From Bacteroidia bacterium (GTDB lineage Bacteria > Bacteroidota > Bacteroidia > M30B66): a DNA stretch of 64,000 nt. A program made the translations under genes and the position numbers. The DNA is taken from the NCBI GenBank assembly GCA_965279035.1, contig OZ257142.1, forward strand, positions 1,696,001 to 1,760,000. The letters run 5' to 3'. Each line of letters starts with the position of its first letter. Position 1 is the stretch's first letter. Shown here piece after piece: positions 1 through 64,000 of this stretch. The notes beneath the pieces were generated by a model. The model was not told the DNA's origin. It ran no database searches and was given only the letters and a program-made list of their open reading frames with translations.

Positions 1-690
1 TAATATAGTTTGTGTGGTTGTAATGGAAGCATAACTCTGTACCTTGTCTATATCCTGCAGTCCCGATTGATACATTCCAACAACTTTCAATTGAACTCGT
101 TCTCCTGTTGAAGTAATGACTTGAATAATATCTCCCATGTTTGCCATTAATTTATCCGCAACACCTTTCCCTAAAATGATGCTATTGGGTATGTTTTTTA
201 AATTAATGGCTTTGCCTTCAACTACATATTCTTCAAAATCGAATAAACGACTTTCAGCTTCTACATCAATCCCATTTATTATCCCCGTTAAATCGCTCGA
301 TCCAATAGTATAGAAAACTTGAGCGGTTATTTTTGGGGCAATTCCTAGAACACGTTGATCTTTATTTAAGGACTGAATAATTGCTCCATTATTATATATG
401 GAAATTCGTTCACTTTTGGGTTTAATCGATCGAATTAAATGATAACTGTTTTTGTATTTTGAAAGTGCTATTGGTTGAATTTTACTAGCTTCCACTTCAT
501 TATATAATCTCACATGGGCTGTTCTATTCAACATCAAGCCGTCTAAAAGGTCATTTAAACCAGTCATGAATCCTAACAATCCAATAAACATCATGATACT
601 AAATGTAACACCTGCTGCTGCTATCAATGTTTGCTTCCATCGAGCCATTAAAAGCGCAAAAGAGATGCTTACAATTAATTTCGCATTCAT
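1..690 (-). CDS. ABC transporter permease, FtsX/LolE-like (partial, runs off the left edge)
   Basis: Not in the ORF track. Manual translation from ATG at 690 (ATGA overlap with the upstream stop) gives MNAKLIVSISFALLMARWKQTLIAAAGVTFSIMMFIGLLGFMTGLNDLLD..., the typical first TM helix plus periplasmic domain of MacB/LolE permeases. Confidence 0.85.
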   Translation of the reverse strand, partial: MNAKLIVSISFALLMARWKQTLIAAAGVTFSIMMFIGLLGFMTGLNDLLDGLMLNRTAHVRLYNEVEASKIQPIALSKYKNSYHLIRSIKPKSERISIYNNGAIIQSLNKDQRVLGIAPKITAQVFYTIGSSDLTGIINGIDVEAESRLFDFEEYVVEGKAINLKNIPNSIILGKGVADKLMANMGDIIQVITSTGERVQLKVVGMYQSGLQDIDKVQSYASITTTQTIL

Positions 691-1766
691 TTTCCTGGAT
701 TTATTAGTTCATCCTTTTCATTAATTCCAGAAAGGACTTCTATTTTTTGATAATCTCTTAAACCAGTTTTAATTCTTACTGTATCTCCAGAACTTTTAAT
801 AACCAAAGAATCATTGAGCACATATTTTCTTGGAATGAGTAAAACACTTTTCTTTGTTTGTAAAATGATATTCGCTTCCAATGTTACGTTTGGATAGAGT
901 AATTGTGGTTGTTTAACGAATTCTGCTTCCACTAAAAATGTTTTACTTTGTTCATTCATAATAGGATTTATTTTGCTCACTTTTGCTTCAAAAACTTGTC
1001 CCTTATAGCTTTCTAAAGTAACCATCACTGTTTGACCTTTTCTGATTTGCAGAATATCATATTCATCTACCTGCATTTCCAAAATAAAATCTTTTGCATC
1101 GCCTACAACAGCTATGAGCGTTTGTAGATTTACTAAATCTCCTTTTGATTTATTTATAGAGTAAACTAAACCATCGATTTCACTTCGAATCTTAAAATCA
1201 TTTTCTAATTGATTTGTGATTTGTAAATTCTTTTTCGATTGAGCTGAATTAAATGCTAATTGCCTTTTTAAATCAGTGTAATTAATTAGTGCTGATAAAT
1301 ATGCACTCTTTGAATTCTGGTAATTTAATTCAGTGTTTTCTAAATCTACTTTACTCCCAATTTGTTTTTTCCACAAGTTTGATTGTCGAACAAATTGAAG
1401 TGAATCGTTTTGCATTTTTAATTGGCTTACCTCAATTTGAGATTTTGCTTCTCTGAGTTTTCCTTGATTAGCATTGAGATCAGATAAGCCTGCAGCCAAT
1501 TGTGCATTTTCTTTATTGATGCGTTGAACTGTATTACTTATTGACAGAAGCACATCTCCCTTATGGATTGTATCACCTTCGGATACATATATAGTGTCGA
1601 TGATTCCATTCACTGTTGAATAAACCTCATATTGATTCTTACTTTTAATTATCCCTGAAGCATATACCGATTCAGTTATGGATTCAATACTGGGTTTTAT
1701 TTTTTCAGTTTTATCCTTGCAAGAATTTAGTAGAAATACAAAAAGGATAAGGTGTAAAAATCTCAT
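687..1766 (-). CDS. Efflux membrane-fusion protein (periplasmic adaptor subunit), lipoprotein
   Basis: Lipobox LNSC, lipoyl half-motifs (VSEGDTIHKGDVL; IRSEIDGLV), coiled-coil hairpin, VDEYDI..IRKGQ, C-terminal TGL...IEVLSGI. Confidence 0.9.
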   Translation of the reverse strand: MRFLHLILFVFLLNSCKDKTEKIKPSIESITESVYASGIIKSKNQYEVYSTVNGIIDTIYVSEGDTIHKGDVLLSISNTVQRINKENAQLAAGLSDLNANQGKLREAKSQIEVSQLKMQNDSLQFVRQSNLWKKQIGSKVDLENTELNYQNSKSAYLSALINYTDLKRQLAFNSAQSKKNLQITNQLENDFKIRSEIDGLVYSINKSKGDLVNLQTLIAVVGDAKDFILEMQVDEYDILQIRKGQTVMVTLESYKGQVFEAKVSKINPIMNEQSKTFLVEAEFVKQPQLLYPNVTLEANIILQTKKSVLLIPRKYVLNDSLVIKSSGDTVRIKTGLRDYQKIEVLSGINEKDELINPGK

Positions 1767-1920
1767 TGTTCAATTCAAATTATTTTTTGAAAACTAGGAA
1801 TCTCTTGTGATGAAATTGTTACAACATTCTATAGAATCTTTGTTAAAATCCCTGAATGCAATTTTTTTATATCATCACAAATGAATTAGTTAAAATTACA
1901 TACTTCCATTTTTATAAACG

Positions 1921-1934
1921 CTGATAGATATCAT
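1921..1934. promoter_or_regulatory. Putative Crp/Fnr-family binding site CTGAT-N4-ATCAT
   Basis: Near-palindrome resembling the FNR consensus TTGAT-N4-ATCAA, between the divergent efflux operon and the CsbD cluster. Confidence 0.45.
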
Positions 1935-2040
1935 GTTTCACGTACTATTTTAATACCTCAAAATCATTATTATACCAATTAATTCGTTGTATATGTTTGA
2001 TTTAATTTCTATGTTTTAAGAAATTTCAGATTAAATTATA

Positions 2041-2110
2041 TCTGTGATTTATGTAAGTTAATTGGGGCTATATGTAACTTCAAAATCAGGTATTTGCTGA
2101 TGTTTGTACT
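2041..2110 (+). promoter_or_regulatory. Conserved promoter module, copy 1 (upstream of the first CsbD gene)
   Basis: TCTGTGATTTATGTAAGTT...TATGTAA...TTTGTACT, with the same layout as 2440-2510. Confidence 0.55.
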
Positions 2111-2142
2111 CTCATTTATTCTTAACCAAATAACCCACGATT

Positions 2143-2367
2143 ATGGATGCAGTTAAAAATCACAGCCCAGAGAATTTTAAAATTTCTGGTGATTGGAGTG
2201 TTCAATCCAAACATCTAAAAGAAAAATTCTCAACATTAACAGATGCGGATCTGAAATTCGAAACTGGTAAAGAAAACGAGCTGCTCACTCGTATCGAAAC
2301 CAAATTGAATAAGAAACGCGATGAGGTAATCAATATTATTAAAAAAGGATTGTCTGATAAAGTATAA
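2143..2367 (+). CDS. CsbD-family general stress protein
   Basis: GDW...KHLKEKFSTLTDADLKFETGKENELLTRIETKLNK matches the CsbD/YjbJ pattern. Confidence 0.85.
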   Translation: MDAVKNHSPENFKISGDWSVQSKHLKEKFSTLTDADLKFETGKENELLTRIETKLNKKRDEVINIIKKGLSDKV

Positions 2368-2394
2368 TTTCCCCTGATTTTACTTATCGACTTT

Positions 2395-2429
2395 AAAAGG
2401 TCTGGCCTCAAGAACCAGTCCTTTTTTTT
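2395..2429 (+). terminator. Rho-independent terminator
   Basis: AAAAGGTCTGG...CCAGTCCTTTTTTTT imperfect stem plus U-tract after the first CsbD gene. Confidence 0.6.
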
Positions 2430-2439
2430 GTTTTTACAC

Positions 2440-2510
2440 TCTGTGAATTGTATAAGTTTTAGTAACGATCATATAATACTTTAAATAGAAAGTCAAGTCA
2501 ATTTTGTACT
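2440..2510 (+). promoter_or_regulatory. Conserved promoter module, copy 2 (upstream of the second CsbD gene and operon)
   Basis: TCTGTGAATTGTATAAGTT...CATATAA...TTTGTACT, spacing within 1 bp of copy 1. Confidence 0.55.
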
Positions 2511-2528
2511 TCAATTAAACATAACACT

Positions 2529-2717
2529 ATGTCAACTACAAAAACGCTTTTTGGAAATTGGAATCAAACCAAAGGAAAAATAAAACAGCAATATGCTATA
2601 CTAACTGATGATGATTTATTATTAGTTGAAGGGAAAGAAGATGAATTGGTGGGTCGACTTCAAGTAAAATTGTCAAAAACAAAAGAAGAAATTCACCGAT
2701 TTATTGCAAGTCTTTAA
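2529..2717 (+). CDS. CsbD-family protein
   Basis: GNWNQTKGKIKQQYAILTDDDLLLVEGKEDELVGRLQVKL is a canonical CsbD/YjbJ motif. Confidence 0.92.
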   Translation: MSTTKTLFGNWNQTKGKIKQQYAILTDDDLLLVEGKEDELVGRLQVKLSKTKEEIHRFIASL

Positions 2718-2741
2718 TTCACCATTTAATAAATAATACAC

Positions 2742-3182
2742 ATGAAAAAATCAGTATTACTCGTTTCGCTTTGCCTTGTTCTATCAGGTAGTTTAATTAC
2801 TTCATGCAGTACAAATGCATCAAAAGTTGAAGACGCAAAAAAAGAAGTTGAAAAAGAAAATGAAGATGTAGTTAAAGCTAATGAAAATCTTCGTTTAGAA
2901 ATTGAAAACTATCGGAAAGAATCTGTTGCTAAAATTGATGAAAATGATATAACAATATCACGTGCAAAAGCAAAAGCTGAAACCGAAAAAGCCAATGTAA
3001 AAGCTGATCTTCAGAAAAAAGTTGCTGAATTGGAAAAGAAAAATGCTGATATGCGAACTAAATTAGATACGTATAAATCAGATAAAAAGGAAGATTGGGA
3101 TAGTTTTAAAACTGAATTTAATCACGATATGGATGATTTGGGAAAATCACTTCGTGAATTTGGTCAAAACAATGTCAAATAA
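2742..3182 (+). CDS. Coiled-coil lipoprotein (stress-cluster associated)
   Basis: Lipobox ITSC, charged coiled-coil body, C-terminal WDSFKTEFNHDMDDLGKSL motif. Confidence 0.75.
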   Translation: MKKSVLLVSLCLVLSGSLITSCSTNASKVEDAKKEVEKENEDVVKANENLRLEIENYRKESVAKIDENDITISRAKAKAETEKANVKADLQKKVAELEKKNADMRTKLDTYKSDKKEDWDSFKTEFNHDMDDLGKSLREFGQNNVK

Positions 3183-3199
3183 TTTCAATCAATTTTCAA

Positions 3200-3841
3200 T
3201 TGTTAATCATGAAAAATCTATTTATTGGATTCTTGGTCCTATATTCAGCATCTCTTTTGTCACAAACAGATCTTATTGACTTTCGGGAACGTTTAAATTT
3301 CGGATTGAAAATAGGTGGAAATTATTCAAATGTTTTTGATTCTAAGGGTGAAGAATTTCATGCAAATCCAAAGTTGGGTTTTGCTGGAGGAGCTTTTCTA
3401 GCAATTCCTATTGGAAGATATTTAGGAATACAACCTGAAATTTTGATTTCACAAAAAGGATTTCAAGGAACAGGAAAATTATTAGGTAGTCTTTATGATT
3501 TTAATCGAACTACTACGTATGTTGATGTTCCTTTATATTTTGCTTTTAAACCATTTTCCTTTTTAAGTATAATGGCTGGTCCTCAATACAGCTACCTTAC
3601 TAAGCAAAAAGATGTTTTTCGAGTTGGTAATTCTACGGTTGAACAACAGCAGGAATTTACCAATGTTAATTTACGTAAAAACATGTTGGGATTTCTTATT
3701 GGAGCTGATTTGAATATTCAACATTTTGTATTTAGTTTCCGATTGGGTGCAGATACACAAACAAACTATGGGAATGGAACGAGCTCCTCTCCACGATACA
3801 AAAACATTTGGTATCAAGGAACACTAGGATATCGATTCTAA
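3200..3841 (+). CDS. Outer-membrane beta-barrel (porin/OmpA-like barrel family); start probably ATG 3209
   Basis: Signal peptide, FGLKIGGNYS, IQPEILISQKG, YVDVPL, AGPQYSYL, terminal LGYRF. Confidence 0.8.
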   Translation: MLIMKNLFIGFLVLYSASLLSQTDLIDFRERLNFGLKIGGNYSNVFDSKGEEFHANPKLGFAGGAFLAIPIGRYLGIQPEILISQKGFQGTGKLLGSLYDFNRTTTYVDVPLYFAFKPFSFLSIMAGPQYSYLTKQKDVFRVGNSTVEQQQEFTNVNLRKNMLGFLIGADLNIQHFVFSFRLGADTQTNYGNGTSSSPRYKNIWYQGTLGYRF

Positions 3842-3882
3842 TTTGATTTCTACATTTTAAATGTCATTTAATTCAAATTAAA

Positions 3883-4449
3883 ATGAGAATTGTCTGTTTA
3901 TTTATTTGTATTTTCTTAATGATTTCTCCTTCAAAAGAAAGTCAATTAAAAGCCGACAATTACGGGAATACACTCAATGCAGGATTGGGAATTGGTTATT
4001 ATGGTTACATTGGTCATTCAATTCCTGTCCTTCATTTGAATTATGAATTTAATGCGGCAAAGAATTTCACTTTAGCTCCATTTATTTCTTTTTTCGCGTA
4101 TTCGAATTACAATTTCTGGGGTGTAATCAATAATCCCAAAAAGAATTATTATTATCATCAAACAGTTGTTCCAATTGGAATAAAAGGCAGCTATTATTTT
4201 GATCAACTTTTAAATGCTTCCAGTAATTGGGATTTTTATATGGCAGGTTCTGTTGGTTTTGCCTTCCGATCTACCGTTTGGAATTCAAATTATCAAGGTA
4301 ATCGAACACTTTCTAATGGAAATAGTGGATTATTCTTGAGTATTCATTTTGGAACAGAATATCATTTGAATGAGCGTTTAGGTATTTTCCTTGATTTATC
4401 AACGGGAATCTCTACCGCAGGAATTTCTATTCACCCTAAAAACAATTAA
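3883..4449 (+). CDS. Small outer-membrane beta-barrel protein
   Basis: Signal peptide, Gly/aromatic amphipathic strands (LNAGLGIG; GIKGSYYFD; WDFYMAGSVGF). Confidence 0.65.
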   Translation: MRIVCLFICIFLMISPSKESQLKADNYGNTLNAGLGIGYYGYIGHSIPVLHLNYEFNAAKNFTLAPFISFFAYSNYNFWGVINNPKKNYYYHQTVVPIGIKGSYYFDQLLNASSNWDFYMAGSVGFAFRSTVWNSNYQGNRTLSNGNSGLFLSIHFGTEYHLNERLGIFLDLSTGISTAGISIHPKNN

Positions 4450-4451
4450 TC

Positions 4452-4610
4452 ATGGGAAATATTTTGTACGCAGTTGCTGTTATTCTTGTTATTTTATGGG
4501 CTATTGGCTTTTTAGGTTATCATACCGGAGGAATTATTCATGTATTGCTTGTAATAGCAATTATAGCCGTTATTTTGAGAGTTATTCAAGGAAGAAAACC
4601 TATATCGTAA
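4452..4610 (+). CDS. lmo0937-family small membrane protein (52 aa)
   Basis: Missed by the ORF track. Manual translation: MGNILYAVAVILVILWAIGFLGYHTGGIIHVLLVIAIIAVILRVIQGRKPIS*; IHVLLVIA is the family hallmark. Confidence 0.9.
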   Translation: MGNILYAVAVILVILWAIGFLGYHTGGIIHVLLVIAIIAVILRVIQGRKPIS

Positions 4611-4657
4611 ATTCAGAAATTTATATTTAGTGGTTTAGAATTATTTTCTGATTATTT

Positions 4658-4700
4658 AATTTCCGGAATTTCCCTAACCGATTTTCCGGAATTTTTATTT
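4658..4700. terminator. Likely bidirectional terminator hairpin between convergent genes
   Basis: TTCCGGAA inverted pair flanked by T-rich tracts between the lmo0937 gene and ccmB. Confidence 0.5.
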
Positions 4701-4702
4701 TA

Positions 4703-5365
4703 TTAATCTCTCCAGAGAAAAGGAAATAATAAGCGAGCTAATACAACCACGATAATATTGATCGCTATCAAAGCAATGATATACGGTTGTTGAACCGAAT
4801 GAGCCAATCCGTCTGCTGCATTTTTCGAAAATCGAATTAATACAATCAACATCGGAATAATTAAAGGGAAACTCAAAATAGCCATTAAAGTTCCACTATT
4901 ACTTGCTTTTGCTGCGATGGCTGCAACCAAAGTTAAAACTGAAGAAAATCCAGTTGCACCTAATATTAACCCAATTAAAAAAAAAGGTTTATCTTGAACT
5001 AAATCGCCTATTAACAAACTGTATATTAAATAGCCAGCTAAGGAAATAACCAACATTAATCCAGCATTGTAAATAATTTTTGCAAGAATTATTGCAGGTG
5101 CTCCAGCTAAAGTGTAATAATATAATAGTCGACCACGGCTTTCAGATGAAAAACTTTTTGATGTTGCATTTACTGCTGCAAATAGAAGAATTATCCAAAA
5201 CAACGCATTCCACGTTGGAACATCTACTACCGTTTTAAATGAAAGATAACATACGTAAATCGTTGAAATCACATAAAGCAATAAACCATTAATTGCATAT
5301 TTCTGCTTCCATTCCATGCGTATTTCACGCAGCAATAATTGCTTTATTTCTGTTACTGTATTCAT
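4703..5365 (-). CDS. ccmB: Heme exporter protein B (cytochrome c maturation)
   Basis: Six-TM protein with LLREIRMEW, LFWIILLFAA, LMAILSFPLIIPML motifs. Start moved to MNTVTEIK (5365), just after the upstream stop. Confidence 0.85.
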   Translation of the reverse strand: MNTVTEIKQLLLREIRMEWKQKYAINGLLLYVISTIYVCYLSFKTVVDVPTWNALFWIILLFAAVNATSKSFSSESRGRLLYYYTLAGAPAIILAKIIYNAGLMLVISLAGYLIYSLLIGDLVQDKPFFLIGLILGATGFSSVLTLVAAIAAKASNSGTLMAILSFPLIIPMLIVLIRFSKNAADGLAHSVQQPYIIALIAINIIVVVLARLLFPFLWRD

Positions 5366-5366
5366 C

Positions 5367-6767
5367 TCAAAGTTCAATAGTTTCACCTTTTTCGGGAATG
5401 AATACTCGTTTAAATCCAGCTTCTTCCAACTTTAATTTATACGCTTGTTGTGTTGGGTATTCTCCATGTACGACAAATACTTTTTTCACTTTATCGGCAC
5501 GTTGACAACTTAATACATGAAGCATCTCTTTATAATCACCATGTGCACTAAATGATCCCATCACTTGGACATCTGCATGAACTTGATGCATTTCTCCAAA
5601 GATTCGTACTTCTTGATCACCTCGAGCTAAACGCGCTCCTAAGGATTGCTCCTCGCAATGACCAACAATTAAAATAGTATTATCCGGATTACTCACATTG
5701 TTTGCAATATGATGCTTAATGCGACCAGCTTCCGCCATTCCTGAAGCAGAAATAATAATACAGGGCTCATGCAAACTATTCAATTTTTTACTTTGTTCCG
5801 CTTCTCGAACATAAGTTAGTTTATTAAATCCAAAAGGATCCGGATCGGTGCGCATGTATTCAATCACCGATGCATTAAAACATTCAGGATGGTTTCGAAT
5901 GATTTCAGTTGCATTGGTCGAAAGTGGACTATCTACAAATACTTTAATATGTGGCAATCGTCCATCGTGTTCTAATTTATCGAGTGCATACACGATCTCC
6001 TGTGTACGGCCAACACTAAATGCTGGAATAATCAATTTCCCTTTTTTAGTGATACACGTGTTTGTGACAATGCCGAGTAATTCTTCTAAAGTTTGATCGT
6101 CTTCGGCATGCAAACGATCTCCATACGTTGATTCTGCAATCAGGTAATCGCATTGTGGGAAGGATTGTGGTGAACGGATTATCTTGGGATTTAAACGTCC
6201 TAAATCGCCTGTAAATGCAATTTTATGCCAGTAATGATCTTCGAATACTTGAATGTTCACTACCGAAGAACCCAAAATATGTCCTGCATCTGTGAAGCGT
6301 AATTTGAGTTCAGCATCAATCTCAAATTCTGTATCATACTCAACTTCTACAAATTGCTTGAGACAATATTTAGCTTCTTCAACAGTATATAAAGGTTTAT
6401 ATGGTTCCTTTCCTTGTGCAATACGACGTTTGTTGGCATAACGCACATCGCTCTCTTGGATATGTGCCGAATCTTCCAACATGATTGTACATAAATCTTT
6501 AGTAGCTGAAGTACAATAAATCGGGCCCTTAAATCCTTCTTTTACCAAACGTGGAATTAATCCCGAGTGATCGATATGGGCATGTGATAAAATGAGGTAA
6601 TTAATAGTAGCTGGATCAAAACCAAAACTTCGATTCCATTCTTCACTGTCTTGCCCATGTCCTTGAAATAAACCGCAATCAAGTAGGACTTTCTTTCCTT
6701 TTCCAAAACTCAAAACATGCTTGCTTCCTGTTACTGTGCGGGCTGCGCCGTAGAATGTTATATTCAT
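5367..6767 (-). CDS. MBL-fold beta-CASP ribonuclease
   Basis: GAARTVTGS, LDCG, SHAHIDHSG, AGHILGS, ESTYG, PAFSVGRTQE, FSAH, VHGE motifs. Confidence 0.92.
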   Translation of the reverse strand: MNITFYGAARTVTGSKHVLSFGKGKKVLLDCGLFQGHGQDSEEWNRSFGFDPATINYLILSHAHIDHSGLIPRLVKEGFKGPIYCTSATKDLCTIMLEDSAHIQESDVRYANKRRIAQGKEPYKPLYTVEEAKYCLKQFVEVEYDTEFEIDAELKLRFTDAGHILGSSVVNIQVFEDHYWHKIAFTGDLGRLNPKIIRSPQSFPQCDYLIAESTYGDRLHAEDDQTLEELLGIVTNTCITKKGKLIIPAFSVGRTQEIVYALDKLEHDGRLPHIKVFVDSPLSTNATEIIRNHPECFNASVIEYMRTDPDPFGFNKLTYVREAEQSKKLNSLHEPCIIISASGMAEAGRIKHHIANNVSNPDNTILIVGHCEEQSLGARLARGDQEVRIFGEMHQVHADVQVMGSFSAHGDYKEMLHVLSCQRADKVKKVFVVHGEYPTQQAYKLKLEEAGFKRVFIPEKGETIEL

Positions 6768-6839
6768 GGTTCAAACGTACAAAAAAGGAAGTTCTTCTAC
6801 TCGTTTGAAATCGTTTACTTTGCAGTCCTATTTTCCATT

Positions 6840-7550
6840 ATGAAACTCGACATTCTCGCATTTGGCGCTCATCCGGATGATATTGAAATTAGTGCTGGAG
6901 GAATGATTATTTCGGAAGCGAGGCAAGGTAAAAAAGTTGGTCTCGTTGATCTTACACGTGGCGAAATGGGAACTCGAGGCACTCCTCAAATTCGCGATGA
7001 AGAAGCACGTGTTGCAGCTCAAATAATGGGTGTCGTATTGCGTGAAAACTTAATGTTAGCCGACGGACTTTTTGAAATCAATCAGGAGAATACCTTCAAA
7101 GTGATTGATGTCATTCGGCGTTATCAACCCGATATTGTAATTACCAATGCGCCACACGATCGTCATCCTGATCATGGACGAGCTGCTCAATTGGTTTCGG
7201 AAGCCTGTTTTTTAGCTGGTTTATTTAAAATGCAAAAGGAAGGAATTGAATCTCAAGCTTGGCGACCACGAGCTGTGTATCAATACATTCAATTTTTACA
7301 TCACACACCTGATTTTATTTACGATATATCGGATGTTTTAGAAGAGAAAATAGCATGTATTAAAGCACATAAATCGCAGTTTTGGAATCCTGAATCCGAT
7401 GAGCCGGAAACCTTAATTGCTTCGGAACATTTCTTTCATAATTTAAGCTCCAGAGCTTCGGAATATGGGATTCAATCGGGATTTAAATATGGTGAGCCAT
7501 TCTTAACGGTTCGATTCCCAGGAGTGAAAAGCTTGGATGTTCTGTATTGA
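6840..7550 (+). CDS. bshB1: Bacillithiol biosynthesis deacetylase BshB1
   Basis: AHPDDIE, LTRGEMGTRG, DRHPDHG, KAHKSQF. Start at MKLDILAF (6840). Confidence 0.9.
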   Translation: MKLDILAFGAHPDDIEISAGGMIISEARQGKKVGLVDLTRGEMGTRGTPQIRDEEARVAAQIMGVVLRENLMLADGLFEINQENTFKVIDVIRRYQPDIVITNAPHDRHPDHGRAAQLVSEACFLAGLFKMQKEGIESQAWRPRAVYQYIQFLHHTPDFIYDISDVLEEKIACIKAHKSQFWNPESDEPETLIASEHFFHNLSSRASEYGIQSGFKYGEPFLTVRFPGVKSLDVLY

Positions 7551-7596
7551 GATTAATTTTTTTGTCTTAAGGATAGGCTCAGCTCCTATTAAAATT

Positions 7597-7632
7597 AAAA
7601 AGCCGGACTGAAAGAATCAGCCCGGCTTTTTT
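7597..7632. terminator. Bidirectional Rho-independent terminator
   Basis: AAAAAGCCGGACTGA-AAGAA-TCAGCCCGGCTTTTTT between convergent genes. Confidence 0.85.
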
Positions 7633-7649
7633 ACAATGATGCGTTTAGA

Positions 7650-9647
7650 TTAGTGTTTCACAATCATTTTTACGCTGCTGCTTTTTGAACCGGCAGTTAC
7701 GTTTACTAAATAAATTCCTGCTGGCAATTGATTAGTAGCAAGACTGATGCTGTGTTGACCAGCTGCAGCTTTTTGACTGCTCATGTTCAACACACGTTGA
7801 CCAAGCATATTCACTACATTGATTGTAACAGTTTCGTTGTTAATCAAGTCGAATTTCAATTGTGCAGTTTCATCCGAAGGATTCGGCATTAAAGCCAAAC
7901 CTTGGATTTCGCTTTTTACATCTTTAGTGCTTACAATATCGAAATCTTTTGTAACAGCCATGTAAATGATGTCGTTCGGAATATCGAAAGGGTGAAGCGC
8001 TGCATTGTCGATAGTAACAGCTGAACCAGGAGTATAATCGCGCTGATAAACAATGTGTAGGTTGTTGTCAACTTTACGAGCAATAGAAGCATATTGATAT
8101 TCTGCTAATTGATCAAAACCAGCAAGGTCATCACCAACGATGTCTTTGGGATCAGACCAAGTTGTACCACCATCGGTTGATTTTTGTAAGTAAATGTGTT
8201 TGAAAGAAGGACCAGTTCCTAAATAATAGTAATCAGGACCTTCGATGTATGCAGCATACGAAAGATACAATGTTCCATCTGCATCAATTCCTGCACTTGG
8301 GAAACTTGCCATTCCAGCACCATAAGGAACTGTCGTCGTATTATTGAAATAAAGTGAAATATCAATCAAGCTATCCCCATTGGTATCAGTAGAACCACCA
8401 ATCATTTGAGGAAGAGAATCTATAGCAAAATCTTCATTCCAATACATGATTCCATTTGCACCTGGATAGTAATTCACTTTGGCATCATTTGCAACATCGT
8501 TCGACATATAGCCAAATCCATAATACACATGAACTTTATCGTTATTGTCGATCACAATAGCAAATGAACCATCGCTCGTTTCAATACGTTCTAAATCATA
8601 AACATTATTCGCAGTATCAACTAGAAATGAATCCACAGCACCATCACCATTGAAATCGGTTAAGGTTGAATCATCCCATGGTTCATATGGAAAAGGAAGT
8701 ACTGTACGACTAGTCCAAGTTTCTCCATTATCAATAGATTTCCACATTTGAACGCGTGATGTTAAGTCTCCAGCTACAATAGCTACAGTACTACCTTTCA
8801 CATCCATGGCATATGAATCTCCACCAAAACTTCCAAAAATGGTAGAATCTACACCTGGTAAACGAACCATTAATTGATCGAAAGTAGCACCACCATCGGT
8901 TGAACGATTATACAACATACATCCATTAATACCGTGGTAAGGAGTTCCTGTAAATGTTCCACCTGTTGGCTCAGTAACACCAATTACATGGACAGTTTTT
9001 CCATCAGGACCGCCAGTACGCATACGTGGCCAAATTAAAGGCATGCTTGTTTCAGCGTTACTTATCCAGCTTTCGCTTGTAAGACTCACATTACGTGATA
9101 CCTGTAAAGCATTTGGTGAACCAGCTGCAGCAAGTGCTTGGTGCGATACAATGATGTCGCCAACACCTGTAACACGTGCTAATGAACCAAATCCGCAACG
9201 AACAGGCTCAACAGATGTAATATTCCCAGCATCATTATATGCAGGAAGTTTTGTCCAAGCAGAACCATCAAAATGGTGATAAGCCATTCCACGATCTGTC
9301 CAAGAGGTTGTTTGATTACTGAACGTCCAAATGGCCGATAAGGTACCATCACCATAATTTTCAATCCGGTAATTGATTGAATTATTGGTTTGTAGATCGT
9401 AAAGTGTTTGTCCAATACGTACTTCTGGTCCGAACGAACGCAGGGTACTGTTTGAAACTGTTGGATTTACCGTTTGTGCTGGAAAACTTGGTAATTCAGA
9501 TGTACGCAAATGATTGTGAATGGGGCGTGACAACTTAACGTTTTTAACTGCAGAACTTGGATGTCCAAAATGTCTGTTCTGTGCGAAAGAACCCGTTGAA
9601 GCCAAGATAGCAGCAGCTGATAATAGTGCGTATACAGTGTGTTTCAT
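7650..9647 (-). CDS. T9SS type A CTD protein with Asp-box (BNR) repeats
   Basis: Signal peptide from MKHTVY; Asp boxes RSTDGGATF, KSIDNGETW, KSTDGGTTW; CTD LMPNPS...GIYLVNV...KMIVKH. Confidence 0.85.
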   Translation of the reverse strand: MKHTVYALLSAAAILASTGSFAQNRHFGHPSSAVKNVKLSRPIHNHLRTSELPSFPAQTVNPTVSNSTLRSFGPEVRIGQTLYDLQTNNSINYRIENYGDGTLSAIWTFSNQTTSWTDRGMAYHHFDGSAWTKLPAYNDAGNITSVEPVRCGFGSLARVTGVGDIIVSHQALAAAGSPNALQVSRNVSLTSESWISNAETSMPLIWPRMRTGGPDGKTVHVIGVTEPTGGTFTGTPYHGINGCMLYNRSTDGGATFDQLMVRLPGVDSTIFGSFGGDSYAMDVKGSTVAIVAGDLTSRVQMWKSIDNGETWTSRTVLPFPYEPWDDSTLTDFNGDGAVDSFLVDTANNVYDLERIETSDGSFAIVIDNNDKVHVYYGFGYMSNDVANDAKVNYYPGANGIMYWNEDFAIDSLPQMIGGSTDTNGDSLIDISLYFNNTTTVPYGAGMASFPSAGIDADGTLYLSYAAYIEGPDYYYLGTGPSFKHIYLQKSTDGGTTWSDPKDIVGDDLAGFDQLAEYQYASIARKVDNNLHIVYQRDYTPGSAVTIDNAALHPFDIPNDIIYMAVTKDFDIVSTKDVKSEIQGLALMPNPSDETAQLKFDLINNETVTINVVNMLGQRVLNMSSQKAAAGQHSISLATNQLPAGIYLVNVTAGSKSSSVKMIVKH

Positions 9648-9744
9648 GTGTGATGTTTGTGTTAAAAAATCCTCAGAACGCAAATCTAACGAATTATCAA
9701 TTCGTTAAGCAATAGTTTCCTTAACATGTTAGGAATTACATTGT

Positions 9745-11721
9745 TTATTCTTCTTTTATTTTCCCGAGCATTTGCATCCATACAGCAAAGCTGATAAATT
9801 TAAAAATACGCCCAGTATCGGCTTCTCCAGTTGGATTGAACAGATTACTATAAGCTGAATGGATCTTTTTTACATTCAGAAATGGGGCGAGAACCTCGTT
9901 AAATTGTTCGCGAAAATGAGGGGCAATCCTACGAATCCATTCATTGTTTGGTGTAGTATACCCTTGTTTATCTACCCTGTTTTGAATCGAAATTGGAATG
10001 ACAGCCGACGAGGAATCGCGTAAAAGTGCTTTTAATCGTGCCCCATGCATTTTATAAACTGCCGGAACAGAAAACAAATATTCAATTAAGGGAATATCAT
10101 CGGCAAATGGCGTTCTTGATTCTACTCCATGCCACATTGCACATCGATCTTCACATTTCAAATAGCCTTTGAGTGACGTGTTTTGCATTTCATGGGCTAA
10201 TCGACTATTGAGATCTTTTGTATTCCTGTTTTTTTGAAGATCAAATCGACTTATTTCCTGATTGAAAAAAGAATCATTTAGATACTGATTTTCAGAAAAC
10301 CAATTTTTATAGAATGAACTTCCAAGTGTAGATGGGATTTGAAAAACATAGTCATAGCGTGCTTGTTGATGAAAATGAAAACGTAGATTTTTCTTCAATC
10401 CTTCGCCCTGCTTCATTTCACGAATCATCGCATTCATTGGTAATCCTTTCCAATAAAACGAACGATGTGGTTCATATCCTCCGAAAATCTCATCTCCACC
10501 CTGTCCATCCAAAACCACTTTAATTCCACTCTCCTTTACGCTTTGCATCACCTTGAATTGCGCATACGTGCTGGTCGACCAAATTGGAATATCCTGACAT
10601 TTACTCAAGGTTTCCAATTCACTTATAAGCATTTCGGGTTGGGGCGAAACCTCATGATGGATGGCATGTGTACTTTGAGCCATAATCTTAGCCCAATGGC
10701 TTTCGTCAACTTTCGATTCTGGAAAAATGGCTGTATACACATGAAGTGGCAAGTCATTTCCCAAATGCTTTCGCATCCATCCTACAATAGCTGAAGAATC
10801 AAGTCCTCCGCTTAAACACGAACCAACAGGAACATCGGCACGAAGTCGCAAACGGATGGCATCACTCAGTAAATCTTGAATTCGACTTACATGTAGATCA
10901 TGTGTTGATTTCTCCCAAACAGCTTTTTCATGATTTACTGGAAGATGATACCAGGCTTTCGTTTTTACATGTTTATTTTGAAGAGAATAATTGAGAGAAT
11001 GTCCGGCAGGTAGTTCAATAATTTCATCGAAAAATCCCTGTGGATGATATTCTATTTGGCTGAAAACAAAATAATCGAAAACCGCATCTGGATTCACTTT
11101 AACTGGCATCCAAGGCAAACACAAGAGGGCCTTTTGTTCCGATGCAAAAGCAAATTTTCCTACAAACGTTGAATAGTAAAATGGCTTCACTCCAAATCGA
11201 TCACGCGAAGCGAAAAGCTGTTGACGTTGTGTATCATAAATACAAAAGGCCCACATCCCATTGAAGCGTTGTAGACATTCTTCACCCCAATGAAGATAAG
11301 CTTGTAGGATGACTTCGGTATCGCTTTGAGTGATGAAAACGATTCCTTGATTTTGAAGTTGTTCCCGAATTTCGATGTAGTTATATAGCTCTCCGTTATA
11401 TGTTATCCAATAACGCAAATCGGCACTGCACATGGGTTGATGTCCGGTTGCCGCTAGATCAATGATGGAAAGACGACGATGAGCAAAACCACCAACAACA
11501 TTTTCAGGAAGATGATTTTCACGATTGGATGGACTCCAAGGCAAGGATTGTCCAATGCAATTCTCTGTTGTTTGGCTGGACGCAATCGGAACAGCAATAT
11601 TTTGCGAGAAATACACAAAGCCTTCCCCATCGGGACCGCGATGCGCAATTTTCCGACTCATCTTTATCAGATCATCAGGAGAAATTCCTTGAGGTGAAAA
11701 TATTCCTGCAATTCCGCACAT
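9745..11721 (-). CDS. asnB: Asparagine synthase (glutamine-hydrolysing)-family amidotransferase
   Basis: N-terminal MCGIAG, HRGPD, HRRLSIID, NGELYN, RDRFGVKP, LSGGLDSS, DGQGGDE. The context suggests polysaccharide amidation. Confidence 0.92.
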   Translation of the reverse strand: MCGIAGIFSPQGISPDDLIKMSRKIAHRGPDGEGFVYFSQNIAVPIASSQTTENCIGQSLPWSPSNRENHLPENVVGGFAHRRLSIIDLAATGHQPMCSADLRYWITYNGELYNYIEIREQLQNQGIVFITQSDTEVILQAYLHWGEECLQRFNGMWAFCIYDTQRQQLFASRDRFGVKPFYYSTFVGKFAFASEQKALLCLPWMPVKVNPDAVFDYFVFSQIEYHPQGFFDEIIELPAGHSLNYSLQNKHVKTKAWYHLPVNHEKAVWEKSTHDLHVSRIQDLLSDAIRLRLRADVPVGSCLSGGLDSSAIVGWMRKHLGNDLPLHVYTAIFPESKVDESHWAKIMAQSTHAIHHEVSPQPEMLISELETLSKCQDIPIWSTSTYAQFKVMQSVKESGIKVVLDGQGGDEIFGGYEPHRSFYWKGLPMNAMIREMKQGEGLKKNLRFHFHQQARYDYVFQIPSTLGSSFYKNWFSENQYLNDSFFNQEISRFDLQKNRNTKDLNSRLAHEMQNTSLKGYLKCEDRCAMWHGVESRTPFADDIPLIEYLFSVPAVYKMHGARLKALLRDSSSAVIPISIQNRVDKQGYTTPNNEWIRRIAPHFREQFNEVLAPFLNVKKIHSAYSNLFNPTGEADTGRIFKFISFAVWMQMLGKIKEE

Positions 11722-12536
11722 TAGGAGTTGATTCGCTCAAGGGTGATTCGAAAATTGGATGTTGGTTTTCGAGGATAATGACGAATACCGCTTTTTATTT
11801 CAAAAGGAAGATAGGTAGCGCACAACGTATTGGAAATGGCAAAAAGATCTTTCCTTTTTTCTTTAGGACAACCTTCGAGTATTGCATGCGCCACATTCCA
11901 ACGGATGTTTTCAGGTGAATTTCCGTAATCATGCCAAACGATTATTCCACCAGGACGAATGAGCTGAAACGCTGTTTGGGTGTCTTTTACAACACTATCG
12001 TAGTGATGATCACCATCTACAAAAACCAAATCCATTTTACCTCGATACGATGTGAAATCAAATTCACGTGAATCGCCATGAAGATGAGTAATGTTGGGAT
12101 GAAGTTTCGAATAATGACCGTGCAGTTGAATGTAATCTTCGGCCCATCCGCGTATGCGCATTTGTTCTGTACTCAAATTCAGAGTAAAGCAATTTTTCAC
12201 CAAGGGCGCTACATTGCTCACACTTTCGCCTCGCCATGTTCCAATTTCGAAATAGGATTCAGCCTTGATTTTCTTTGCTAAAATGCGAAGTAAAGCCAAA
12301 TCGGTAGGAAGCGAACCACCATCTAAAAAAGCAAAAGGTTGAATTTCTTCTTTCTCTTCCGACCAAAGCTGAAAAAAATCGATTTCTTTCAAACCATCTT
12401 TTAAACCCAAAACCGACTTGACTTCCTTTTCGTGAAGATCTTCTTCGTCGAGCAAATGATTGATTAAAGCCGGGTTTTTCAGAAGAAGAAAAAGTCCTCG
12501 CGAGAATTTTGAAAGTTTACGGGGTATTGATGCCAT
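11721..12536 (-). CDS. Class I SAM-dependent methyltransferase (Methyltransf_24-like)
   Basis: FEIGTWRGES, GDS, DLVFVDGDHHY, PGGIIVWHDY. Confidence 0.85.
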   Translation of the reverse strand: MASIPRKLSKFSRGLFLLLKNPALINHLLDEEDLHEKEVKSVLGLKDGLKEIDFFQLWSEEKEEIQPFAFLDGGSLPTDLALLRILAKKIKAESYFEIGTWRGESVSNVAPLVKNCFTLNLSTEQMRIRGWAEDYIQLHGHYSKLHPNITHLHGDSREFDFTSYRGKMDLVFVDGDHHYDSVVKDTQTAFQLIRPGGIIVWHDYGNSPENIRWNVAHAILEGCPKEKRKDLFAISNTLCATYLPFEIKSGIRHYPRKPTSNFRITLERINS

Positions 12537-12539
12537 GTT

Positions 12540-13799
12540 TCAGCGGACTTTGCTGCGAAGCTTTTGAAGTAGCAAGCCAAAGTCGGAAAATTTTGGCCAG
12601 AGCTCGTTCAATGCAACGCCGCTGTCGGATTTAAAGAGCCAAATAACGGAAAAAAATGTCGCCATATTCGAAAAGGTGGTGACCAAAGCCGCTTGATGTT
12701 CGTTGATATTTTGGTCTTGCAAAAAACGTATGCATAGAAATCCTATTAGCGTAACCGACAATCCTGTAGCAATAGCGTAATTGTTTTTCTTGAATTGTCC
12801 AGTGCCCGAAAAGTAATGTCCCAAGATTAAATAACCGCTAATAAATACAACCCCGGGCATGAGATAATAGAGGTTTTCCTTCACAGGAAGAAAAGCATCT
12901 CCGAACAGCATCCCGAAAAAAGAAGCGGGCAAAATGCAAATGAAAATTCCTGCAGCAGTTGTTACTAAAATACTTGCTCGAAACAAGGGAACGGTGAGTT
13001 CGATGGCTTTGGCTTTATCATTCGAATTAGCAATAGTTCCATATTGGATTGTTGCAATTGATGTAGCTAACATCCACATGGCTTCGGCAAGAGAAACTGC
13101 ATTGGAGTAAATTCCTAAAGCAAAGGCAGGTAAAAGAAAATAGGCAATGCGTTGATTGCTAAATTGCAGCATGTGTCCAAACTGGTTAGCAGAAGAGAAT
13201 TTCAGTAATGCTTTCAAGCTTTTCTTGAACGATACATGTTCTCCCACTTTAGGCAAACGTAAAAGCAGTATTAAGGAAATGATCCATGCAGGCAGCCATC
13301 CCGAATAGAGCGCATACATATAATGTATCGGTTTTGGATTCCACCAGATATAAGCAGCAAGTGTACTCACCGTAAGGATTGCAGTGAAAAAATTGAGCAT
13401 ATTAACCAACTTAAATTGCTCACGCCCATTAAGTAAGTGAAGCTGTTGGTTCATACTGGCATTTAGAAATGAAAGTCCTGCAATGTGCCAACCATAAAAT
13501 TCAAAAAGATCGGGACGAATCCACCAAACAACAACTGGTGCTAGAAGGCTCCATGCTGCAGTCCAAATCCAAGAGGGGAGAAGGAGATTGTGCAATCGGT
13601 AACGTGGAGAAAGATATACCATGGCAGCGCCGCCCATAAAATCGCAAATGAGTTGCACGCTTGTTACGATAACTAAAATTAAAGTGGCAATCCCTTTTCC
13701 TTCAGGTCCGAGTTTTCGGGAGAGTAATATGATTGTACCGAAGTTGACAACCGCTGTAGCAAGTCGGCTCACAAAGGTGAACAACATCAGTCGTAACAT
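12540..13799 (-). CDS. Polysaccharide flippase (Wzx/MATE-like)
   Basis: About 12 TM segments, LSRKLGPEGKG, LGIYSNAVSLAE; sits in a glycosyl cluster. Confidence 0.8.
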   Translation of the reverse strand: MLRLMLFTFVSRLATAVVNFGTIILLSRKLGPEGKGIATLILVIVTSVQLICDFMGGAAMVYLSPRYRLHNLLLPSWIWTAAWSLLAPVVVWWIRPDLFEFYGWHIAGLSFLNASMNQQLHLLNGREQFKLVNMLNFFTAILTVSTLAAYIWWNPKPIHYMYALYSGWLPAWIISLILLLRLPKVGEHVSFKKSLKALLKFSSANQFGHMLQFSNQRIAYFLLPAFALGIYSNAVSLAEAMWMLATSIATIQYGTIANSNDKAKAIELTVPLFRASILVTTAAGIFICILPASFFGMLFGDAFLPVKENLYYLMPGVVFISGYLILGHYFSGTGQFKKNNYAIATGLSVTLIGFLCIRFLQDQNINEHQAALVTTFSNMATFFSVIWLFKSDSGVALNELWPKFSDFGLLLQKLRSKVR

Positions 13800-14983
13800 C
13801 AGGCAAGATTCTTTCGGTAAATTTCGTCTAATTTTTTAGAAATGGCTTCCGGGCTAAACTTAGATACCGCATAAAGATGAAGCGATGAAGAATCAAAGCT
13901 TCGTGCTCTACCGTAAAAATCGAGCAAGGCTTTTTTCAAACCGTTCTCTTCTTTTGGATTGAAAAGAATTCCTCGGGTTTCATCAATGATTTCAGGAATT
14001 CCACCTATTACAGGTGCAATTACAGGTATTCCACTTGACAATGCTTCAAGCATCACTACCGGTTGGTTTTCGTAGCGACTGTTTAGAATGAGTGCATCCG
14101 ATTTTTGAATTTCGGCGAGTAGCTCTTCTCCTTGAAGTTTTCCTTTGAATTCAACACCACGAAAGGTTAAGCCGAGTTCGTTTGATAGTCGTTTGATTGC
14201 CGATTCATCATTTCCTCCACCAACAATTACCAATTCGTAATTCGGTGCTTCTCTCAGAATTGATTGAAAAACACGAAGGATCCCACTTACATTTTTTTGA
14301 GCATCGTCGAGAGAAGAAATATGAATGAGGCGAATTTTTTCTGATCGCGATTCTCCTGGGACAAAAAATGCAGTATCAACCACATTCGGAACAACAGTGT
14401 ATTTTCCTTTTAAGCCTTTTGCTTCCATTGCTTTTTGAAGCTGTTCGCTAACAGGAGCAACAAAAGCAGCTCGACGAATCGTTTTCCTCGTTACACGTTT
14501 TAAAAGCGATCCAGTATAACGACCGTCTTCGGGTTGATAGCCGGTCCAATGTTCGGTAACACCAAAGGGGATTTTTAATTTTTTGCTGAAAAGTCGGGCA
14601 ATTTTACCCAATGGCCAAGGCACGTTGAGGTGAATGATATCGGGTTTGCCGTTCCATTCGATCACTTTTTCTAAACCGAAAAGATAGTGTTTACGAATCT
14701 GTTTCCAGTTTTTCCAACGTCGTATGAAGTTGTTTCCACCTTCGGCACGACCATACGAAACGATGAATTCGTGCAGGTTGCCTTCAACCTTTTTGTCGAA
14801 GCGAAATTCCCCTTCTTTCAAATCAGAATCGGCGATAGCATGAAGTACTGTGACTTTATTTTTGAGTGCCACAGCTTGAGCATGCCTATGAATAAAAATT
14901 CCTAGGGTTGTTTCTTTCCTGTTGGGATACCAAGAAGCAAGAAAAAGTACATGTATGGGAGTTTCTCCGTTCAAAGCACACAA
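13799..14983 (-). CDS. Glycosyltransferase family 4
   Basis: SWYP, TEHW, VVPNVVD, SRYENQPVVMLEALSSGIPVI (EX7E). Confidence 0.9.
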   Translation of the reverse strand: MCALNGETPIHVLFLASWYPNRKETTLGIFIHRHAQAVALKNKVTVLHAIADSDLKEGEFRFDKKVEGNLHEFIVSYGRAEGGNNFIRRWKNWKQIRKHYLFGLEKVIEWNGKPDIIHLNVPWPLGKIARLFSKKLKIPFGVTEHWTGYQPEDGRYTGSLLKRVTRKTIRRAAFVAPVSEQLQKAMEAKGLKGKYTVVPNVVDTAFFVPGESRSEKIRLIHISSLDDAQKNVSGILRVFQSILREAPNYELVIVGGGNDESAIKRLSNELGLTFRGVEFKGKLQGEELLAEIQKSDALILNSRYENQPVVMLEALSSGIPVIAPVIGGIPEIIDETRGILFNPKEENGLKKALLDFYGRARSFDSSSLHLYAVSKFSPEAISKKLDEIYRKNLA

Positions 14984-14997
14984 ATTCGTCGCTCAAA

Positions 14998-17130
14998 TTA
15001 CGAATTATTCAACCGGCGATACTGAAGTAAGATTGAATTACCAATTACGACCACATCCGAAAAAGCCATCGAAAATGCGGCAATCATTGGTTGAAGGAAT
15101 CCTGCAGCAGCGACCGGGATCGCGATAGTATTGTAGAAAAATGCCCAAAAGAGATTTTGGTGTATCGTACGCAAGGTGGTTCTACTAAGTTTCACTGCTT
15201 GAGGAAGTCCTTCAAGAGATTGTTTTTGAAGTAAAACAACATGTGCCGAATTCAAAGCTACTTTGCTGGCTTCGCCAAATGAAATACCGACGCTTGCTAA
15301 GTTCAATGCAGGAGCATCATTAATTCCATCGCCTAACATGGCAGCCGCTTCCTTGCTATTGATATTGGCAATTATAGTTAATTTATTTTCGGGTGATTGT
15401 TCGCTATACACTTCTGTAATGCCAAGTAATTCGGCGACTTGCTTGCATTTTCGATCCGAATCACCACTGAGCATAACAGGTTTAATTCCCATGCTTTTTA
15501 AGGAATCGATCGCTTCTTTTGCCCCCGTTTTTAATTCATCCACCAAGCGAATGGCTGCGATACATTGTCCATTTTCGAGCAAGAAAAGATCGTATTGATT
15601 TGCCAATTCTTTATCCTGTATGAGTCTTTTCGAACCCAATTCTATTTTGCTCCCATTTTTAGCTAGTGCTCGAATACCAAGTCCTTTGGTTTCTTCCACT
15701 TGTGTAATGGTAATTTTGGGAGAAGCAATCAGATTTTTAACAAGCGATTTGGAGATCGGATGCGATGAATTTTCAGCCATCGAACGAACGATGGATTTTA
15801 CATATGATTCGTCGGAATGTAGAAATACATCAATGGCTTCAATAGTAAAATCACCAGTCGTTAAAGTGCCCGTTTTATCGAACACCATTACCTTGATTTT
15901 TGCGAGGTTTTCGATAGCAGCTCCATTCAAAAAGAGTATTCCCATCTTAGCTGCTCGACCAATTCCTGCCATCACAGCCGTTGGCGTTGCAAGTCCCATA
16001 GCACATGGACAAGAAATAACCAATACAGCAATGGCTCTAAGTAAACTTTCGCGCATGGTATTTTCAAGAGCTACGAAAGAAACCAGCCAAGTAATGAGTG
16101 CAATGGCAATCACAATGGGTACAAACACGGCACTCACTTGATCACCTAAACGTTGAACGGGTGGTTTGCTTGTTTGAGCTTTTTTCACCATTTCGACAAT
16201 TCCGGCTAGCACACTTTCCTTACCGGTTTTTACTGCCCGCATTCTGAAGATACCTTTTTCGTTGATGGTTCCACCGGTTACTTCATCACCAACAATTTTT
16301 TCAACGGGCATACTTTCGCCGGTTATCAAACCTTCATTTACGAATCCATTCCCTTCAACTAAAACACCATCAGCCGGAATTCGATCTCCATAATTTACGA
16401 GTAATAAATCACCGGGTACGATGAGTCGAGCAGGGATTTCTTCTATGTGCGTATGATGATCATGATCGCTTATACGTCGTGCTGTTTCTGGTTGTAAGGC
16501 AGCTAATTCCTTCAGTGCATTTCCGGTTTGCTTAACCGAACGTTGCTCTATCACATTACCTAATAACACCAAAGTGATAATACTTGCAGCCGTTTCGAAG
16601 AACAAATAGTCGCTCGGATTGGATAATCCAGCACCAAAAATACTTCCCCAAATACTATAGATAAATGCGGATGTGGAACCAATGGTAATCAACACATCCA
16701 TATTAGGAATGCCCGTTTTAAGTGAGTTCCAGGCACTTTTTCCAAAATAGCTCCAGCCAATCAACATCACGGGGAGACATAAACCCAGTTGCACGTATGG
16801 CATATGTAGAATATGCCAAGAAAACAGCATATGAGCCAGCAGGGGCAAGGTAAATATGGCTGAAATTATGAGCCGCTTCTCGGTAGAATTTAAACCGGTA
16901 GGAGGAGGTGTTTCGGGCTCAATGATATGATATCCTAGACTTTCAATGTCTTTTTTTACTGCATTGATTTCGTATTGATCAAGCTGAGTGAAACTTACTT
17001 CACCTATCGCAAAACTTACTTCTGCGTCTTTTAATCCTTTGTTTCTTAATAGATTCTGAATTCCCTGAGCGCAGTTGGCGCATGTCATTCCTTCAACTTG
17101 GAGTGTACGATGTGCGCCTTTGCTTTCCAT
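14998..17130 (-). CDS. copA: Cu(I)-type heavy-metal P1B-ATPase
   Basis: HMA motif GMTCANC, TGES, CPC, DKTGT, HP, GDGINDAP, YN in the TM region. Confidence 0.88.
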   Translation of the reverse strand: MESKGAHRTLQVEGMTCANCAQGIQNLLRNKGLKDAEVSFAIGEVSFTQLDQYEINAVKKDIESLGYHIIEPETPPPTGLNSTEKRLIISAIFTLPLLAHMLFSWHILHMPYVQLGLCLPVMLIGWSYFGKSAWNSLKTGIPNMDVLITIGSTSAFIYSIWGSIFGAGLSNPSDYLFFETAASIITLVLLGNVIEQRSVKQTGNALKELAALQPETARRISDHDHHTHIEEIPARLIVPGDLLLVNYGDRIPADGVLVEGNGFVNEGLITGESMPVEKIVGDEVTGGTINEKGIFRMRAVKTGKESVLAGIVEMVKKAQTSKPPVQRLGDQVSAVFVPIVIAIALITWLVSFVALENTMRESLLRAIAVLVISCPCAMGLATPTAVMAGIGRAAKMGILFLNGAAIENLAKIKVMVFDKTGTLTTGDFTIEAIDVFLHSDESYVKSIVRSMAENSSHPISKSLVKNLIASPKITITQVEETKGLGIRALAKNGSKIELGSKRLIQDKELANQYDLFLLENGQCIAAIRLVDELKTGAKEAIDSLKSMGIKPVMLSGDSDRKCKQVAELLGITEVYSEQSPENKLTIIANINSKEAAAMLGDGINDAPALNLASVGISFGEASKVALNSAHVVLLQKQSLEGLPQAVKLSRTTLRTIHQNLFWAFFYNTIAIPVAAAGFLQPMIAAFSMAFSDVVVIGNSILLQYRRLNNS

Positions 17131-17131
17131 T

Positions 17132-18442
17132 TCAGTCGAGTGTTAAGGATTCCCTATCAATGACCTCTAATTTAACAGATTCTACGCTATGTTTGAAGCG
17201 TTTTAATATGGTGATTTGATATCCTCCAAACTGTTTCTTTTCATTCACCGCCGGAATTCCATCAAACAATTTATTCACTAAACCAGATACCGTTTCATAG
17301 TCAGGGCCTTCTTCCAAAGCAATGGGAAGTAAATCATTTACATCGCTTATAGATGAAGTAGCATTCACTATATATTCTGTTTCGCTCTTCTTTTCAACTG
17401 CTGGTTTTTCCTCGTCATATTCATCCTGAATTTCACCAACCAGCTCTTCTATAATATCCTCCATTGTTACGATTCCCTCAGTTCCTCCAAATTCATTTGT
17501 CACAATAGCCATTTGAATATGCTGACGTTGAAGTTCGCGTAAAAGATCATTTACAAATTTACCTAGTGGAACATAAAACGCAGGACGCAGCAAGGTGTTC
17601 AAATCAATAGGCTTTTTGAGTCGAATATGCCGGATAAGGTCTTTCGAATGGATGATTCCAATGATATTATCGATTGAATCTTTGTAAACAGGCATTCTCG
17701 AATAACCTTCTTCTACTACTTTATCGATGATCATTTCCACATCATCATCAATATCGATAGCGACCACACGCGTTCGAGGAACATAAATCTGTTTCACCAT
17801 GCGATCGTCGAACTCAAAAACGTTTTGAATCAGTTCGTGTTCCGATTGCTTGATAGCTCCACCTTCTTCACTTTCGGTGAGTATCATTCGAAGTTCTTCT
17901 TCTGTGTGGATATCGGTATGATCTCCAGATGAAAGTCCGAACATACGTAATGTTAAATGTGACATTCCGTTTAAAGCCCAGATGAATGGTCGAAATACGA
18001 TGTAAAAAATTCGCATTGGCAATGCCACAAACAGCGTTGCTTGCATCGGATTTCGTATGGCAGCAGTTTTAGGAACTTGTTCGCCTAATACAATATGTAA
18101 TACAGTAATGAGAGTGAAAGCTATAGGAATGGCAATCGAGTGGGCAGTAATTGAATCCGGTATGTACCCTATTTTTCCAAAAATAGCTAAGACTAAATTT
18201 GCAACTACGCGTTCACCAATCCACCCCAATCCAAGACTAGCGAGCGTAATTCCCAACTGAGAAGCACTCAAATAGGCATCAAGGTTTGAAACAATGTGCT
18301 TAGCAAATTTGGCGAAACTATTTCCGGAGGCAACTTTAATATCAATTTGTGATTGACGCACTTTAACAATAGCGAACTCAGCTCCTACAAAGAAACCATT
18401 GAGCACAACCAATAAAAGCGTCACAAGTAGATCAGCAATCAT
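17132..18442 (-). CDS. Hemolysin/CorC family (DUF21-CBS-CorC) transporter
   Basis: NGFFVGAEFA, QLGITLASL, GEQVPK, YSRMPVY, EDIIEELVGEIQDEYD. Confidence 0.92.
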   Translation of the reverse strand: MIADLLVTLLLVVLNGFFVGAEFAIVKVRQSQIDIKVASGNSFAKFAKHIVSNLDAYLSASQLGITLASLGLGWIGERVVANLVLAIFGKIGYIPDSITAHSIAIPIAFTLITVLHIVLGEQVPKTAAIRNPMQATLFVALPMRIFYIVFRPFIWALNGMSHLTLRMFGLSSGDHTDIHTEEELRMILTESEEGGAIKQSEHELIQNVFEFDDRMVKQIYVPRTRVVAIDIDDDVEMIIDKVVEEGYSRMPVYKDSIDNIIGIIHSKDLIRHIRLKKPIDLNTLLRPAFYVPLGKFVNDLLRELQRQHIQMAIVTNEFGGTEGIVTMEDIIEELVGEIQDEYDEEKPAVEKKSETEYIVNATSSISDVNDLLPIALEEGPDYETVSGLVNKLFDGIPAVNEKKQFGGYQITILKRFKHSVESVKLEVIDRESLTLD

Positions 18443-18600
18443 AGGTCAAATTGGAATGGAAACGCGAAATAGAATTCAGCAAAAAATCCTGATAAGAGGA
18501 TGAAATAGACAATGAAATGCTTGTCTGTGAGCGGATTTGTTCAGATAAACCGCACAATCGGCTTTTAGGGGGAGGTTGGTCCAACGTTTTTTCTTAATGG

Positions 18601-18611
18601 TGCAAAGGTAT
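18601..18611 (-). promoter_or_regulatory. Bacteroidota sigma-70 -7 element (TACCTTTG) for the corC-copA unit
   Basis: Matches TAnnTTTG. Similar elements precede tRNA-His (TATATTTG), coaX (TATCTTTG), the GPx gene and the VIT1 gene. Confidence 0.55.
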
Positions 18612-18728
18612 AAAAATAGGCTTCTGAGCAACAGTTGATTGAATAGATGTCTCAAAATGCACACTCAAAATAATTTTTTCAAGCACTTTGATGGATGCAT
18701 TCGTTTGCTATATTTGCGCCCTTGTAAT

Positions 18729-18806
18729 GGTGGTCATAGCTCAGTTGGTTAGAGCGCTAGTTTGTGGCACTAGAGGTCGGGGGTTCGAGACCCCTTGATC
18801 ACCCCA
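18729..18806 (+). tRNA. tRNA-His (GUG), with encoded G-1 and CCA
   Basis: Acceptor GTGGTCA/TGATCAC, D arm AGCTCAGTTGGTTAGAGC, anticodon arm CTAGT-TTGTGGC-ACTAG, TTCGAG T loop, C73-CCA. Confidence 0.97.
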
Positions 18807-18830
18807 AAACCCCGCTTGTCGGGGTTTTTT
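18806..18830. terminator. Terminator after tRNA-His
   Basis: AAAACCCCG-CTTGT-CGGGGTTTTTT. Confidence 0.8.
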
Positions 18831-18837
18831 TATTTTA

Positions 18838-19593
18838 TTAATTCAATACATAATCGCCCTTGCTTCCTTTTTTCCAAGTTCCGGGTTGTTTATATTTTTC
18901 AAAATACAAGTAAATTTCTTGCAGATTTTTCCAGAAAGAGCCCCATTTCTTCGCTTCCGGAAATTTCGCCTCCCATTTTTCTGTGCTTTTTTCCAACCTG
19001 AAAGGGAAAATGTGTACTGGAATAATTGTTTGTCCAGCATTCTTGGCTAAAACAGCTAACATATATACTTCCTCAATGAAAGGATCTGTTAGTGGCATAC
19101 AGCCTATGGTTACGCATTTCCCATGAATGAAAATATCTCCACCGGGATTTTGTGAGCCACTTCGTTTTAAATCAACGGCATTGGGATAGGAAATTCCTAA
19201 GGATAAATGATAGCTCGAGGATGGATTAAAGCGATCGATCGTATAAACTCCTTCGGGAACCTGTCCATCTCCTTGAACGAGCTTAGGACCACTATTTCCT
19301 GAACTAGCACAGATATCGTACGTTTTTAATAAATGATAGGAAGTTTGATTCTTATTTTTTGCCCAGACTTCTAATATGCCTTCGGATTTAAATGCACGAA
19401 TGAAAATATGTACTTGATTTTTATCGATTTCTTCCTTTTTCAAAATGGCCAAAATCGATTTTTCGGAATTTTTCCATGCAGTTTTTACTCGAGGAAACTT
19501 TAATTGAGCTGTTAAAAAGCTGGAATTTTGAGATTGAATTGTTCCCGATAGAAACAGTAAAATGAAAGGTAACAGCTTATTAATTTTATGCAT
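18838..19593 (-). CDS. L,D-transpeptidase-family (YafK/DpaA-like) protein
   Basis: IRAFKSEGILEVW, GPK..QGDGQVPEGVY, YPN, IFIHGKCVTIGC catalytic His/Cys. Start at MHKINK. Confidence 0.88.
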   Translation of the reverse strand: MHKINKLLPFILLFLSGTIQSQNSSFLTAQLKFPRVKTAWKNSEKSILAILKKEEIDKNQVHIFIRAFKSEGILEVWAKNKNQTSYHLLKTYDICASSGNSGPKLVQGDGQVPEGVYTIDRFNPSSSYHLSLGISYPNAVDLKRSGSQNPGGDIFIHGKCVTIGCMPLTDPFIEEVYMLAVLAKNAGQTIIPVHIFPFRLEKSTEKWEAKFPEAKKWGSFWKNLQEIYLYFEKYKQPGTWKKGSKGDYVLN

Positions 19594-19667
19594 TTCGTAG
19601 TGATGAATTCCACAAATCAACGGAATAATTCATTGTAAAGTATTGATTCTAATGCCTTGATGAAAAT

Positions 19668-19697
19668 AAAAAAACCCCACCGGTTGAGGTGAGGTTT
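19668..19697 (-). terminator. Terminator after tRNA-Phe
   Basis: Minus strand AAACCTCACC-TCAACC-GGTGGGGTTTTTTT. Confidence 0.75.
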
Positions 19698-19699
19698 GC

Positions 19700-19775
19700 T
19701 GGTGGTGCCTCCAGGGATCGAACCAGGGACACATGGATTTTCAGTCCATTGCTCTACCATCTGAGCTAAGGCACC
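19700..19775 (-). tRNA. tRNA-Phe (GAA)
   Basis: Reverse complement GGTGCCTTAGCTCAGATGGTAGAGCAATGGACTGAAAATCCATGTGTCCCTGGTTCGATCCCTGGAGGCACCACCA, a 76-nt cloverleaf with CCA. Confidence 0.97.
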
Positions 19776-19892
19776 GAGCCATTTTTGCTTGTTGAGCGGG
19801 TGCAAAAATAGTTTTTTTACTTAGCCACCAAAAAATTTTTTTCCGTTTGAGACGTTTTTCTAATTCTATCTTTGCCCCAGAAAAAAAATTGT

Positions 19893-20630
19893 ATGGTTCA
19901 TCTTGTACTTGATATTGGAAATACGGCATTAAAAGCTGCTTGTTTTCAAGGTCGTACACTTTTAAAGGCTAGTCGCACCAATTGGACATCTTCCGAAGAG
20001 GTGGAGGAATCTTTATTGCGCATGTTGGCTTTAAATCCTTCCAAGGTGCTTCTAAGCTCTGTTGCTGGGAAAAAGAAAGAAGTGGATGCCTTCTTAAAAC
20101 GTGCAGAATTGGATTATGCATATTTCCTACCTGAAACACCTGTCCCTATTCAAAATAAATACGAAACTCCCGAAACCTTGGGGAGAGATCGTTTAGCCAA
20201 TGCTGTTGCGGCGGCTACCCTTTTTCCTAAAACGCCTGTTGTGATCATTGATGCTGGAACATGTATCAAATTCGACTTCATCACCCGAAATGGCGAATAC
20301 TTCGGTGGTTCTATTTCTCCAGGAATTGATATGCGATTTAGAGCCTTGCATGAATTTACTGCACGTTTGCCCTTACTTTCGCGCACCGAAATGGTGTATT
20401 TGATCGGAAAAAACACCACTGAATCGATTCATTCGGGCGTTATCAATGGTGCTCTAGCTGAAATAAAAGGAATTCTTGAACAATATCAAATGACACATAA
20501 AGACCTTCAAGTAATTATTACTGGAGGAGATTATACTTTACTCGAACGAAATTTGAAAACCAGTATTCACGCTGAACCCTGGCTCACTCTTAAAGGACTC
20601 AATGAAATTATTCTCCATCAGGCACATTAA
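19893..20630 (+). CDS. coaX: Type III pantothenate kinase
   Basis: LDIGNT, LGRDR, IIDAGTC, GGSISPG, ITGG, LTLKGL. Confidence 0.93.
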   Translation: MVHLVLDIGNTALKAACFQGRTLLKASRTNWTSSEEVEESLLRMLALNPSKVLLSSVAGKKKEVDAFLKRAELDYAYFLPETPVPIQNKYETPETLGRDRLANAVAAATLFPKTPVVIIDAGTCIKFDFITRNGEYFGGSISPGIDMRFRALHEFTARLPLLSRTEMVYLIGKNTTESIHSGVINGALAEIKGILEQYQMTHKDLQVIITGGDYTLLERNLKTSIHAEPWLTLKGLNEIILHQAH

Positions 20631-22014
20631 TTTTTCCATTCTTCTTGTGTGCTTCCTGGCTCCAGTAGCCCTTTTGAAAAGTCAAACGCTTAGTCAATCA
20701 CCATACGGTCGCTTTGGCTTAGGAGATAATCTAGGAAGTTCTTCTGCTTTTATTCAAGGTTTAGGCGGCGTTACACAAGCATTAGCCGATTCTAATTCAC
20801 TCAATCTTTCTCAACCTGCAGCTTTGGCAGCTCTCGAAGGTGGTGTAACTGTTCTTGAATTTGGAATCTCCGGCCTTACTACAAAATACACCGGTTTACA
20901 GGATACCAAAATGGGTAGAACGGCTGGTTTCGGGTATTTCGGATTGGCTTTTCCAATCAAGAAAAATAAATGGAATGTTTCATTGGGATTAACTCCTCTG
21001 ACTAATGCTGGCTATACCTTGCGTGATAGCATTACAGATGTAGAAGCTGGAAATGTGAAATTAAGCTATTTGGGAAATGGTGGATTTTCGGCCTTTTCCC
21101 TTGGGAATGGATTTCACTTGGGGAAGAATTGGAATTTAGGTTTTCAGGTTCGTTATTTATTTGGACGAACAGACTATAGCTCCAAAGTAATTTTTGAAGG
21201 AGATACCATCGTGCAACGAAATTCTTTGATAACCAATTCGAACCGATTGAATGATGTGGATTTGGTTTTTGGTGCACAATATCAAATACGATTTCGGAAA
21301 CCCAAAGTACGCACTGTCATACAAGCCGATACAAACACCGCTGATAAACATATCGTAAAGCATAAACAGCGAACCGATTCATTACACATCATTATCGGTG
21401 GAACATTTCGCCCAATGACGTTTATTAACGGCTCAACCACTTATTTGGCGCAAAGTTTTTTTGGTGCTGCACCTGGAACGTCCTTTACCGACACCGTTTT
21501 ATTTCGAAACCAAGTTAAAGGAACTGTAACTATGCCCATGCAGTTCGGCGGTGGTATATCTTTTAAAAATAGTAGCAATAAATGGTTAGTCAGTACCGAA
21601 TACACCTATACCGATTGGAATGGCTTTAAATTATTCGATCGAGTTGATTCGGTGCGTTCTTCTTATAAGGTAGGCTTGGGAATTCAAATCAATCCAGTTC
21701 CAGCGGTTCGAAACAATGGAGGGAAAGTGGCTTACTGGAAAAAAGTTCGATACCGTGCCGGTGCTTATTATTCAGATGGTTATTTGAAAATCAATGGAAA
21801 AGCCGTTCCTGAATATGGTTTAAGTCTTGGGTTTGGATTACCTGTTGTTTTACGTACTTACAATACTCGAACAGCTACCAGCATTCTCAATTTTGCCATT
21901 ACTGCCGGACAGCGCGGTATAACTGGAACGAATTCACTCAACGAACGCTTTATTCGTGGTACAGTTTCATTTTCTCTGAACGATCGTTGGTTCAGGAAAT
22001 TTCAATATGACTAA
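20602..22014 (+). CDS. FadL/PorV-like outer-membrane beta-barrel
   Basis: Signal peptide, SPYGRFGLG, plug motif SQPAAL (NPA-like), terminal WFRKFQYD; conserved position after coaX in Bacteroidota. Confidence 0.75.
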   Translation: MKLFSIRHINFSILLVCFLAPVALLKSQTLSQSPYGRFGLGDNLGSSSAFIQGLGGVTQALADSNSLNLSQPAALAALEGGVTVLEFGISGLTTKYTGLQDTKMGRTAGFGYFGLAFPIKKNKWNVSLGLTPLTNAGYTLRDSITDVEAGNVKLSYLGNGGFSAFSLGNGFHLGKNWNLGFQVRYLFGRTDYSSKVIFEGDTIVQRNSLITNSNRLNDVDLVFGAQYQIRFRKPKVRTVIQADTNTADKHIVKHKQRTDSLHIIIGGTFRPMTFINGSTTYLAQSFFGAAPGTSFTDTVLFRNQVKGTVTMPMQFGGGISFKNSSNKWLVSTEYTYTDWNGFKLFDRVDSVRSSYKVGLGIQINPVPAVRNNGGKVAYWKKVRYRAGAYYSDGYLKINGKAVPEYGLSLGFGLPVVLRTYNTRTATSILNFAITAGQRGITGTNSLNERFIRGTVSFSLNDRWFRKFQYD

Positions 22015-22546
22015 GCTTTTCATACTTGTTTCGGGGTTTTTTCTCACTGTACTCTATTCATGTGGTAACGACTTGAATGAAGTGAAGCAATTTGGGAATG
22101 AAGTAAAAGTTCCTGTTTCCTCCACTCGGAATGTGGAAATGCTTTATTCGGATTCGGCACGATTACGGGCTAAAATCAATGCTCCTCTGCGAGAAACATA
22201 TATGGGGAATGATGGATACATTGAATTTCCTAAAGGAGTAAAAATTGAGTTTTACGATTTGAAATCGGTGTTGGAATCGAAGATGAAAGCCAATTATGCC
22301 ATCAGTTATACCAAAGATGAGCGGATGGAGGCAAAAAATAATGTGGTAATAGAAAGCGTAAATGGTGATAAGTTAGAAACCGAACATTTGATTTGGGACC
22401 AACGTGAGGATCGTATTTTCTCCAATGTTTTTACACGTATCACTTCGCCCGAAAGGGTAATTTATGGTGATGGCTTTGAGTCGAATCAAGATTTTTCAAA
22501 ATACCGAATCCTGAAAGTAAAAGGAATCATCAACCTAAAAGAATAA
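22007..22546 (+). CDS. lptC: LPS export periplasmic protein LptC (lipoprotein type)
   Basis: Lipobox LYSC, YSDSA, EFPKGV...FYD, LETEHLIWD, GDGFESNQDF. Confidence 0.85.
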   Translation: MTKLFILVSGFFLTVLYSCGNDLNEVKQFGNEVKVPVSSTRNVEMLYSDSARLRAKINAPLRETYMGNDGYIEFPKGVKIEFYDLKSVLESKMKANYAISYTKDERMEAKNNVVIESVNGDKLETEHLIWDQREDRIFSNVFTRITSPERVIYGDGFESNQDFSKYRILKVKGIINLKE

Positions 22547-22564
22547 ACACACATTTAATAAAAT

Positions 22565-22804
22565 ATGAATCAATCACGCATCTTTAAAATAATGGAAATC
22601 ATCTGGCTAAGCATTGCTATTATGGCCAGTTTATCTAGTGCTTGGTTAATAAGCAAGGGTAATTTCGATTCAGCTCGTTTTCCACTATTTACAGCGTTTT
22701 GTGCTGCTGTTTTATTTGGATTAAGACGATATCAACGCAAACGAATCGAAAAAGTGGAAGCCTTTCAATCTGAAAATCAGGAACCAAAAGAAAAATCAAA
22801 CTAA
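22565..22804 (+). CDS. Small two-TM membrane protein
   Basis: Two hydrophobic helices and a basic tail, co-oriented after lptC. Confidence 0.65.
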   Translation: MNQSRIFKIMEIIWLSIAIMASLSSAWLISKGNFDSARFPLFTAFCAAVLFGLRRYQRKRIEKVEAFQSENQEPKEKSN

Positions 22805-22896
22805 GCATTTCAATACAAAATCAACCTTATTTAGGTTTTTTTTGATTTAGTCGTATATTCGCAGCCCTAAAAAAACCAAAGTTTTAGCTTCCACAA

Positions 22897-25026
22897 ATGG
22901 CAGTTCTTGAACGCATCCGCTCCAAAGCCGGCACAATCGTAGTCGTTGTTATCGGTCTAGCTCTTTTCTCTTTTGTAATGCAGGATTTGTTTTCCTCCGG
23001 GAATTCAATTTTTAAAGGTCGTGATACCGAAATCGGTGAAATCAACGGTCATTCTGTTCCAGGAGAAGAATTCCAACGTCGCCTTACCAATGCCGAAGAA
23101 ATTGTAAAACGCAACCAAGGCGTTAGCGGCATCGACGATAATACTCGTCAGCAATTGGTAAATCAAATCTGGAATGAATATCTCGATGAATATCTTTTCA
23201 ACGAGCAAATGGAAGAAGCAGGAGTTGCTGTTTCGGACGATGAACTTTTTGACATGGTTCAAGGAGAAAACATCAACCCACAAGTTTCACAAATTCCATT
23301 GTTTCAAGATAGTATCACGAAGCAATTCGATCGGAATAAAGTATTGAAGTTTTTGAAAACTCAATTGAGCGAAGAAAACGATCCGGATGGAAAGTACCGC
23401 GAATCTTGGGCTGAATTTGAGAAATCACTTGCTAAACAACGTCTCAAAACGAAGTACAATACGTTGATTCGTAAAGCGGTGTATGTTACATCTGCTCAAG
23501 CTAAACACGATTTCGCTAATAAAAACACGACTGCTTTAGTACGTATTATTTCAAAACGTTTCGACACCGTAGCTGATTCAACCATTACGGTAACGGATGA
23601 AGAAATGAAAAAATACTATGATGAGCATAGTTTTGAGTTTGAACAAAAGGACGAAACTCGCAAATTAGAGTATGTTGTTTTTCAGGTAAACCCAACTGCC
23701 GAAGACCGCGCTGAACTTTTCAAATCGATGGAAGAGTTGAAAGCTGGTTTCCAATCTAGCACTGATGATACTGCATTTGTGAATGCTAATTCTACTCAAG
23801 GTTATCGTGTAGAAAGCGTAAAACGTGGAAAAGTAGGACCACAAATCGATTCTGCTATTTTTAGTGGAACTCCAGGTTCTGTATTTGGACCATTTACTGA
23901 AAATACCGAATTGAAATTGGTGAAATTGAAAGGTTTCAAAGCAGCATCCGATTCCGTTAAAGCTCGTCACATCTTAATTTCTACACAAGGTGGTATGACG
24001 CCAGCAGCAGCTATTGCACGTGCTGATTCATTGAAAGCTGCAATCAAAGCTGGTTCTGATTTCGATGCTTTGGCTAAACGTTTCTCCGAAGATCCAGGTT
24101 CTAAAGAAAAAGGTGGCGACTTAGGTTGGTTTACCGAAGGAATGATGGTTCCTGAATTTAATAATGCTTGCTTCAATGGCAATGTGGGTGATTATGTTAC
24201 AGTAACCACTCAATATGGTGCACACTTAATTAACATCACCGATAAAACACGTCCAAGCAACAAAGCGGAAGTGGTTTATTTGAGTAAGAAAATTGAACCG
24301 AGTACACGAACTGTTGATGAATTCTATGCGAAAGCCAACGATTTTGCAGTTACTGCGCAAGATTATGATGCATTCAAAAAAGAAGCTGATACAAAGGGAA
24401 TGTTCATCGTTTCTTATGATCGTTTACTTCCAAATGATCGTCAGGTTAACGACTTGACCAATTCACGCGAAATGGTTCAATGGGCATACAATCCTGAACG
24501 TGAGTTGAAAGATGTTTCTAAGGTATTTGATATTGAAGGGAAATACGTTGTTGCTGCTTTAACAGGAATCAAAGACAAAGGCATTCCAACCTTTGATCAA
24601 TTGAAAGAGAGCATCAAGCCAATGGCAATTCGTGAGAAAAAAGGTGAGAATTTCTCGAAAGACTTCAACGCTGCAATGACAGGAGTAACAGACATTGATC
24701 AATTGAGTGCCAAAATGAAACTCAATGCTGATTCGGCTGGAGCTATTACCTTCTCTTCCTATTCAGTTCCGAATTATGGTTACGAACCGAAAGTAATTGG
24801 ACGTTCATTTTCAACGCCTGTAAATAAATTAAGCAAACCTATCATTGGTAATACAGGTGTTTATGTGATTGTAGTAAAATCAGTTACTCCAGGAGTTCTT
24901 CCTACAGACTTGAAAGACACTAAATCGCAAGTATTACAATCCATTGTTGGTCGTGTTGATAATGGAGTGAATACAGCATTAATGAAAAAAGGAAACGTAG
25001 AAGACAAACGTTACCGTTTCTTCTAA
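22897..25026 (+). CDS. ppiD: Periplasmic chaperone / peptidyl-prolyl isomerase PpiD
   Basis: N-terminal anchor MAVLERIR...GLALFSF, SurA-N domain, parvulin motifs VKARHILI, SEDPGS..KGGDLGWF..GMMVPEF, TQYGAHLI. Confidence 0.9.
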   Translation: MAVLERIRSKAGTIVVVVIGLALFSFVMQDLFSSGNSIFKGRDTEIGEINGHSVPGEEFQRRLTNAEEIVKRNQGVSGIDDNTRQQLVNQIWNEYLDEYLFNEQMEEAGVAVSDDELFDMVQGENINPQVSQIPLFQDSITKQFDRNKVLKFLKTQLSEENDPDGKYRESWAEFEKSLAKQRLKTKYNTLIRKAVYVTSAQAKHDFANKNTTALVRIISKRFDTVADSTITVTDEEMKKYYDEHSFEFEQKDETRKLEYVVFQVNPTAEDRAELFKSMEELKAGFQSSTDDTAFVNANSTQGYRVESVKRGKVGPQIDSAIFSGTPGSVFGPFTENTELKLVKLKGFKAASDSVKARHILISTQGGMTPAAAIARADSLKAAIKAGSDFDALAKRFSEDPGSKEKGGDLGWFTEGMMVPEFNNACFNGNVGDYVTVTTQYGAHLINITDKTRPSNKAEVVYLSKKIEPSTRTVDEFYAKANDFAVTAQDYDAFKKEADTKGMFIVSYDRLLPNDRQVNDLTNSREMVQWAYNPERELKDVSKVFDIEGKYVVAALTGIKDKGIPTFDQLKESIKPMAIREKKGENFSKDFNAAMTGVTDIDQLSAKMKLNADSAGAITFSSYSVPNYGYEPKVIGRSFSTPVNKLSKPIIGNTGVYVIVVKSVTPGVLPTDLKDTKSQVLQSIVGRVDNGVNTALMKKGNVEDKRYRFF

Positions 25027-25044
25027 GCTATTTTTTAAAATATT

Positions 25045-25082
25045 AAAACGCGTTCTTCTTTTTGGAGAGCGCGTTTTTTTTT
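25045..25082 (+). terminator. Rho-independent terminator after ppiD
   Basis: AAAACGCGTTCTTC-TTTTT-GGAGAGCGCGTTTTTTTTT. Confidence 0.85.
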
Positions 25083-25214
25083 GAATATATTTTCCTTGAG
25101 ATAGTATCAATTGGCATTTATTTTCAAAAAGCTACTTCATCCATTCATCATGGTAAATAGTTTTAGACAATTCAATTGTAAATTGAATTGTAGTAATACC
25201 AATTGAAATGATCA

Positions 25215-25460
25215 TCACTTACTAATCAGTACCAAACCGATTTTAACCATTTTCCCGACGTCGGCAAAATGGTCTGCAATGAAACTACCTGAATTCTCAC
25301 ATGATTTTTTTGCTTTCTCTATTACATTGAGAAAATTGTCCCATATTGAATATCCTAGAATTTCTTGTAATTCCCTTCCACTCCAACATTCGAGATTTCT
25401 GAAAATATAACAAGCTTGTTCAAATTTTTCAAATAGTTCAATAATTTGTTCTTGTTTCAT
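25215..25460 (-). pseudogene. dinD: Truncated DNA-damage-inducible protein D (BRO-N domain fragment)
   Basis: ECWSGRELQEILGYSIWDNFLNVIEKAKKSCENSG...DHFADVGKMVKIG is the DinD N-terminus; similarity stops before the expected LTRYACYLIAQNGD. Confidence 0.75.
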
Positions 25461-25658
25461 AAATAATTATTTAATTAATAATGAATTATACCAACTTAAT
25501 TACTCAATATTACGAAGATTATTAAATGATTTATTCAAATAAAATGTCAGTATATCGATAATATGTAAAACATAGATTCAATTGTTCCGAATTGAAATAA
25601 TTCAAAGAGTAGTAATATTAATTCCAAGTTTAACTCTTCAATCAACCACTTAATCCAA

Positions 25659-26651
25659 TCAATTCAATGAAACCCGAATGAGACTTTTTCCATGACCAGC
25701 AATAAGCAAAGTGGTTTCGTCAATTGGGAGTGCCTCGTAAAATGCGGAGGAGTTTTGTGCTTGAATGATTTGCTGTGGAGCAGAACCATCGAGGGCGTAT
25801 AATATTCCCTGTTGGGTGAATCCGTAAATGCTGCCATTCATTTTTACCAAGTTGCAGATTATTCCTGCCTTCTCAATAATTTGATGACTTTGAGGATTGT
25901 TTTCAAATCCCCAAATACCACTTCGGTGATAGCGAATGGAGCGACAACCACTGTATGCCAATTGTCCATCGATAATTCGCAAAGCATGCACTAAGCCATC
26001 GATTTTACGCCCTTTAGTAAAGGCATTCGATGTTTCATTTGTATGATGATAAATGGTGGTGCTTTTTCCATTGAAAACGGCTGCAGCAAATCCCGATTCG
26101 CCTTCTTGCGAAAGTGCCCACACAAACTTGCGTGTGTTTTTCCAGAGCACTTGAGGTTGTTGACTTAAGGAAGTATCAATCTTGGCGATAAAGCCATTGG
26201 GAATCCGTTTTTTCCCTCGGCCAATGCCGCTACTTCCTCCACATACAATGAGATTGCCTTTGTTATCGTATGAAAGATCATAAAAACACCGATGTCGAAA
26301 AGCAGGAAACTCGGTTCTTGAACAAGTGGATGTTTTCAGATTGTACTTGTAGATGGTTCCATGATCGGCAGAGATATAGACAAAATCACCCAATCGTAAA
26401 AACTTGAGAATGTTGGAGCCATTGTTTGGGATGGCGATATTACTGAGTTTTCCATCTGCCCCAATGCGTTTCATCACGCCATATTCACCACCAATCCAAA
26501 TATCATTCGCCGAAACTTGGTAGATATCGTAATAACTACTATCGGTTTCGCTGCCGGTGTAAATTTCTTCAACCCGCTGTGCACGCGCATCTGTAGCTGA
26601 AATGCTCAGCAGCAGAAACAAATTAAGCAATGTTCGGTTCAAGAAATTCAC
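25659..26651 (-). CDS. Exported hypothetical protein, probable beta-propeller
   Basis: Signal peptide ending ARA-Q; repeated blade-like motifs IWIGGEYG, YISADHGTIY, LIVCGG, LLIAGHG. Confidence 0.65.
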   Translation of the reverse strand: MNFLNRTLLNLFLLLSISATDARAQRVEEIYTGSETDSSYYDIYQVSANDIWIGGEYGVMKRIGADGKLSNIAIPNNGSNILKFLRLGDFVYISADHGTIYKYNLKTSTCSRTEFPAFRHRCFYDLSYDNKGNLIVCGGSSGIGRGKKRIPNGFIAKIDTSLSQQPQVLWKNTRKFVWALSQEGESGFAAAVFNGKSTTIYHHTNETSNAFTKGRKIDGLVHALRIIDGQLAYSGCRSIRYHRSGIWGFENNPQSHQIIEKAGIICNLVKMNGSIYGFTQQGILYALDGSAPQQIIQAQNSSAFYEALPIDETTLLIAGHGKSLIRVSLN

Positions 26652-26701
26652 GGGGCGTAAAACTAATCATTTCGCGTTAAGCTTTGACCTATACCGATAG
26701 C

Positions 26702-28117
26702 TTACCAAAAGGTTTTAATTTCTTTGATATATTGTTCGTATTGAACTAAAGATTCGACCATCAAAGCCGTCGTATAAACATCCGATTTCCAATACAAAGT
26801 GTTGCGAATAACTGTTCCGCCAGAAAAGAAAACTCCACCATCCCAACAGGTTTCTTCATCCATATAGGAAGCTTTGCTCAACAAATACCGAAGTGCTTTA
26901 TCTACCTGCAATTGCGTTCCTATCACATAGGGATTTCCCAAACGTAGCAAGGAATTGAGCGCATAGGCTGTCGATTGAACTTTGTCTTTGTGATTCACTA
27001 TGCGGCGGGAATGAAAAGATCCATCGGCATGTTGACTACTCAACAAATGTTTCTTCAAACGTTCTGCACTTGGATCAAGTTCACGAATTCCTTTCGACCA
27101 CGCTTTTAAGGTGGCATAATGTAGATGATAACGATTGGGGTAATAAATACCTGCTCGACTCCAATCGTGACGTTTCACTTTTCGTTCAATAAACTTTGAG
27201 GCATCTTTGATTCCAGCTGCTTTGAATTCACCATTTTCGGCTAAAGCTGTCAACACATTGGCATTCAACACCGCATCTACATCGTTGGCTCCGTATGGGA
27301 TATAGGGTTTAAATGCATAGGGATACAACGTGCTCATAGGCGTGAGGAAAATCGCGTTGTTGAGCAATAAACGGGGAATATTCCATGATGGAAAAGGTTC
27401 TTCCAAGGCACGCCAGGTAAGGAATGCACCGCTTTCTCGTTTGTCGAAATGAATGATATTGTAATAATGTTGCGAAGCTCTGCCCGAATCGCGCCAAGCA
27501 CCTAAAATAGGGGAGAGCTTCAAATTGAATTGTGACTTTATTCCCTGATGTTGTTGAACTCTATTGAATAAAATCAAAGCGGTATACCCTTGAGATGTAT
27601 CGTCATTGTCGTTCACCACATTGGCTGCACGTTTTATATACGGAATGTTTAATGGATACTGAATGGGTCGATGAACTAATCCTGTTTTTCGGTTAGGATG
27701 AAACAGCGATAAACGTCCTTTGGGTGGAAGTAAAGGCCAGAAATTAAAGCCATGATCCGAATAAAAGGAACTCATGCGCACAATGGCTTTTTCGAGCATC
27801 GGAGGAATTTCACTTAAACTGGGATCGATTAAGTATGCCGAAGCCAATGAATTATGGATAGATGCCGTAGAAAAGCAATTGGAATCGTACGAGTCGGCTT
27901 GCTTACCTAGCAAAACGAAGGTCGAACGCATTGTCATAATGGAAGGCCACTCACCTTCGTATTGAAATTCCGGAATGCTTTGCTTGATTTGTTGTTCGGA
28001 GATGTATTTTAATGCTCCTTTCAATGCTCTTTGAATACTATCATGTTCAATGGGTTGTGCAATCAATCCGACAGGAAACAACACGAAATAGATAATGCCA
28101 AAGCGGAAAAACATCAA
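26702..28117 (-). CDS. Prenyltransferase / class II terpene cyclase beta-domain-like (alpha/alpha barrel) protein with N-terminal hydrophobic signal
   Basis: DNDDTS (DxDDT), DVDAVLNANVL, GIYY, QW-like QHADGSF, STAYALNSL. Confidence 0.6.
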   Translation of the reverse strand: MMFFRFGIIYFVLFPVGLIAQPIEHDSIQRALKGALKYISEQQIKQSIPEFQYEGEWPSIMTMRSTFVLLGKQADSYDSNCFSTASIHNSLASAYLIDPSLSEIPPMLEKAIVRMSSFYSDHGFNFWPLLPPKGRLSLFHPNRKTGLVHRPIQYPLNIPYIKRAANVVNDNDDTSQGYTALILFNRVQQHQGIKSQFNLKLSPILGAWRDSGRASQHYYNIIHFDKRESGAFLTWRALEEPFPSWNIPRLLLNNAIFLTPMSTLYPYAFKPYIPYGANDVDAVLNANVLTALAENGEFKAAGIKDASKFIERKVKRHDWSRAGIYYPNRYHLHYATLKAWSKGIRELDPSAERLKKHLLSSQHADGSFHSRRIVNHKDKVQSTAYALNSLLRLGNPYVIGTQLQVDKALRYLLSKASYMDEETCWDGGVFFSGGTVIRNTLYWKSDVYTTALMVESLVQYEQYIKEIKTFW

Positions 28118-28154
28118 TCAAAGATAGGTATTGTAAATGCCTTCGGCTGAAAAA

Positions 28155-29423
28155 TTACCGTAGAATTTCAAAGCGATAGGCATCCAAACGAACAAAGATG
28201 AACGTTAAAACGGTAAAGGACCATAGTGAAGATCCTCCGTAACTAAAGAATGGCAAGGGAATACCAACAACGGGCGCCAATCCGATGGTCATTCCGATAT
28301 TAATAGCTAGGTGAATGAAGATGATACTCGCCAAGCCATATCCATAAATACGGGAAAATGTACTACGCTGTCGTTCGGCTAGATAGATGAGCCGCAGGAG
28401 TAAAACGATAAACAAACCGAGAACGAGTAAACTTCCTGCAAATCCCCATTCTTCGCCAACGGTACAAAAGATAAAGTCGGTACTTTGTTCAGGAACGTAA
28501 TTGTATTTGGTTTGCGTTCCATTCAAATAACCTTTCCCAATGATTCCGCCCGAACCAATGGCAATCATCGATTGATTTACATTGTAACCTGCACCTTTAG
28601 GATCGACTTCTTTCCCAAGTAATACATTGATCCGTTTCTTTTGGTGAGGCTCGAGGATATTGGTAAATGTATAATCGACCGAGTGCACAAAGGCCATCGC
28701 AGCAACTAACAAACCTACTCCGATAAGTAAATTCCGAATTCGAAAACGAATAAAAAAGAACGAACCTGCAGTAATAACGGCAAGAATCGTTAAGAGAATC
28801 CATTCGTCCATGAGCAATGCAGCGATAAACAAAATGACCATCGCCACACCCATAACCAAGATATTTCCGCTTAGTCCTTCGCGATAAAGCACAAGAATAA
28901 ATGAACCATACACGAGTGCTGATCCGGTTTCGTTTTGAGCAATAATGATCAATGCCGGAACAGCAAAGATGGCAGCCGATATGAGTTTCGTGCTGAGTTC
29001 TTCGAACTTGATATTGATATTACTTAGGTATTTTGCAAGCGCTAAATTGGTTGCAAACTTGGCAAATTCGGCTGGTTGAATTCGAAAGGAACCTAGTTCA
29101 ATCCAGGATTTAGAACCTTTCACTTCCTTCCCCGCAAAGATAACGGCGATGAGTAGTAAGACAAATGATCCATATAAAACCCATGCAAACTTGGGGAAGA
29201 ATTCACCATCAATTACCAAAATAACAAAGGCGATAAAGAGTGAACTCAAAATCCAAATGAGCTGCATTCCATAGCTTTGCGAAGTATCGAAAATGCTTTT
29301 GTACTCTTCGTTGTAAACGGCAGCGTAAATATTAAACCAGCCCATCACCACGAGTATCAGGTACAGCGAAACCAACATCCAATCGATGTTTTGCAAAACG
29401 GCGTCTTTGTTCCTGTTAGCCAT
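28155..29423 (-). CDS. rodA: Rod shape-determining SEDS glycosyltransferase RodA
   Basis: IQPAEFAK, GYNVNQSMIAIGSGG, VPEQSTDFIF, GEEWG, LPFFSYGGSS. Confidence 0.95.
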   Translation of the reverse strand: MANRNKDAVLQNIDWMLVSLYLILVVMGWFNIYAAVYNEEYKSIFDTSQSYGMQLIWILSSLFIAFVILVIDGEFFPKFAWVLYGSFVLLLIAVIFAGKEVKGSKSWIELGSFRIQPAEFAKFATNLALAKYLSNINIKFEELSTKLISAAIFAVPALIIIAQNETGSALVYGSFILVLYREGLSGNILVMGVAMVILFIAALLMDEWILLTILAVITAGSFFFIRFRIRNLLIGVGLLVAAMAFVHSVDYTFTNILEPHQKKRINVLLGKEVDPKGAGYNVNQSMIAIGSGGIIGKGYLNGTQTKYNYVPEQSTDFIFCTVGEEWGFAGSLLVLGLFIVLLLRLIYLAERQRSTFSRIYGYGLASIIFIHLAINIGMTIGLAPVVGIPLPFFSYGGSSLWSFTVLTFIFVRLDAYRFEILR

Positions 29424-29425
29424 GA

Positions 29426-31258
29426 TTATTTTTTAGAAATCCAGTCTTCTTTTCGGGGAAGTAGATTGGCGTCGGTAATTCTCTTTTCCATTTCTGGGCG
29501 CTTAATTTCTCTACGAAAATATTTCTCCAGCATTAAACTCGCAATAGGAGCCGCCCACGCTGCACCAAAACCGGCATTTTCCACATAAACCGCAATGGCA
29601 ATTTTGGGATTGTCCATAGGAGCAAAGCAAATAAAAATGGAGTGGTCTTTTCCGTGTGGATTTTGAGCCGTCCCAGTTTTACCACAGATTGTAAGTGAAT
29701 CCAATTGAGCAATTCGTCCTGTACCATTTAGAATTACGTTTCGCATTCCAGCTACTACCGGATCAAAATATTGGCGCTCAACAGTAGTATAGCGACGACG
29801 TTTATACAATGTATCGATTTCACCACCTTCAACTTTTTTAATCACATGCGGTGTGTAAAACCAACCACGATTGGCTATGGTAGCGCAGTAATTCGCCATT
29901 TGCAAAGGAGTAACGCCCATTTCACCTTGACCAATAGCCAAAGAAATTACAGTGATTGCATTCCATCTTCCCGCTCCATGGTATTTATCGTAATACTTAA
30001 CGGTAGGAACATTTCCTTTCGATTCTTGTGGTAAATCAACAGGTAATTTCTGTCCGATTCCAAAACTTAACACATGGTTGCGCCAAACAGTGAAGCCTAA
30101 TTGAGTTTTAGGATATTTCTGAAGGATGTTTTTGAACGTATTGCAATAATAGGAATTGCAGGAAGTTGTGATTGAAAAAAGTAAGTTCACTGGTGATGCA
30201 TGCGGGTGACAACCAACCGTTAATCCGCCGAAATGAAATCCTCTACTACAACTAAATAAAGTTGTTCCATTGATTACGCCTTCTTGTTGACCGATTAATG
30301 CATTTACCAATTTGAAGGTCGAGCCGGGTGGATATTTCGCCATGGTTGCGCGGTTGTACAAAGGCTTGAGCGTATCGACCAGCATTTTTCGGTAATTCTT
30401 GCTTTTGACACGACCTACCAACAAATTCGGATCATAAGTAGGACTCGAAAGCATCGCCAATATTTCTCCCGAACCGGGTTCAATTGCGACGATTGCACCA
30501 ACCTTATTCATCATAAGTTTTTCTCCGTATTGCTGCAATTCGGCATCAATGGATGATGTTAAACTTCTTCCTAAAACGGAAGCAGTATCGTATTTTCCTT
30601 CTTCAAAACTTCCTTTCTCCCGGTTGTAAACATCCACCATCACAATCTTCACCCCGCGTTGTCCACGTAAGGGAATCTCGTAGCTTTTCTCAATACCACT
30701 TAATCCCATGTTATCTCCTTGACGATAATACGGATTGTCCTTGATGAGTTTTTCGTCTACTTCGCCCACATAACCTAAGGCATGAGCAGCAATGCGCATT
30801 GGATATTTACGAAGTGTTCGGGCTTGAACGAAGAATCCAGGGAATTTATACAGTTGCTCTTGCAGCGTGGCGTATGTTTCGAGCGATAATTCACTTTCGA
30901 AAATCTCTGGACGAAACGAGCTGAATTTCTTCCCTTTTAATTCGATGAGTTTTTTGGTGAATTCTTCTTTGGTAATATCAAGCAGCTTGCATAAATCTAA
31001 TGTATCAATGGTTTTTACCCGTTTGGGGATAACCATTAAATCGTAAGCTGCTTCGTTGTAAACTAGAATTTTTCCATTTCGATCGTAGATAACTCCACGT
31101 TCGGGGTATTCAATTTTATGACGCAAGGCATTGTCGTTCGCTGCCAATTTATAGCGATCGTCCACTACTTGAATATAAAACAAGCGGATTAAGAAAATCG
31201 CCACCAACGTAATGAAGATGGCGCTGATAACGTATTTGCGATCAGAGAACAGATTCAT
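29426..31258 (-). CDS. mrdA: Penicillin-binding protein 2
   Basis: RGVIYDRNG, YPPGSTFK, SCN, KTGTAQ. Confidence 0.95.
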   Translation of the reverse strand: MNLFSDRKYVISAIFITLVAIFLIRLFYIQVVDDRYKLAANDNALRHKIEYPERGVIYDRNGKILVYNEAAYDLMVIPKRVKTIDTLDLCKLLDITKEEFTKKLIELKGKKFSSFRPEIFESELSLETYATLQEQLYKFPGFFVQARTLRKYPMRIAAHALGYVGEVDEKLIKDNPYYRQGDNMGLSGIEKSYEIPLRGQRGVKIVMVDVYNREKGSFEEGKYDTASVLGRSLTSSIDAELQQYGEKLMMNKVGAIVAIEPGSGEILAMLSSPTYDPNLLVGRVKSKNYRKMLVDTLKPLYNRATMAKYPPGSTFKLVNALIGQQEGVINGTTLFSCSRGFHFGGLTVGCHPHASPVNLLFSITTSCNSYYCNTFKNILQKYPKTQLGFTVWRNHVLSFGIGQKLPVDLPQESKGNVPTVKYYDKYHGAGRWNAITVISLAIGQGEMGVTPLQMANYCATIANRGWFYTPHVIKKVEGGEIDTLYKRRRYTTVERQYFDPVVAGMRNVILNGTGRIAQLDSLTICGKTGTAQNPHGKDHSIFICFAPMDNPKIAIAVYVENAGFGAAWAAPIASLMLEKYFRREIKRPEMEKRITDANLLPRKEDWISKK

Positions 31259-31788
31259 TTGGCAACTACCCGATTACGCTGAGTGAGAAACTGACTAAGA
31301 ACCGCAAGGAGGAGTGTGCTTATACTGCACGTGATAACACGCAGCAAGAGTTGAAAGAAATTGAGGAATGTAAACGATTCCACTAGGAACAATACAAAGT
31401 GATGAGCAAAAATCATCACTGAAGCATAAATGAGAAAAGTGCTGGTTCCCATTCCGGCAATGTTGAGTTTCAAGGTTGTTTCATAGCCTTCGCGCGGTGC
31501 GATGATATTTAAAAATCCAGGACGAAGGAAGCCTAGAACAAGGCAAGCCGATGCATGCATTCCAGCGGTTCCACTAAAAATATCAATGGTAAATCCGGTA
31601 AGGAAACAAAGAAATAAAAGGAGGATTTTGTTGATGTTGATTGGAAGCATCAATAAAAACAGAACATATAGATAGGGATTAACAAAACCATTCAATACAC
31701 CACTTATTTCGATTTGATTCAATACAAGAACCTGCACGAAAACAAGAAGAATAAAGCGAATAATTTGTACGATAATATCTCCGATCAT
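31255..31788 (-). CDS. mreD: Rod shape-determining protein MreD
   Basis: Hydrophobic protein (NPYLYVLF..., GFTIDIF..TAGMHA) between mreC and mrdA. Confidence 0.88.
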   Translation of the reverse strand: MIGDIIVQIIRFILLVFVQVLVLNQIEISGVLNGFVNPYLYVLFLLMLPININKILLLFLCFLTGFTIDIFSGTAGMHASACLVLGFLRPGFLNIIAPREGYETTLKLNIAGMGTSTFLIYASVMIFAHHFVLFLVESFTFLNFFQLLLRVITCSISTLLLAVLSQFLTQRNRVVAK

Positions 31789-32615
31789 CGTGTTTCTAAT
31801 GTTTTAGCTTCCAATGTATCCAATTCCATTTTCATCAGATTGCGCACCACATAAACGTACGATAACTTCTGAAAATCGGTCGATAAACGAATTCGGATAT
31901 CCTTAAAACTCACTCCCGATTTTCCAATTTCTGAAACGATTCCAACGAGAACGTTTTGAGGATAAATTTTAGAATATGAGCTGGTCACAATCGTATCGCC
32001 AACGGTAACTTGAGCATGACTTGGAATATCGAAAAGTTGAGCATACTGTGGCGAATTTCCATCCCAAACGGTAGATCCGAAATAGTCGTTTTTCTTTACT
32101 CGAGAAGAAATTTTAGTATTGCTATTAAGCAGCGACATAACGGTACTAAAATGTTCCGAAACATCTTTCACCACTCCAACTACACCATTGCTACTGATAA
32201 CAGCATCACCCGATTTTATTCCTTGTAATCGACCTTTATCCAATGTAATGTAGTTGTTAACGCGAGTTACACTGTTATTAATGACGCGTGCGCTGATATA
32301 CTCGTATTGTTGAATTCCGGTTGAGTCGTTCACTTTCATGACTTCAAAACGAGTATCATAAAACGAACTAGAATCGGCTTTTCTCAAACGCGCATTTTCT
32401 GCTGCTAACACCCGATTGGTTTCTCCTAAAATGAGGTAGTCGGTTACGTTGCTGTATGCAGCATACATATTCCCAACAACTTCATTACTAGTTCCAACGA
32501 TGGCGGCTCGCTGGTACGTTGAATTTTGAACTAACAAGAAACCCGAAACCACCTCCAACAGAAGAAAGACAATGAAGAAATTGTATTTTCTGATGAGGAC
32601 GAAAAAATTCCGCAT
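31785..32615 (-). CDS. mreC: Rod shape-determining protein MreC
   Basis: N-terminal TM, coiled coil LAAENARL, ITLDKG..QGI, GVVG, GDTIVTS. Confidence 0.92.
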   Translation of the reverse strand: MRNFFVLIRKYNFFIVFLLLEVVSGFLLVQNSTYQRAAIVGTSNEVVGNMYAAYSNVTDYLILGETNRVLAAENARLRKADSSSFYDTRFEVMKVNDSTGIQQYEYISARVINNSVTRVNNYITLDKGRLQGIKSGDAVISSNGVVGVVKDVSEHFSTVMSLLNSNTKISSRVKKNDYFGSTVWDGNSPQYAQLFDIPSHAQVTVGDTIVTSSYSKIYPQNVLVGIVSEIGKSGVSFKDIRIRLSTDFQKLSYVYVVRNLMKMELDTLEAKTLETR

Positions 32616-32641
32616 ACGATCTCAGATCAAAAAGGGATAGT

Positions 32642-33664
32642 TTATCGAATCAAGAATTTGAATTTATCGCGATTTTTCAAGGCGATTCCTGTCCCACGGG
32701 CAACCGCACGAAGTGGATCTTCGGCAATATAAACCGGTAGTTTCGTACGAGCCGAAATTCGTTTATCCAAACCACGAAGCATTGATCCTCCACCAGCTAA
32801 ATAAATCCCAGTGCGATAAATATCTGCTGAAAGTTCCGGCGGTGTCATTTCCAAGGCATTCAAAATAGCCGTTTCAATTTTCGCAATGGATTTGTCCAAA
32901 CAATGCGCAATCTCTTGATACGAAACCATGATTTCTTTTGGAATACCCGTCATCATATCACGACCGTGAACAGCATAATCGGCAGGAGGATTTTCAATTT
33001 CTGTTAAGGCTGCGCCCACTTCAATTTTAATACGCTCAGCTGTACGCTCACCAATATGGATATTGTGCTGACGACGCATGTAATCCTCGATATCAGCAGT
33101 AAAATCATCACCAGCCACGCGAATACTTTTATCGCAGACAATTCCACCTAAGGCAATAACAGCGATCTCAGAAGTACCACCACCAATATCGATGATCATA
33201 TTTCCCATCGGCTCTTCTACGTCGATACCGATACCGATTGCAGCAGCCATGGGTTCGTGAATGAGGTAAACTTCTTTCGCTCCAGCATGTTCGGCGGAGT
33301 CGCGTACTGCACGTTTTTCCACCTCAGTAATTCCCGAAGGAATGCAGATAACCATGACTAATGAAGGGGAAAATATTTTCCTTCCGGGATTGATCATTTT
33401 TATCATTCCCCGAATCATGTGTTCGGCTGCGTTGAAGTCGGCAATCACACCATCTTTCAATGGGCGAATGGTTTTGATGTTTTCGTGTGTTTTACCATGC
33501 ATTTGCTGAGCTTGCTTTCCAACGGCAATTACTTTTCCTGTTGAACGCTCAATGGCCACAATCGAAGGTTCATCAACAACTACTTTATCGTTGTGAATAA
33601 TGATCGTATTGGCTGTACCAAGGTCGATGGCGATTTCCTGGGTGAAGAAATTAAATAAACCCAT
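32642..33664 (-). CDS. mreB: Actin-like rod shape protein MreB
   Basis: IDLGTANT, RPLKDGVIADF, EPMAAAIG, DIGGGTSE, AGGG. Confidence 0.97.
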   Translation of the reverse strand: MGLFNFFTQEIAIDLGTANTIIIHNDKVVVDEPSIVAIERSTGKVIAVGKQAQQMHGKTHENIKTIRPLKDGVIADFNAAEHMIRGMIKMINPGRKIFSPSLVMVICIPSGITEVEKRAVRDSAEHAGAKEVYLIHEPMAAAIGIGIDVEEPMGNMIIDIGGGTSEIAVIALGGIVCDKSIRVAGDDFTADIEDYMRRQHNIHIGERTAERIKIEVGAALTEIENPPADYAVHGRDMMTGIPKEIMVSYQEIAHCLDKSIAKIETAILNALEMTPPELSADIYRTGIYLAGGGSMLRGLDKRISARTKLPVYIAEDPLRAVARGTGIALKNRDKFKFLIR

Positions 33665-33679
33665 GTGTGTATCTCGGGA

Positions 33680-35170
33680 TTAATGTTTAAAGTGTCTGAT
33701 TCCTGTAAAAACCATCGCCATATTCAGGCGGTTGGCTGTATCAATTGTTTCCTGATCGCGAACGGATCCGCCAGGTTGAATAATTGCCGCAATACCCGCC
33801 TCGGCAGCCAGTTCTACATTGTCGGAAAATGGAAAAAATGCATCCGACGACAATACTGAACCTTCTGTTGTAAAGCCCATGCGACGAGCTTTTTCGACCG
33901 ATTGTTTTAAGGCATCTACGCGTGAAGTTTGTCCTGTACCGGAAGCTAAAAGCTGCAAGTGACGAACGAGAACGATTGCGTTTGATTTGGTATGTTTCAC
34001 CAGAATGGCAGCAAACTCAATGTCGGCATACAATGCTGGATCGGGTTGTTTTTCTGTTACTGTAATAAAATCTTCAGCCGTTTCGATACGCGTATCACGT
34101 TGTTGAACAAGTGTGCCGTTGAGAACACTGCGGTAGTTCGTATGTGGCCAAGCAAAATCCTGTGTGTGAAGGATGATTCGATTCTTCTTGCTTTTCAGTA
34201 TTTGCAGAGCTTCGTCGGAATAACTAGGAGCTAAGATGACTTCAAAAAATAATAAATCAACTTCTTTCGCTGTATCAACATCAATTGCTGTATTGAAAAC
34301 AAACACACCACCAAAAGCCGAAAGTGGATCACCAGCTAATGCTTTTTTCCATGCTTGAACAGAATCTTTATCGAGCGCTGCTCCACAGGCATTGTTGTGT
34401 TTTATGACGGCACAACCAGCAGAAGGAAAATCATGAATGAGCGAAAGAGCAGCATCCACATCGAGCAGGTTGTTGTATGAAAGTTCTTTCCCGTGTAGTT
34501 GAGAAAAAGCTTTATTCAAATCACCTTGAAAACTAGCTGCTTGGTGAGGATTTTCACCATAGCGAAGTGCTTGTTTATTTCCTCCAAACCAATCGGCAAT
34601 AGCAGTATCGTAAGTAGAAGTAGTTGCAAATGCTGAAGCAGCATAGTGTTTACGCTGATCTAGATTGCTGAAACCATCCTGCTCATTCAATAAATCTAAA
34701 AATGCTGGGTACTGCTTTTTATCCGAAATGATCAACACATCTTGAAAATTCTTCGCTGCAGCACGAATTAAACTCACACCTCCAATATCAATTTTCTCAA
34801 TAATCTCTTCTTCAATCGCACCAGAAGCAAGCGTTTCGCTGAATGGATACAAATCAACCATCACCAAATCAATTTCAGGAATCTCGTATTCCTCGAGTTG
34901 AGCAATGTCTGATTTTTCATCTCGGCGACTTAGTATTCCTCCAAAAACCTTTGGGTGAAGAGTTTTTACTCGCCCACCTAAAATGGAAGGATAAGTAGTG
35001 AGATCTTCTACTGCAATCACATCCAATCCCAATTCTTCCAAAAATGTACGTGTTCCTCCGGTAGAATAAACTTTTACTCCTAAAGCCTGCAATTTGAGCG
35101 CAATGGGTGCAAGTCCATCTTTGTAAAATACCGAAATGAGTGCGCTTTGGATGCGCTTAGGTTGGGACAT
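33680..35170 (-). CDS. purH: Bifunctional AICAR transformylase / IMP cyclohydrolase
   Basis: ALISV, STGGT, GGRVKTLHP, IDIGG, LRYGENPHQ, KHNN, SDAFFPF, IQPGGS, RHFKH. Start at MSQPK. Confidence 0.96.
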   Translation of the reverse strand: MSQPKRIQSALISVFYKDGLAPIALKLQALGVKVYSTGGTRTFLEELGLDVIAVEDLTTYPSILGGRVKTLHPKVFGGILSRRDEKSDIAQLEEYEIPEIDLVMVDLYPFSETLASGAIEEEIIEKIDIGGVSLIRAAAKNFQDVLIISDKKQYPAFLDLLNEQDGFSNLDQRKHYAASAFATTSTYDTAIADWFGGNKQALRYGENPHQAASFQGDLNKAFSQLHGKELSYNNLLDVDAALSLIHDFPSAGCAVIKHNNACGAALDKDSVQAWKKALAGDPLSAFGGVFVFNTAIDVDTAKEVDLLFFEVILAPSYSDEALQILKSKKNRIILHTQDFAWPHTNYRSVLNGTLVQQRDTRIETAEDFITVTEKQPDPALYADIEFAAILVKHTKSNAIVLVRHLQLLASGTGQTSRVDALKQSVEKARRMGFTTEGSVLSSDAFFPFSDNVELAAEAGIAAIIQPGGSVRDQETIDTANRLNMAMVFTGIRHFKH

Positions 35171-35407
35171 GGAATGAAAAGAATGAAGCCGCAAACTTAA
35201 TGAAAAGAAGTCCACGATTCGGGGCGAAATGCAGGGAATTTTAGGAAATGTTAAGAATTTTTGAACAAATCATACACGTTTCTAACATGCTGATTTTCAA
35301 ATGCAAAAAATAACATTGTTCATTAACAACATTCAAGACGTACATGCTATTTCATGAAAATCAATTCATTTCAACTAAAATAGCTTAAACAAGAAAGAAA
35401 TTCAACA

Positions 35408-36460
35408 TTAAACTTCTTTGCTCACATAGGAAGGCTGGAAGTTTTCGTCGCTGTATTCTTTCATAAATCGCATCGAATCATCAACCATCGCTTCGGAACC
35501 AACAAACAATGGAACACGTTGGTGTATGTCGGTTGGACGAATTTCCAGAATATCATTAAAGCCATCAGTTGCTTTTCCTCCTGCTTGTTCAACAATCATG
35601 GCCATGGGATTGGCTTCGTACATCAGTCGTAACTTGCCTTTGGGCGATGCCAATGTGGTTGGATAAATATAAATTCCTCCTTTGATCAAGTTACGATGAA
35701 AATCGCTCACCAATGAACCAATGTAGCGCAATGTATACGGCTTATTGTTGGCTTTATCGTCGATTTGAAGATTCTTAATATACTTTTTTACACCTTCGGG
35801 AAAATGAACGAAGTTTCCTTGATTCACCGAATAAATATTTCCTCCTTTAGGAATACGCATGTTCGGATGTGAAAGACAAAATTCTCCTATGGAAGGATCG
35901 AGTGTGAAGCCATTCACACCATTTCCGGTTGTATAAACCAACATGGTAGATGAACCATAAACTATGTATCCCGCAGCCACTTGATCTGAACCGTATTGAA
36001 GAAAATCATCGACTGTAGCTGGACCATTTTTCGTTTTTCTTCGGTAGATAGAAAAGATTGTCCCAACAGAAACATTCACATCGATATTGGATGAACCATC
36101 TAATGGATCCATGGCTACGATGTATTTTCCAGAGGAAGCCGGACCGTCGAAAAGAATAATATCATCGTTTTCTTCGGAAGCTACACCGGCACATTCGCCA
36201 CCCGAAGCAAGAGCCGCCAAAAACTGATCATTGGCAAATACGTCCAATTTTTTTTGTCCTTCGCCTTGAATGTTTTCTGTTCCAGCTTCACCTAAAATAT
36301 TGACCAATCCGGCCTTATTTACTTCGCGATTGACAATTTTAGCAGCAATACTGATATCGCTCAAAAGACTGGAAAGTTCCCCTTTTGCGTAAGGGAAATC
36401 GGCTTGACGCTCGATAATAAACTCCCCCAATGTCACTAAGTTACGGCTCGGACGGTACAT
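35408..36460 (-). CDS. fbp: Class 1 fructose-1,6-bisphosphatase
   Basis: [43 protein letters not shown]. Confidence 0.96.
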
Positions 36461-36680
36461 GCAGACGGTTGATTTGGGAGCGTAAAGATAATACGATGTT
36501 CGATATGGCGGGAATGTTAATTTAATATGAAGCTAATTCGGTTCCGATTTCAAGTTTAAGCAGACAATGCACGTGCTTTTAAATAATCTGGAATTGAAAT
36601 ACTTAACCTAGCTGTTTTTAGAATTTTATTTGGATTGCATGTATCGCTTCGATAACTATCTTTGTTTCAAAGGTCCAACC

Positions 36681-37502
36681 ATGAAACGATTTTACTTCCT
36701 CTTAATTTTAGGTTCATTCAGTTTTATTGCTTCAGCTCAGACGCTCATGAATTTTCATGATTTTGAAGTTGTAACAATCGAAGGTGATACCATTTCACTT
36801 TCTCAGTATGCTGGAAAAAAATTGTTGGTTGTCAATACTGCTAGTTATTGTGGCTATACACATCAATTCAACGATTTGCAAGCTTTGTATCAACAATACG
36901 GTGGAAGTAATTTTGAAATTCTTGGTTTTCCATGCAACGATTTTGGAAGCCAAGATCCTGGTGCCGATTCTACCATTTTAGAATTTTGCACAAGCAATTA
37001 CAATGTATCGTTTCAGATGATGTCACGCATTCATATTAAAACAGGTGATACAGCTTCCGTATATAAATGGCTTCAACGAGGCGAACTCAATGGCATTTCA
37101 GATGCTGCTGTAACATGGAACTTCAATAAATTCTTGATTGATGCTCAAGGAAATTGGTCAGGATATTATGACAGTCCTATTTTACCTAACAATCCAGCCA
37201 TTGTTGATTGGATATTAGCTGGTACAGAACCACTCGGAATTTCAGAATCAAAACTGACTTCGTTTCGCGTTTGGACTTTTGAGAATTCCGTTCATATTTC
37301 GAATCCTGTAGAAATCAAAAAATCAATTCAGCTTCAACTTTATTCCATTTCAGGACAATTACTGAATAACGAAATGCTATATCCCAATTCAAATACTGAG
37401 TTTCAATTCTCGGTGCGAGGTATTTCTCCCGGTTTGTACATTTTGAAATTACAAAGTGGAGATCATATTGAAAATCATCGAATTGTCATTTCGAATCAGT
37501 AA
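36681..37502 (+). CDS. Glutathione peroxidase-family protein with signal peptide and T9SS C-terminal domain
   Basis: Signal peptide ending ASA-Q; NTASYCG, GFPCNDF..QDP, WNFNKFLID; CTD LYSISGQLL...PGLYILKL...RIVIS. Confidence 0.85.
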   Translation: MKRFYFLLILGSFSFIASAQTLMNFHDFEVVTIEGDTISLSQYAGKKLLVVNTASYCGYTHQFNDLQALYQQYGGSNFEILGFPCNDFGSQDPGADSTILEFCTSNYNVSFQMMSRIHIKTGDTASVYKWLQRGELNGISDAAVTWNFNKFLIDAQGNWSGYYDSPILPNNPAIVDWILAGTEPLGISESKLTSFRVWTFENSVHISNPVEIKKSIQLQLYSISGQLLNNEMLYPNSNTEFQFSVRGISPGLYILKLQSGDHIENHRIVISNQ

Positions 37503-37634
37503 ACATTTATTACTCTAACAATCATTCAGGTAAATTTTACCTAAACAGTTCTACCGAAAATTCAGCTCAACAATTTTTAAAAGAGTTTGAATAATACAAT
37601 TCATCATAGGCATCTATTTAACCTAATTTATTGA

Positions 37635-38879
37635 ATGCTGTTTTTGCGTCTCTTTCGGGAAAGTTTTCATTTTGCACTCGACTCATTACTGAGTAATAAA
37701 CTGCGTACATTTTTATCGCTCCTCGGGATTACCATTGGGATTTTTGCCATTATTTCGGTATTCACCATGGTCGATTCGATCAAAAGTAATTTAGATAAAA
37801 GCATTTCCTCTCTTGGGAACAATGTCATCTTTATTCAAAAATGGCCTTGGGAATTTACATCCGACTATAAATGGTGGGATTATATGAGTCGCCCCGTTAC
37901 GCATTATCAAGAATTACAATTGGTTCGGGAACGAAGTACTTTATCTGTGGCTTCGGCCTTTTTGATTCAAGCCAATGTGACTTTACAGTATAAAAGTTTT
38001 ACTGCCGAAGATGTTCAAATAAGTGCGGTTAGTGATGAATACGATAAAATCAAATCATTCGAAATTCAAGAAGGACGCTATTTTAGTGATGCAGAGATTC
38101 ATGCAGGACGAAATAAAATTGTTGTCGGAGCAGAGGTAGCCAAGCAACTTTTTGGAAATCTAACACCCATTGGAAAAGAGATTTTAGTGCGAGGTGATAA
38201 AGTGGAAGTGATCGGTGTTTTCAAGCGTGAAGGGCAAAACATTCTCGATTTTGGGCTCGATAATGCCGCCATGGTTCCTTTGAATTTTGCGCGCGCATTG
38301 GTTGATATTCGGAGCGATAATGTGAATCCGTATATCGCAGTAAAAGCAAAAGAAGGTATCAGTAATGAAGCGTTGATTGATGAATTGACTGGGATTATGC
38401 GTGGAATTCGGCGTATTTCTCCACGAGAGAATAATAACTTCGCCTTGAATGAAACGAAATTAATTTCAAACGGATTGGGTTCATTAATCGGAGTTGTAAA
38501 TGTTGCCGGAGGATTTATTGGATTATTTTCCATACTCGTTGGCGGTTTTGGAATTGCCAACATCATGTTTGTATCGGTAAAAGAGCGAACCAATATTATC
38601 GGTATTCAAAAGGCCTTAGGTGCACGCAACTACTTTATTTTATTTCAATTTCTGTTTGAGTCGATGTTGCTTTCCATTGCTGGTGGAATCATTGGTTTAT
38701 TGGTCATCTTTTTTTTAACACTAGCGCTGAGTGCTGGTTTGGATATGGATATATCGCTCAGCATTAAAAACATTAGTTTGGGAATCCTCATTTCATCGGT
38801 GATAGGATTAATCGCTGGAATTGCTCCGGCATTATCGGCTTCACGTCTCGATCCGGTGGAAGCGATACGTTCGAAATGA
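37635..38879 (+). CDS. MacB/FtsX-like ABC transporter permease
   Basis: KLRTFLSLLGITIG, GGFGIANIMFVSVKERT..IGIQKALGA, ASRLDPVEAIR. Confidence 0.92.
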   Translation: MLFLRLFRESFHFALDSLLSNKLRTFLSLLGITIGIFAIISVFTMVDSIKSNLDKSISSLGNNVIFIQKWPWEFTSDYKWWDYMSRPVTHYQELQLVRERSTLSVASAFLIQANVTLQYKSFTAEDVQISAVSDEYDKIKSFEIQEGRYFSDAEIHAGRNKIVVGAEVAKQLFGNLTPIGKEILVRGDKVEVIGVFKREGQNILDFGLDNAAMVPLNFARALVDIRSDNVNPYIAVKAKEGISNEALIDELTGIMRGIRRISPRENNNFALNETKLISNGLGSLIGVVNVAGGFIGLFSILVGGFGIANIMFVSVKERTNIIGIQKALGARNYFILFQFLFESMLLSIAGGIIGLLVIFFLTLALSAGLDMDISLSIKNISLGILISSVIGLIAGIAPALSASRLDPVEAIRSK

Positions 38880-38943
38880 TTCTGATTTTACTTTCAAAAT
38901 TGAAGGTTTGTCTTTAATCGTAATTTCCTCCCCAAGCTCTCCA

Positions 38944-39480
38944 TTAGAAACTCATCATTCTTCCTAATACGTAATTTCTCCTCGAATGAAAGAATGGAAA
39001 TCGACGATTCATATAAAAACGTCGTTCACCAATTCGAAATAAAGTGATCGATTTGAATCTGGGTTTATATTTTTTATTGACCGAAGGTGCTGGTTGATTT
39101 TCAGTTTGAACGCTGTCGACTTTGGCTTTTCTGTACTGAGGATTTACACATTTCCCAGCCGCGTTGATTTCTATAGGATCTTTTTGAATAGGTGCTTGAG
39201 CGCTTATAAAATCTTGTTGGAAATAGAGTATTAGACTAGCTACTATCGGTTTTATTCGAGGAAGCTTTAAGAAATTTAAAGAAAAGCTGGATTGCATTTC
39301 CACTTGATGATCATGGGCAATGCCGCATAATTCACCATTATTTTGACTGAATAGTTCGGTGATTTCAATCTCAGAAAGGGTTCTTAAATCGTGTACATTT
39401 TTTTTACACGATTGACAGAAGAAAGAAGACTGTGGCTCAGGAATTCCGGCTGTACAAGGAGAATACAAATTCGGTTTCAT
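38944..39480 (-). CDS. Hypothetical protein with N-terminal Cys-cluster (C..CxxC..VHDL..LCG) domain
   Basis: SPC...FFCQSCKKNVHDL...ELCG resembles the N-terminal domain of a common Bacteroidota family. Start at MKPNLY, which avoids overlap with the divergent gene. Confidence 0.6.
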   Translation of the reverse strand: MKPNLYSPCTAGIPEPQSSFFCQSCKKNVHDLRTLSEIEITELFSQNNGELCGIAHDHQVEMQSSFSLNFLKLPRIKPIVASLILYFQQDFISAQAPIQKDPIEINAAGKCVNPQYRKAKVDSVQTENQPAPSVNKKYKPRFKSITLFRIGERRFYMNRRFPFFHSRRNYVLGRMMSF

Positions 39481-39579
39481 ACCAATCGATTTGAATCTAA
39501 ATTTAAGAGAATTTTCAAATAAAAACACCGATTTTGGCAAGGAATCTAGTTTTTTACCTTTGTGCCAAACGCTGCCTCC

Positions 39580-40281
39580 ATGACGCATCATCACAATGAA
39601 GATCATTTAAAAAGTTCTGCTTTCATTTCCGATATCGTAATTGGTATGGCCGACGGATTAACGGTTCCATTTGCTTTAGCGGCTGGGTTGAGTGGAGCAG
39701 TTCAAAGTAACGGGGTAATAATAACTGCCGGAATTGCCGAAATAGTAGCAGGAAGTATTGCCATGGGTTTAGGTGGATATTTGGCTGGCAAGACCGAACA
39801 AGAACATTATGCTTCCGAATGGAAAAGGGAAGAAGAAGAAGTGGAACGTGTTCCCGAACGTGAAAAAGAAGAAGTACGCGAAGTGTTTGCCGAATATGGA
39901 TTAAGTGTCGAAACACAACACTTGATTGCCGATGAAATGGCAAAAGACAAACGCAAGTGGATTGAATTTATGATGAAGTTCGAATTAGGACTCGAAGAAC
40001 CTCATATTAACAGAGCACGAAACAGTGCAGCTACCATTGGAATCGCCTATATTGTTGGAGGTATTATTCCTTTAAGTGCGTATGTTTTTACCGATACTCC
40101 TGTTTTGGGTTTGATGTTTTCGGCAATTTTAACGGTGATGTGCTTATTTGTTTTTGGATATTATAAGAGTAAAGTAACTGGACAAGCTCCATTACAAGGT
40201 GCTTTAAAAGTTACGTTTATTGGAGTAATTGCAGCTGCCGCAGCATTTTTTGTCGCTAAACTATTTGGTCAAATGATATAA
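39580..40281 (+). CDS. VIT1/CCC1-family iron/manganese transporter
   Basis: DIVIGMADGL, AEIVAGSIAMGLGGYL, acidic cytoplasmic loop, YIVGGIIPL. Confidence 0.92.
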   Translation: MTHHHNEDHLKSSAFISDIVIGMADGLTVPFALAAGLSGAVQSNGVIITAGIAEIVAGSIAMGLGGYLAGKTEQEHYASEWKREEEEVERVPEREKEEVREVFAEYGLSVETQHLIADEMAKDKRKWIEFMMKFELGLEEPHINRARNSAATIGIAYIVGGIIPLSAYVFTDTPVLGLMFSAILTVMCLFVFGYYKSKVTGQAPLQGALKVTFIGVIAAAAAFFVAKLFGQMI

Positions 40282-40416
40282 AAAAATGTTTGTGCTTGAT
40301 TGAAAGTAGTTTAAAGAAATAATTTATATTCGTTCTTCGTTTTCGATAACTGTTTAAACAGAATAACCGATTTCGAATTTTAATCTAAAATTGCTCAAAA
40401 ATCAATATCAACACCC

Positions 40417-40764
40417 ATGAAATCATTCAAATTCATTTTCGCTAGCTTAACTTTATTGACATTCATCCTAAGCTCATGTAAAGACAATTCGCTTAGACTA
40501 TGTTTTGATTCTGATGATCGAACTCCGAATGTTGGTCAGCGCGTTACATTTAATGCAGCTTGTTCCGAAGGGGTTGATTTATATCATTGGAACTTTGGAG
40601 ATGGTAACGATACAATTACCAAAGTACCAACTGTTCAACATGCATTTCAATCGCAAGGATATTACACCATTTCACTTCATAATACAGCAACTCAAGTTGT
40701 TGGAGAATGTTCTCCTAATGGAAATGGTAATATTGCAACTACTACCTGTGAAGTTACACAATGA
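40417..40764 (+). CDS. PKD-domain lipoprotein
   Basis: Lipobox LSSC; YHWNFGDG...HAF..QGYYTISL. Confidence 0.82.
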   Translation: MKSFKFIFASLTLLTFILSSCKDNSLRLCFDSDDRTPNVGQRVTFNAACSEGVDLYHWNFGDGNDTITKVPTVQHAFQSQGYYTISLHNTATQVVGECSPNGNGNIATTTCEVTQ

Positions 40765-41897
40765 GTGAAAATTTACCTGAACGTGGCCTCAATTGGTTCG
40801 GAATTTTCAGGTTGATTCTTTCCTCATTCCTTTTTCTTTATTCCTTATTAACCCTTATTCCACTTTGGTGGGATGAGGGTCTTTTGTATAATCTGGCTGC
40901 TATAGAAGATGGAAGTTTGTATTGTTTTTTAAGCCTTATCATTTTCATTCTTCCAGCTAAACACTATTTTAAATACAGCAGTTTTATACGTTGGATTCCT
41001 TTTCTTGCCTTTATATTACTCCTGTATCCAGCCTTTCAATCGGCCATTGTATTTTCTAAAATGGAACATTCGGGAGTTACGGGTGCTCAAAATGCATTCT
41101 CCTATGCTCGTTGGATTAAAGGATATAAACCAGCCGTTCGTTTTGAAAATTTAAAAATTACTGCATCCGACAATCAAACCCTTGAAGGCATTTTCTATTC
41201 AAAAAATTATCAAACAGGAAAGCATCCACTTATTCTCGTTCTTCATGGCGGAGGATTTACCGCAGGAACTGCTCAACACGGTCAACGATTAGCTGCGGCA
41301 CTTGCCGATCGTGGCTGGAAAACCCTCAGCATCGATTACCGATTGGCTCCTCAAACATCCTATCCCGGACAAGTGGAAGATGTGAAGCAATGGATTCAAA
41401 AATTAAAAATAGATGCCAATCATTTTGAGATTGATACGACAGCTATCTTTCTTGCAGGCGAATCGGCTGGAGCAACAATCGCAGTGAATGCAGCTTATAC
41501 ATTACATGATCCATCGATTCTTGCTGTTGCTAATTTATATGGTATAGTTTCTACCGAATTTACATATGATGCTCTTCTCGAAAGTTCGTCTGATCTCAAA
41601 TCCATGATCAATGCGTATCGAGGAACCGCAAGCACCACGGAGATAAGTCCGATTGTTCAATGTCGTAAATTCGCTGTTCCAACGATTAGCATTCATGGAG
41701 AACGCGATCCGATAATTCCATTTCAGCAAGCTGCATTTTTAGCTCAAACCCTCGATTCGATGAAGATTCAAAATCAATTGCTTCTCATCCCTTGGGCAAC
41801 GCATTTATTCAATCATCCGGCTTCTGGTCCTTCAGGACAACTTGCTATCGAATCGATTGATCGTTTCTTTCGACAACAAACAAAAAATAATTTCTAA
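40761..41897 (+). CDS. Membrane-anchored alpha/beta hydrolase (HSL-like esterase)
   Basis: Three N-terminal TMs, LHGGGF, IDYRLAP, GESAG, IHGERD, catalytic H in WATH. Confidence 0.88.
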   Translation: MSENLPERGLNWFGIFRLILSSFLFLYSLLTLIPLWWDEGLLYNLAAIEDGSLYCFLSLIIFILPAKHYFKYSSFIRWIPFLAFILLLYPAFQSAIVFSKMEHSGVTGAQNAFSYARWIKGYKPAVRFENLKITASDNQTLEGIFYSKNYQTGKHPLILVLHGGGFTAGTAQHGQRLAAALADRGWKTLSIDYRLAPQTSYPGQVEDVKQWIQKLKIDANHFEIDTTAIFLAGESAGATIAVNAAYTLHDPSILAVANLYGIVSTEFTYDALLESSSDLKSMINAYRGTASTTEISPIVQCRKFAVPTISIHGERDPIIPFQQAAFLAQTLDSMKIQNQLLLIPWATHLFNHPASGPSGQLAIESIDRFFRQQTKNNF

Positions 41898-41924
41898 ACC
41901 CAATCTCACAAAAAAATCAATCGT

Positions 41925-42836
41925 ATGCGTCTTCACTACTTATCCCTTTTTCTTCTATCCATTGTATTATTTTCCTGTTCAAGTGGAACTGAATATGATT
42001 TGAAATATCGCCCAAAACCCAATACACGCTATGCCTTCAAGAATGTTACAACCATGAATATGGATCAGAAGATGATGGGGCAGAGCATGAAAATGGATCA
42101 AGAAATTGTGTACGATGGAATTTATGAAGTAGGTTCAATGTCTGCCGATAGTAGCTATGATGTAACATTAACATACACGCACATGAGCACTAAACAAACC
42201 ATGAAAGCTCCGATGGAGAAAGTAACTTCTTTCGATTCGGATTTAAAGGATACAACTCAGGAAGATACAGGCTCTGAATTATATGATCAGATTTTGAATC
42301 AACCGATGAAAATGAAAGTCAGCAAAGACGGAAAAGTACTTTCATTTAGTGGTATGTATGAAGCGATTAAAAAAGCAATGAAATCAACTACAGATTCCAA
42401 ACTTAGTGATGAATTAGTTGGACAATTTACCGATGATAACATGAAAGGAACAATCGAATATATTTTTCGACTTTATCCTGAATCCAAAGTAAATGTGGGA
42501 GCAGATTGGGAAATTGAACAAAAATACGAAGCCGGATATCCCATGTTAATTCAATCGAAATACACGTTTAATGGGGAGAAAAATGGTCGTGCTATGCTAT
42601 CATCCACAGGAACAATCAAAACGAATAAAGGAGGGAAAGGACTTTCGTCAATGATGGCTAAAATGATTGAACTGAGCGGTGATCAAACAGCAACAATTGA
42701 ATTGGATTTGAAAACCGGATTGCCACTTGTAAATACAAGTAATCTCACAATCAAAGGTGAAATGAATATGATGGGAGCTAAATTTCCGATCAGTATGAAA
42801 TCTACCACCAAGGTAACACTTACACCAATCAACTAA
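41925..42836 (+). CDS. Lipoprotein of unknown function (DUF6263-like)
   Basis: Lipobox LFSC; Met-rich beta strands; YPESKVNVGADW and DLKTGLP motifs. Confidence 0.7.
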   Translation: MRLHYLSLFLLSIVLFSCSSGTEYDLKYRPKPNTRYAFKNVTTMNMDQKMMGQSMKMDQEIVYDGIYEVGSMSADSSYDVTLTYTHMSTKQTMKAPMEKVTSFDSDLKDTTQEDTGSELYDQILNQPMKMKVSKDGKVLSFSGMYEAIKKAMKSTTDSKLSDELVGQFTDDNMKGTIEYIFRLYPESKVNVGADWEIEQKYEAGYPMLIQSKYTFNGEKNGRAMLSSTGTIKTNKGGKGLSSMMAKMIELSGDQTATIELDLKTGLPLVNTSNLTIKGEMNMMGAKFPISMKSTTKVTLTPIN

Positions 42837-42838
42837 GA

Positions 42839-44077
42839 TTACTCGAAACGAAGCGCGTCAATAGGGTCGAGCTTGGCTGCTTTTATGGCGGGAATTAAAC
42901 CTGAAAGCAGCCCAACAATAAAGCAGAGAACTGCAGCCAAAATCATCCATGCCCAGGGAATAATAAAACCTTGTTCGAAATACATCGAAACACCATTGCC
43001 CATAAGGATTCCTAAAATAATTCCGAGCGCACCGCCCAATTGACAAATCACAATGGCCTCGATGAGGAATTGATTACGTATGGTGTTGGAAGTGGCGCCA
43101 ATGGCTTTTCGTACACCAATTTCGCGAGTGCGTTCGGTGACTGATACAAGCATAATATTCATCAACCCGATAGCAGCACCCAATAAGGTGATGATCGCAA
43201 TGAGAGTTGCTGCAATGGTAACAAACGACAAATTATCTATTAGCATCATAGAGAGATTGTCGCTTTTGGTGATTTCGAAATTTACAGGATCTTTTGTGCG
43301 TAGCTTGCGGATGATGCGAAAGAAACCGGTTGCTTCAGCCAATGTTGCATCCATCATTTCTGGTGAATTTGCCAACACATTAATTACATACGACATGGAA
43401 TTAGAACCAAAATGTTGACGAATATTAAGCAGTGGCAAGAGCACTATTTTATCACCTCCAAAACCGAAACTTGAGCCTTTCTCTTTAAGTAATCCAATGA
43501 CTTTTACTTTGATTGCTCCTACCGAAATTTCTTTACCAATGGGAGATGTTTTGGGGAATAAATTCTTTTTTAATTCTTGTCCAATGAGTGCGACGTTAGC
43601 ACCAGACTTAATTTCTGTCATTGAGAAATTTCGTCCTTCATCTAATTCATATCCCGCAGTAACTAAATAATTTTCATCACCTCCAAAAACAGTGATGTTC
43701 GGATTTGTTATTAATGAACCTGATTTGATGGTTGAAATTCTAGAACCTACACAACTTACGCCGATACGCGAAGGAAAAGTAAATTCAGATTTAAAACGAT
43801 TAGCTTCTTCGAATGAAATTGTTTTGTAAACAGTTGGACGTTTTCCGCCTTTACCAATTCTCACATTGGAACCTCGATTCCGAATGTTAAAGGTATTGGC
43901 ACCCATCGAAGTAAAATTCGAAGTAATGCTTTCTTTGATGACATCAATTGCCGTAAGAATTCCAACCAAGGCCATGATTCCTAAAGCAATAATCATAATG
44001 GTAAGAAAAGTACGCAGCGATTGCGATTTAATCGAAGTGAGTGCTATGCGTATATTCTCAAAAACCAAAGGATTCAT
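42839..44077 (-). CDS. MacB/FtsX-like ABC transporter permease
   Basis: LRTFLTIMIIALGI, GLMNIMLVSVTERTREIGVRKAIGA, AAKLDPIDALRFE. Start at MNPLVFEN. Confidence 0.92.
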   Translation of the reverse strand: MNPLVFENIRIALTSIKSQSLRTFLTIMIIALGIMALVGILTAIDVIKESITSNFTSMGANTFNIRNRGSNVRIGKGGKRPTVYKTISFEEANRFKSEFTFPSRIGVSCVGSRISTIKSGSLITNPNITVFGGDENYLVTAGYELDEGRNFSMTEIKSGANVALIGQELKKNLFPKTSPIGKEISVGAIKVKVIGLLKEKGSSFGFGGDKIVLLPLLNIRQHFGSNSMSYVINVLANSPEMMDATLAEATGFFRIIRKLRTKDPVNFEITKSDNLSMMLIDNLSFVTIAATLIAIITLLGAAIGLMNIMLVSVTERTREIGVRKAIGATSNTIRNQFLIEAIVICQLGGALGIILGILMGNGVSMYFEQGFIIPWAWMILAAVLCFIVGLLSGLIPAIKAAKLDPIDALRFE

Positions 44078-44205
44078 GTGGTAAAGATAGGGGAGAAGAT
44101 GAATGAACAAAATCCTTTTCCCAAACAGATATTCGAGTTGTTTTGGCTGCTAAAAAATCCTTTGAGTTTATCTCCTCAATTTGTATTTTCGTGAAAATTC
44201 AACAG

Positions 44206-44427
44206 ATGAAACGTTCTATTTTATTGATCATTTCAGGAGTGCTACTCTGTTTTTGCTCATGTAAAAAATGCTATATGTGCACTTGTACCGATACAACAGT
44301 TTTAGGTGGTTGTTCCGTTGCTGGTCAGCAAACTGAAATGTGTGATAAAGGCTTAGTTGGAAAATCGATGTTAACCGTGCGCGTATCTCAAAAAGAATCC
44401 GAAGGAAATACTTGCACTCTTGAATAA
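44206..44427 (+). CDS. Small cysteine-rich lipoprotein
   Basis: MKRSILL signal, lipobox FCSC, then KKCYMCTC..C..C..CT. Confidence 0.7.
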   Translation: MKRSILLIISGVLLCFCSCKKCYMCTCTDTTVLGGCSVAGQQTEMCDKGLVGKSMLTVRVSQKESEGNTCTLE

Positions 44428-45040
44428 TTCCTCGATTGAATCAATTGCCGAATTTATTCCTGGTTTTCTTTTGGAATTTCCCAGCTTGGCTCATTGCTTA
44501 CCATGGGAAATACCCAGTTTATTAGAAGCCGCCATTGTTCGAAAAATTTCGGTCTTTAATGATGATTATTTGGTGAATGATACCATTGCAATTCATCGAA
44601 CTGCAAACGTAGAACAAGGTGCTATTTTAAAAGGTCCACTTATTATTGGTCCTCATTGTTTTATTGCAGCACATGCTTATTTACGAGCAGGAGTTTTTCT
44701 TTCGGAAGGTGTAGTAATTGGACCAGGCGTTGAAATTAAATCGAGTTTTATAGGAGTAAAATCACGTATTGCCCATTTTAATTTTGTGGGTGATAGCCTA
44801 ATTGGTGATGATGTAAATATTGAAGCGGGTGCTGTCATTGCCAATCATCTCAACGAACGTGAAAATCGTAATCTACAATTCATGTGGTCGGGAAAATTGC
44901 ACAAAACAACTTGCGAAAAATTTGGAGCATTGATCGGAAATAAGGCATGCATTGGAGCGAATGCAGTTATTTCTCCCGGCACAATCATTCCCGCCGGGAG
45001 CATTGTTCCTCGTTTAGCTTTGGTTGATCAACAACTTTAA
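44420..45040 (+). CDS. Hexapeptide-repeat acyltransferase (GlmU/LpxA-like left-handed beta helix)
   Basis: IKSSFIG, HFNFVGDSLIG..VNIEAGAVIAN, KFGALIG, IGANAVISPG. Confidence 0.85.
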   Translation: MNNSSIESIAEFIPGFLLEFPSLAHCLPWEIPSLLEAAIVRKISVFNDDYLVNDTIAIHRTANVEQGAILKGPLIIGPHCFIAAHAYLRAGVFLSEGVVIGPGVEIKSSFIGVKSRIAHFNFVGDSLIGDDVNIEAGAVIANHLNERENRNLQFMWSGKLHKTTCEKFGALIGNKACIGANAVISPGTIIPAGSIVPRLALVDQQL

Positions 45041-45092
45041 TATGCGTTTCGAATGCTTGAATTTTAAATTCATTCATTCAGCATCCCACAAA

Positions 45093-48000
45093 TTAACGAT
45101 CTAGGAAATCACGTTTACGTTTCTCAATACCAATCATAAACTGATACGGTGGTTTTCCATTTTCACCATCTACCGATCGTTTCTTCGCATCCAATTCGCG
45201 CACTGCTTTATTAAATGCTTCATCTCCTGCAATCACACTCATTATATTACGTGTGTAGTTGAAGAAAAACCATTTCTGAGATTCCAATTCGATGTAGAAA
45301 TTCAAAATATCTCCACCTCGTTTTTTGACCAATTCGATTTTTCCTTTGATGACTTTATTTACCGGAGTTTTACCAATATTCGAAATTGATAACCATCCTT
45401 CAGAAACATAGGATCGTGTTTCGGTATTCCATTTCATTTCTACATTCGAAAACACAATGGAATGATTGAGTTCATCGGGGAAACGTTTGATAGAACCTGT
45501 TGCTGCAAGATCTTTCAACACCTTATCCGCTTGCTCTTTTCCAATTAATCCAATGAGGGCTTTTTTATAATCACTCGATGAAACATCCGAAGCCTGCAAT
45601 CCACTCGTAGCAGCAATTCCATCCTCAATCATTTTCCATAATTCAGGAGCGAAAAAGAAATCCATTGCAATGCTTGCTTTAAACTTGGTTTCATCGGTTG
45701 CAATACTGTGCGAAGCCTTTCCAAATGTTTGCAACTTGACTTGTCCCAAATCGAGCCCGAAACTCAAATTCCCTTCTCCCGAAACATCACAATTAGCTTG
45801 CTTCATAGCAACGTAATCGTCGGCCAATTCAGGATTTCCAAATTTCTCTTTTGTAGTAATCTGATATTCCTGTGCGGTTTTATTAAATCGTAAATAGCCA
45901 CGTGAATTGAGAATTTCCTGATCGCCAGTCTTCTCTTTTTTCGACATAAACACAGGATACACATGGGTTGAATCTTTCACTAAAACAAGACCAGCCATGA
46001 GTTTCTCATTATCAACGCTACGTGGAAAAGAATCTACTGGAATTAAAATGTCGGCAGGATCGATTGGTGCTTTGAACTTAAGCCAGTTTTTATTTAATGA
46101 AGTACAATTATGTACAATGCGAACACCGCCTTCGAATGTTAGATTTTTTTCGGGCGCAAACAAATTCACTTTGCCTTTGAAATCGAAATTCGAACTCAAT
46201 GTAAATTTCTGTTCTTCTTCAATTTCACCTGTTCCAATAGTATTTCCTAAAGTGTCCTGAGTGATTTTGGTGAATTTAATTACCTGAACTTTCCCTAATT
46301 CATCCTCGAAATCATAACTGCCACTAGCAGTATATTTCCGTTTGGCTGTAATGTCGATGTTCGCATCATATATATCATGATACTTCAAATCGTTGTTAGC
46401 ATTTAAGCGCGACTTGGTTAAGGTGGTCATAACTGCATTTCGCTCAATATTGATTTTTTCATCTGCCGGATAAATAGTTGCATCTGCAACGCGAATCAAT
46501 TTCACCCCATCAGTACGAATGGTTCGATCGGCCATCGCATATTTTGCCTTGGGAGCAACAAAGGTGATTGAATCCTGATCGGGCCTCGTCGAAACGAACC
46601 GCGATCCAATCAAGTCAATCTCGTTCATCGAGGAATTCATGTCCACCTCGTCTTTATCCATATACCAGCGAAGTTCATCCATGTAGGCGATGTATTTATT
46701 CACTGGGAATTCGATGTAGGAATCGGCAGAGTTCGACTTAAATTGACCTTGACGGTTCTTGAAACTCACATCCGCTTTTACGTTATCGGTTTTAATGGCG
46801 ACTTCTTTTGTTCCATCATTTTTCACTTCATCACGCGCAGTGAAAGCAAACGAAGCCGTATCGGATTTGAAATCTTCTTTTCGGAACCTGAATTTCTTCG
46901 AAGCTACTTCGGCACTTGCAAACTCTAAAGTTCCAGCTCCTGTCATTCCGGCTTCACCAATGGCAATTTTCCCACTCAATTTCGATTCACCAGCATACAT
47001 CACGATAGCTTGTGAGGTTTGAGCCACTTCGAATTTGTTAGGTTGATAGGGTTCCCAATGCAATTTCACATCAGCTGCTTCTACATCCGGAAATTCCACA
47101 TTGCCTTGCTGTGCAGCCTGAACGGTTAAGCTTCGACAAAAAGCATTCACCGAATCTGGGAAAAACACAAAGTCGTTCGATTTTGCTGAGGTTGTCAAAT
47201 ACTTGATTTCGCCATCACCACGCAAACCTTTATGACTCATCTGCAATTTGTTAATAAAAACACCTTTGCTCTGATAAATTGGCAATCCTTCTTCTTCGGT
47301 TTCACGTTTAAATCCTAATGAATAATCTTCCTGTAATCGCAGTTCCTCGCGCAAATCAGGGAAAATTCCAGCCGAAACAAAATTGCCTTTAAACACCAAT
47401 CCATCATTCGAGAAATTATCGAGACTATCAACCGTATAGGGATCTAATTGGAAATAAAAATTACTACGATTATATACGTTATTTAATATAGAACCCTTTT
47501 GATAAAAAGCATAGGAATTCTTTACAGAGTTGAAGATTGGGTACTGAGCTAGCGATTTCACACCGCTTTTATTGTATGGATGATCGATGAGCAAATCCCC
47601 AATAATATTTTCAATAACGGTCTTTACTTTAATCAAGGGTTTCTTTCCAAATTCATCCAATTCTCCTCCTTCAACGCGCAATCGCAATGAATCCACATTG
47701 TCGAGATTCAACTTAAATTTATCATAATTGAAATCGAACTTTTTACCAAAGAATTCAAATCGTCCCGCCATGATTCGGCCGGCAAAATCAAAGTCTCGGT
47801 TTTTATGGATCATCAGCTCTTGATTTTTCGGATAGATCACCACATTTTGTGAATCGCTCAAGAAAATTCGTTCAACACCTTTCATCCGCAAATCCCAATT
47901 AAGCAAACTTAATTCTGCATTGTTTTCAGATCCACCCACATTGGAAAAAAACTGAATCACATCATAATCGGCTCTACCATTCAGCGCCAGCAAGTATTTT

Positions 48001-49553
48001 CTCAAACGCGGCTTGAATGTCACCATTTGAGTTTCTTCGTTATAAATAACAAATCCTTTTACCGAAAGTCTTCTTAAAATATGACGAATTTGAGTAGGCT
48101 CAATGCGGTAGAAACGGGCAACTTCATCCGAATGAAATTCCTCTCGTCCACCATTAGCATCCGATAATTTTCGCAATACAACAAGCGGACTTTCTTCGTC
48201 CATCCCTTTGATTTCGATAAAGCGCTCCTCTCTGAAATAATCCGATGATTCGAAAAGAGCTTTACTTTCTACTGCACCTGGAATCGCTCTAAAATGTAAT
48301 GTTGGTTCATCCACCTTCCATTCGAGCACTTCAAAATCCATATCCAGTTGATGATAGCTGTTTGAATAAGGCGTTTTAGAAGTCCCTTCATTGTTACGAA
48401 GGAGATAAAACTGACGTTTGTCGTCGAGATAACGAAATACTAAACCGGGATGAACAATAGAATCTTCATCAATCCTAATATTGACAGAAGCTTGAGATGA
48501 ATTGAGGCTATTATTTTCGATGAGGAAGGCCGACGATTGAACTTTGATAAAGGGTTTTCCTTCGCGTTTGAAATAGAATGTAGCTGGATTTTCAAGATTT
48601 CCCGATCCAAGCAATTGAGCACCTTGGACCGTTAATCCACCTTTATAATCAATGTTCTTGAAGATTCCTGGAATACTGAACTCAGTATTGTAAGAACTAA
48701 AGCGCGGATAGGTTGCATCGCGTTTGCCGGGATTGTCGGTGAGCTTTTCGCTTACTTGACCAAGGATAGGTTCTTTGAAATATTTAGGAAAAGTAAAGGT
48801 GGCGCTATCTCCCGTGAATTTGGTTGTTTTAACAATGAGTTCATACTTGGAAAGTTTAGCATTGGCTTCATCTTCTTTCAAACCAGCACGTTCCCAAAGA
48901 AGCTTCCCACCTTTTCCAATAAAACGGTATTCGGTAGGATAAAATATTCCCGAAGTTGTATAAATAATGGTGCTATCGCCACGAGTAACACCTCTAAGAT
49001 TGGTTGTTGGAATGGTGATGTTGGCCAAACTATCAAATCCAAATTTGACGTCACTTGTACCGATATACCAAGCAACTGCTTCGGATTTGTAAAAGGCATT
49101 GTAGCGAATTAAATTCTCGGACGTTATAAGGTATTGATCGAATTTTCCGGCGGTGATTTTGGTGATGAGTTGATTTACTTGCGTGTTCCAATCATTATAA
49201 TAATCAACAGATTTAGTGCTTTCCCCATAGGCAATGATGCATTGAAAATAATCTCTAAAATTCGGAATAGCATTCATCCTTTTTTTCATCATCGCATTGG
49301 AAGTTGTGATGATGGATTGTTTCACTCCAAGGCTAAATTTCGTTTCCCACAATGGCTCTAGTTGATCGATGAGCAACTTGGCTTGTTGTTTATCGGCAGC
49401 AGATATATAGGTCTCAATGTCTTTCAGAAATTGAACCGGTTCATTCGAAAATGACTTGATTGGTTGCGCAAGTCCGGTTTCTGTAATGAGCAAAATGAGA
49501 ATTGCCGGAAAGAATAGTAGGCGCTTCAGTAGGGATGAATACTTGCTTAGCAT
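45093..49553 (-). CDS. Large (1486 aa) exported hypothetical protein, predicted mostly beta
   Basis: Long uninterrupted ORF, Sec signal ending GLA-Q, alternating hydrophobic strand pattern. No catalytic motif, T9SS CTD or terminal barrel Phe recognised. Confidence 0.8.
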   Translation of the reverse strand: MLSKYSSLLKRLLFFPAILILLITETGLAQPIKSFSNEPVQFLKDIETYISAADKQQAKLLIDQLEPLWETKFSLGVKQSIITTSNAMMKKRMNAIPNFRDYFQCIIAYGESTKSVDYYNDWNTQVNQLITKITAGKFDQYLITSENLIRYNAFYKSEAVAWYIGTSDVKFGFDSLANITIPTTNLRGVTRGDSTIIYTTSGIFYPTEYRFIGKGGKLLWERAGLKEDEANAKLSKYELIVKTTKFTGDSATFTFPKYFKEPILGQVSEKLTDNPGKRDATYPRFSSYNTEFSIPGIFKNIDYKGGLTVQGAQLLGSGNLENPATFYFKREGKPFIKVQSSAFLIENNSLNSSQASVNIRIDEDSIVHPGLVFRYLDDKRQFYLLRNNEGTSKTPYSNSYHQLDMDFEVLEWKVDEPTLHFRAIPGAVESKALFESSDYFREERFIEIKGMDEESPLVVLRKLSDANGGREEFHSDEVARFYRIEPTQIRHILRRLSVKGFVIYNEETQMVTFKPRLRKYLLALNGRADYDVIQFFSNVGGSENNAELSLLNWDLRMKGVERIFLSDSQNVVIYPKNQELMIHKNRDFDFAGRIMAGRFEFFGKKFDFNYDKFKLNLDNVDSLRLRVEGGELDEFGKKPLIKVKTVIENIIGDLLIDHPYNKSGVKSLAQYPIFNSVKNSYAFYQKGSILNNVYNRSNFYFQLDPYTVDSLDNFSNDGLVFKGNFVSAGIFPDLREELRLQEDYSLGFKRETEEEGLPIYQSKGVFINKLQMSHKGLRGDGEIKYLTTSAKSNDFVFFPDSVNAFCRSLTVQAAQQGNVEFPDVEAADVKLHWEPYQPNKFEVAQTSQAIVMYAGESKLSGKIAIGEAGMTGAGTLEFASAEVASKKFRFRKEDFKSDTASFAFTARDEVKNDGTKEVAIKTDNVKADVSFKNRQGQFKSNSADSYIEFPVNKYIAYMDELRWYMDKDEVDMNSSMNEIDLIGSRFVSTRPDQDSITFVAPKAKYAMADRTIRTDGVKLIRVADATIYPADEKINIERNAVMTTLTKSRLNANNDLKYHDIYDANIDITAKRKYTASGSYDFEDELGKVQVIKFTKITQDTLGNTIGTGEIEEEQKFTLSSNFDFKGKVNLFAPEKNLTFEGGVRIVHNCTSLNKNWLKFKAPIDPADILIPVDSFPRSVDNEKLMAGLVLVKDSTHVYPVFMSKKEKTGDQEILNSRGYLRFNKTAQEYQITTKEKFGNPELADDYVAMKQANCDVSGEGNLSFGLDLGQVKLQTFGKASHSIATDETKFKASIAMDFFFAPELWKMIEDGIAATSGLQASDVSSSDYKKALIGLIGKEQADKVLKDLAATGSIKRFPDELNHSIVFSNVEMKWNTETRSYVSEGWLSISNIGKTPVNKVIKGKIELVKKRGGDILNFYIELESQKWFFFNYTRNIMSVIAGDEAFNKAVRELDAKKRSVDGENGKPPYQFMIGIEKRKRDFLDR

Positions 49554-49715
49554 GTTTGCAAATTACCTATTTCGAATGCAGATGTTGAGGGATTTGAAAA
49601 TTGATTTTTGCACAAGTTTTAAGCAATCATGCGGTTCTTAAAGAAAATTATCCAGTTTTGATATTTCTTAATTTTTCATGTAGGTTTGTGCAGAAGGTTA
49701 ACCATTATGCATTCA

Positions 49716-50618
49716 ATGAAATTCTATACAAAATCAAGTCTGAGTGCCGTTCTATTTTTAGCAGGAGGACTCCTACTGAGTAGCTGCGGCGGAAGTGACA
49801 AAAAAACCGAAGGCTCATCATCCGACACATTGGCTGTAGCTGACTCAACGCCTAAAAACGAGGATTATTTTCAGGTTCCATTACCGGCTGAACTTTTTCG
49901 TTCACTTCAGCAAAACGGAGTTAAGTCGCGTCCGAACTTGCTAAATCCGGTTGAAAATATTTCTTCTTATACTTCATCTACATACAAAGCCCTCAATTTT
50001 GGGGTGTATAGTTCTGATTTATTTTTCTGCAGCACATTCGATTTAAAGTCGGATGTATTGAAATATTTCGAGAATTTGAAAAAACTTTCCGACGAATTAG
50101 GAATCAGTTCGGTTGTGAATGATGCTACAATGAAGCGCATCGAGAAAAATTTAGGTAACAAAGATTCTTTGAGCAAAATTACCGATCAAGTATTTTTTGA
50201 GGCATCAACAAACCTTGAGAAGAATGGGCAAGGAGCAACATTGGCTTTACTCATTGCTGGAGGATTAACAGAAAGTATCTATTTGAGTACCTGTGTTGCT
50301 GATCAATACAAAGAAGGAAGTGTTGTATCAAGTATTATTGCTGATCAAAAATTCCCATTGGTGAATTTGTACGATTACATGAATAAATATCCCGAAGATG
50401 CTCGAATTGCTGAAGCGCGTAAATTGATTGATCCCTTAAAAGCAGCTTATGATGCATTAAAGGAAGCAGCTCATACTCCTAGTAAATCGAAAGACGGTAA
50501 GAAAGTAATTGGTGGTGAAACTCATTTAGTGATTACTGCCGACGATTATACTAAAATTCGTGAAGCTGCAGCAACTGTTAGAGCTTCTATTTCCAAAACA
50601 AGTCCAGCTAAAAACTAA
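49716..50618 (+). CDS. Helical lipoprotein of unknown function
   Basis: MKFYTK signal, lipobox LSSC, PLPAE, KALNFGVYSSDL, GGLTESIYL, IADQK. Confidence 0.75.
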   Translation: MKFYTKSSLSAVLFLAGGLLLSSCGGSDKKTEGSSSDTLAVADSTPKNEDYFQVPLPAELFRSLQQNGVKSRPNLLNPVENISSYTSSTYKALNFGVYSSDLFFCSTFDLKSDVLKYFENLKKLSDELGISSVVNDATMKRIEKNLGNKDSLSKITDQVFFEASTNLEKNGQGATLALLIAGGLTESIYLSTCVADQYKEGSVVSSIIADQKFPLVNLYDYMNKYPEDARIAEARKLIDPLKAAYDALKEAAHTPSKSKDGKKVIGGETHLVITADDYTKIREAAATVRASISKTSPAKN

Positions 50619-50641
50619 GATTCATACTAAAAAGGCACACA

Positions 50642-51145
50642 ATGCGTATACTTTTTTCTGCTTTCATTTTTCTTATTCTGGTTTGTCCACTCAGTGCTCA
50701 ACAGCTTCAGAAATCAGATAATATTCCGGCTTCAGAACTCTGCTCCGATTATCATAAAAAGAATCTTTCATTCGAAAAGAAAGACATTAACTTTCGATAT
50801 AATTCTCAATCGCGAAGTGCTTTATTTCGTCCGGGACAATCATCGAAACTTTCATTTACAGCTTTCAAAGGCAATGAATATCGCATTACCTGCGGCGCCG
50901 AAAATTCGGTGTTGAACGGTGGTACAGTTTCGTTCAAAATATTAGATGCTAAAACAAAGAATGTCTTGTTTGATAGTGAAGCTGAAGGAGCTACTTTGTT
51001 CGAATTTATATGTGATAATTCATTGAATTTGATTCTCGAAATAGCCTTGCCAGAAGCAACATCTACCTCTTCTACTAAGAAAGTTGTTTATGGCTGCGTT
51101 GGTTTTCTCATGGAGAGTCGACCAGCATTGCAAACTGGTTTCTAA
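50642..51145 (+). CDS. Exported hypothetical beta-sandwich protein
   Basis: Signal peptide ending LSA-Q; YNSQSRSA, YRITCG, YGCVG; several Cys. Confidence 0.7.
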   Translation: MRILFSAFIFLILVCPLSAQQLQKSDNIPASELCSDYHKKNLSFEKKDINFRYNSQSRSALFRPGQSSKLSFTAFKGNEYRITCGAENSVLNGGTVSFKILDAKTKNVLFDSEAEGATLFEFICDNSLNLILEIALPEATSTSSTKKVVYGCVGFLMESRPALQTGF

Positions 51146-51167
51146 ACACGCTTGATTCTGCTATAGG

Positions 51168-51713
51168 ATGTTCGATATATACGATTTCTACGAAAAAATG
51201 GAGGATGGCAAAATCATGCTGTCTTTTAAAGGAGAAATCACATCCGAACTTCTTACTTCGATACTTCATATTATGGAGTCGAAACTCGATAATATTGGAG
51301 AAGAGCCCCGACTGCGCAAGAAAGTATATAATGTATTAGTTGAATGCTTGCAAAACTTGTATCATCATAACGATGGTTTGACCGACGATCCGAAAGCGAA
51401 TCAACGATCAGCATTATTTCTAATTGGCCGTAGTGATGATAGTACTTACAAAATCATTACAGGAAATTATATACTGAATTCTAATGTTGAGGCATTCAAA
51501 GCACGTATCGATGTAATCAACGGTTTGAACAAGAACGAACTAAAAGATTTATACATCAAAACATTAAATAACGAAGAGTTTTCTGGAAAAGGCGGTGGTG
51601 GTTTAGGCTTAATTGATATTGCTCGTAAATCGGGACAAAAGATCGATTATTCGCATACACCGATAGATGATACCTATTCCTTTTTTAGTTTACTTATCAA
51701 GGTAACTCATTAA
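51168..51713 (+). CDS. siaB: SiaB-family (GHKL, anti-sigma-like) protein kinase
   Basis: LSFKG, N box VECLQNLYHH, TGN, G box KGGGGLGLIDIARKSG. Confidence 0.85.
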   Translation: MFDIYDFYEKMEDGKIMLSFKGEITSELLTSILHIMESKLDNIGEEPRLRKKVYNVLVECLQNLYHHNDGLTDDPKANQRSALFLIGRSDDSTYKIITGNYILNSNVEAFKARIDVINGLNKNELKDLYIKTLNNEEFSGKGGGGLGLIDIARKSGQKIDYSHTPIDDTYSFFSLLIKVTH

Positions 51714-51717
51714 TACA

Positions 51718-52095
51718 ATGGAATCAATTGCTATTGAAATAACACCCAAAACACCTTTAGTGAAACTCACTTCGAAGGATGGAATAATGGAATTCCGTGG
51801 GCGTTCGATCCCTGAAAATTCAATTGAGTTTTATACACCCGTTTTTAATTGGATTGATAAATATAGCCTTCAACCCAAAGAGAAAACAACCGTTCAAATT
51901 CAACTTGAATATTTTAACACAAGTTCTTCAAAGTGCTTACTTGATATCTTTAAAAAACTTCAAAGCTTGCATTTATCAGGTAAATCGGAAGTTACCGTTA
52001 ATTGGTATTACGAAGAAGATGATGAAGACATGCTTGAGGCGGGCGAAGATTACCAAGCCATCATTAAGGTTCCCTTTGTAATGATTAAAATTTAA
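51718..52095 (+). CDS. siaC: SiaC-family (DUF1987) phospho-acceptor protein
   Basis: TPxV, GRSIPEN..EFY, LEYFNTSSSK (Thr68), WYYEEDDEDMLEAGEDY. Confidence 0.9.
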   Translation: MESIAIEITPKTPLVKLTSKDGIMEFRGRSIPENSIEFYTPVFNWIDKYSLQPKEKTTVQIQLEYFNTSSSKCLLDIFKKLQSLHLSGKSEVTVNWYYEEDDEDMLEAGEDYQAIIKVPFVMIKI

Positions 52096-55000
52096 GCTCC
52101 TTTGGGGCTTTTTTCTTTTTTAATCCATTGGATTTTCCCCGGTAATTTCAACAGCCATTTGAATCCTTCCACATATAAAAGAATACTCAGGATTCCGGTC
52201 ATTAGCCAAATCACCAGCATATTGGCCCAACGCACTTCCATGATCATTGATCCAAATCGCTTATAGGGCGAATAAAATCCTCCAGAAGCAAATCCACCCG
52301 GCGCCGGTACATGAAATGCCGGTTCAAAATTTCGAATCAACTCTTCGCGCTCATTCAATTTTATCTTGGTGAATTCATCTTGATGCAAGACCATTTGACT
52401 CAATTGTTCATTGGTCGATTGTGCTACTAAGTCAGAATAGCTCGCTCCAAAACTGGAAATGATTTTATCTTTTTCAGCTCGTGCTCGAATCTCTCGTTTG
52501 TTGCATACCTGTTTGCATTGAGCTAAATAACTCGAAAGCTGAAGATCTATTTCTGAAGAATACGTATTTGAATTTATTTTTTCGGGTGAATCAAATTGCT
52601 TGAAATCGCCCCGTTTATTCATACGTATGAGTTCGTTCGAAAGAGAATGAGTTATATTTTCCTTTTGAATTGGATACTTGCATTCATTCAATTTTACTCG
52701 CAACTCATCCATTTTGGGAATCCAATAATTCACACAATAATTCGATTCTGAAATCTGAATGTCTTGGTCGAAAACGGGTTTTTCAGCTTCATTATTCATG
52801 AAACGATTAACCGCCATTGCTTCAAAAGCCCAGCGTGAAGCCATCAAATTGGCTGAAAATGGAACGCGATCATCTTCCGGACGAAGTGTACTATTCAAAT
52901 GATCAAATCGTACGAGCACGCCGCTTAGCAAGAGTTGAGGTATGATTAAAATCGGAATGATGATGTAAATAGTTATAGCAGAATTGAAGGTTGCCGAAAT
53001 GTTCAATCCCAACAAATTCGCAAAACAGCTAACAGAAAACAGCAGTAAAAAATCATCCAACATCAATCCATGTAAGCCCATCATTGTATGTCCAACCGTT
53101 ACAAAACAAGCTGTTTGTATTGCCGAAATTAGAAACAACAAGGCGATTTTGGATAGCAAATAACTGCCTTTGCTCAAGTGAAGAAACTTTTCTCTTCGAA
53201 GTATTTTTCGATCACGAATGATTTCTTCGGCACTTACTGTTAAGCCGAAAAACAAGGAAGCAATCACACAAATGAGCAAATACGCAGGTAAGTTGAGGTT
53301 GTGAAAAAGCGTGTAATGATCATCTTGTGTGTAACGTAATGCATATCCCATCAACAAAGCCAATAAGGGTGCTTCAAGCAAATTGATAGCTAAATATTGC
53401 CGATTACTCAGCTTAGATAAAAGATCTCGTATAAAGAAAACCTTGAATTGTCCAGGATAACCTGGTTTCTTAAATCCAGAATGGGGTAGTTCGCCTGTTG
53501 GAATTTCGTTTTCGGATGCAGGTGGTTGACTACGTTTGAAAAAGATATTCCATTCTTTTGGAGAAATTCTTCGGTTCGGTGTAGGCTTCCCATGTTCGTC
53601 AACAATGCGCGATTCGAGTATATCGAACAATTGTTCAGGATTCACATTCCCACATTCGATGCATTCACTTTCACTTGCATTGGCATGATCGACAATGGTT
53701 TTAAAATACACCACCGATTCAACGGGATTGCCGTAATACACTGGATATCCGCCAACATCCATCATCAACAAGCGATCGAACATTTTAAAGATGGCCGATG
53801 AAGGTTGATGGATAACCACAAAAATGAGCTTGCCTTTCAATGCCAATTCCTTGAGCAAGTCCATAATATTTTCCGAATCGCGTGAACTCAATCCTGATGT
53901 TGGTTCATCTACAAACAACACTGCTGGTTCGCGAATAAGTTCAAGTGCAATATTGAGCCGCTTGCGTTGTCCTCCGCTGATCGTTTTTTGCAGTGGATTC
54001 CCCACCTTCAGATCACGGATTTCCAATAATCCCAATTCATCCAATACATGATGAACTCTGCGTAAAAGTTCGGTATCTGAAGTGCCGGCAAAACACAATT
54101 TCGCGTTGTACCAAAGATTTTGAAATACACTCAATTCCTCTATGAGCAAATCATCCTGAGAAATGTAACCGATTAGTCCTTCGGTGCTTGTTTCGGCTGC
54201 ATTTAAATCAACACCATTGATGAGAATTTTCCCAGAACTGGGCTTTTCATTCCCGTTGAGTAAATTGAGCAAAGTAGATTTTCCCGCTCCGCTCGAGCCC
54301 ATAATTCCTATGAGATTTCCCGAATGCTCTGTAAAGTTGAATTTGTGTAAACCGCGCTTTCCGTTTTTAAAACGGTATTCAATGTTTTTTGCTTGAAATA
54401 CGATTTTAGTTTCGGCATTTTGTTTCAAAAAACAACCAAGCACATCGGAATAATACACCGGATTCATCCGACTTCCACGCAGAACAGCGCCTTGTGGAAA
54501 CACATACACACGTTCTGTTTGAAGAAGCTGTCCATTGAGATTGATTTCTCCATGTTGAAGAATTCTCAAATAATAGCTTCCGGCACTTTCGAGATATACA
54601 ATGAAAATATCGATCTCTAAGCCTTCAACAAATAAGTGCTTTAATTGACCAAAATCAGATTCTTTATTTCCATTGAGAAGCAAGCAGGATGAATCATTTA
54701 ATGCAAGTGGATTGGAACCTGCGAACTGCAAACACACAGCTGTTTCTACTTCAGGAATATTGAAAATAGAAGCAACAGTTTGAGCAAAATCCAGGTTTTG
54801 AGAATCAATTTCGCCTCCGGCAGATAGGAACTCAACCAATCGAAGAAAGACAAAACACTTTTGTTGATGCGTGAGTTCTTCATTAATCTGTGTGCAAATG
54901 AAAAGCACTTTCACCGAGGATGCCGAACGTCTTTTTCTTGCGCGTGCTTCGTCGCTTGTTCGATGAAGTTCTTGAACTAAGGCATCAAACTCACTTAAAT

Positions 55001-55136
55001 ATTCATCAACCTGATCGCTACCTAATTGCCTACGAAGAAAACTCTCTACAACCGAACGCTCTCGTCCTGCATTCTCGCCTGGACGGGCTACCAATGCAAA
55101 GAGTTGTAATAATGCTTTGAGGATTTTTCGATTCAT
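52092..55136 (-). CDS. ABCG-like transporter (NBD before TMD) with N-terminal TerB-like extension
   Basis: About 240-aa N-terminal extension; Walker A GSSGAGKST, ISGGQRKRLNIALEL, VDEPTSGLS, IHQPS; ABC2-type TMs, SRWAFEA, large extracytoplasmic loop. Confidence 0.85.
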   Translation of the reverse strand: MNRKILKALLQLFALVARPGENAGRERSVVESFLRRQLGSDQVDEYLSEFDALVQELHRTSDEARARKRRSASSVKVLFICTQINEELTHQQKCFVFLRLVEFLSAGGEIDSQNLDFAQTVASIFNIPEVETAVCLQFAGSNPLALNDSSCLLLNGNKESDFGQLKHLFVEGLEIDIFIVYLESAGSYYLRILQHGEINLNGQLLQTERVYVFPQGAVLRGSRMNPVYYSDVLGCFLKQNAETKIVFQAKNIEYRFKNGKRGLHKFNFTEHSGNLIGIMGSSGAGKSTLLNLLNGNEKPSSGKILINGVDLNAAETSTEGLIGYISQDDLLIEELSVFQNLWYNAKLCFAGTSDTELLRRVHHVLDELGLLEIRDLKVGNPLQKTISGGQRKRLNIALELIREPAVLFVDEPTSGLSSRDSENIMDLLKELALKGKLIFVVIHQPSSAIFKMFDRLLMMDVGGYPVYYGNPVESVVYFKTIVDHANASESECIECGNVNPEQLFDILESRIVDEHGKPTPNRRISPKEWNIFFKRSQPPASENEIPTGELPHSGFKKPGYPGQFKVFFIRDLLSKLSNRQYLAINLLEAPLLALLMGYALRYTQDDHYTLFHNLNLPAYLLICVIASLFFGLTVSAEEIIRDRKILRREKFLHLSKGSYLLSKIALLFLISAIQTACFVTVGHTMMGLHGLMLDDFLLLFSVSCFANLLGLNISATFNSAITIYIIIPILIIPQLLLSGVLVRFDHLNSTLRPEDDRVPFSANLMASRWAFEAMAVNRFMNNEAEKPVFDQDIQISESNYCVNYWIPKMDELRVKLNECKYPIQKENITHSLSNELIRMNKRGDFKQFDSPEKINSNTYSSEIDLQLSSYLAQCKQVCNKREIRARAEKDKIISSFGASYSDLVAQSTNEQLSQMVLHQDEFTKIKLNEREELIRNFEPAFHVPAPGGFASGGFYSPYKRFGSMIMEVRWANMLVIWLMTGILSILLYVEGFKWLLKLPGKIQWIKKEKSPKGA

Positions 55137-55177
55137 GTTTGCCCGATAAAACTACAAATAAAGAGCAGGCTCATCAA

Positions 55178-55750
55178 TCATTTCTTCTTTTCGTTATACC
55201 CAATATCTTTTTTGAGTAATTCTAAAATCGATTGTACCGCTGGACAAATAAAACTGTTTTCATACGTCAAATCGAGTAATTGATGAAAGCGTTTCCGATC
55301 GGTATGCGGATAGGTGCGACAAGCCGTTGGACGATCTTCATACACATCGCAAGTATTGTCTTCGGCGAGGAATGGACAGGGTGAAGATTTCAATACATAA
55401 TCTTTGTCTTCATCAATACGTAGATATTTATCTACAAACACCACTGGTTTTATGCGCAAACGTTTCGAAAGGTGCTCGATGTCTTTCTGATTGAAAATGG
55501 GACTAGTCGTTCGACAACAATTTCCACACGTTAAGCAATCGGTATTTTCAAACACAGCATCATGAATTTCGCGTACGCGGACATCCAGATTTGACGGGTG
55601 ATTGCGTTTCAATTGATCGAGAAAACGGCGATTGGATTTCTGTAAGACTTTGCCAGCTTCGAGAATTGCTTCGGGTTGGTATTTTAAGTTTGTTGACAAT
55701 TTGGGAGTTTTTAACTTGTCTGTCGAGCACTGAGGGTTTATTTTTGCCAC
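55178..55750 (-). CDS. YkgJ-family cysteine-cluster (Zn/Fe chelating) protein; start uncertain
   Basis: CLTCGNCC, PCPFL, CDVYEDRPTACRTYP, CP. Confidence 0.85.
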   Translation of the reverse strand: MAKINPQCSTDKLKTPKLSTNLKYQPEAILEAGKVLQKSNRRFLDQLKRNHPSNLDVRVREIHDAVFENTDCLTCGNCCRTTSPIFNQKDIEHLSKRLRIKPVVFVDKYLRIDEDKDYVLKSSPCPFLAEDNTCDVYEDRPTACRTYPHTDRKRFHQLLDLTYENSFICPAVQSILELLKKDIGYNEKKK

Positions 55751-55789
55751 CCCGATACAAACATAGCGGCTTTACCGTTCTTCTCCTGC

Positions 55790-56734
55790 ATGATCTCTAT
55801 ACGTTCTATTGTTCTTTTTCTGTTGACCATTCCTTTGGCCGCTTCGATGCAAGCCAAGCAACATATAAAAGACAGCATGCAGGTTGTTGTTCCGCCTGAT
55901 ACAATTCCCCCCAACATTCATGAAATAGAAGAATTCTCAGAAGAGGAAGATTCAACTGTTACCGAAGAAGGAGAAGCGTTTGAAGGTATTTGGGATGAAG
56001 ATGCTTGTGTGATTCTGAATTGTGATTTGTACAACGCTGTTTGGGATACAACACGCATCAATCCATACGGAATCAACCTAAAGGAAAAGAAAGATTCTAC
56101 CTATCTCACACTTTTTCATGATGTATCTTGTGATTATGCGCATCCGACTTGTGGAGAGATCACCTCAGAATTTGGCTTCCGCCGAACGCGTTACCATTAT
56201 GGAATCGACATCAACCTCGAAACAGGTGATGAGGTTTTATCCGTTTTCGAAGGAACCGTTCGTGTTGCTCGTTACAGTCCAACGTATGGCTATTACGTAA
56301 TTATTCGACATTTGAATGGACTAGAAACCTTGTATGCACATCTTTCTCAAATCAATGTTTCTTCTGGACATTATGTTCAAGCAGGCGATAAAGTGGGTTT
56401 GGGTGGAAATACAGGACATTCGCGTGGAAGTCACTTGCATTTTGAAGTTCGTTTCTTAGGACAGCAGATCAATCCGCGGGACGTTATTTCGTTTGAGAAT
56501 TATACCTGCAATAGCAAAGAACTTTGCATCAGTCCGGCGAGTTTTGATTATTTACGCAAGGTTGAAAAACACAAAGCACAGGTTGCAGCACGTCGTTATT
56601 ATAAAATTCGCAAAGGAGATTCATTGGGTCGCATTGCCCGAAAAAATCATACAACGGTTGCTAAATTGTGTAAGTTGAATAAGATGAGTAAACGCACGAA
56701 ACTCAAGCCGGGTAGAAGATTAAGGGTGGCTTAG
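55790..56734 (+). CDS. M23 peptidase with C-terminal LysM domain
   Basis: HYGID, YAHL, HLHFE; YKIRKGDSLGRIA LysM. Confidence 0.92.
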   Translation: MISIRSIVLFLLTIPLAASMQAKQHIKDSMQVVVPPDTIPPNIHEIEEFSEEEDSTVTEEGEAFEGIWDEDACVILNCDLYNAVWDTTRINPYGINLKEKKDSTYLTLFHDVSCDYAHPTCGEITSEFGFRRTRYHYGIDINLETGDEVLSVFEGTVRVARYSPTYGYYVIIRHLNGLETLYAHLSQINVSSGHYVQAGDKVGLGGNTGHSRGSHLHFEVRFLGQQINPRDVISFENYTCNSKELCISPASFDYLRKVEKHKAQVAARRYYKIRKGDSLGRIARKNHTTVAKLCKLNKMSKRTKLKPGRRLRVA

Positions 56735-56792
56735 ATGAAGCGATTCTGCCAATAATCTAGTTTTTTTTGATGTTAATTCTTAAATTTGAATT

Positions 56793-57011
56793 ATGAAAAT
56801 AGCACTTCAGTATTTAAGTAATAGCGAGGGAGAAAGAACTGCTGTTCAGTTGTCACTTTCTGAATGGGAGAAAGTACTGGCTAGATTGAAGAAATTTGAA
56901 CAATCAATTCAATTAAAATCAGAAATTAAAGAAGCGCTTGATGAAGTAGATTCGATTAAAAAATCGAAAAAAAATAAGCAGTCATTAAGCGATTTCATTA
57001 ATGGCTTATAA
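56793..57011 (+). CDS. Putative type II antitoxin
   Basis: 72 aa, LQY....GERTAVQL...EWE, C-terminal SLSDFINGL overlapping the toxin start. Confidence 0.65.
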   Translation: MKIALQYLSNSEGERTAVQLSLSEWEKVLARLKKFEQSIQLKSEIKEALDEVDSIKKSKKNKQSLSDFINGL

Positions 57012-57329
57012 AGTAATTCCAGTTGAGAGATTCAAAAGGGAGGCAAAAAGATTAGTAAAAAATTCCCATCTTTAAAAGAAGAATTAATTGAATTGGGAAA
57101 AGTGCTATCGAAAAATCCCGAAGCAGGAACTTCTTTAGGAAACAATATATATAAAGTTAGAATTTCTATTAAGAGTAAATCAAAAGGTAAAAGTGGTGGT
57201 GCAAGAATTATCACTTATAAATTTTCAGATGAGTTAGAAATTTACCTTTTGACTATTTATGATAAATCAGAATATGACAGTATTGATGATAAGACACTAA
57301 AATTAATTATCAATGGGATATTTAAGTAA
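57001..57329 (+). pseudogene. RelE/ParE (HigB-2-like) toxin interrupted by a one-base frameshift
   Basis: Frame 0 MAYKVIPVERFKREAKRLVK stops at 57073. The -1 frame continues KFPSLKEEL...NPEAGTSLG..IYKVRI..KSKGKSGGARIITY...LLTIYDKSE. The break lies in A6 at 57057-57062. Confidence 0.8.
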
Positions 57330-57396
57330 ACTGATAGTTAAATTAATAGCTTTTTTATTCAATAAGAATTAATAAGCATTCAATCCTTTAGTGAAA

Positions 57397-58266
57397 TCAA
57401 TGCTTCTTCCTCAAACGAATTGGAAAATAGCCTCCAGCCGTCACATTAAATTGCATAAATCCAAATTGCTGATCGGCTCTTACTGGTGCTTCGTTGTTGA
57501 TATAAATATCTGGTAAAATAATCCATCCTCCACGAACCTGAGCTTTCACAAAGAAATTACGTAAAAACCGAAATTCTGGTCCAACTCGAAACGAAGCAGA
57601 ATATCCAGCTACATGGTATTTATTGTCAATTCCATAGCCTTCTGGAAATTGAGAATCTGCAAATAAATGTGCTTCCGTTTTAGGAATTAATAATCCTGCT
57701 CCAAGGCTTGTTTGCCAATAGATTCCGAATTTCTCCTTAAATAAACTGGCTACTTTGCAGGTGTATTCTGCATCAACGTTGAGCAAATTCAATCCGTTGG
57801 TATGTTCGAAACGCATCAACTCGCGTGAAAGAGTTACCGGTGTATTGAGGTATGATCCTACAAAATTATTCGAATGATTTGTTGATGGAAGTATTACCCC
57901 CGACATCGTTACATCTTGTCCATTAACAACCACATATTTCATATGATCCATTCCAATGGAAACGCCCCAATGATGATTAATCACATAGCCAAAACGATAA
58001 TTGTTTTGTGGAATGGAAAGATGTGTTGGGCTAAAATATTCTTTGAAGCCAAATTTCTCAGGGCGATCTTTTGCTTGCACATCATAAAAATTCACATCGA
58101 AATCTTGTCCATGAATGTGAATATCGCTATTCGTAAACCAGCCACGATTGTATCCCCAGGACATCCAGAATTTCCCCCTTTGATCAAAGCGTTGAACTGG
58201 AGTAATTTCCTGAGCTTGAGCAATAAGTGATAGACAGAAAATGAAGGAAATACTTATGGCGCGCAT
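57397..58266 (-). CDS. Outer-membrane beta-barrel hypothetical protein
   Basis: Signal peptide from MRAISI; WGYNRGW, PQ.NYRFGY, DHMKY, FEHTNGLN, terminal strand GGYF. Confidence 0.7.
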   Translation of the reverse strand: MRAISISFIFCLSLIAQAQEITPVQRFDQRGKFWMSWGYNRGWFTNSDIHIHGQDFDVNFYDVQAKDRPEKFGFKEYFSPTHLSIPQNNYRFGYVINHHWGVSIGMDHMKYVVVNGQDVTMSGVILPSTNHSNNFVGSYLNTPVTLSRELMRFEHTNGLNLLNVDAEYTCKVASLFKEKFGIYWQTSLGAGLLIPKTEAHLFADSQFPEGYGIDNKYHVAGYSASFRVGPEFRFLRNFFVKAQVRGGWIILPDIYINNEAPVRADQQFGFMQFNVTAGGYFPIRLRKKH

Positions 58267-58324
58267 GAAGTTGAATTTGGCTGCGAAGATAAATGAAAGG
58301 CATTTGGAATAAAGATGATTTTTA

Positions 58325-60172
58325 TCAGCGATAGCCTTGAGCTTGTAATTTGAAAAGTGCTGCATAATGACCTTCTTTTTCCATCAATTCTGCATGCGAA
58401 CCACTTTCAATTAATTCACCTTTTTCTAAAACTAGAATTCGATCGGCCATGCGAACTGTTGAAAAACGATGCGAAATAATGAAGGCTGTTTTTCCTTGGG
58501 ATAAACTCGCAAATCGTTCGAAAACTTCATGCTCGGCTCGTGCATCCAATGCCGCTGTTGGTTCATCTAAAATGAGCACTTGCGCATCACGCATATACAC
58601 GCGTCCCAATGCAATTTTTTGCCACTGTCCACCACTCAAATCAACACCTTCGGCAAATCGTCGCCCGATCACTTGATCGTATCCTTTCGGTAATGTGCTC
58701 ACTACACTATCGGCTAAACTCATATTGGCTGCATGATTTATCTTTTCCTGATCATGCTTATCTTCAATACTTCCGGTGGCTATATTTAATCCAGCTGTCA
58801 GTTGAAACTTCACGAAATCCTGAAAAATCACCCCAATTTCTTTACGTAAATCATCCGGATTATACTCCGAAAGTGGATGTCCATCCAACAAAATCCGTCC
58901 TTCAACTGGATCATACAAACGCGCGATCAACTTAACCAGCGTTGTCTTCCCAGAACCATTTTCGCCAACCAATGCAATCTTTTCTCCCGGACGAATCTGT
59001 AAATTCAAATTACGTAAAGCCCAAGATGAAGCATTTTGATAACGAAATCCTACATTTTCAAACACAAAACCTTCACGTATCGGATTGGGAAATGGACGAG
59101 CATTTTCACCGGTACGAATCTTCGGCTCCAACTGAAAAAAGTCATAGAAATCCTCCAAATACAAAGCTCCCTGACTTATCGACGCAAATCGACTTAATAA
59201 GGTTTCCATCAATCCTCGCATACGAGCAAATGAACCCGATAGAAAGGTCAAGGAGCCAATGCTTAAACTGCCTGCAATGGTGCTTAGTAAAATCAACACA
59301 TAAGCGGCGTAATAACCAACAGTACTTATAGCCGCTAACACAGTTCCCCAAGTTGCACGCTGAATCGAAAGTCGTTTATTATCCAGATAATATTTATCCG
59401 AAAGCAATTTGAATCGATCAATCAAAAATCCAGAAAGGCCAAAGAGCTTGACTTCCTTGGCTGTTTCATCGCTTGCAGCGGTTAATCGTAAATAATCTAG
59501 TTCGCGACGTTCGGGAGTAAAACCATGCACAAGCGAATAGCTGCGTTCGTTAAAATGCGTCTCTCCTAAAAAAGCAGGAATGACACTGACGAGTAAAAGC
59601 AGAATGAGCCATGGATTGAACACAATTAATCCAGCCGAAAGTGAAATAAGTGAAATGATATCTTGAAACTGACTCAAGACCTGAGTCATCAGCACAGTAC
59701 GATTGAGGGTTTGTCGACGAGCGCGTTCCAGTTTATCGTAAAAGGTAGCATCTTCAAATTGTTCAATGTCGAGCTTGGCGGCATGTTCCATCAATCGGAT
59801 CGAAGAAGTATTCGCAAACAAATCGCCCAACAGGGCATCCAGCAAAGCAATGAGTCGATTGAGAAGTTCATTGATTAAAGCCAAAGAAGCTTCAATTGCG
59901 ACTAAAAACCACAAATGAGAATGATCGTGCAAAGTGTCATGGGCAATGAGTTGTATGACTTCATCAACAATCAATTTCCCAACGAGCAACAAAGCCAAAG
60001 GCATCAAGGACTTGATAATCCGCAGCGCCAGATTGGCAGCAGTCATAGACGGACTCGTTTGCCAAATAAGTTTTAAAAAAGGAGGAATGTGTTTAAGAGA
60101 ACTCCAGCTTCGTTTGGTTTCTGTGTTGGGACGACGATTACCTCTAAGCAGGACGCGAATTTTTTCAAACAT
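58325..60172 (-). CDS. ABC exporter, fused permease and ATPase
   Basis: TMD then GENGSGKTT, LSGGQWQKIAL, LILDEPTAALD, ISHRFSTV. Confidence 0.93.
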   Translation of the reverse strand: MFEKIRVLLRGNRRPNTETKRSWSSLKHIPPFLKLIWQTSPSMTAANLALRIIKSLMPLALLLVGKLIVDEVIQLIAHDTLHDHSHLWFLVAIEASLALINELLNRLIALLDALLGDLFANTSSIRLMEHAAKLDIEQFEDATFYDKLERARRQTLNRTVLMTQVLSQFQDIISLISLSAGLIVFNPWLILLLLVSVIPAFLGETHFNERSYSLVHGFTPERRELDYLRLTAASDETAKEVKLFGLSGFLIDRFKLLSDKYYLDNKRLSIQRATWGTVLAAISTVGYYAAYVLILLSTIAGSLSIGSLTFLSGSFARMRGLMETLLSRFASISQGALYLEDFYDFFQLEPKIRTGENARPFPNPIREGFVFENVGFRYQNASSWALRNLNLQIRPGEKIALVGENGSGKTTLVKLIARLYDPVEGRILLDGHPLSEYNPDDLRKEIGVIFQDFVKFQLTAGLNIATGSIEDKHDQEKINHAANMSLADSVVSTLPKGYDQVIGRRFAEGVDLSGGQWQKIALGRVYMRDAQVLILDEPTAALDARAEHEVFERFASLSQGKTAFIISHRFSTVRMADRILVLEKGELIESGSHAELMEKEGHYAALFKLQAQGYR

Positions 60173-60281
60173 AGATTATCAGCTTTCAATTCACATACCT
60201 TCAAGAAATCAAGTCGCAATGGCAGAGAATTGAATGTGAACAATGTATCTTGCTATGCCCAAATCCCAATCATCAATGAGT

Positions 60282-62366
60282 ATGATGTTCAAGTACCCAA
60301 TTGCACTATTCTTTTCTGTTTTCGTTTTAATGTTGATTCCACAGTCTTTCTATGCGCAATGTGCTATTGGCGAAAGTTCAGTTAGCCTTGTTGTAACTAC
60401 CGATGATTATGGATACGAAGGGTATTGGGAATTGACCGCAGAACCCAATCCATGCGGAACACAAACCATTGCATTTGGTGGAAACGTCAATGTAGGTTGC
60501 ATTTCTGGATCACAAAATCAAGATCCATCAGGATATGGAAACAATTTAGTTATCAATGAAGGACCTTGGTGTTTGACCAATAATGCCTATTACACCATTC
60601 ATTATCGCGACGATTGGGGTGATGGTGGTTTTCATTTTCGAATTTTAATCAATGGACTTATCGCACATGAATTTTACAATGCAGGTTCTGGTGTTGATTT
60701 TACATTTCAAGTGCTTGATCCACCATTGTACGATTTAGCGTGTTATACCCATGTTAATTCTACCCAAGTTCAAGGCAGATATGTGCAACAACAAGGAAAT
60801 CCGCTTGAAGTTATCCTCTATAATTTTGGTGCTCAAACCGTAACAAGTGCCGAAATATCCTATTCGGTGAATGGTGATACACCTGTTATTGGAACTCTCA
60901 ATGGATTATCTATCGTACCATATACTTCAATAGTTGTTCAACATCCTGTATTATGGACTCCAAGTTCCGATGGATCATATACCATTGAATTTTCAGTAAA
61001 TTCTATTAATGGAAATCCGGATGAAGTTCCACTCAATAATTCCGAATCGGCAGTTTACCTTGTTGGACCAGGTCGGCCTTATCTTTTAGATGATTATATA
61101 AGCGGATTGATTGTTCCAATGAACATTGCTACTTCGGCAAATAGCTTGAGTTCGCCAATCGATTTAGACTTTCATCCAACTTTAACGAAGAAACAGTTGT
61201 GGATTATTAATAAAGGCACTGAAAGCAGCGGCGGATCTACTGTAACAATTGATAATACAGGTGAGGCAAATCAAATTTCAGAATTTTTGCAAGATGGAAA
61301 TGCCTGGCATTTTATGTCTTTACCTAGCGGAATAGCTTTTAGTGATAATGGAAATTTTGCGACTTCACCGGGTGTATTCGATGCCAATCATACAGGAACA
61401 GCTGTAGCGTTTACCGGACCAACCTTGTGGTCGAGCGATCCAGCAATTTATGCCCAACCCAGTGGTGGAAATGGATCACATCTCGATATGTTGCACGAAA
61501 GTCCATACAGCCAAGGAATTGCTTGGGAAAAGGACAATGTATTTTGGTTATTCGATGGATACAACAACGATATCGTTCGTTATGATTTTGTGAATGATCA
61601 CAATCCTGGCAATAGTGATCATTCCGACGGAATTGTTCATCGTTACAGCGATGTTGCAGTTTTGAAAGACCTAAATGGAACAATCAGTCACCTCGAATTA
61701 GATGAAGCGAAGGATTGGTTGTATGTAGTTGATAATGGAAATCAGCGGATTTTTCGAATGAATATTCACACCGGAACACCGTCTGCAACACCACCTTCTT
61801 ATGGTCCACATGAAGGTATGGCAGAATACCTGACGATGACCGGTTATACTTGGGAAAATGTTGTTTCTACAGGATTACTTGATCCAGCCGGAATTGCAAT
61901 TCAAGGAAATCGGATGTTAGTGAGCGATCATCAATCAAATGAAATTATCCTGTATGACATTAGCAGTATGCCCGCCACTGAACTTCGTCGAATAAACACA
62001 TCGGCATTGGGAATTATGGGAATTGCAATTGGTCCTGAAGGGAAGATTTATTATGTAGATAATGCAGGAAATAAAGTAGTTCGATTAGATCCAGAACAAA
62101 TCCCTCTCAATACAAGCGAAATTACTTCCAAAGCATACAGTTTATTTCCAAATCCATCCCAAGGACAATTAGGTATAGCCTCAGAAATTGAACAAATTAA
62201 ACTTCACATTTCGGTTTTCAATTCCATTGGTCAAGCCCTTATTTCTTACCAAACAGAATCAGGAAAAATGACCAATCTAAATATACCTGCTGGTGTTTAT
62301 TTTATTGTGATAAAAGATGAAAACGGGAAATTCTTAGCTAAGAAACCTTGGATTATTTCTAAATGA
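60282..62366 (+). CDS. T9SS type A CTD protein with Ig-like domain and beta-propeller (start approximate)
   Basis: Signal peptide ending FYA-Q; DDWGDG, Ig/CARDB-like N.G...DEVPLNN, propeller blades; CTD LFPNPS...GVYFIVI...KPWIISK. Confidence 0.82.
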   Translation: MMFKYPIALFFSVFVLMLIPQSFYAQCAIGESSVSLVVTTDDYGYEGYWELTAEPNPCGTQTIAFGGNVNVGCISGSQNQDPSGYGNNLVINEGPWCLTNNAYYTIHYRDDWGDGGFHFRILINGLIAHEFYNAGSGVDFTFQVLDPPLYDLACYTHVNSTQVQGRYVQQQGNPLEVILYNFGAQTVTSAEISYSVNGDTPVIGTLNGLSIVPYTSIVVQHPVLWTPSSDGSYTIEFSVNSINGNPDEVPLNNSESAVYLVGPGRPYLLDDYISGLIVPMNIATSANSLSSPIDLDFHPTLTKKQLWIINKGTESSGGSTVTIDNTGEANQISEFLQDGNAWHFMSLPSGIAFSDNGNFATSPGVFDANHTGTAVAFTGPTLWSSDPAIYAQPSGGNGSHLDMLHESPYSQGIAWEKDNVFWLFDGYNNDIVRYDFVNDHNPGNSDHSDGIVHRYSDVAVLKDLNGTISHLELDEAKDWLYVVDNGNQRIFRMNIHTGTPSATPPSYGPHEGMAEYLTMTGYTWENVVSTGLLDPAGIAIQGNRMLVSDHQSNEIILYDISSMPATELRRINTSALGIMGIAIGPEGKIYYVDNAGNKVVRLDPEQIPLNTSEITSKAYSLFPNPSQGQLGIASEIEQIKLHISVFNSIGQALISYQTESGKMTNLNIPAGVYFIVIKDENGKFLAKKPWIISK

Positions 62367-62411
62367 AAAAGAATGGGGCATTTCCTTAAATTCGCAGTAT
62401 AAATTACGCTC

Positions 62412-63170
62412 TTGAAATCTGCCCTTATTCAACTAATTCTTCCGCTTGTTTTGTTGTGTCTTGGATGCAAAAAAGAAGATGCGATAGACCCAATTCCTAC
62501 TCCAGTTCCTACCACTGGAACAGCTTCATTTCATGTTCAAAATAAAGTAGGCAATGATGCGCTGTCTTTAGGTTTGATGCACTATGTGAATGCGAATGGA
62601 GATTCTTTTCAAGTTGATTTGTTGAAATATTATATCAGTCATTTCGAATGGTTGCGCGCAGATGGAACTTCCTTTCATTCTGAAAATTATCAGCTAATCA
62701 ACCAATCAAATCCATCCAGCCTCGATTTTAATTTGAGCAATATTCCAAATGGGACTTATACTGGTTTGCGATTTTATTTAGGAGTTGATTCTTTGAGTAA
62801 TCACACCTTAACGAATAATGATGCTTTAGACGCTTCTTCGGGAATGATTTGGAGTTGGAATACTGGCTATATTTTCTTCAAACACGAAGGTAAGTATGTT
62901 GATTCCAATCATGTTCATCAACCACTCCTTTATCACTATGGAACCGATCGTGGATACGCTACCGTAAATCTACCACTCGATCATTTAATTATCAATTCAG
63001 ATACACGTTCCTTGAATCTTCAATTTGATTTAGCCCAATTATATAGCAATCCCAATCTCATCGACTTTTCTATCTGGAACAACAATCAATCGCTTACAAC
63101 ACAAGAATATCCTTGGATTGATGCAATGAAGCAGAATTTTTCTCAAAGTTTTTCAGTCAGTATTCAATGA
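62412..63170 (+). CDS. mbnP: MbnP-family copper-binding lipoprotein
   Basis: Lipobox LGC, LKYYISH, F.LGVDS..NH, GMIWSWNTGYIFFKHEG (WxW), YHYG; directly upstream of a diheme peroxidase. Confidence 0.82.
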   Translation: MKSALIQLILPLVLLCLGCKKEDAIDPIPTPVPTTGTASFHVQNKVGNDALSLGLMHYVNANGDSFQVDLLKYYISHFEWLRADGTSFHSENYQLINQSNPSSLDFNLSNIPNGTYTGLRFYLGVDSLSNHTLTNNDALDASSGMIWSWNTGYIFFKHEGKYVDSNHVHQPLLYHYGTDRGYATVNLPLDHLIINSDTRSLNLQFDLAQLYSNPNLIDFSIWNNNQSLTTQEYPWIDAMKQNFSQSFSVSIQ

Positions 63171-64000
63171 TGAAGTCGCCTGCGATCCTGAAAAGCGTAT
63201 TGACTTTAACCTTGTTCGGTTTGATCCTATTTCAAGCATGTACCAAGGACGAAACTGCCATTTCGATCAATGATACGTTTTCGCCTACACCATACACGAT
63301 TGTAGTTCCTCAAGGACTTCCTGCAATGCAGATTCCCGCCGATAATCCAATGACTGTCGAAGGAATTGCTTTAGGTAAAAAGCTGTTTTATGATCCCATT
63401 TTATCGGCCGATAATTCCATTTCGTGCAGCTCATGTCATTTGCAAGCATTTGGTTTTACCGATAGTCTTCGCCGTTTTAGCAAAGGCATTGACCACATCG
63501 AAGGAACCCGAAATTCGATGCCTTTGATTAATCTTGGCTGGGAACGGAATTTCTTTTGGGATGGCGGTGCGAGTAATTTAGAATCGCAGGTTGCTGGTCC
63601 AATTACCAACCCAATCGAAATGCACGAAACATTGGCAAATGCTGTGTCTAAGCTCAACGCACATCCCCAATATCCTGCATTATTCAAAAAAGCCTTTGGT
63701 TCCGAAATCGTTTCAACTGCGAATCTCATGAAGGCTATTGCTCAGTTTGAACGTACATTGATATCAGGAAACTCGCGTTTCGATAAATACATGCAACAAG
63801 GTGTTCCTTTAAGCGAACAGGAAATTCGTGGAATGGAAGTATTCATCAGCTTCTTTAAAGGCGATTGTGTGCATTGTCACGTAATGGGCAGCACCTTTAC
63901 CGATCATGAATTTCGAAACAATGGACTCGATTCCGTATCGGTCGATTTAGGTCGTGGACGCATCACCCTCAATCCTTCCGACAATGGGAAATTTAAAACT
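63167..64000 (+). CDS. mbnH: Diheme cytochrome c peroxidase, MbnH/MauG family (partial, runs off the right edge)
   Basis: Not in the ORF track. Manual translation from 63167: lipobox FQAC, PADNPMT, LGKKLFYD..LS, CSSCH, RN, FWDG, second heme CVHCH, GKFKT. Confidence 0.88.
   Translation, partial: MMKSPAILKSVLTLTLFGLILFQACTKDETAISINDTFSPTPYTIVVPQGLPAMQIPADNPMTVEGIALGKKLFYDPILSADNSISCSSCHLQAFGFTDSLRRFSKGIDHIEGTRNSMPLINLGWERNFFWDGGASNLESQVAGPITNPIEMHETLANAVSKLNAHPQYPALFKKAFGSEIVSTANLMKAIAQFERTLISGNSRFDKYMQQGVPLSEQEIRGMEVFISFFKGDCVHCHVMGSTFTDHEFRNNGLDSVSVDLGRGRITLNPSDNGKFKT

Follow-up and report, generated by a model that had tools for sequence, protein, structure and literature searches.

A SiaB/SiaC switch gene pair linked to an ABCG-like exporter in a probable rearranged Bacteroidota envelope gene module

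In the SiaABCD partner switch of Pseudomonas aeruginosa, the PP2C protein SiaA and the kinase SiaB are combined with the DUF1987 phosphoprotein SiaC and the diguanylate cyclase SiaD (PMC8457831; bioRxiv 10.1101/674879; PMC7278518), and DUF1987 proteins in general are proposed to modulate adjacent proteins (PMC8457831). The STAS-type switches HsbA-HsbD and BgrV-BgrR, cited in the same text, control enzymes (PMC8457831). Control of an ABC exporter by Ser/Thr phosphorylation is described for Mycobacterium tuberculosis Rv1747, where two N-terminal FHA domains mediate this control and the Ser/Thr kinase PknF acts as a positive regulator (PMC3138270). Here we describe a Bacteroidota locus in which genes of the SiaB and SiaC families lie beside an ABC exporter gene. 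In the literature searched we found neither a SiaB/SiaC pair wired to an ABC exporter nor a published study of this ABC family with its lipoprotein and small secreted partners.

The locus lies in a 64,000-nt stretch of DNA (hereinafter designated the window). All six genes grouped in an initial annotation are present as ORFs where they had been placed: a 1486-aa exported protein (45093-49553, minus strand; hereinafter designated the giant protein), a 310-aa lipoprotein with the lipobox LLLSSC (49686-50618, plus strand; hereinafter designated LIPO), a 167-aa small secreted protein (50642-51145, plus strand; hereinafter designated p167), siaB, encoding a SiaB-family Ser/Thr protein kinase (DUF6272; 51168-51713, plus strand), siaC, encoding a SiaC-family (DUF1987) phosphoprotein (51718-52095, plus strand), and a 1014-aa ABCG-like half transporter (52092-55136, minus strand; hereinafter designated ABC). 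LIPO, p167, siaB and siaC are co-oriented with short gaps of 23, 22 and 4 bp, as had been noted, and the cytoplasmic switch is therefore probably co-transcribed with the periplasmic partners of the pump. The overlap of the siaC and ABC stop codons in TTAA (52092-52095) was likewise read directly in the sequence, with the siaC TAA at 52093-52095 (plus strand) and the ABC stop at 52092-52094 (minus strand); convergent siaC and ABC genes in relatives are mostly separated by about 100 bp. Right after siaC, within the last ABC codons, lies a terminator-like hairpin with a T-run (52094-52110, plus strand), which is not significant on its own because the consensus scan found 5 terminator-like sites in the region against 5.0 expected. 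On the other side of the transporter gene, 41 bp upstream of it and on the same strand, is a gene for a 190-aa CxxCxxCC protein (PF03692, E 4.2e-14; 55178-55750), probably co-transcribed with ABC in this window; it has no tblastn match in the 80 related loci and is thus not conserved with ABC.

SiaB scores above its family cut-off (NF038262 SiaB_fam_kinase, 152.9 bits against 85) and matches PF19788 with an E value of 8.4e-40 (136 bits, cut-off 26.6), and SiaC exceeds its Pfam cut-off (PF09345, 144.8 bits against 24.5, E 1.2e-42). The window thus resembles SiaABCD in having adjacent genes for a SiaB-family kinase and a SiaC-family protein with a conserved Thr68; SiaC retains the YFNTSS motif pointed out earlier, and all 34 ABC-linked SiaC proteins that were aligned have T68. 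Unlike the Pseudomonas proteins, both fall below the corresponding equivalog cut-offs (NF038264, 93.3 bits against 225, for SiaB; NF038265, 95.8 bits against 150, for SiaC), and the candidate partner encoded next to them is an ABC transporter. By analogy, the SiaABCD logic presumably applies here, with the phosphorylation state of SiaC setting the binding of a neighbour-encoded partner. In HsbA-HsbD and BgrV-BgrR, too, the phosphorylation state of a small protein sets effector binding, but the effector there is a cyclase, whereas the candidate effector of the window is a transporter.

The transporter shares with eukaryotic and bacterial ABCG/ABC2 (type V) half transporters a nucleotide-binding domain (NBD; ABC_tran PF00005, residues 263-414, 113.3 bits) that precedes the transmembrane domain (TMD; ABC2_membrane PF01061, residues 563-748, 69.1 bits) in one chain, six hydropathy-predicted TM helices (582-600, 616-634, 664-682, 691-715, 723-741 and 971-989, with a Lys-rich tail behind the last one) and a large TM5-TM6 loop. 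Its best NCBIfam model is TIGR00955 (White/ABCG, the pigment precursor permease subfamily), with 246.5 bits, under the cut-off of 736.35. It differs from these transporters in its additional two-domain N-terminal head, in its loop of about 230 aa (residues 742-970; 52227-52913, minus strand) and in its pairing with LIPO and a small secreted protein. The loop, which has no Pfam match, should be periplasmic, to judge from the established ABCG layout and an NBD on the cytoplasmic side, and LIPO and the small secreted protein probably dock on it. Full-length homologues in this family number more than 8000, have lengths of about 1000-1040 aa and belong to Bacteroidota wherever they are named.

The first part of the head (residues 1-141; 54714-55136, minus strand) is probably a TerB-like helical domain, to judge from its AF2 model (pLDDT 86.1) and structure matches. 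VIA-align superimposes it on 2h5n (Z 8.6, 114 aligned, rmsd 3.8) and on 2ou3, a COG3793 tellurite-resistance protein (Z 8.0), both Z values lying in the helical-bundle noise range. Pfam TerB (PF05099) scores under its cut-off on the window ABC (E 0.0028, 18.4 bits against 24.4) and is a precomputed match on many ABC homologues. The second part (residues 146-235; 54432-54701, minus strand) is an FHA-fold beta sandwich of degenerate sequence. In a structure search independent of Foldseek, the 50 matches listed are mostly FHA-domain entries (Z 5.4-7.1); the match to 3gqs has a Z of 7.1 (rmsd 2.3, 72 aligned), and residues 145-235 match FHA-2 of Rv1747 (6cah) with a Z of 5.9. The best Foldseek matches are also mostly FHA entries, at E 4.5e-3 and weaker. 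The fold is assigned because the match lists are so consistently dominated by FHA entries, the single Z values, all below 8, being modest; the domain has no Pfam FHA match and no PDB sequence match. Conserved positions in it are K166, H167, G194, N201, G202, G216, R220, P226, Y228, Y229 and D231. Of the phosphothreonine-binding residues of FHA domains (GR, SxxH and NG), an alignment of 42 sequences shows conservation of NG, as N201-G202, but of neither GR nor SxxH, so that canonical phosphothreonine binding is not evident.

Like Rv1747, the window ABC is an NBD-then-TMD exporter with an N-terminal FHA-fold region and an adjoining Ser/Thr kinase gene. Unlike Rv1747, it has just one FHA-fold domain, which is degenerate and preceded by a TerB-like domain, and no sequence similarity between the two heads was detected. 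The kinases differ as well: by analogy with SiaABCD, the SiaB-type (GHKL-like) kinase of the window would target a separate small protein, whereas a Hanks kinase acts on the transporter in the case of Rv1747.

LIPO is predicted to be all-helical (AF2 model, pLDDT 83.9). It has no Pfam or NCBIfam match and no specific match in the PDB (Foldseek E >= 0.3; best VIA Z 7.0, helical-bundle noise), and appears in the Atlas as a Bacteroidota 'Lipoprotein family protein'. This uncharacterised Bacteroidota family is the tightest partner of ABC, which it adjoins in 53 of the 80 related loci (tblastn) and in 12 of 13 ABC copies fetched from a sample of 301 Bacteroidota genomes drawn regardless of this locus. 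In 41 of the 80 loci, ORF clustering places a further small gene, of a family hereinafter designated f2, between the two, giving the conserved core LIPO>f2>ABC. The f2 proteins are about 141 aa long, and p167, which BLAST alone does not match in related loci, appears from its sequence to be a divergent member (hhalign against a 41-sequence f2 alignment: probability 96.7%, E 4.4e-10, 108 columns); its residues 1-19 form a signal-like hydrophobic segment.

Scored by tblastn at E <= 1e-5, siaC adjoins ABC in 36 of the 80 related loci and siaB in 30. The neighbourhood comparison across Bacteroidota that had been proposed earlier thus reveals a recurrent siaC-ABC linkage, and it does so in four gene orders: the majority order LIPO>f2>ABC><siaC<siaB, PP2C>siaB>siaC>ABC>LIPO (L074, L078, L112, L114, L118 and L120), siaC>LIPO>ABC (L012, L016 and L111) and, in the window, LIPO>f2>siaB>siaC><ABC. 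The last equals an inversion of the block of ABC, siaC and siaB in the common layout. Because the pairing of SiaB/SiaC with the pump recurs in several orders across Bacteroidota, the pump is the likeliest target of the switch. We lean, with modest confidence, towards the reading that the window holds a rearranged form of a conserved Bacteroidota envelope module (ABC, LIPO and f2) coupled to SiaB/SiaC, which would control the pump.

Adjacency of siaC tracks the ABC phylogeny, requiring 7 changes on the ABC tree (37 rows with and 25 without adjacency) against a shuffled mean of 19.6, and about 15 Bacteroidales-like loci have wide housekeeping flanks in common (RlmL, CtpA, GuaA and tRNase Z); inherited gene order therefore accounts for much of the recurrence. 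Moreover, in nine of ten tested genomes whose ABC has no adjacent siaC, we found a close siaB-siaC pair unlinked from ABC, with a SiaC 57-66% identical to that of the window. Seven of these SiaC proteins (L101, L102, L105-L109) nest among ABC-linked ones on the tree, L103 and L104 being the two further pairs, and the linkage is therefore dispensable. These observations, together with the 9 of 16 sampled ABC copies that have no siaC alongside, would also be expected if siaB-siaC had landed beside an ABC cassette in an ancestor and been inherited there without direct control, the target of SiaC lying elsewhere. We regard this account as rather unlikely, since the linkage survives four gene orders and varied flanks, and since the distribution of siaC copies and the SiaC tree, described below, also argue against it.

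In the 301-genome sample, 9 genomes carry ABC, with 16 copies in all, and 19 carry SiaC. These two families co-occur, as the initial annotation would have it: SiaC is present in 8 of the 9 ABC genomes versus 11 of the 292 others (Fisher p = 4e-10, uncorrected for relatedness). Seven of these 16 copies, spread over 6 of the 9 genomes, have siaC next to them. The two siaC copies of G247 each lie beside a different ABC copy, and in G001, G111 and G115, where no GGDEF protein was found, the single siaC is ABC-adjacent; both patterns speak against adjacency inherited without direct control. The head is kept in the 9 sampled ABC copies without nearby siaC, and in G175 it is present with no SiaC found in the genome; the head must therefore have a SiaC-independent role.

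All six-frame ORFs of >=60 aa in the window were scanned with local HMMs for PP2C and GGDEF, which had been trained on members found in related loci, and neither gave a match at E <= 10, consistent with the initial annotation, which had seen no SiaA-like phosphatase or GGDEF protein. Among the 80 loci the PP2C HMM detects 10 PP2C ORFs, which come from 7 loci and include some of the ORFs that it was built on. The description of the switch as one without SiaA holds for the window locus itself but not for its kin, as four of the five tree-nearest ABCs have a SpoIIE-type PP2C gene beside the cluster, and relatives with no PP2C at the locus carry 2-7 SpoIIE-type PP2C genes elsewhere in the genome. 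The genome search for GGDEF (PF00990) envisaged earlier was run on relatives and found none in five of five genomes with ABC-linked SiaC, while 8 of 14 control genomes were positive.

Other SiaC proteins of the phylum have other partners. Canonical PP2C>siaB>siaC>GGDEF operons occur in L081, L085 and L086, and a HisKA-HATPase kinase gene adjoins siaC in L082-L084 and L087. On the SiaC tree, the GGDEF- and histidine kinase-linked copies form one clade (node value 95, 12 rows) with no ABC-linked member, so that the SiaC of canonical SiaABCD-like operons is of a different subfamily from that of the window, and the co-directional ABC-linked types form clades of their own (node values 99, 6 rows, and 100, 3 rows). 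SiaC subfamilies thus follow the ABC arrangement type, which is a further point against mere inherited synteny.

A complex prediction of SiaC with ABC residues 1-545, a calculation suggested by the initial annotation, scored 0.59, 0.60 and 0.69 (median 0.60) against 0.00 for the best of three controls, with a partner pLDDT of at least 88 and at least 95% of contacts shared between runs. Of the 80 solved complexes used for calibration, 58 passed the mark, against 2 of 110 mismatched pairs; both of these mismatches, but only 7 of the 80 solved complexes, had scores no higher than 0.60. The result weakly supports a SiaC-ABC contact, and counts to the same extent against inheritance without direct control. 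The pump is the best candidate output because the linkage persists in four orders, SiaC subfamilies follow the ABC type, GGDEF was found in none of the five genomes and the complex is weakly supported by prediction. The earlier proposal that the switch has a different output here therefore stands in so far as no cyclase partner is found and ABC, LIPO and the small exported protein make the best candidate; its inclusion of the giant protein does not.

For the direction of control, the SiaC-ABC contact and the phosphatase, we infer the following scheme. SiaB would phosphorylate SiaC on Thr68, and a SpoIIE-type PP2C encoded elsewhere in the genome would dephosphorylate it. One phosphorylation state of SiaC, the unphosphorylated one by analogy with SiaC-SiaD, would bind the cytoplasmic part of ABC (head and/or NBD) and alter its ATPase or transport activity, while on the outer side LIPO and f2 would work together with the periplasmic loop. 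The cargo might be hydrophobic or lipid, a guess from the ABCG-like fold. The more specific proposal, that the DUF1987/SiaC partner switch directly gates the exporter via its TerB-FHA head and that LIPO and f2 are new periplasmic accessories, is put forward tentatively, at somewhat below an even chance.

Flux-sensing ABC transporters report transport load to their kinases, and the wiring could in principle run in reverse, the TerB/FHA head serving as a sensor or scaffold that reports transport load to SiaB/SiaC, with the output elsewhere. Such wiring would accommodate a head that is present with or without adjacent siaC, as well as a window locus that itself encodes a kinase but neither a phosphatase nor a sensor domain, and the linkage and complex evidence give no direction. 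We nevertheless consider it quite improbable: the ABC-linked loci conserve no further output gene next to the pair, it is SiaC that binds the output in the characterised system (PMC8457831), and a large PP2C is encoded directly upstream of siaB in co-directional loci. The large PP2Cs scanned (L081 and L108) carry Reg_prop/Y_Y_Y sensor domains, so that a large PP2C already supplies an input.

The giant protein, described as beta-rich, which has a signal-like hydrophobic N-terminal segment, no Pfam or NCBIfam match and only hypothetical Bacteroidota clusters as Atlas entries, had been assigned with the other five genes to one trans-envelope lipid export pathway under SiaB/SiaC. Its gene and the LIPO operon point away from each other, with 132 bp between them for the TTG start, or 153 or 162 bp for an in-frame ATG at codon 8 or 11, which agrees with the gap of about 160 bp given before. 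A homologue is found in 17 of the 301 sampled genomes, including all 9 with ABC (Fisher p = 5e-13, kinship ignored), and lies within 10 kb of ABC in two of the 80 loci (L032 and L051), as a six-gene pathway would have it. However, it is non-adjacent in the other 78 loci and in 13 of 13 fetched copies; in the 9 ABC genomes it is located on a contig other than that of ABC or hundreds of kb from it; 8 sampled genomes have the giant protein with no ABC head found, the positive controls having matched; and the genes that separate siaB from the giant gene in L032 are unrelated to LIPO or f2. The giant protein is a neighbour in the window and not part of the conserved module, and the six-gene pathway appears highly improbable.

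If control of the pump by SiaB/SiaC holds true, it would be the first partner-switch control of an ABC transporter, and would add to Rv1747/PknF a second, mechanistically distinct way for Ser/Thr phosphorylation to regulate such an exporter. It would also provide a first handle on an ABC family that has thousands of database members yet occurs in 9 of 301 sampled Bacteroidota genomes. SiaB/SiaC would then be a portable switch whose outputs in Bacteroidota fall into at least three classes, namely cyclase, histidine kinase and transporter, and, if SiaC binds and gates the pump, the partner of such a switch would be readable from the neighbouring gene.

ORF listing and translation of the window bear out the six genes and the layout described in the initial annotation. 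A 310-aa lipoprotein (LIPO), a 167-aa exported protein (p167), siaB and siaC follow one another in a single direction with gaps of 23, 22 and 4 bp, and the stop codon of siaC shares TTAA (52092-52095) with that of the converging 1014-aa ABCG-like half transporter (hereinafter ABC), the five genes spanning 49686-55136; the sixth gene encodes a 1486-aa exported protein (hereinafter the giant). The kinase SiaB matches DUF6272 (E 8.4e-40) and exceeds the NCBI SiaB-family cut-off (152.9 bits vs 85), and the phosphoprotein SiaC matches PF09345 (144.8 bits vs a cut-off of 24.5), while both fall under the Pseudomonas equivalog cut-offs. ABC carries an ABC_tran domain (residues 263-414) followed by ABC2_membrane (563-748), and its top NCBIfam model is the White/ABCG subfamily, with a score under the cut-off. 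Scanning the region for terminators and promoters gave counts no higher than the shuffled expectation. Elsewhere in the window, a 707-aa protein (60243-62366, +) has the C-terminal sorting domain of T9SS (Por_Secre_tail), consistent with an origin in Bacteroidota. A DUF6263 gene (41925-42836, +) and the gene for a MacB_PCD/FtsX-type ABC permease (42839-44110, -) are convergent, and another permease of that family is encoded at 37635-38879.

We searched 80 related loci taken from species-representative genomes with the window proteins (tblastn, E <= 1e-5). ABC matched in 80/80 loci, LIPO in 53, siaC in 36, siaB in 30, the giant in two and p167 in none. The ABC family consists of 1000-1040-aa proteins with >8000 matches, from Bacteroidota wherever the source is named. 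ORF clustering of the 80 loci gives a usual order of LIPO > f2 > ABC, f2 being a family of small secreted proteins (~141 aa) present in 41 loci. p167 has no BLAST match among the relatives and is placed in the f2 family by profile comparison only (hhalign 96.7%, E 4.4e-10); the window therefore has all core parts. Judged by gene order, its arrangement LIPO>f2>siaB>siaC><ABC corresponds to an inversion of the block ABC-siaC-siaB within the common layout LIPO>f2>ABC><siaC<siaB. In L032, the genes separating siaB from the giant were suspected of being another LIPO/f2-like pair, a reading rejected on profile and sequence comparison (hhalign probability 0.16%, BLAST E 7).

The predicted structure of LIPO is all-helical. 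Its top Foldseek matches reach only E 0.3-0.4 (EfeM/EfeO/Algp7, probability <= 0.28), and a VIA search (top Z 7.0, membrane helical bundles) returned no specific structural relative. Relaxed Pfam searches (E <= 10) with the giant, LIPO, p167 and the periplasmic loop of ABC yielded chance-level rows only, and in the Atlas the giant and LIPO fall in unnamed or 'lipoprotein family' Bacteroidota clusters. In Bacteroidales-like loci (L043, L045, L054, L075 and others; ~8400-9950) LIPO and f2 are absent upstream of ABC, and their place is taken by small genes for an Hpt-domain and a STAS-domain protein, with a PepSY_TM-like protein next in some of these loci. The Hpt>STAS pair occurs in 13/80 loci (ORF clusters f10/f5), its STAS protein being a second partner-switch-type protein close to the pump.

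The giant, which the initial annotation had proposed as part of the export pathway, does not follow this core. It has no family assignment in Pfam, NCBIfam or the Atlas, and lies within the ABC locus in only the two loci where it matched and beside none of 13 fetched sample copies. Homologues are present in all nine ABC-bearing genomes of a 301-genome Bacteroidota sample, on other contigs or far off, and in eight further sampled genomes without ABC. The possibility that a two-candidate scoring limit had hidden an ABC in those eight was rejected with a profile of the N-terminal cytoplasmic region of ABC (hereinafter the head), which found none while matching its positive controls. The phyletic overlap of giant and ABC, uncorrected for kinship, may come from shared lineage; on genomic context the giant is not shown to belong to the module, and we leave it out.

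A Peptidase_M23 and LysM protein (55790-56734, +) is divergent from the CxxCxxCC-ABC pair in the window. Homologues lie within 10 kb of ABC in 5/80 loci (tblastn; L018, L021, L027, L052 and L056), in the last two immediately upstream of LIPO. An M23/LysM protein near an ABC transporter recalls FtsEX-EnvC; by this count the linkage is weak.

The association of siaC with ABC could reflect inherited gene order or a functional tie. On a 77-row ABC tree, in which siaC is adjacent in 37 rows, not adjacent in 25 and unscored in 15 loci that are too short, adjacency changes seven times, vs a mean of 19.6 and a minimum of 14 with shuffled labels; ~15 Bacteroidales-like loci also have housekeeping flanks in common (RlmL, a CtpA-type S41 peptidase, GuaA, tRNase Z and S1). 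The order thus appears largely inherited. siaC nevertheless lies beside ABC in four distinct gene orders: convergent in the majority of loci, PP2C>siaB>siaC>ABC>LIPO in L074, L078, L112, L114, L118 and L120, siaC>LIPO>ABC in L012, L016 and L111, and the inverted block of the window. Among the 301 genomes, SiaC is found in 19 and ABC in nine (16 copies), the head profile adding no ABC genome missed by the first scoring. SiaC is present in 8/9 ABC genomes vs 11/292 others (Fisher p = 4e-10, with no correction for relatedness) and adjoins 7/16 ABC copies in six genomes; one genome (G247) has two siaC copies, each by a different ABC copy and in two different orientations. All ten tested genomes without siaC next to ABC have SiaC genes elsewhere. 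In 14 regions from these genomes, siaC lies by a second ABC paralogue in three (L111, L112 and L114), and nine (L101-L109) hold siaB-siaC away from any ABC, with SiaC 57-66% identical to that of the window.

On a short and weakly resolved SiaC tree (79 rows), GGDEF- and histidine-kinase-linked SiaC group in a 12-row clade (95*) from which ABC-linked copies are absent, and each of the two co-directional ABC-linked types is recovered as a starred clade. Seven ABC-unlinked siaBC pairs fall among the convergent ABC-linked ones, a placement suggestive of secondary separation from ABC. That the linkage has repeatedly been kept despite rearrangement and paralogy, and that SiaC subfamilies match in this way, speaks for a functional tie between siaBC and ABC that would not strictly need adjacency.

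Four of the ABC-unlinked pairs (L101, L104, L105 and L108) have an uncharacterised ~300-aa lipoprotein, h4, directly upstream of siaB, preceded in L108 by a Reg_prop/Y_Y_Y-SpoIIE phosphatase; h4 was rejected as a LIPO relative (hhalign 5.9%, over the signal-peptide region only). Two loci (L040, 18375-18773, -; L049, 16182-16565, -) also contain a further, highly divergent SiaC paralogue (30-33% identity to the window's SiaC), isolated between the genes for the S41 peptidase and GuaA.

An AF2 model of ABC residues 1-250 (pLDDT 86.1) divides the head into a helical part (1-141) with TerB-like resemblance (2h5n, Z 8.6; 2ou3, Z 8.0) and a beta sandwich (146-235) for which FHA domains, including Rv1747 FHA-2, make up most of the 50 listed rows (Z 5.4-7.1). 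The FHA-fold domain has no Pfam match and no PDB sequence match, the head profile finds no PDB sequence at E <= 10, and a conserved GR or SxxH motif is absent from the alignment. By its sequence the domain is degenerate, and canonical phosphothreonine binding by it is unproven. Gly194 of this domain is present in 98% of 42 sequences; the window's ABC, which sits on a long branch (0.97), has Gln (codon 54555-54557, -). Hydropathy places five TM helices at 582-741, a ~230-aa loop, a sixth helix at 971-989 and a Lys-rich tail. A cytoplasmic NBD with this TM layout would put the loop in the periplasm, where it could contact LIPO and secreted f2.

Complex prediction for ABC residues 1-545 and SiaC, from alignments of 42 and 34 rows respectively, scored 0.59, 0.60 and 0.69 (median 0.60), against 0.00 for the best of three controls, with partner pLDDT of at least 88 and at least 95% of contacts agreeing between runs. 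The calibration mark was reached by 58/80 solved complexes and 2/110 mismatched pairs; only seven of those 80 solved complexes, and both mismatches that passed, score 0.60 or less. The SiaC-ABC contact raised in the initial annotation thus gains weak support from the model, with no interface reported, and, with gene context as the prior, the scores modestly raise its odds.

The initial annotation also described the switch as lacking SiaA and SiaD. Local HMMs for PP2C and GGDEF match none of the window's six-frame ORFs, but the missing SiaA is a local matter. The window's ABC belongs to a starred six-row clade with L012, L016, L030, L033 and L053, and a SpoIIE-type PP2C lies beside the cluster in four of these five. 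Two genomes (G001 and G111) whose ABC-linked locus is without PP2C carry five such genes elsewhere. The absence of SiaA beside SiaB/SiaC thus characterises the window locus, and a phosphatase is predicted elsewhere in its genome. With the giant set aside, the ABC/LIPO/f2 module is, on genomic evidence, the best candidate for the alternative output of the window's SiaB/SiaC pair.

Other SiaB/SiaC pairs in the 301-genome sample have two further gene contexts. Three loci (L081, L085 and L086; ~5600-11000 per locus) hold a canonical SiaABCD-like operon of SpoIIE phosphatase (Reg_prop/Y_Y_Y-SpoIIE, ~1186 aa), siaB, siaC and a GGDEF protein. In L082-L084 and L087 (~9200-11400), the gene immediately after siaB>siaC encodes a HisKA-HATPase kinase of 329-354 aa that lacks a sensor domain, an order in which SiaC may gate a histidine kinase too. 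No GGDEF domain was found in the five genomes with ABC-linked SiaC, while control genomes matched. DUF1987 proteins have been suggested to modulate adjacent proteins, and the portion of that article consulted here does not mention ABC transporters (PMC8457831). Our search of the main text of published articles found no SiaC-ABC link. The SiaB/SiaC switch is, as gene order indicates, modular in Bacteroidota, and the window's pair is probably a partner switch that acts on a transporter.
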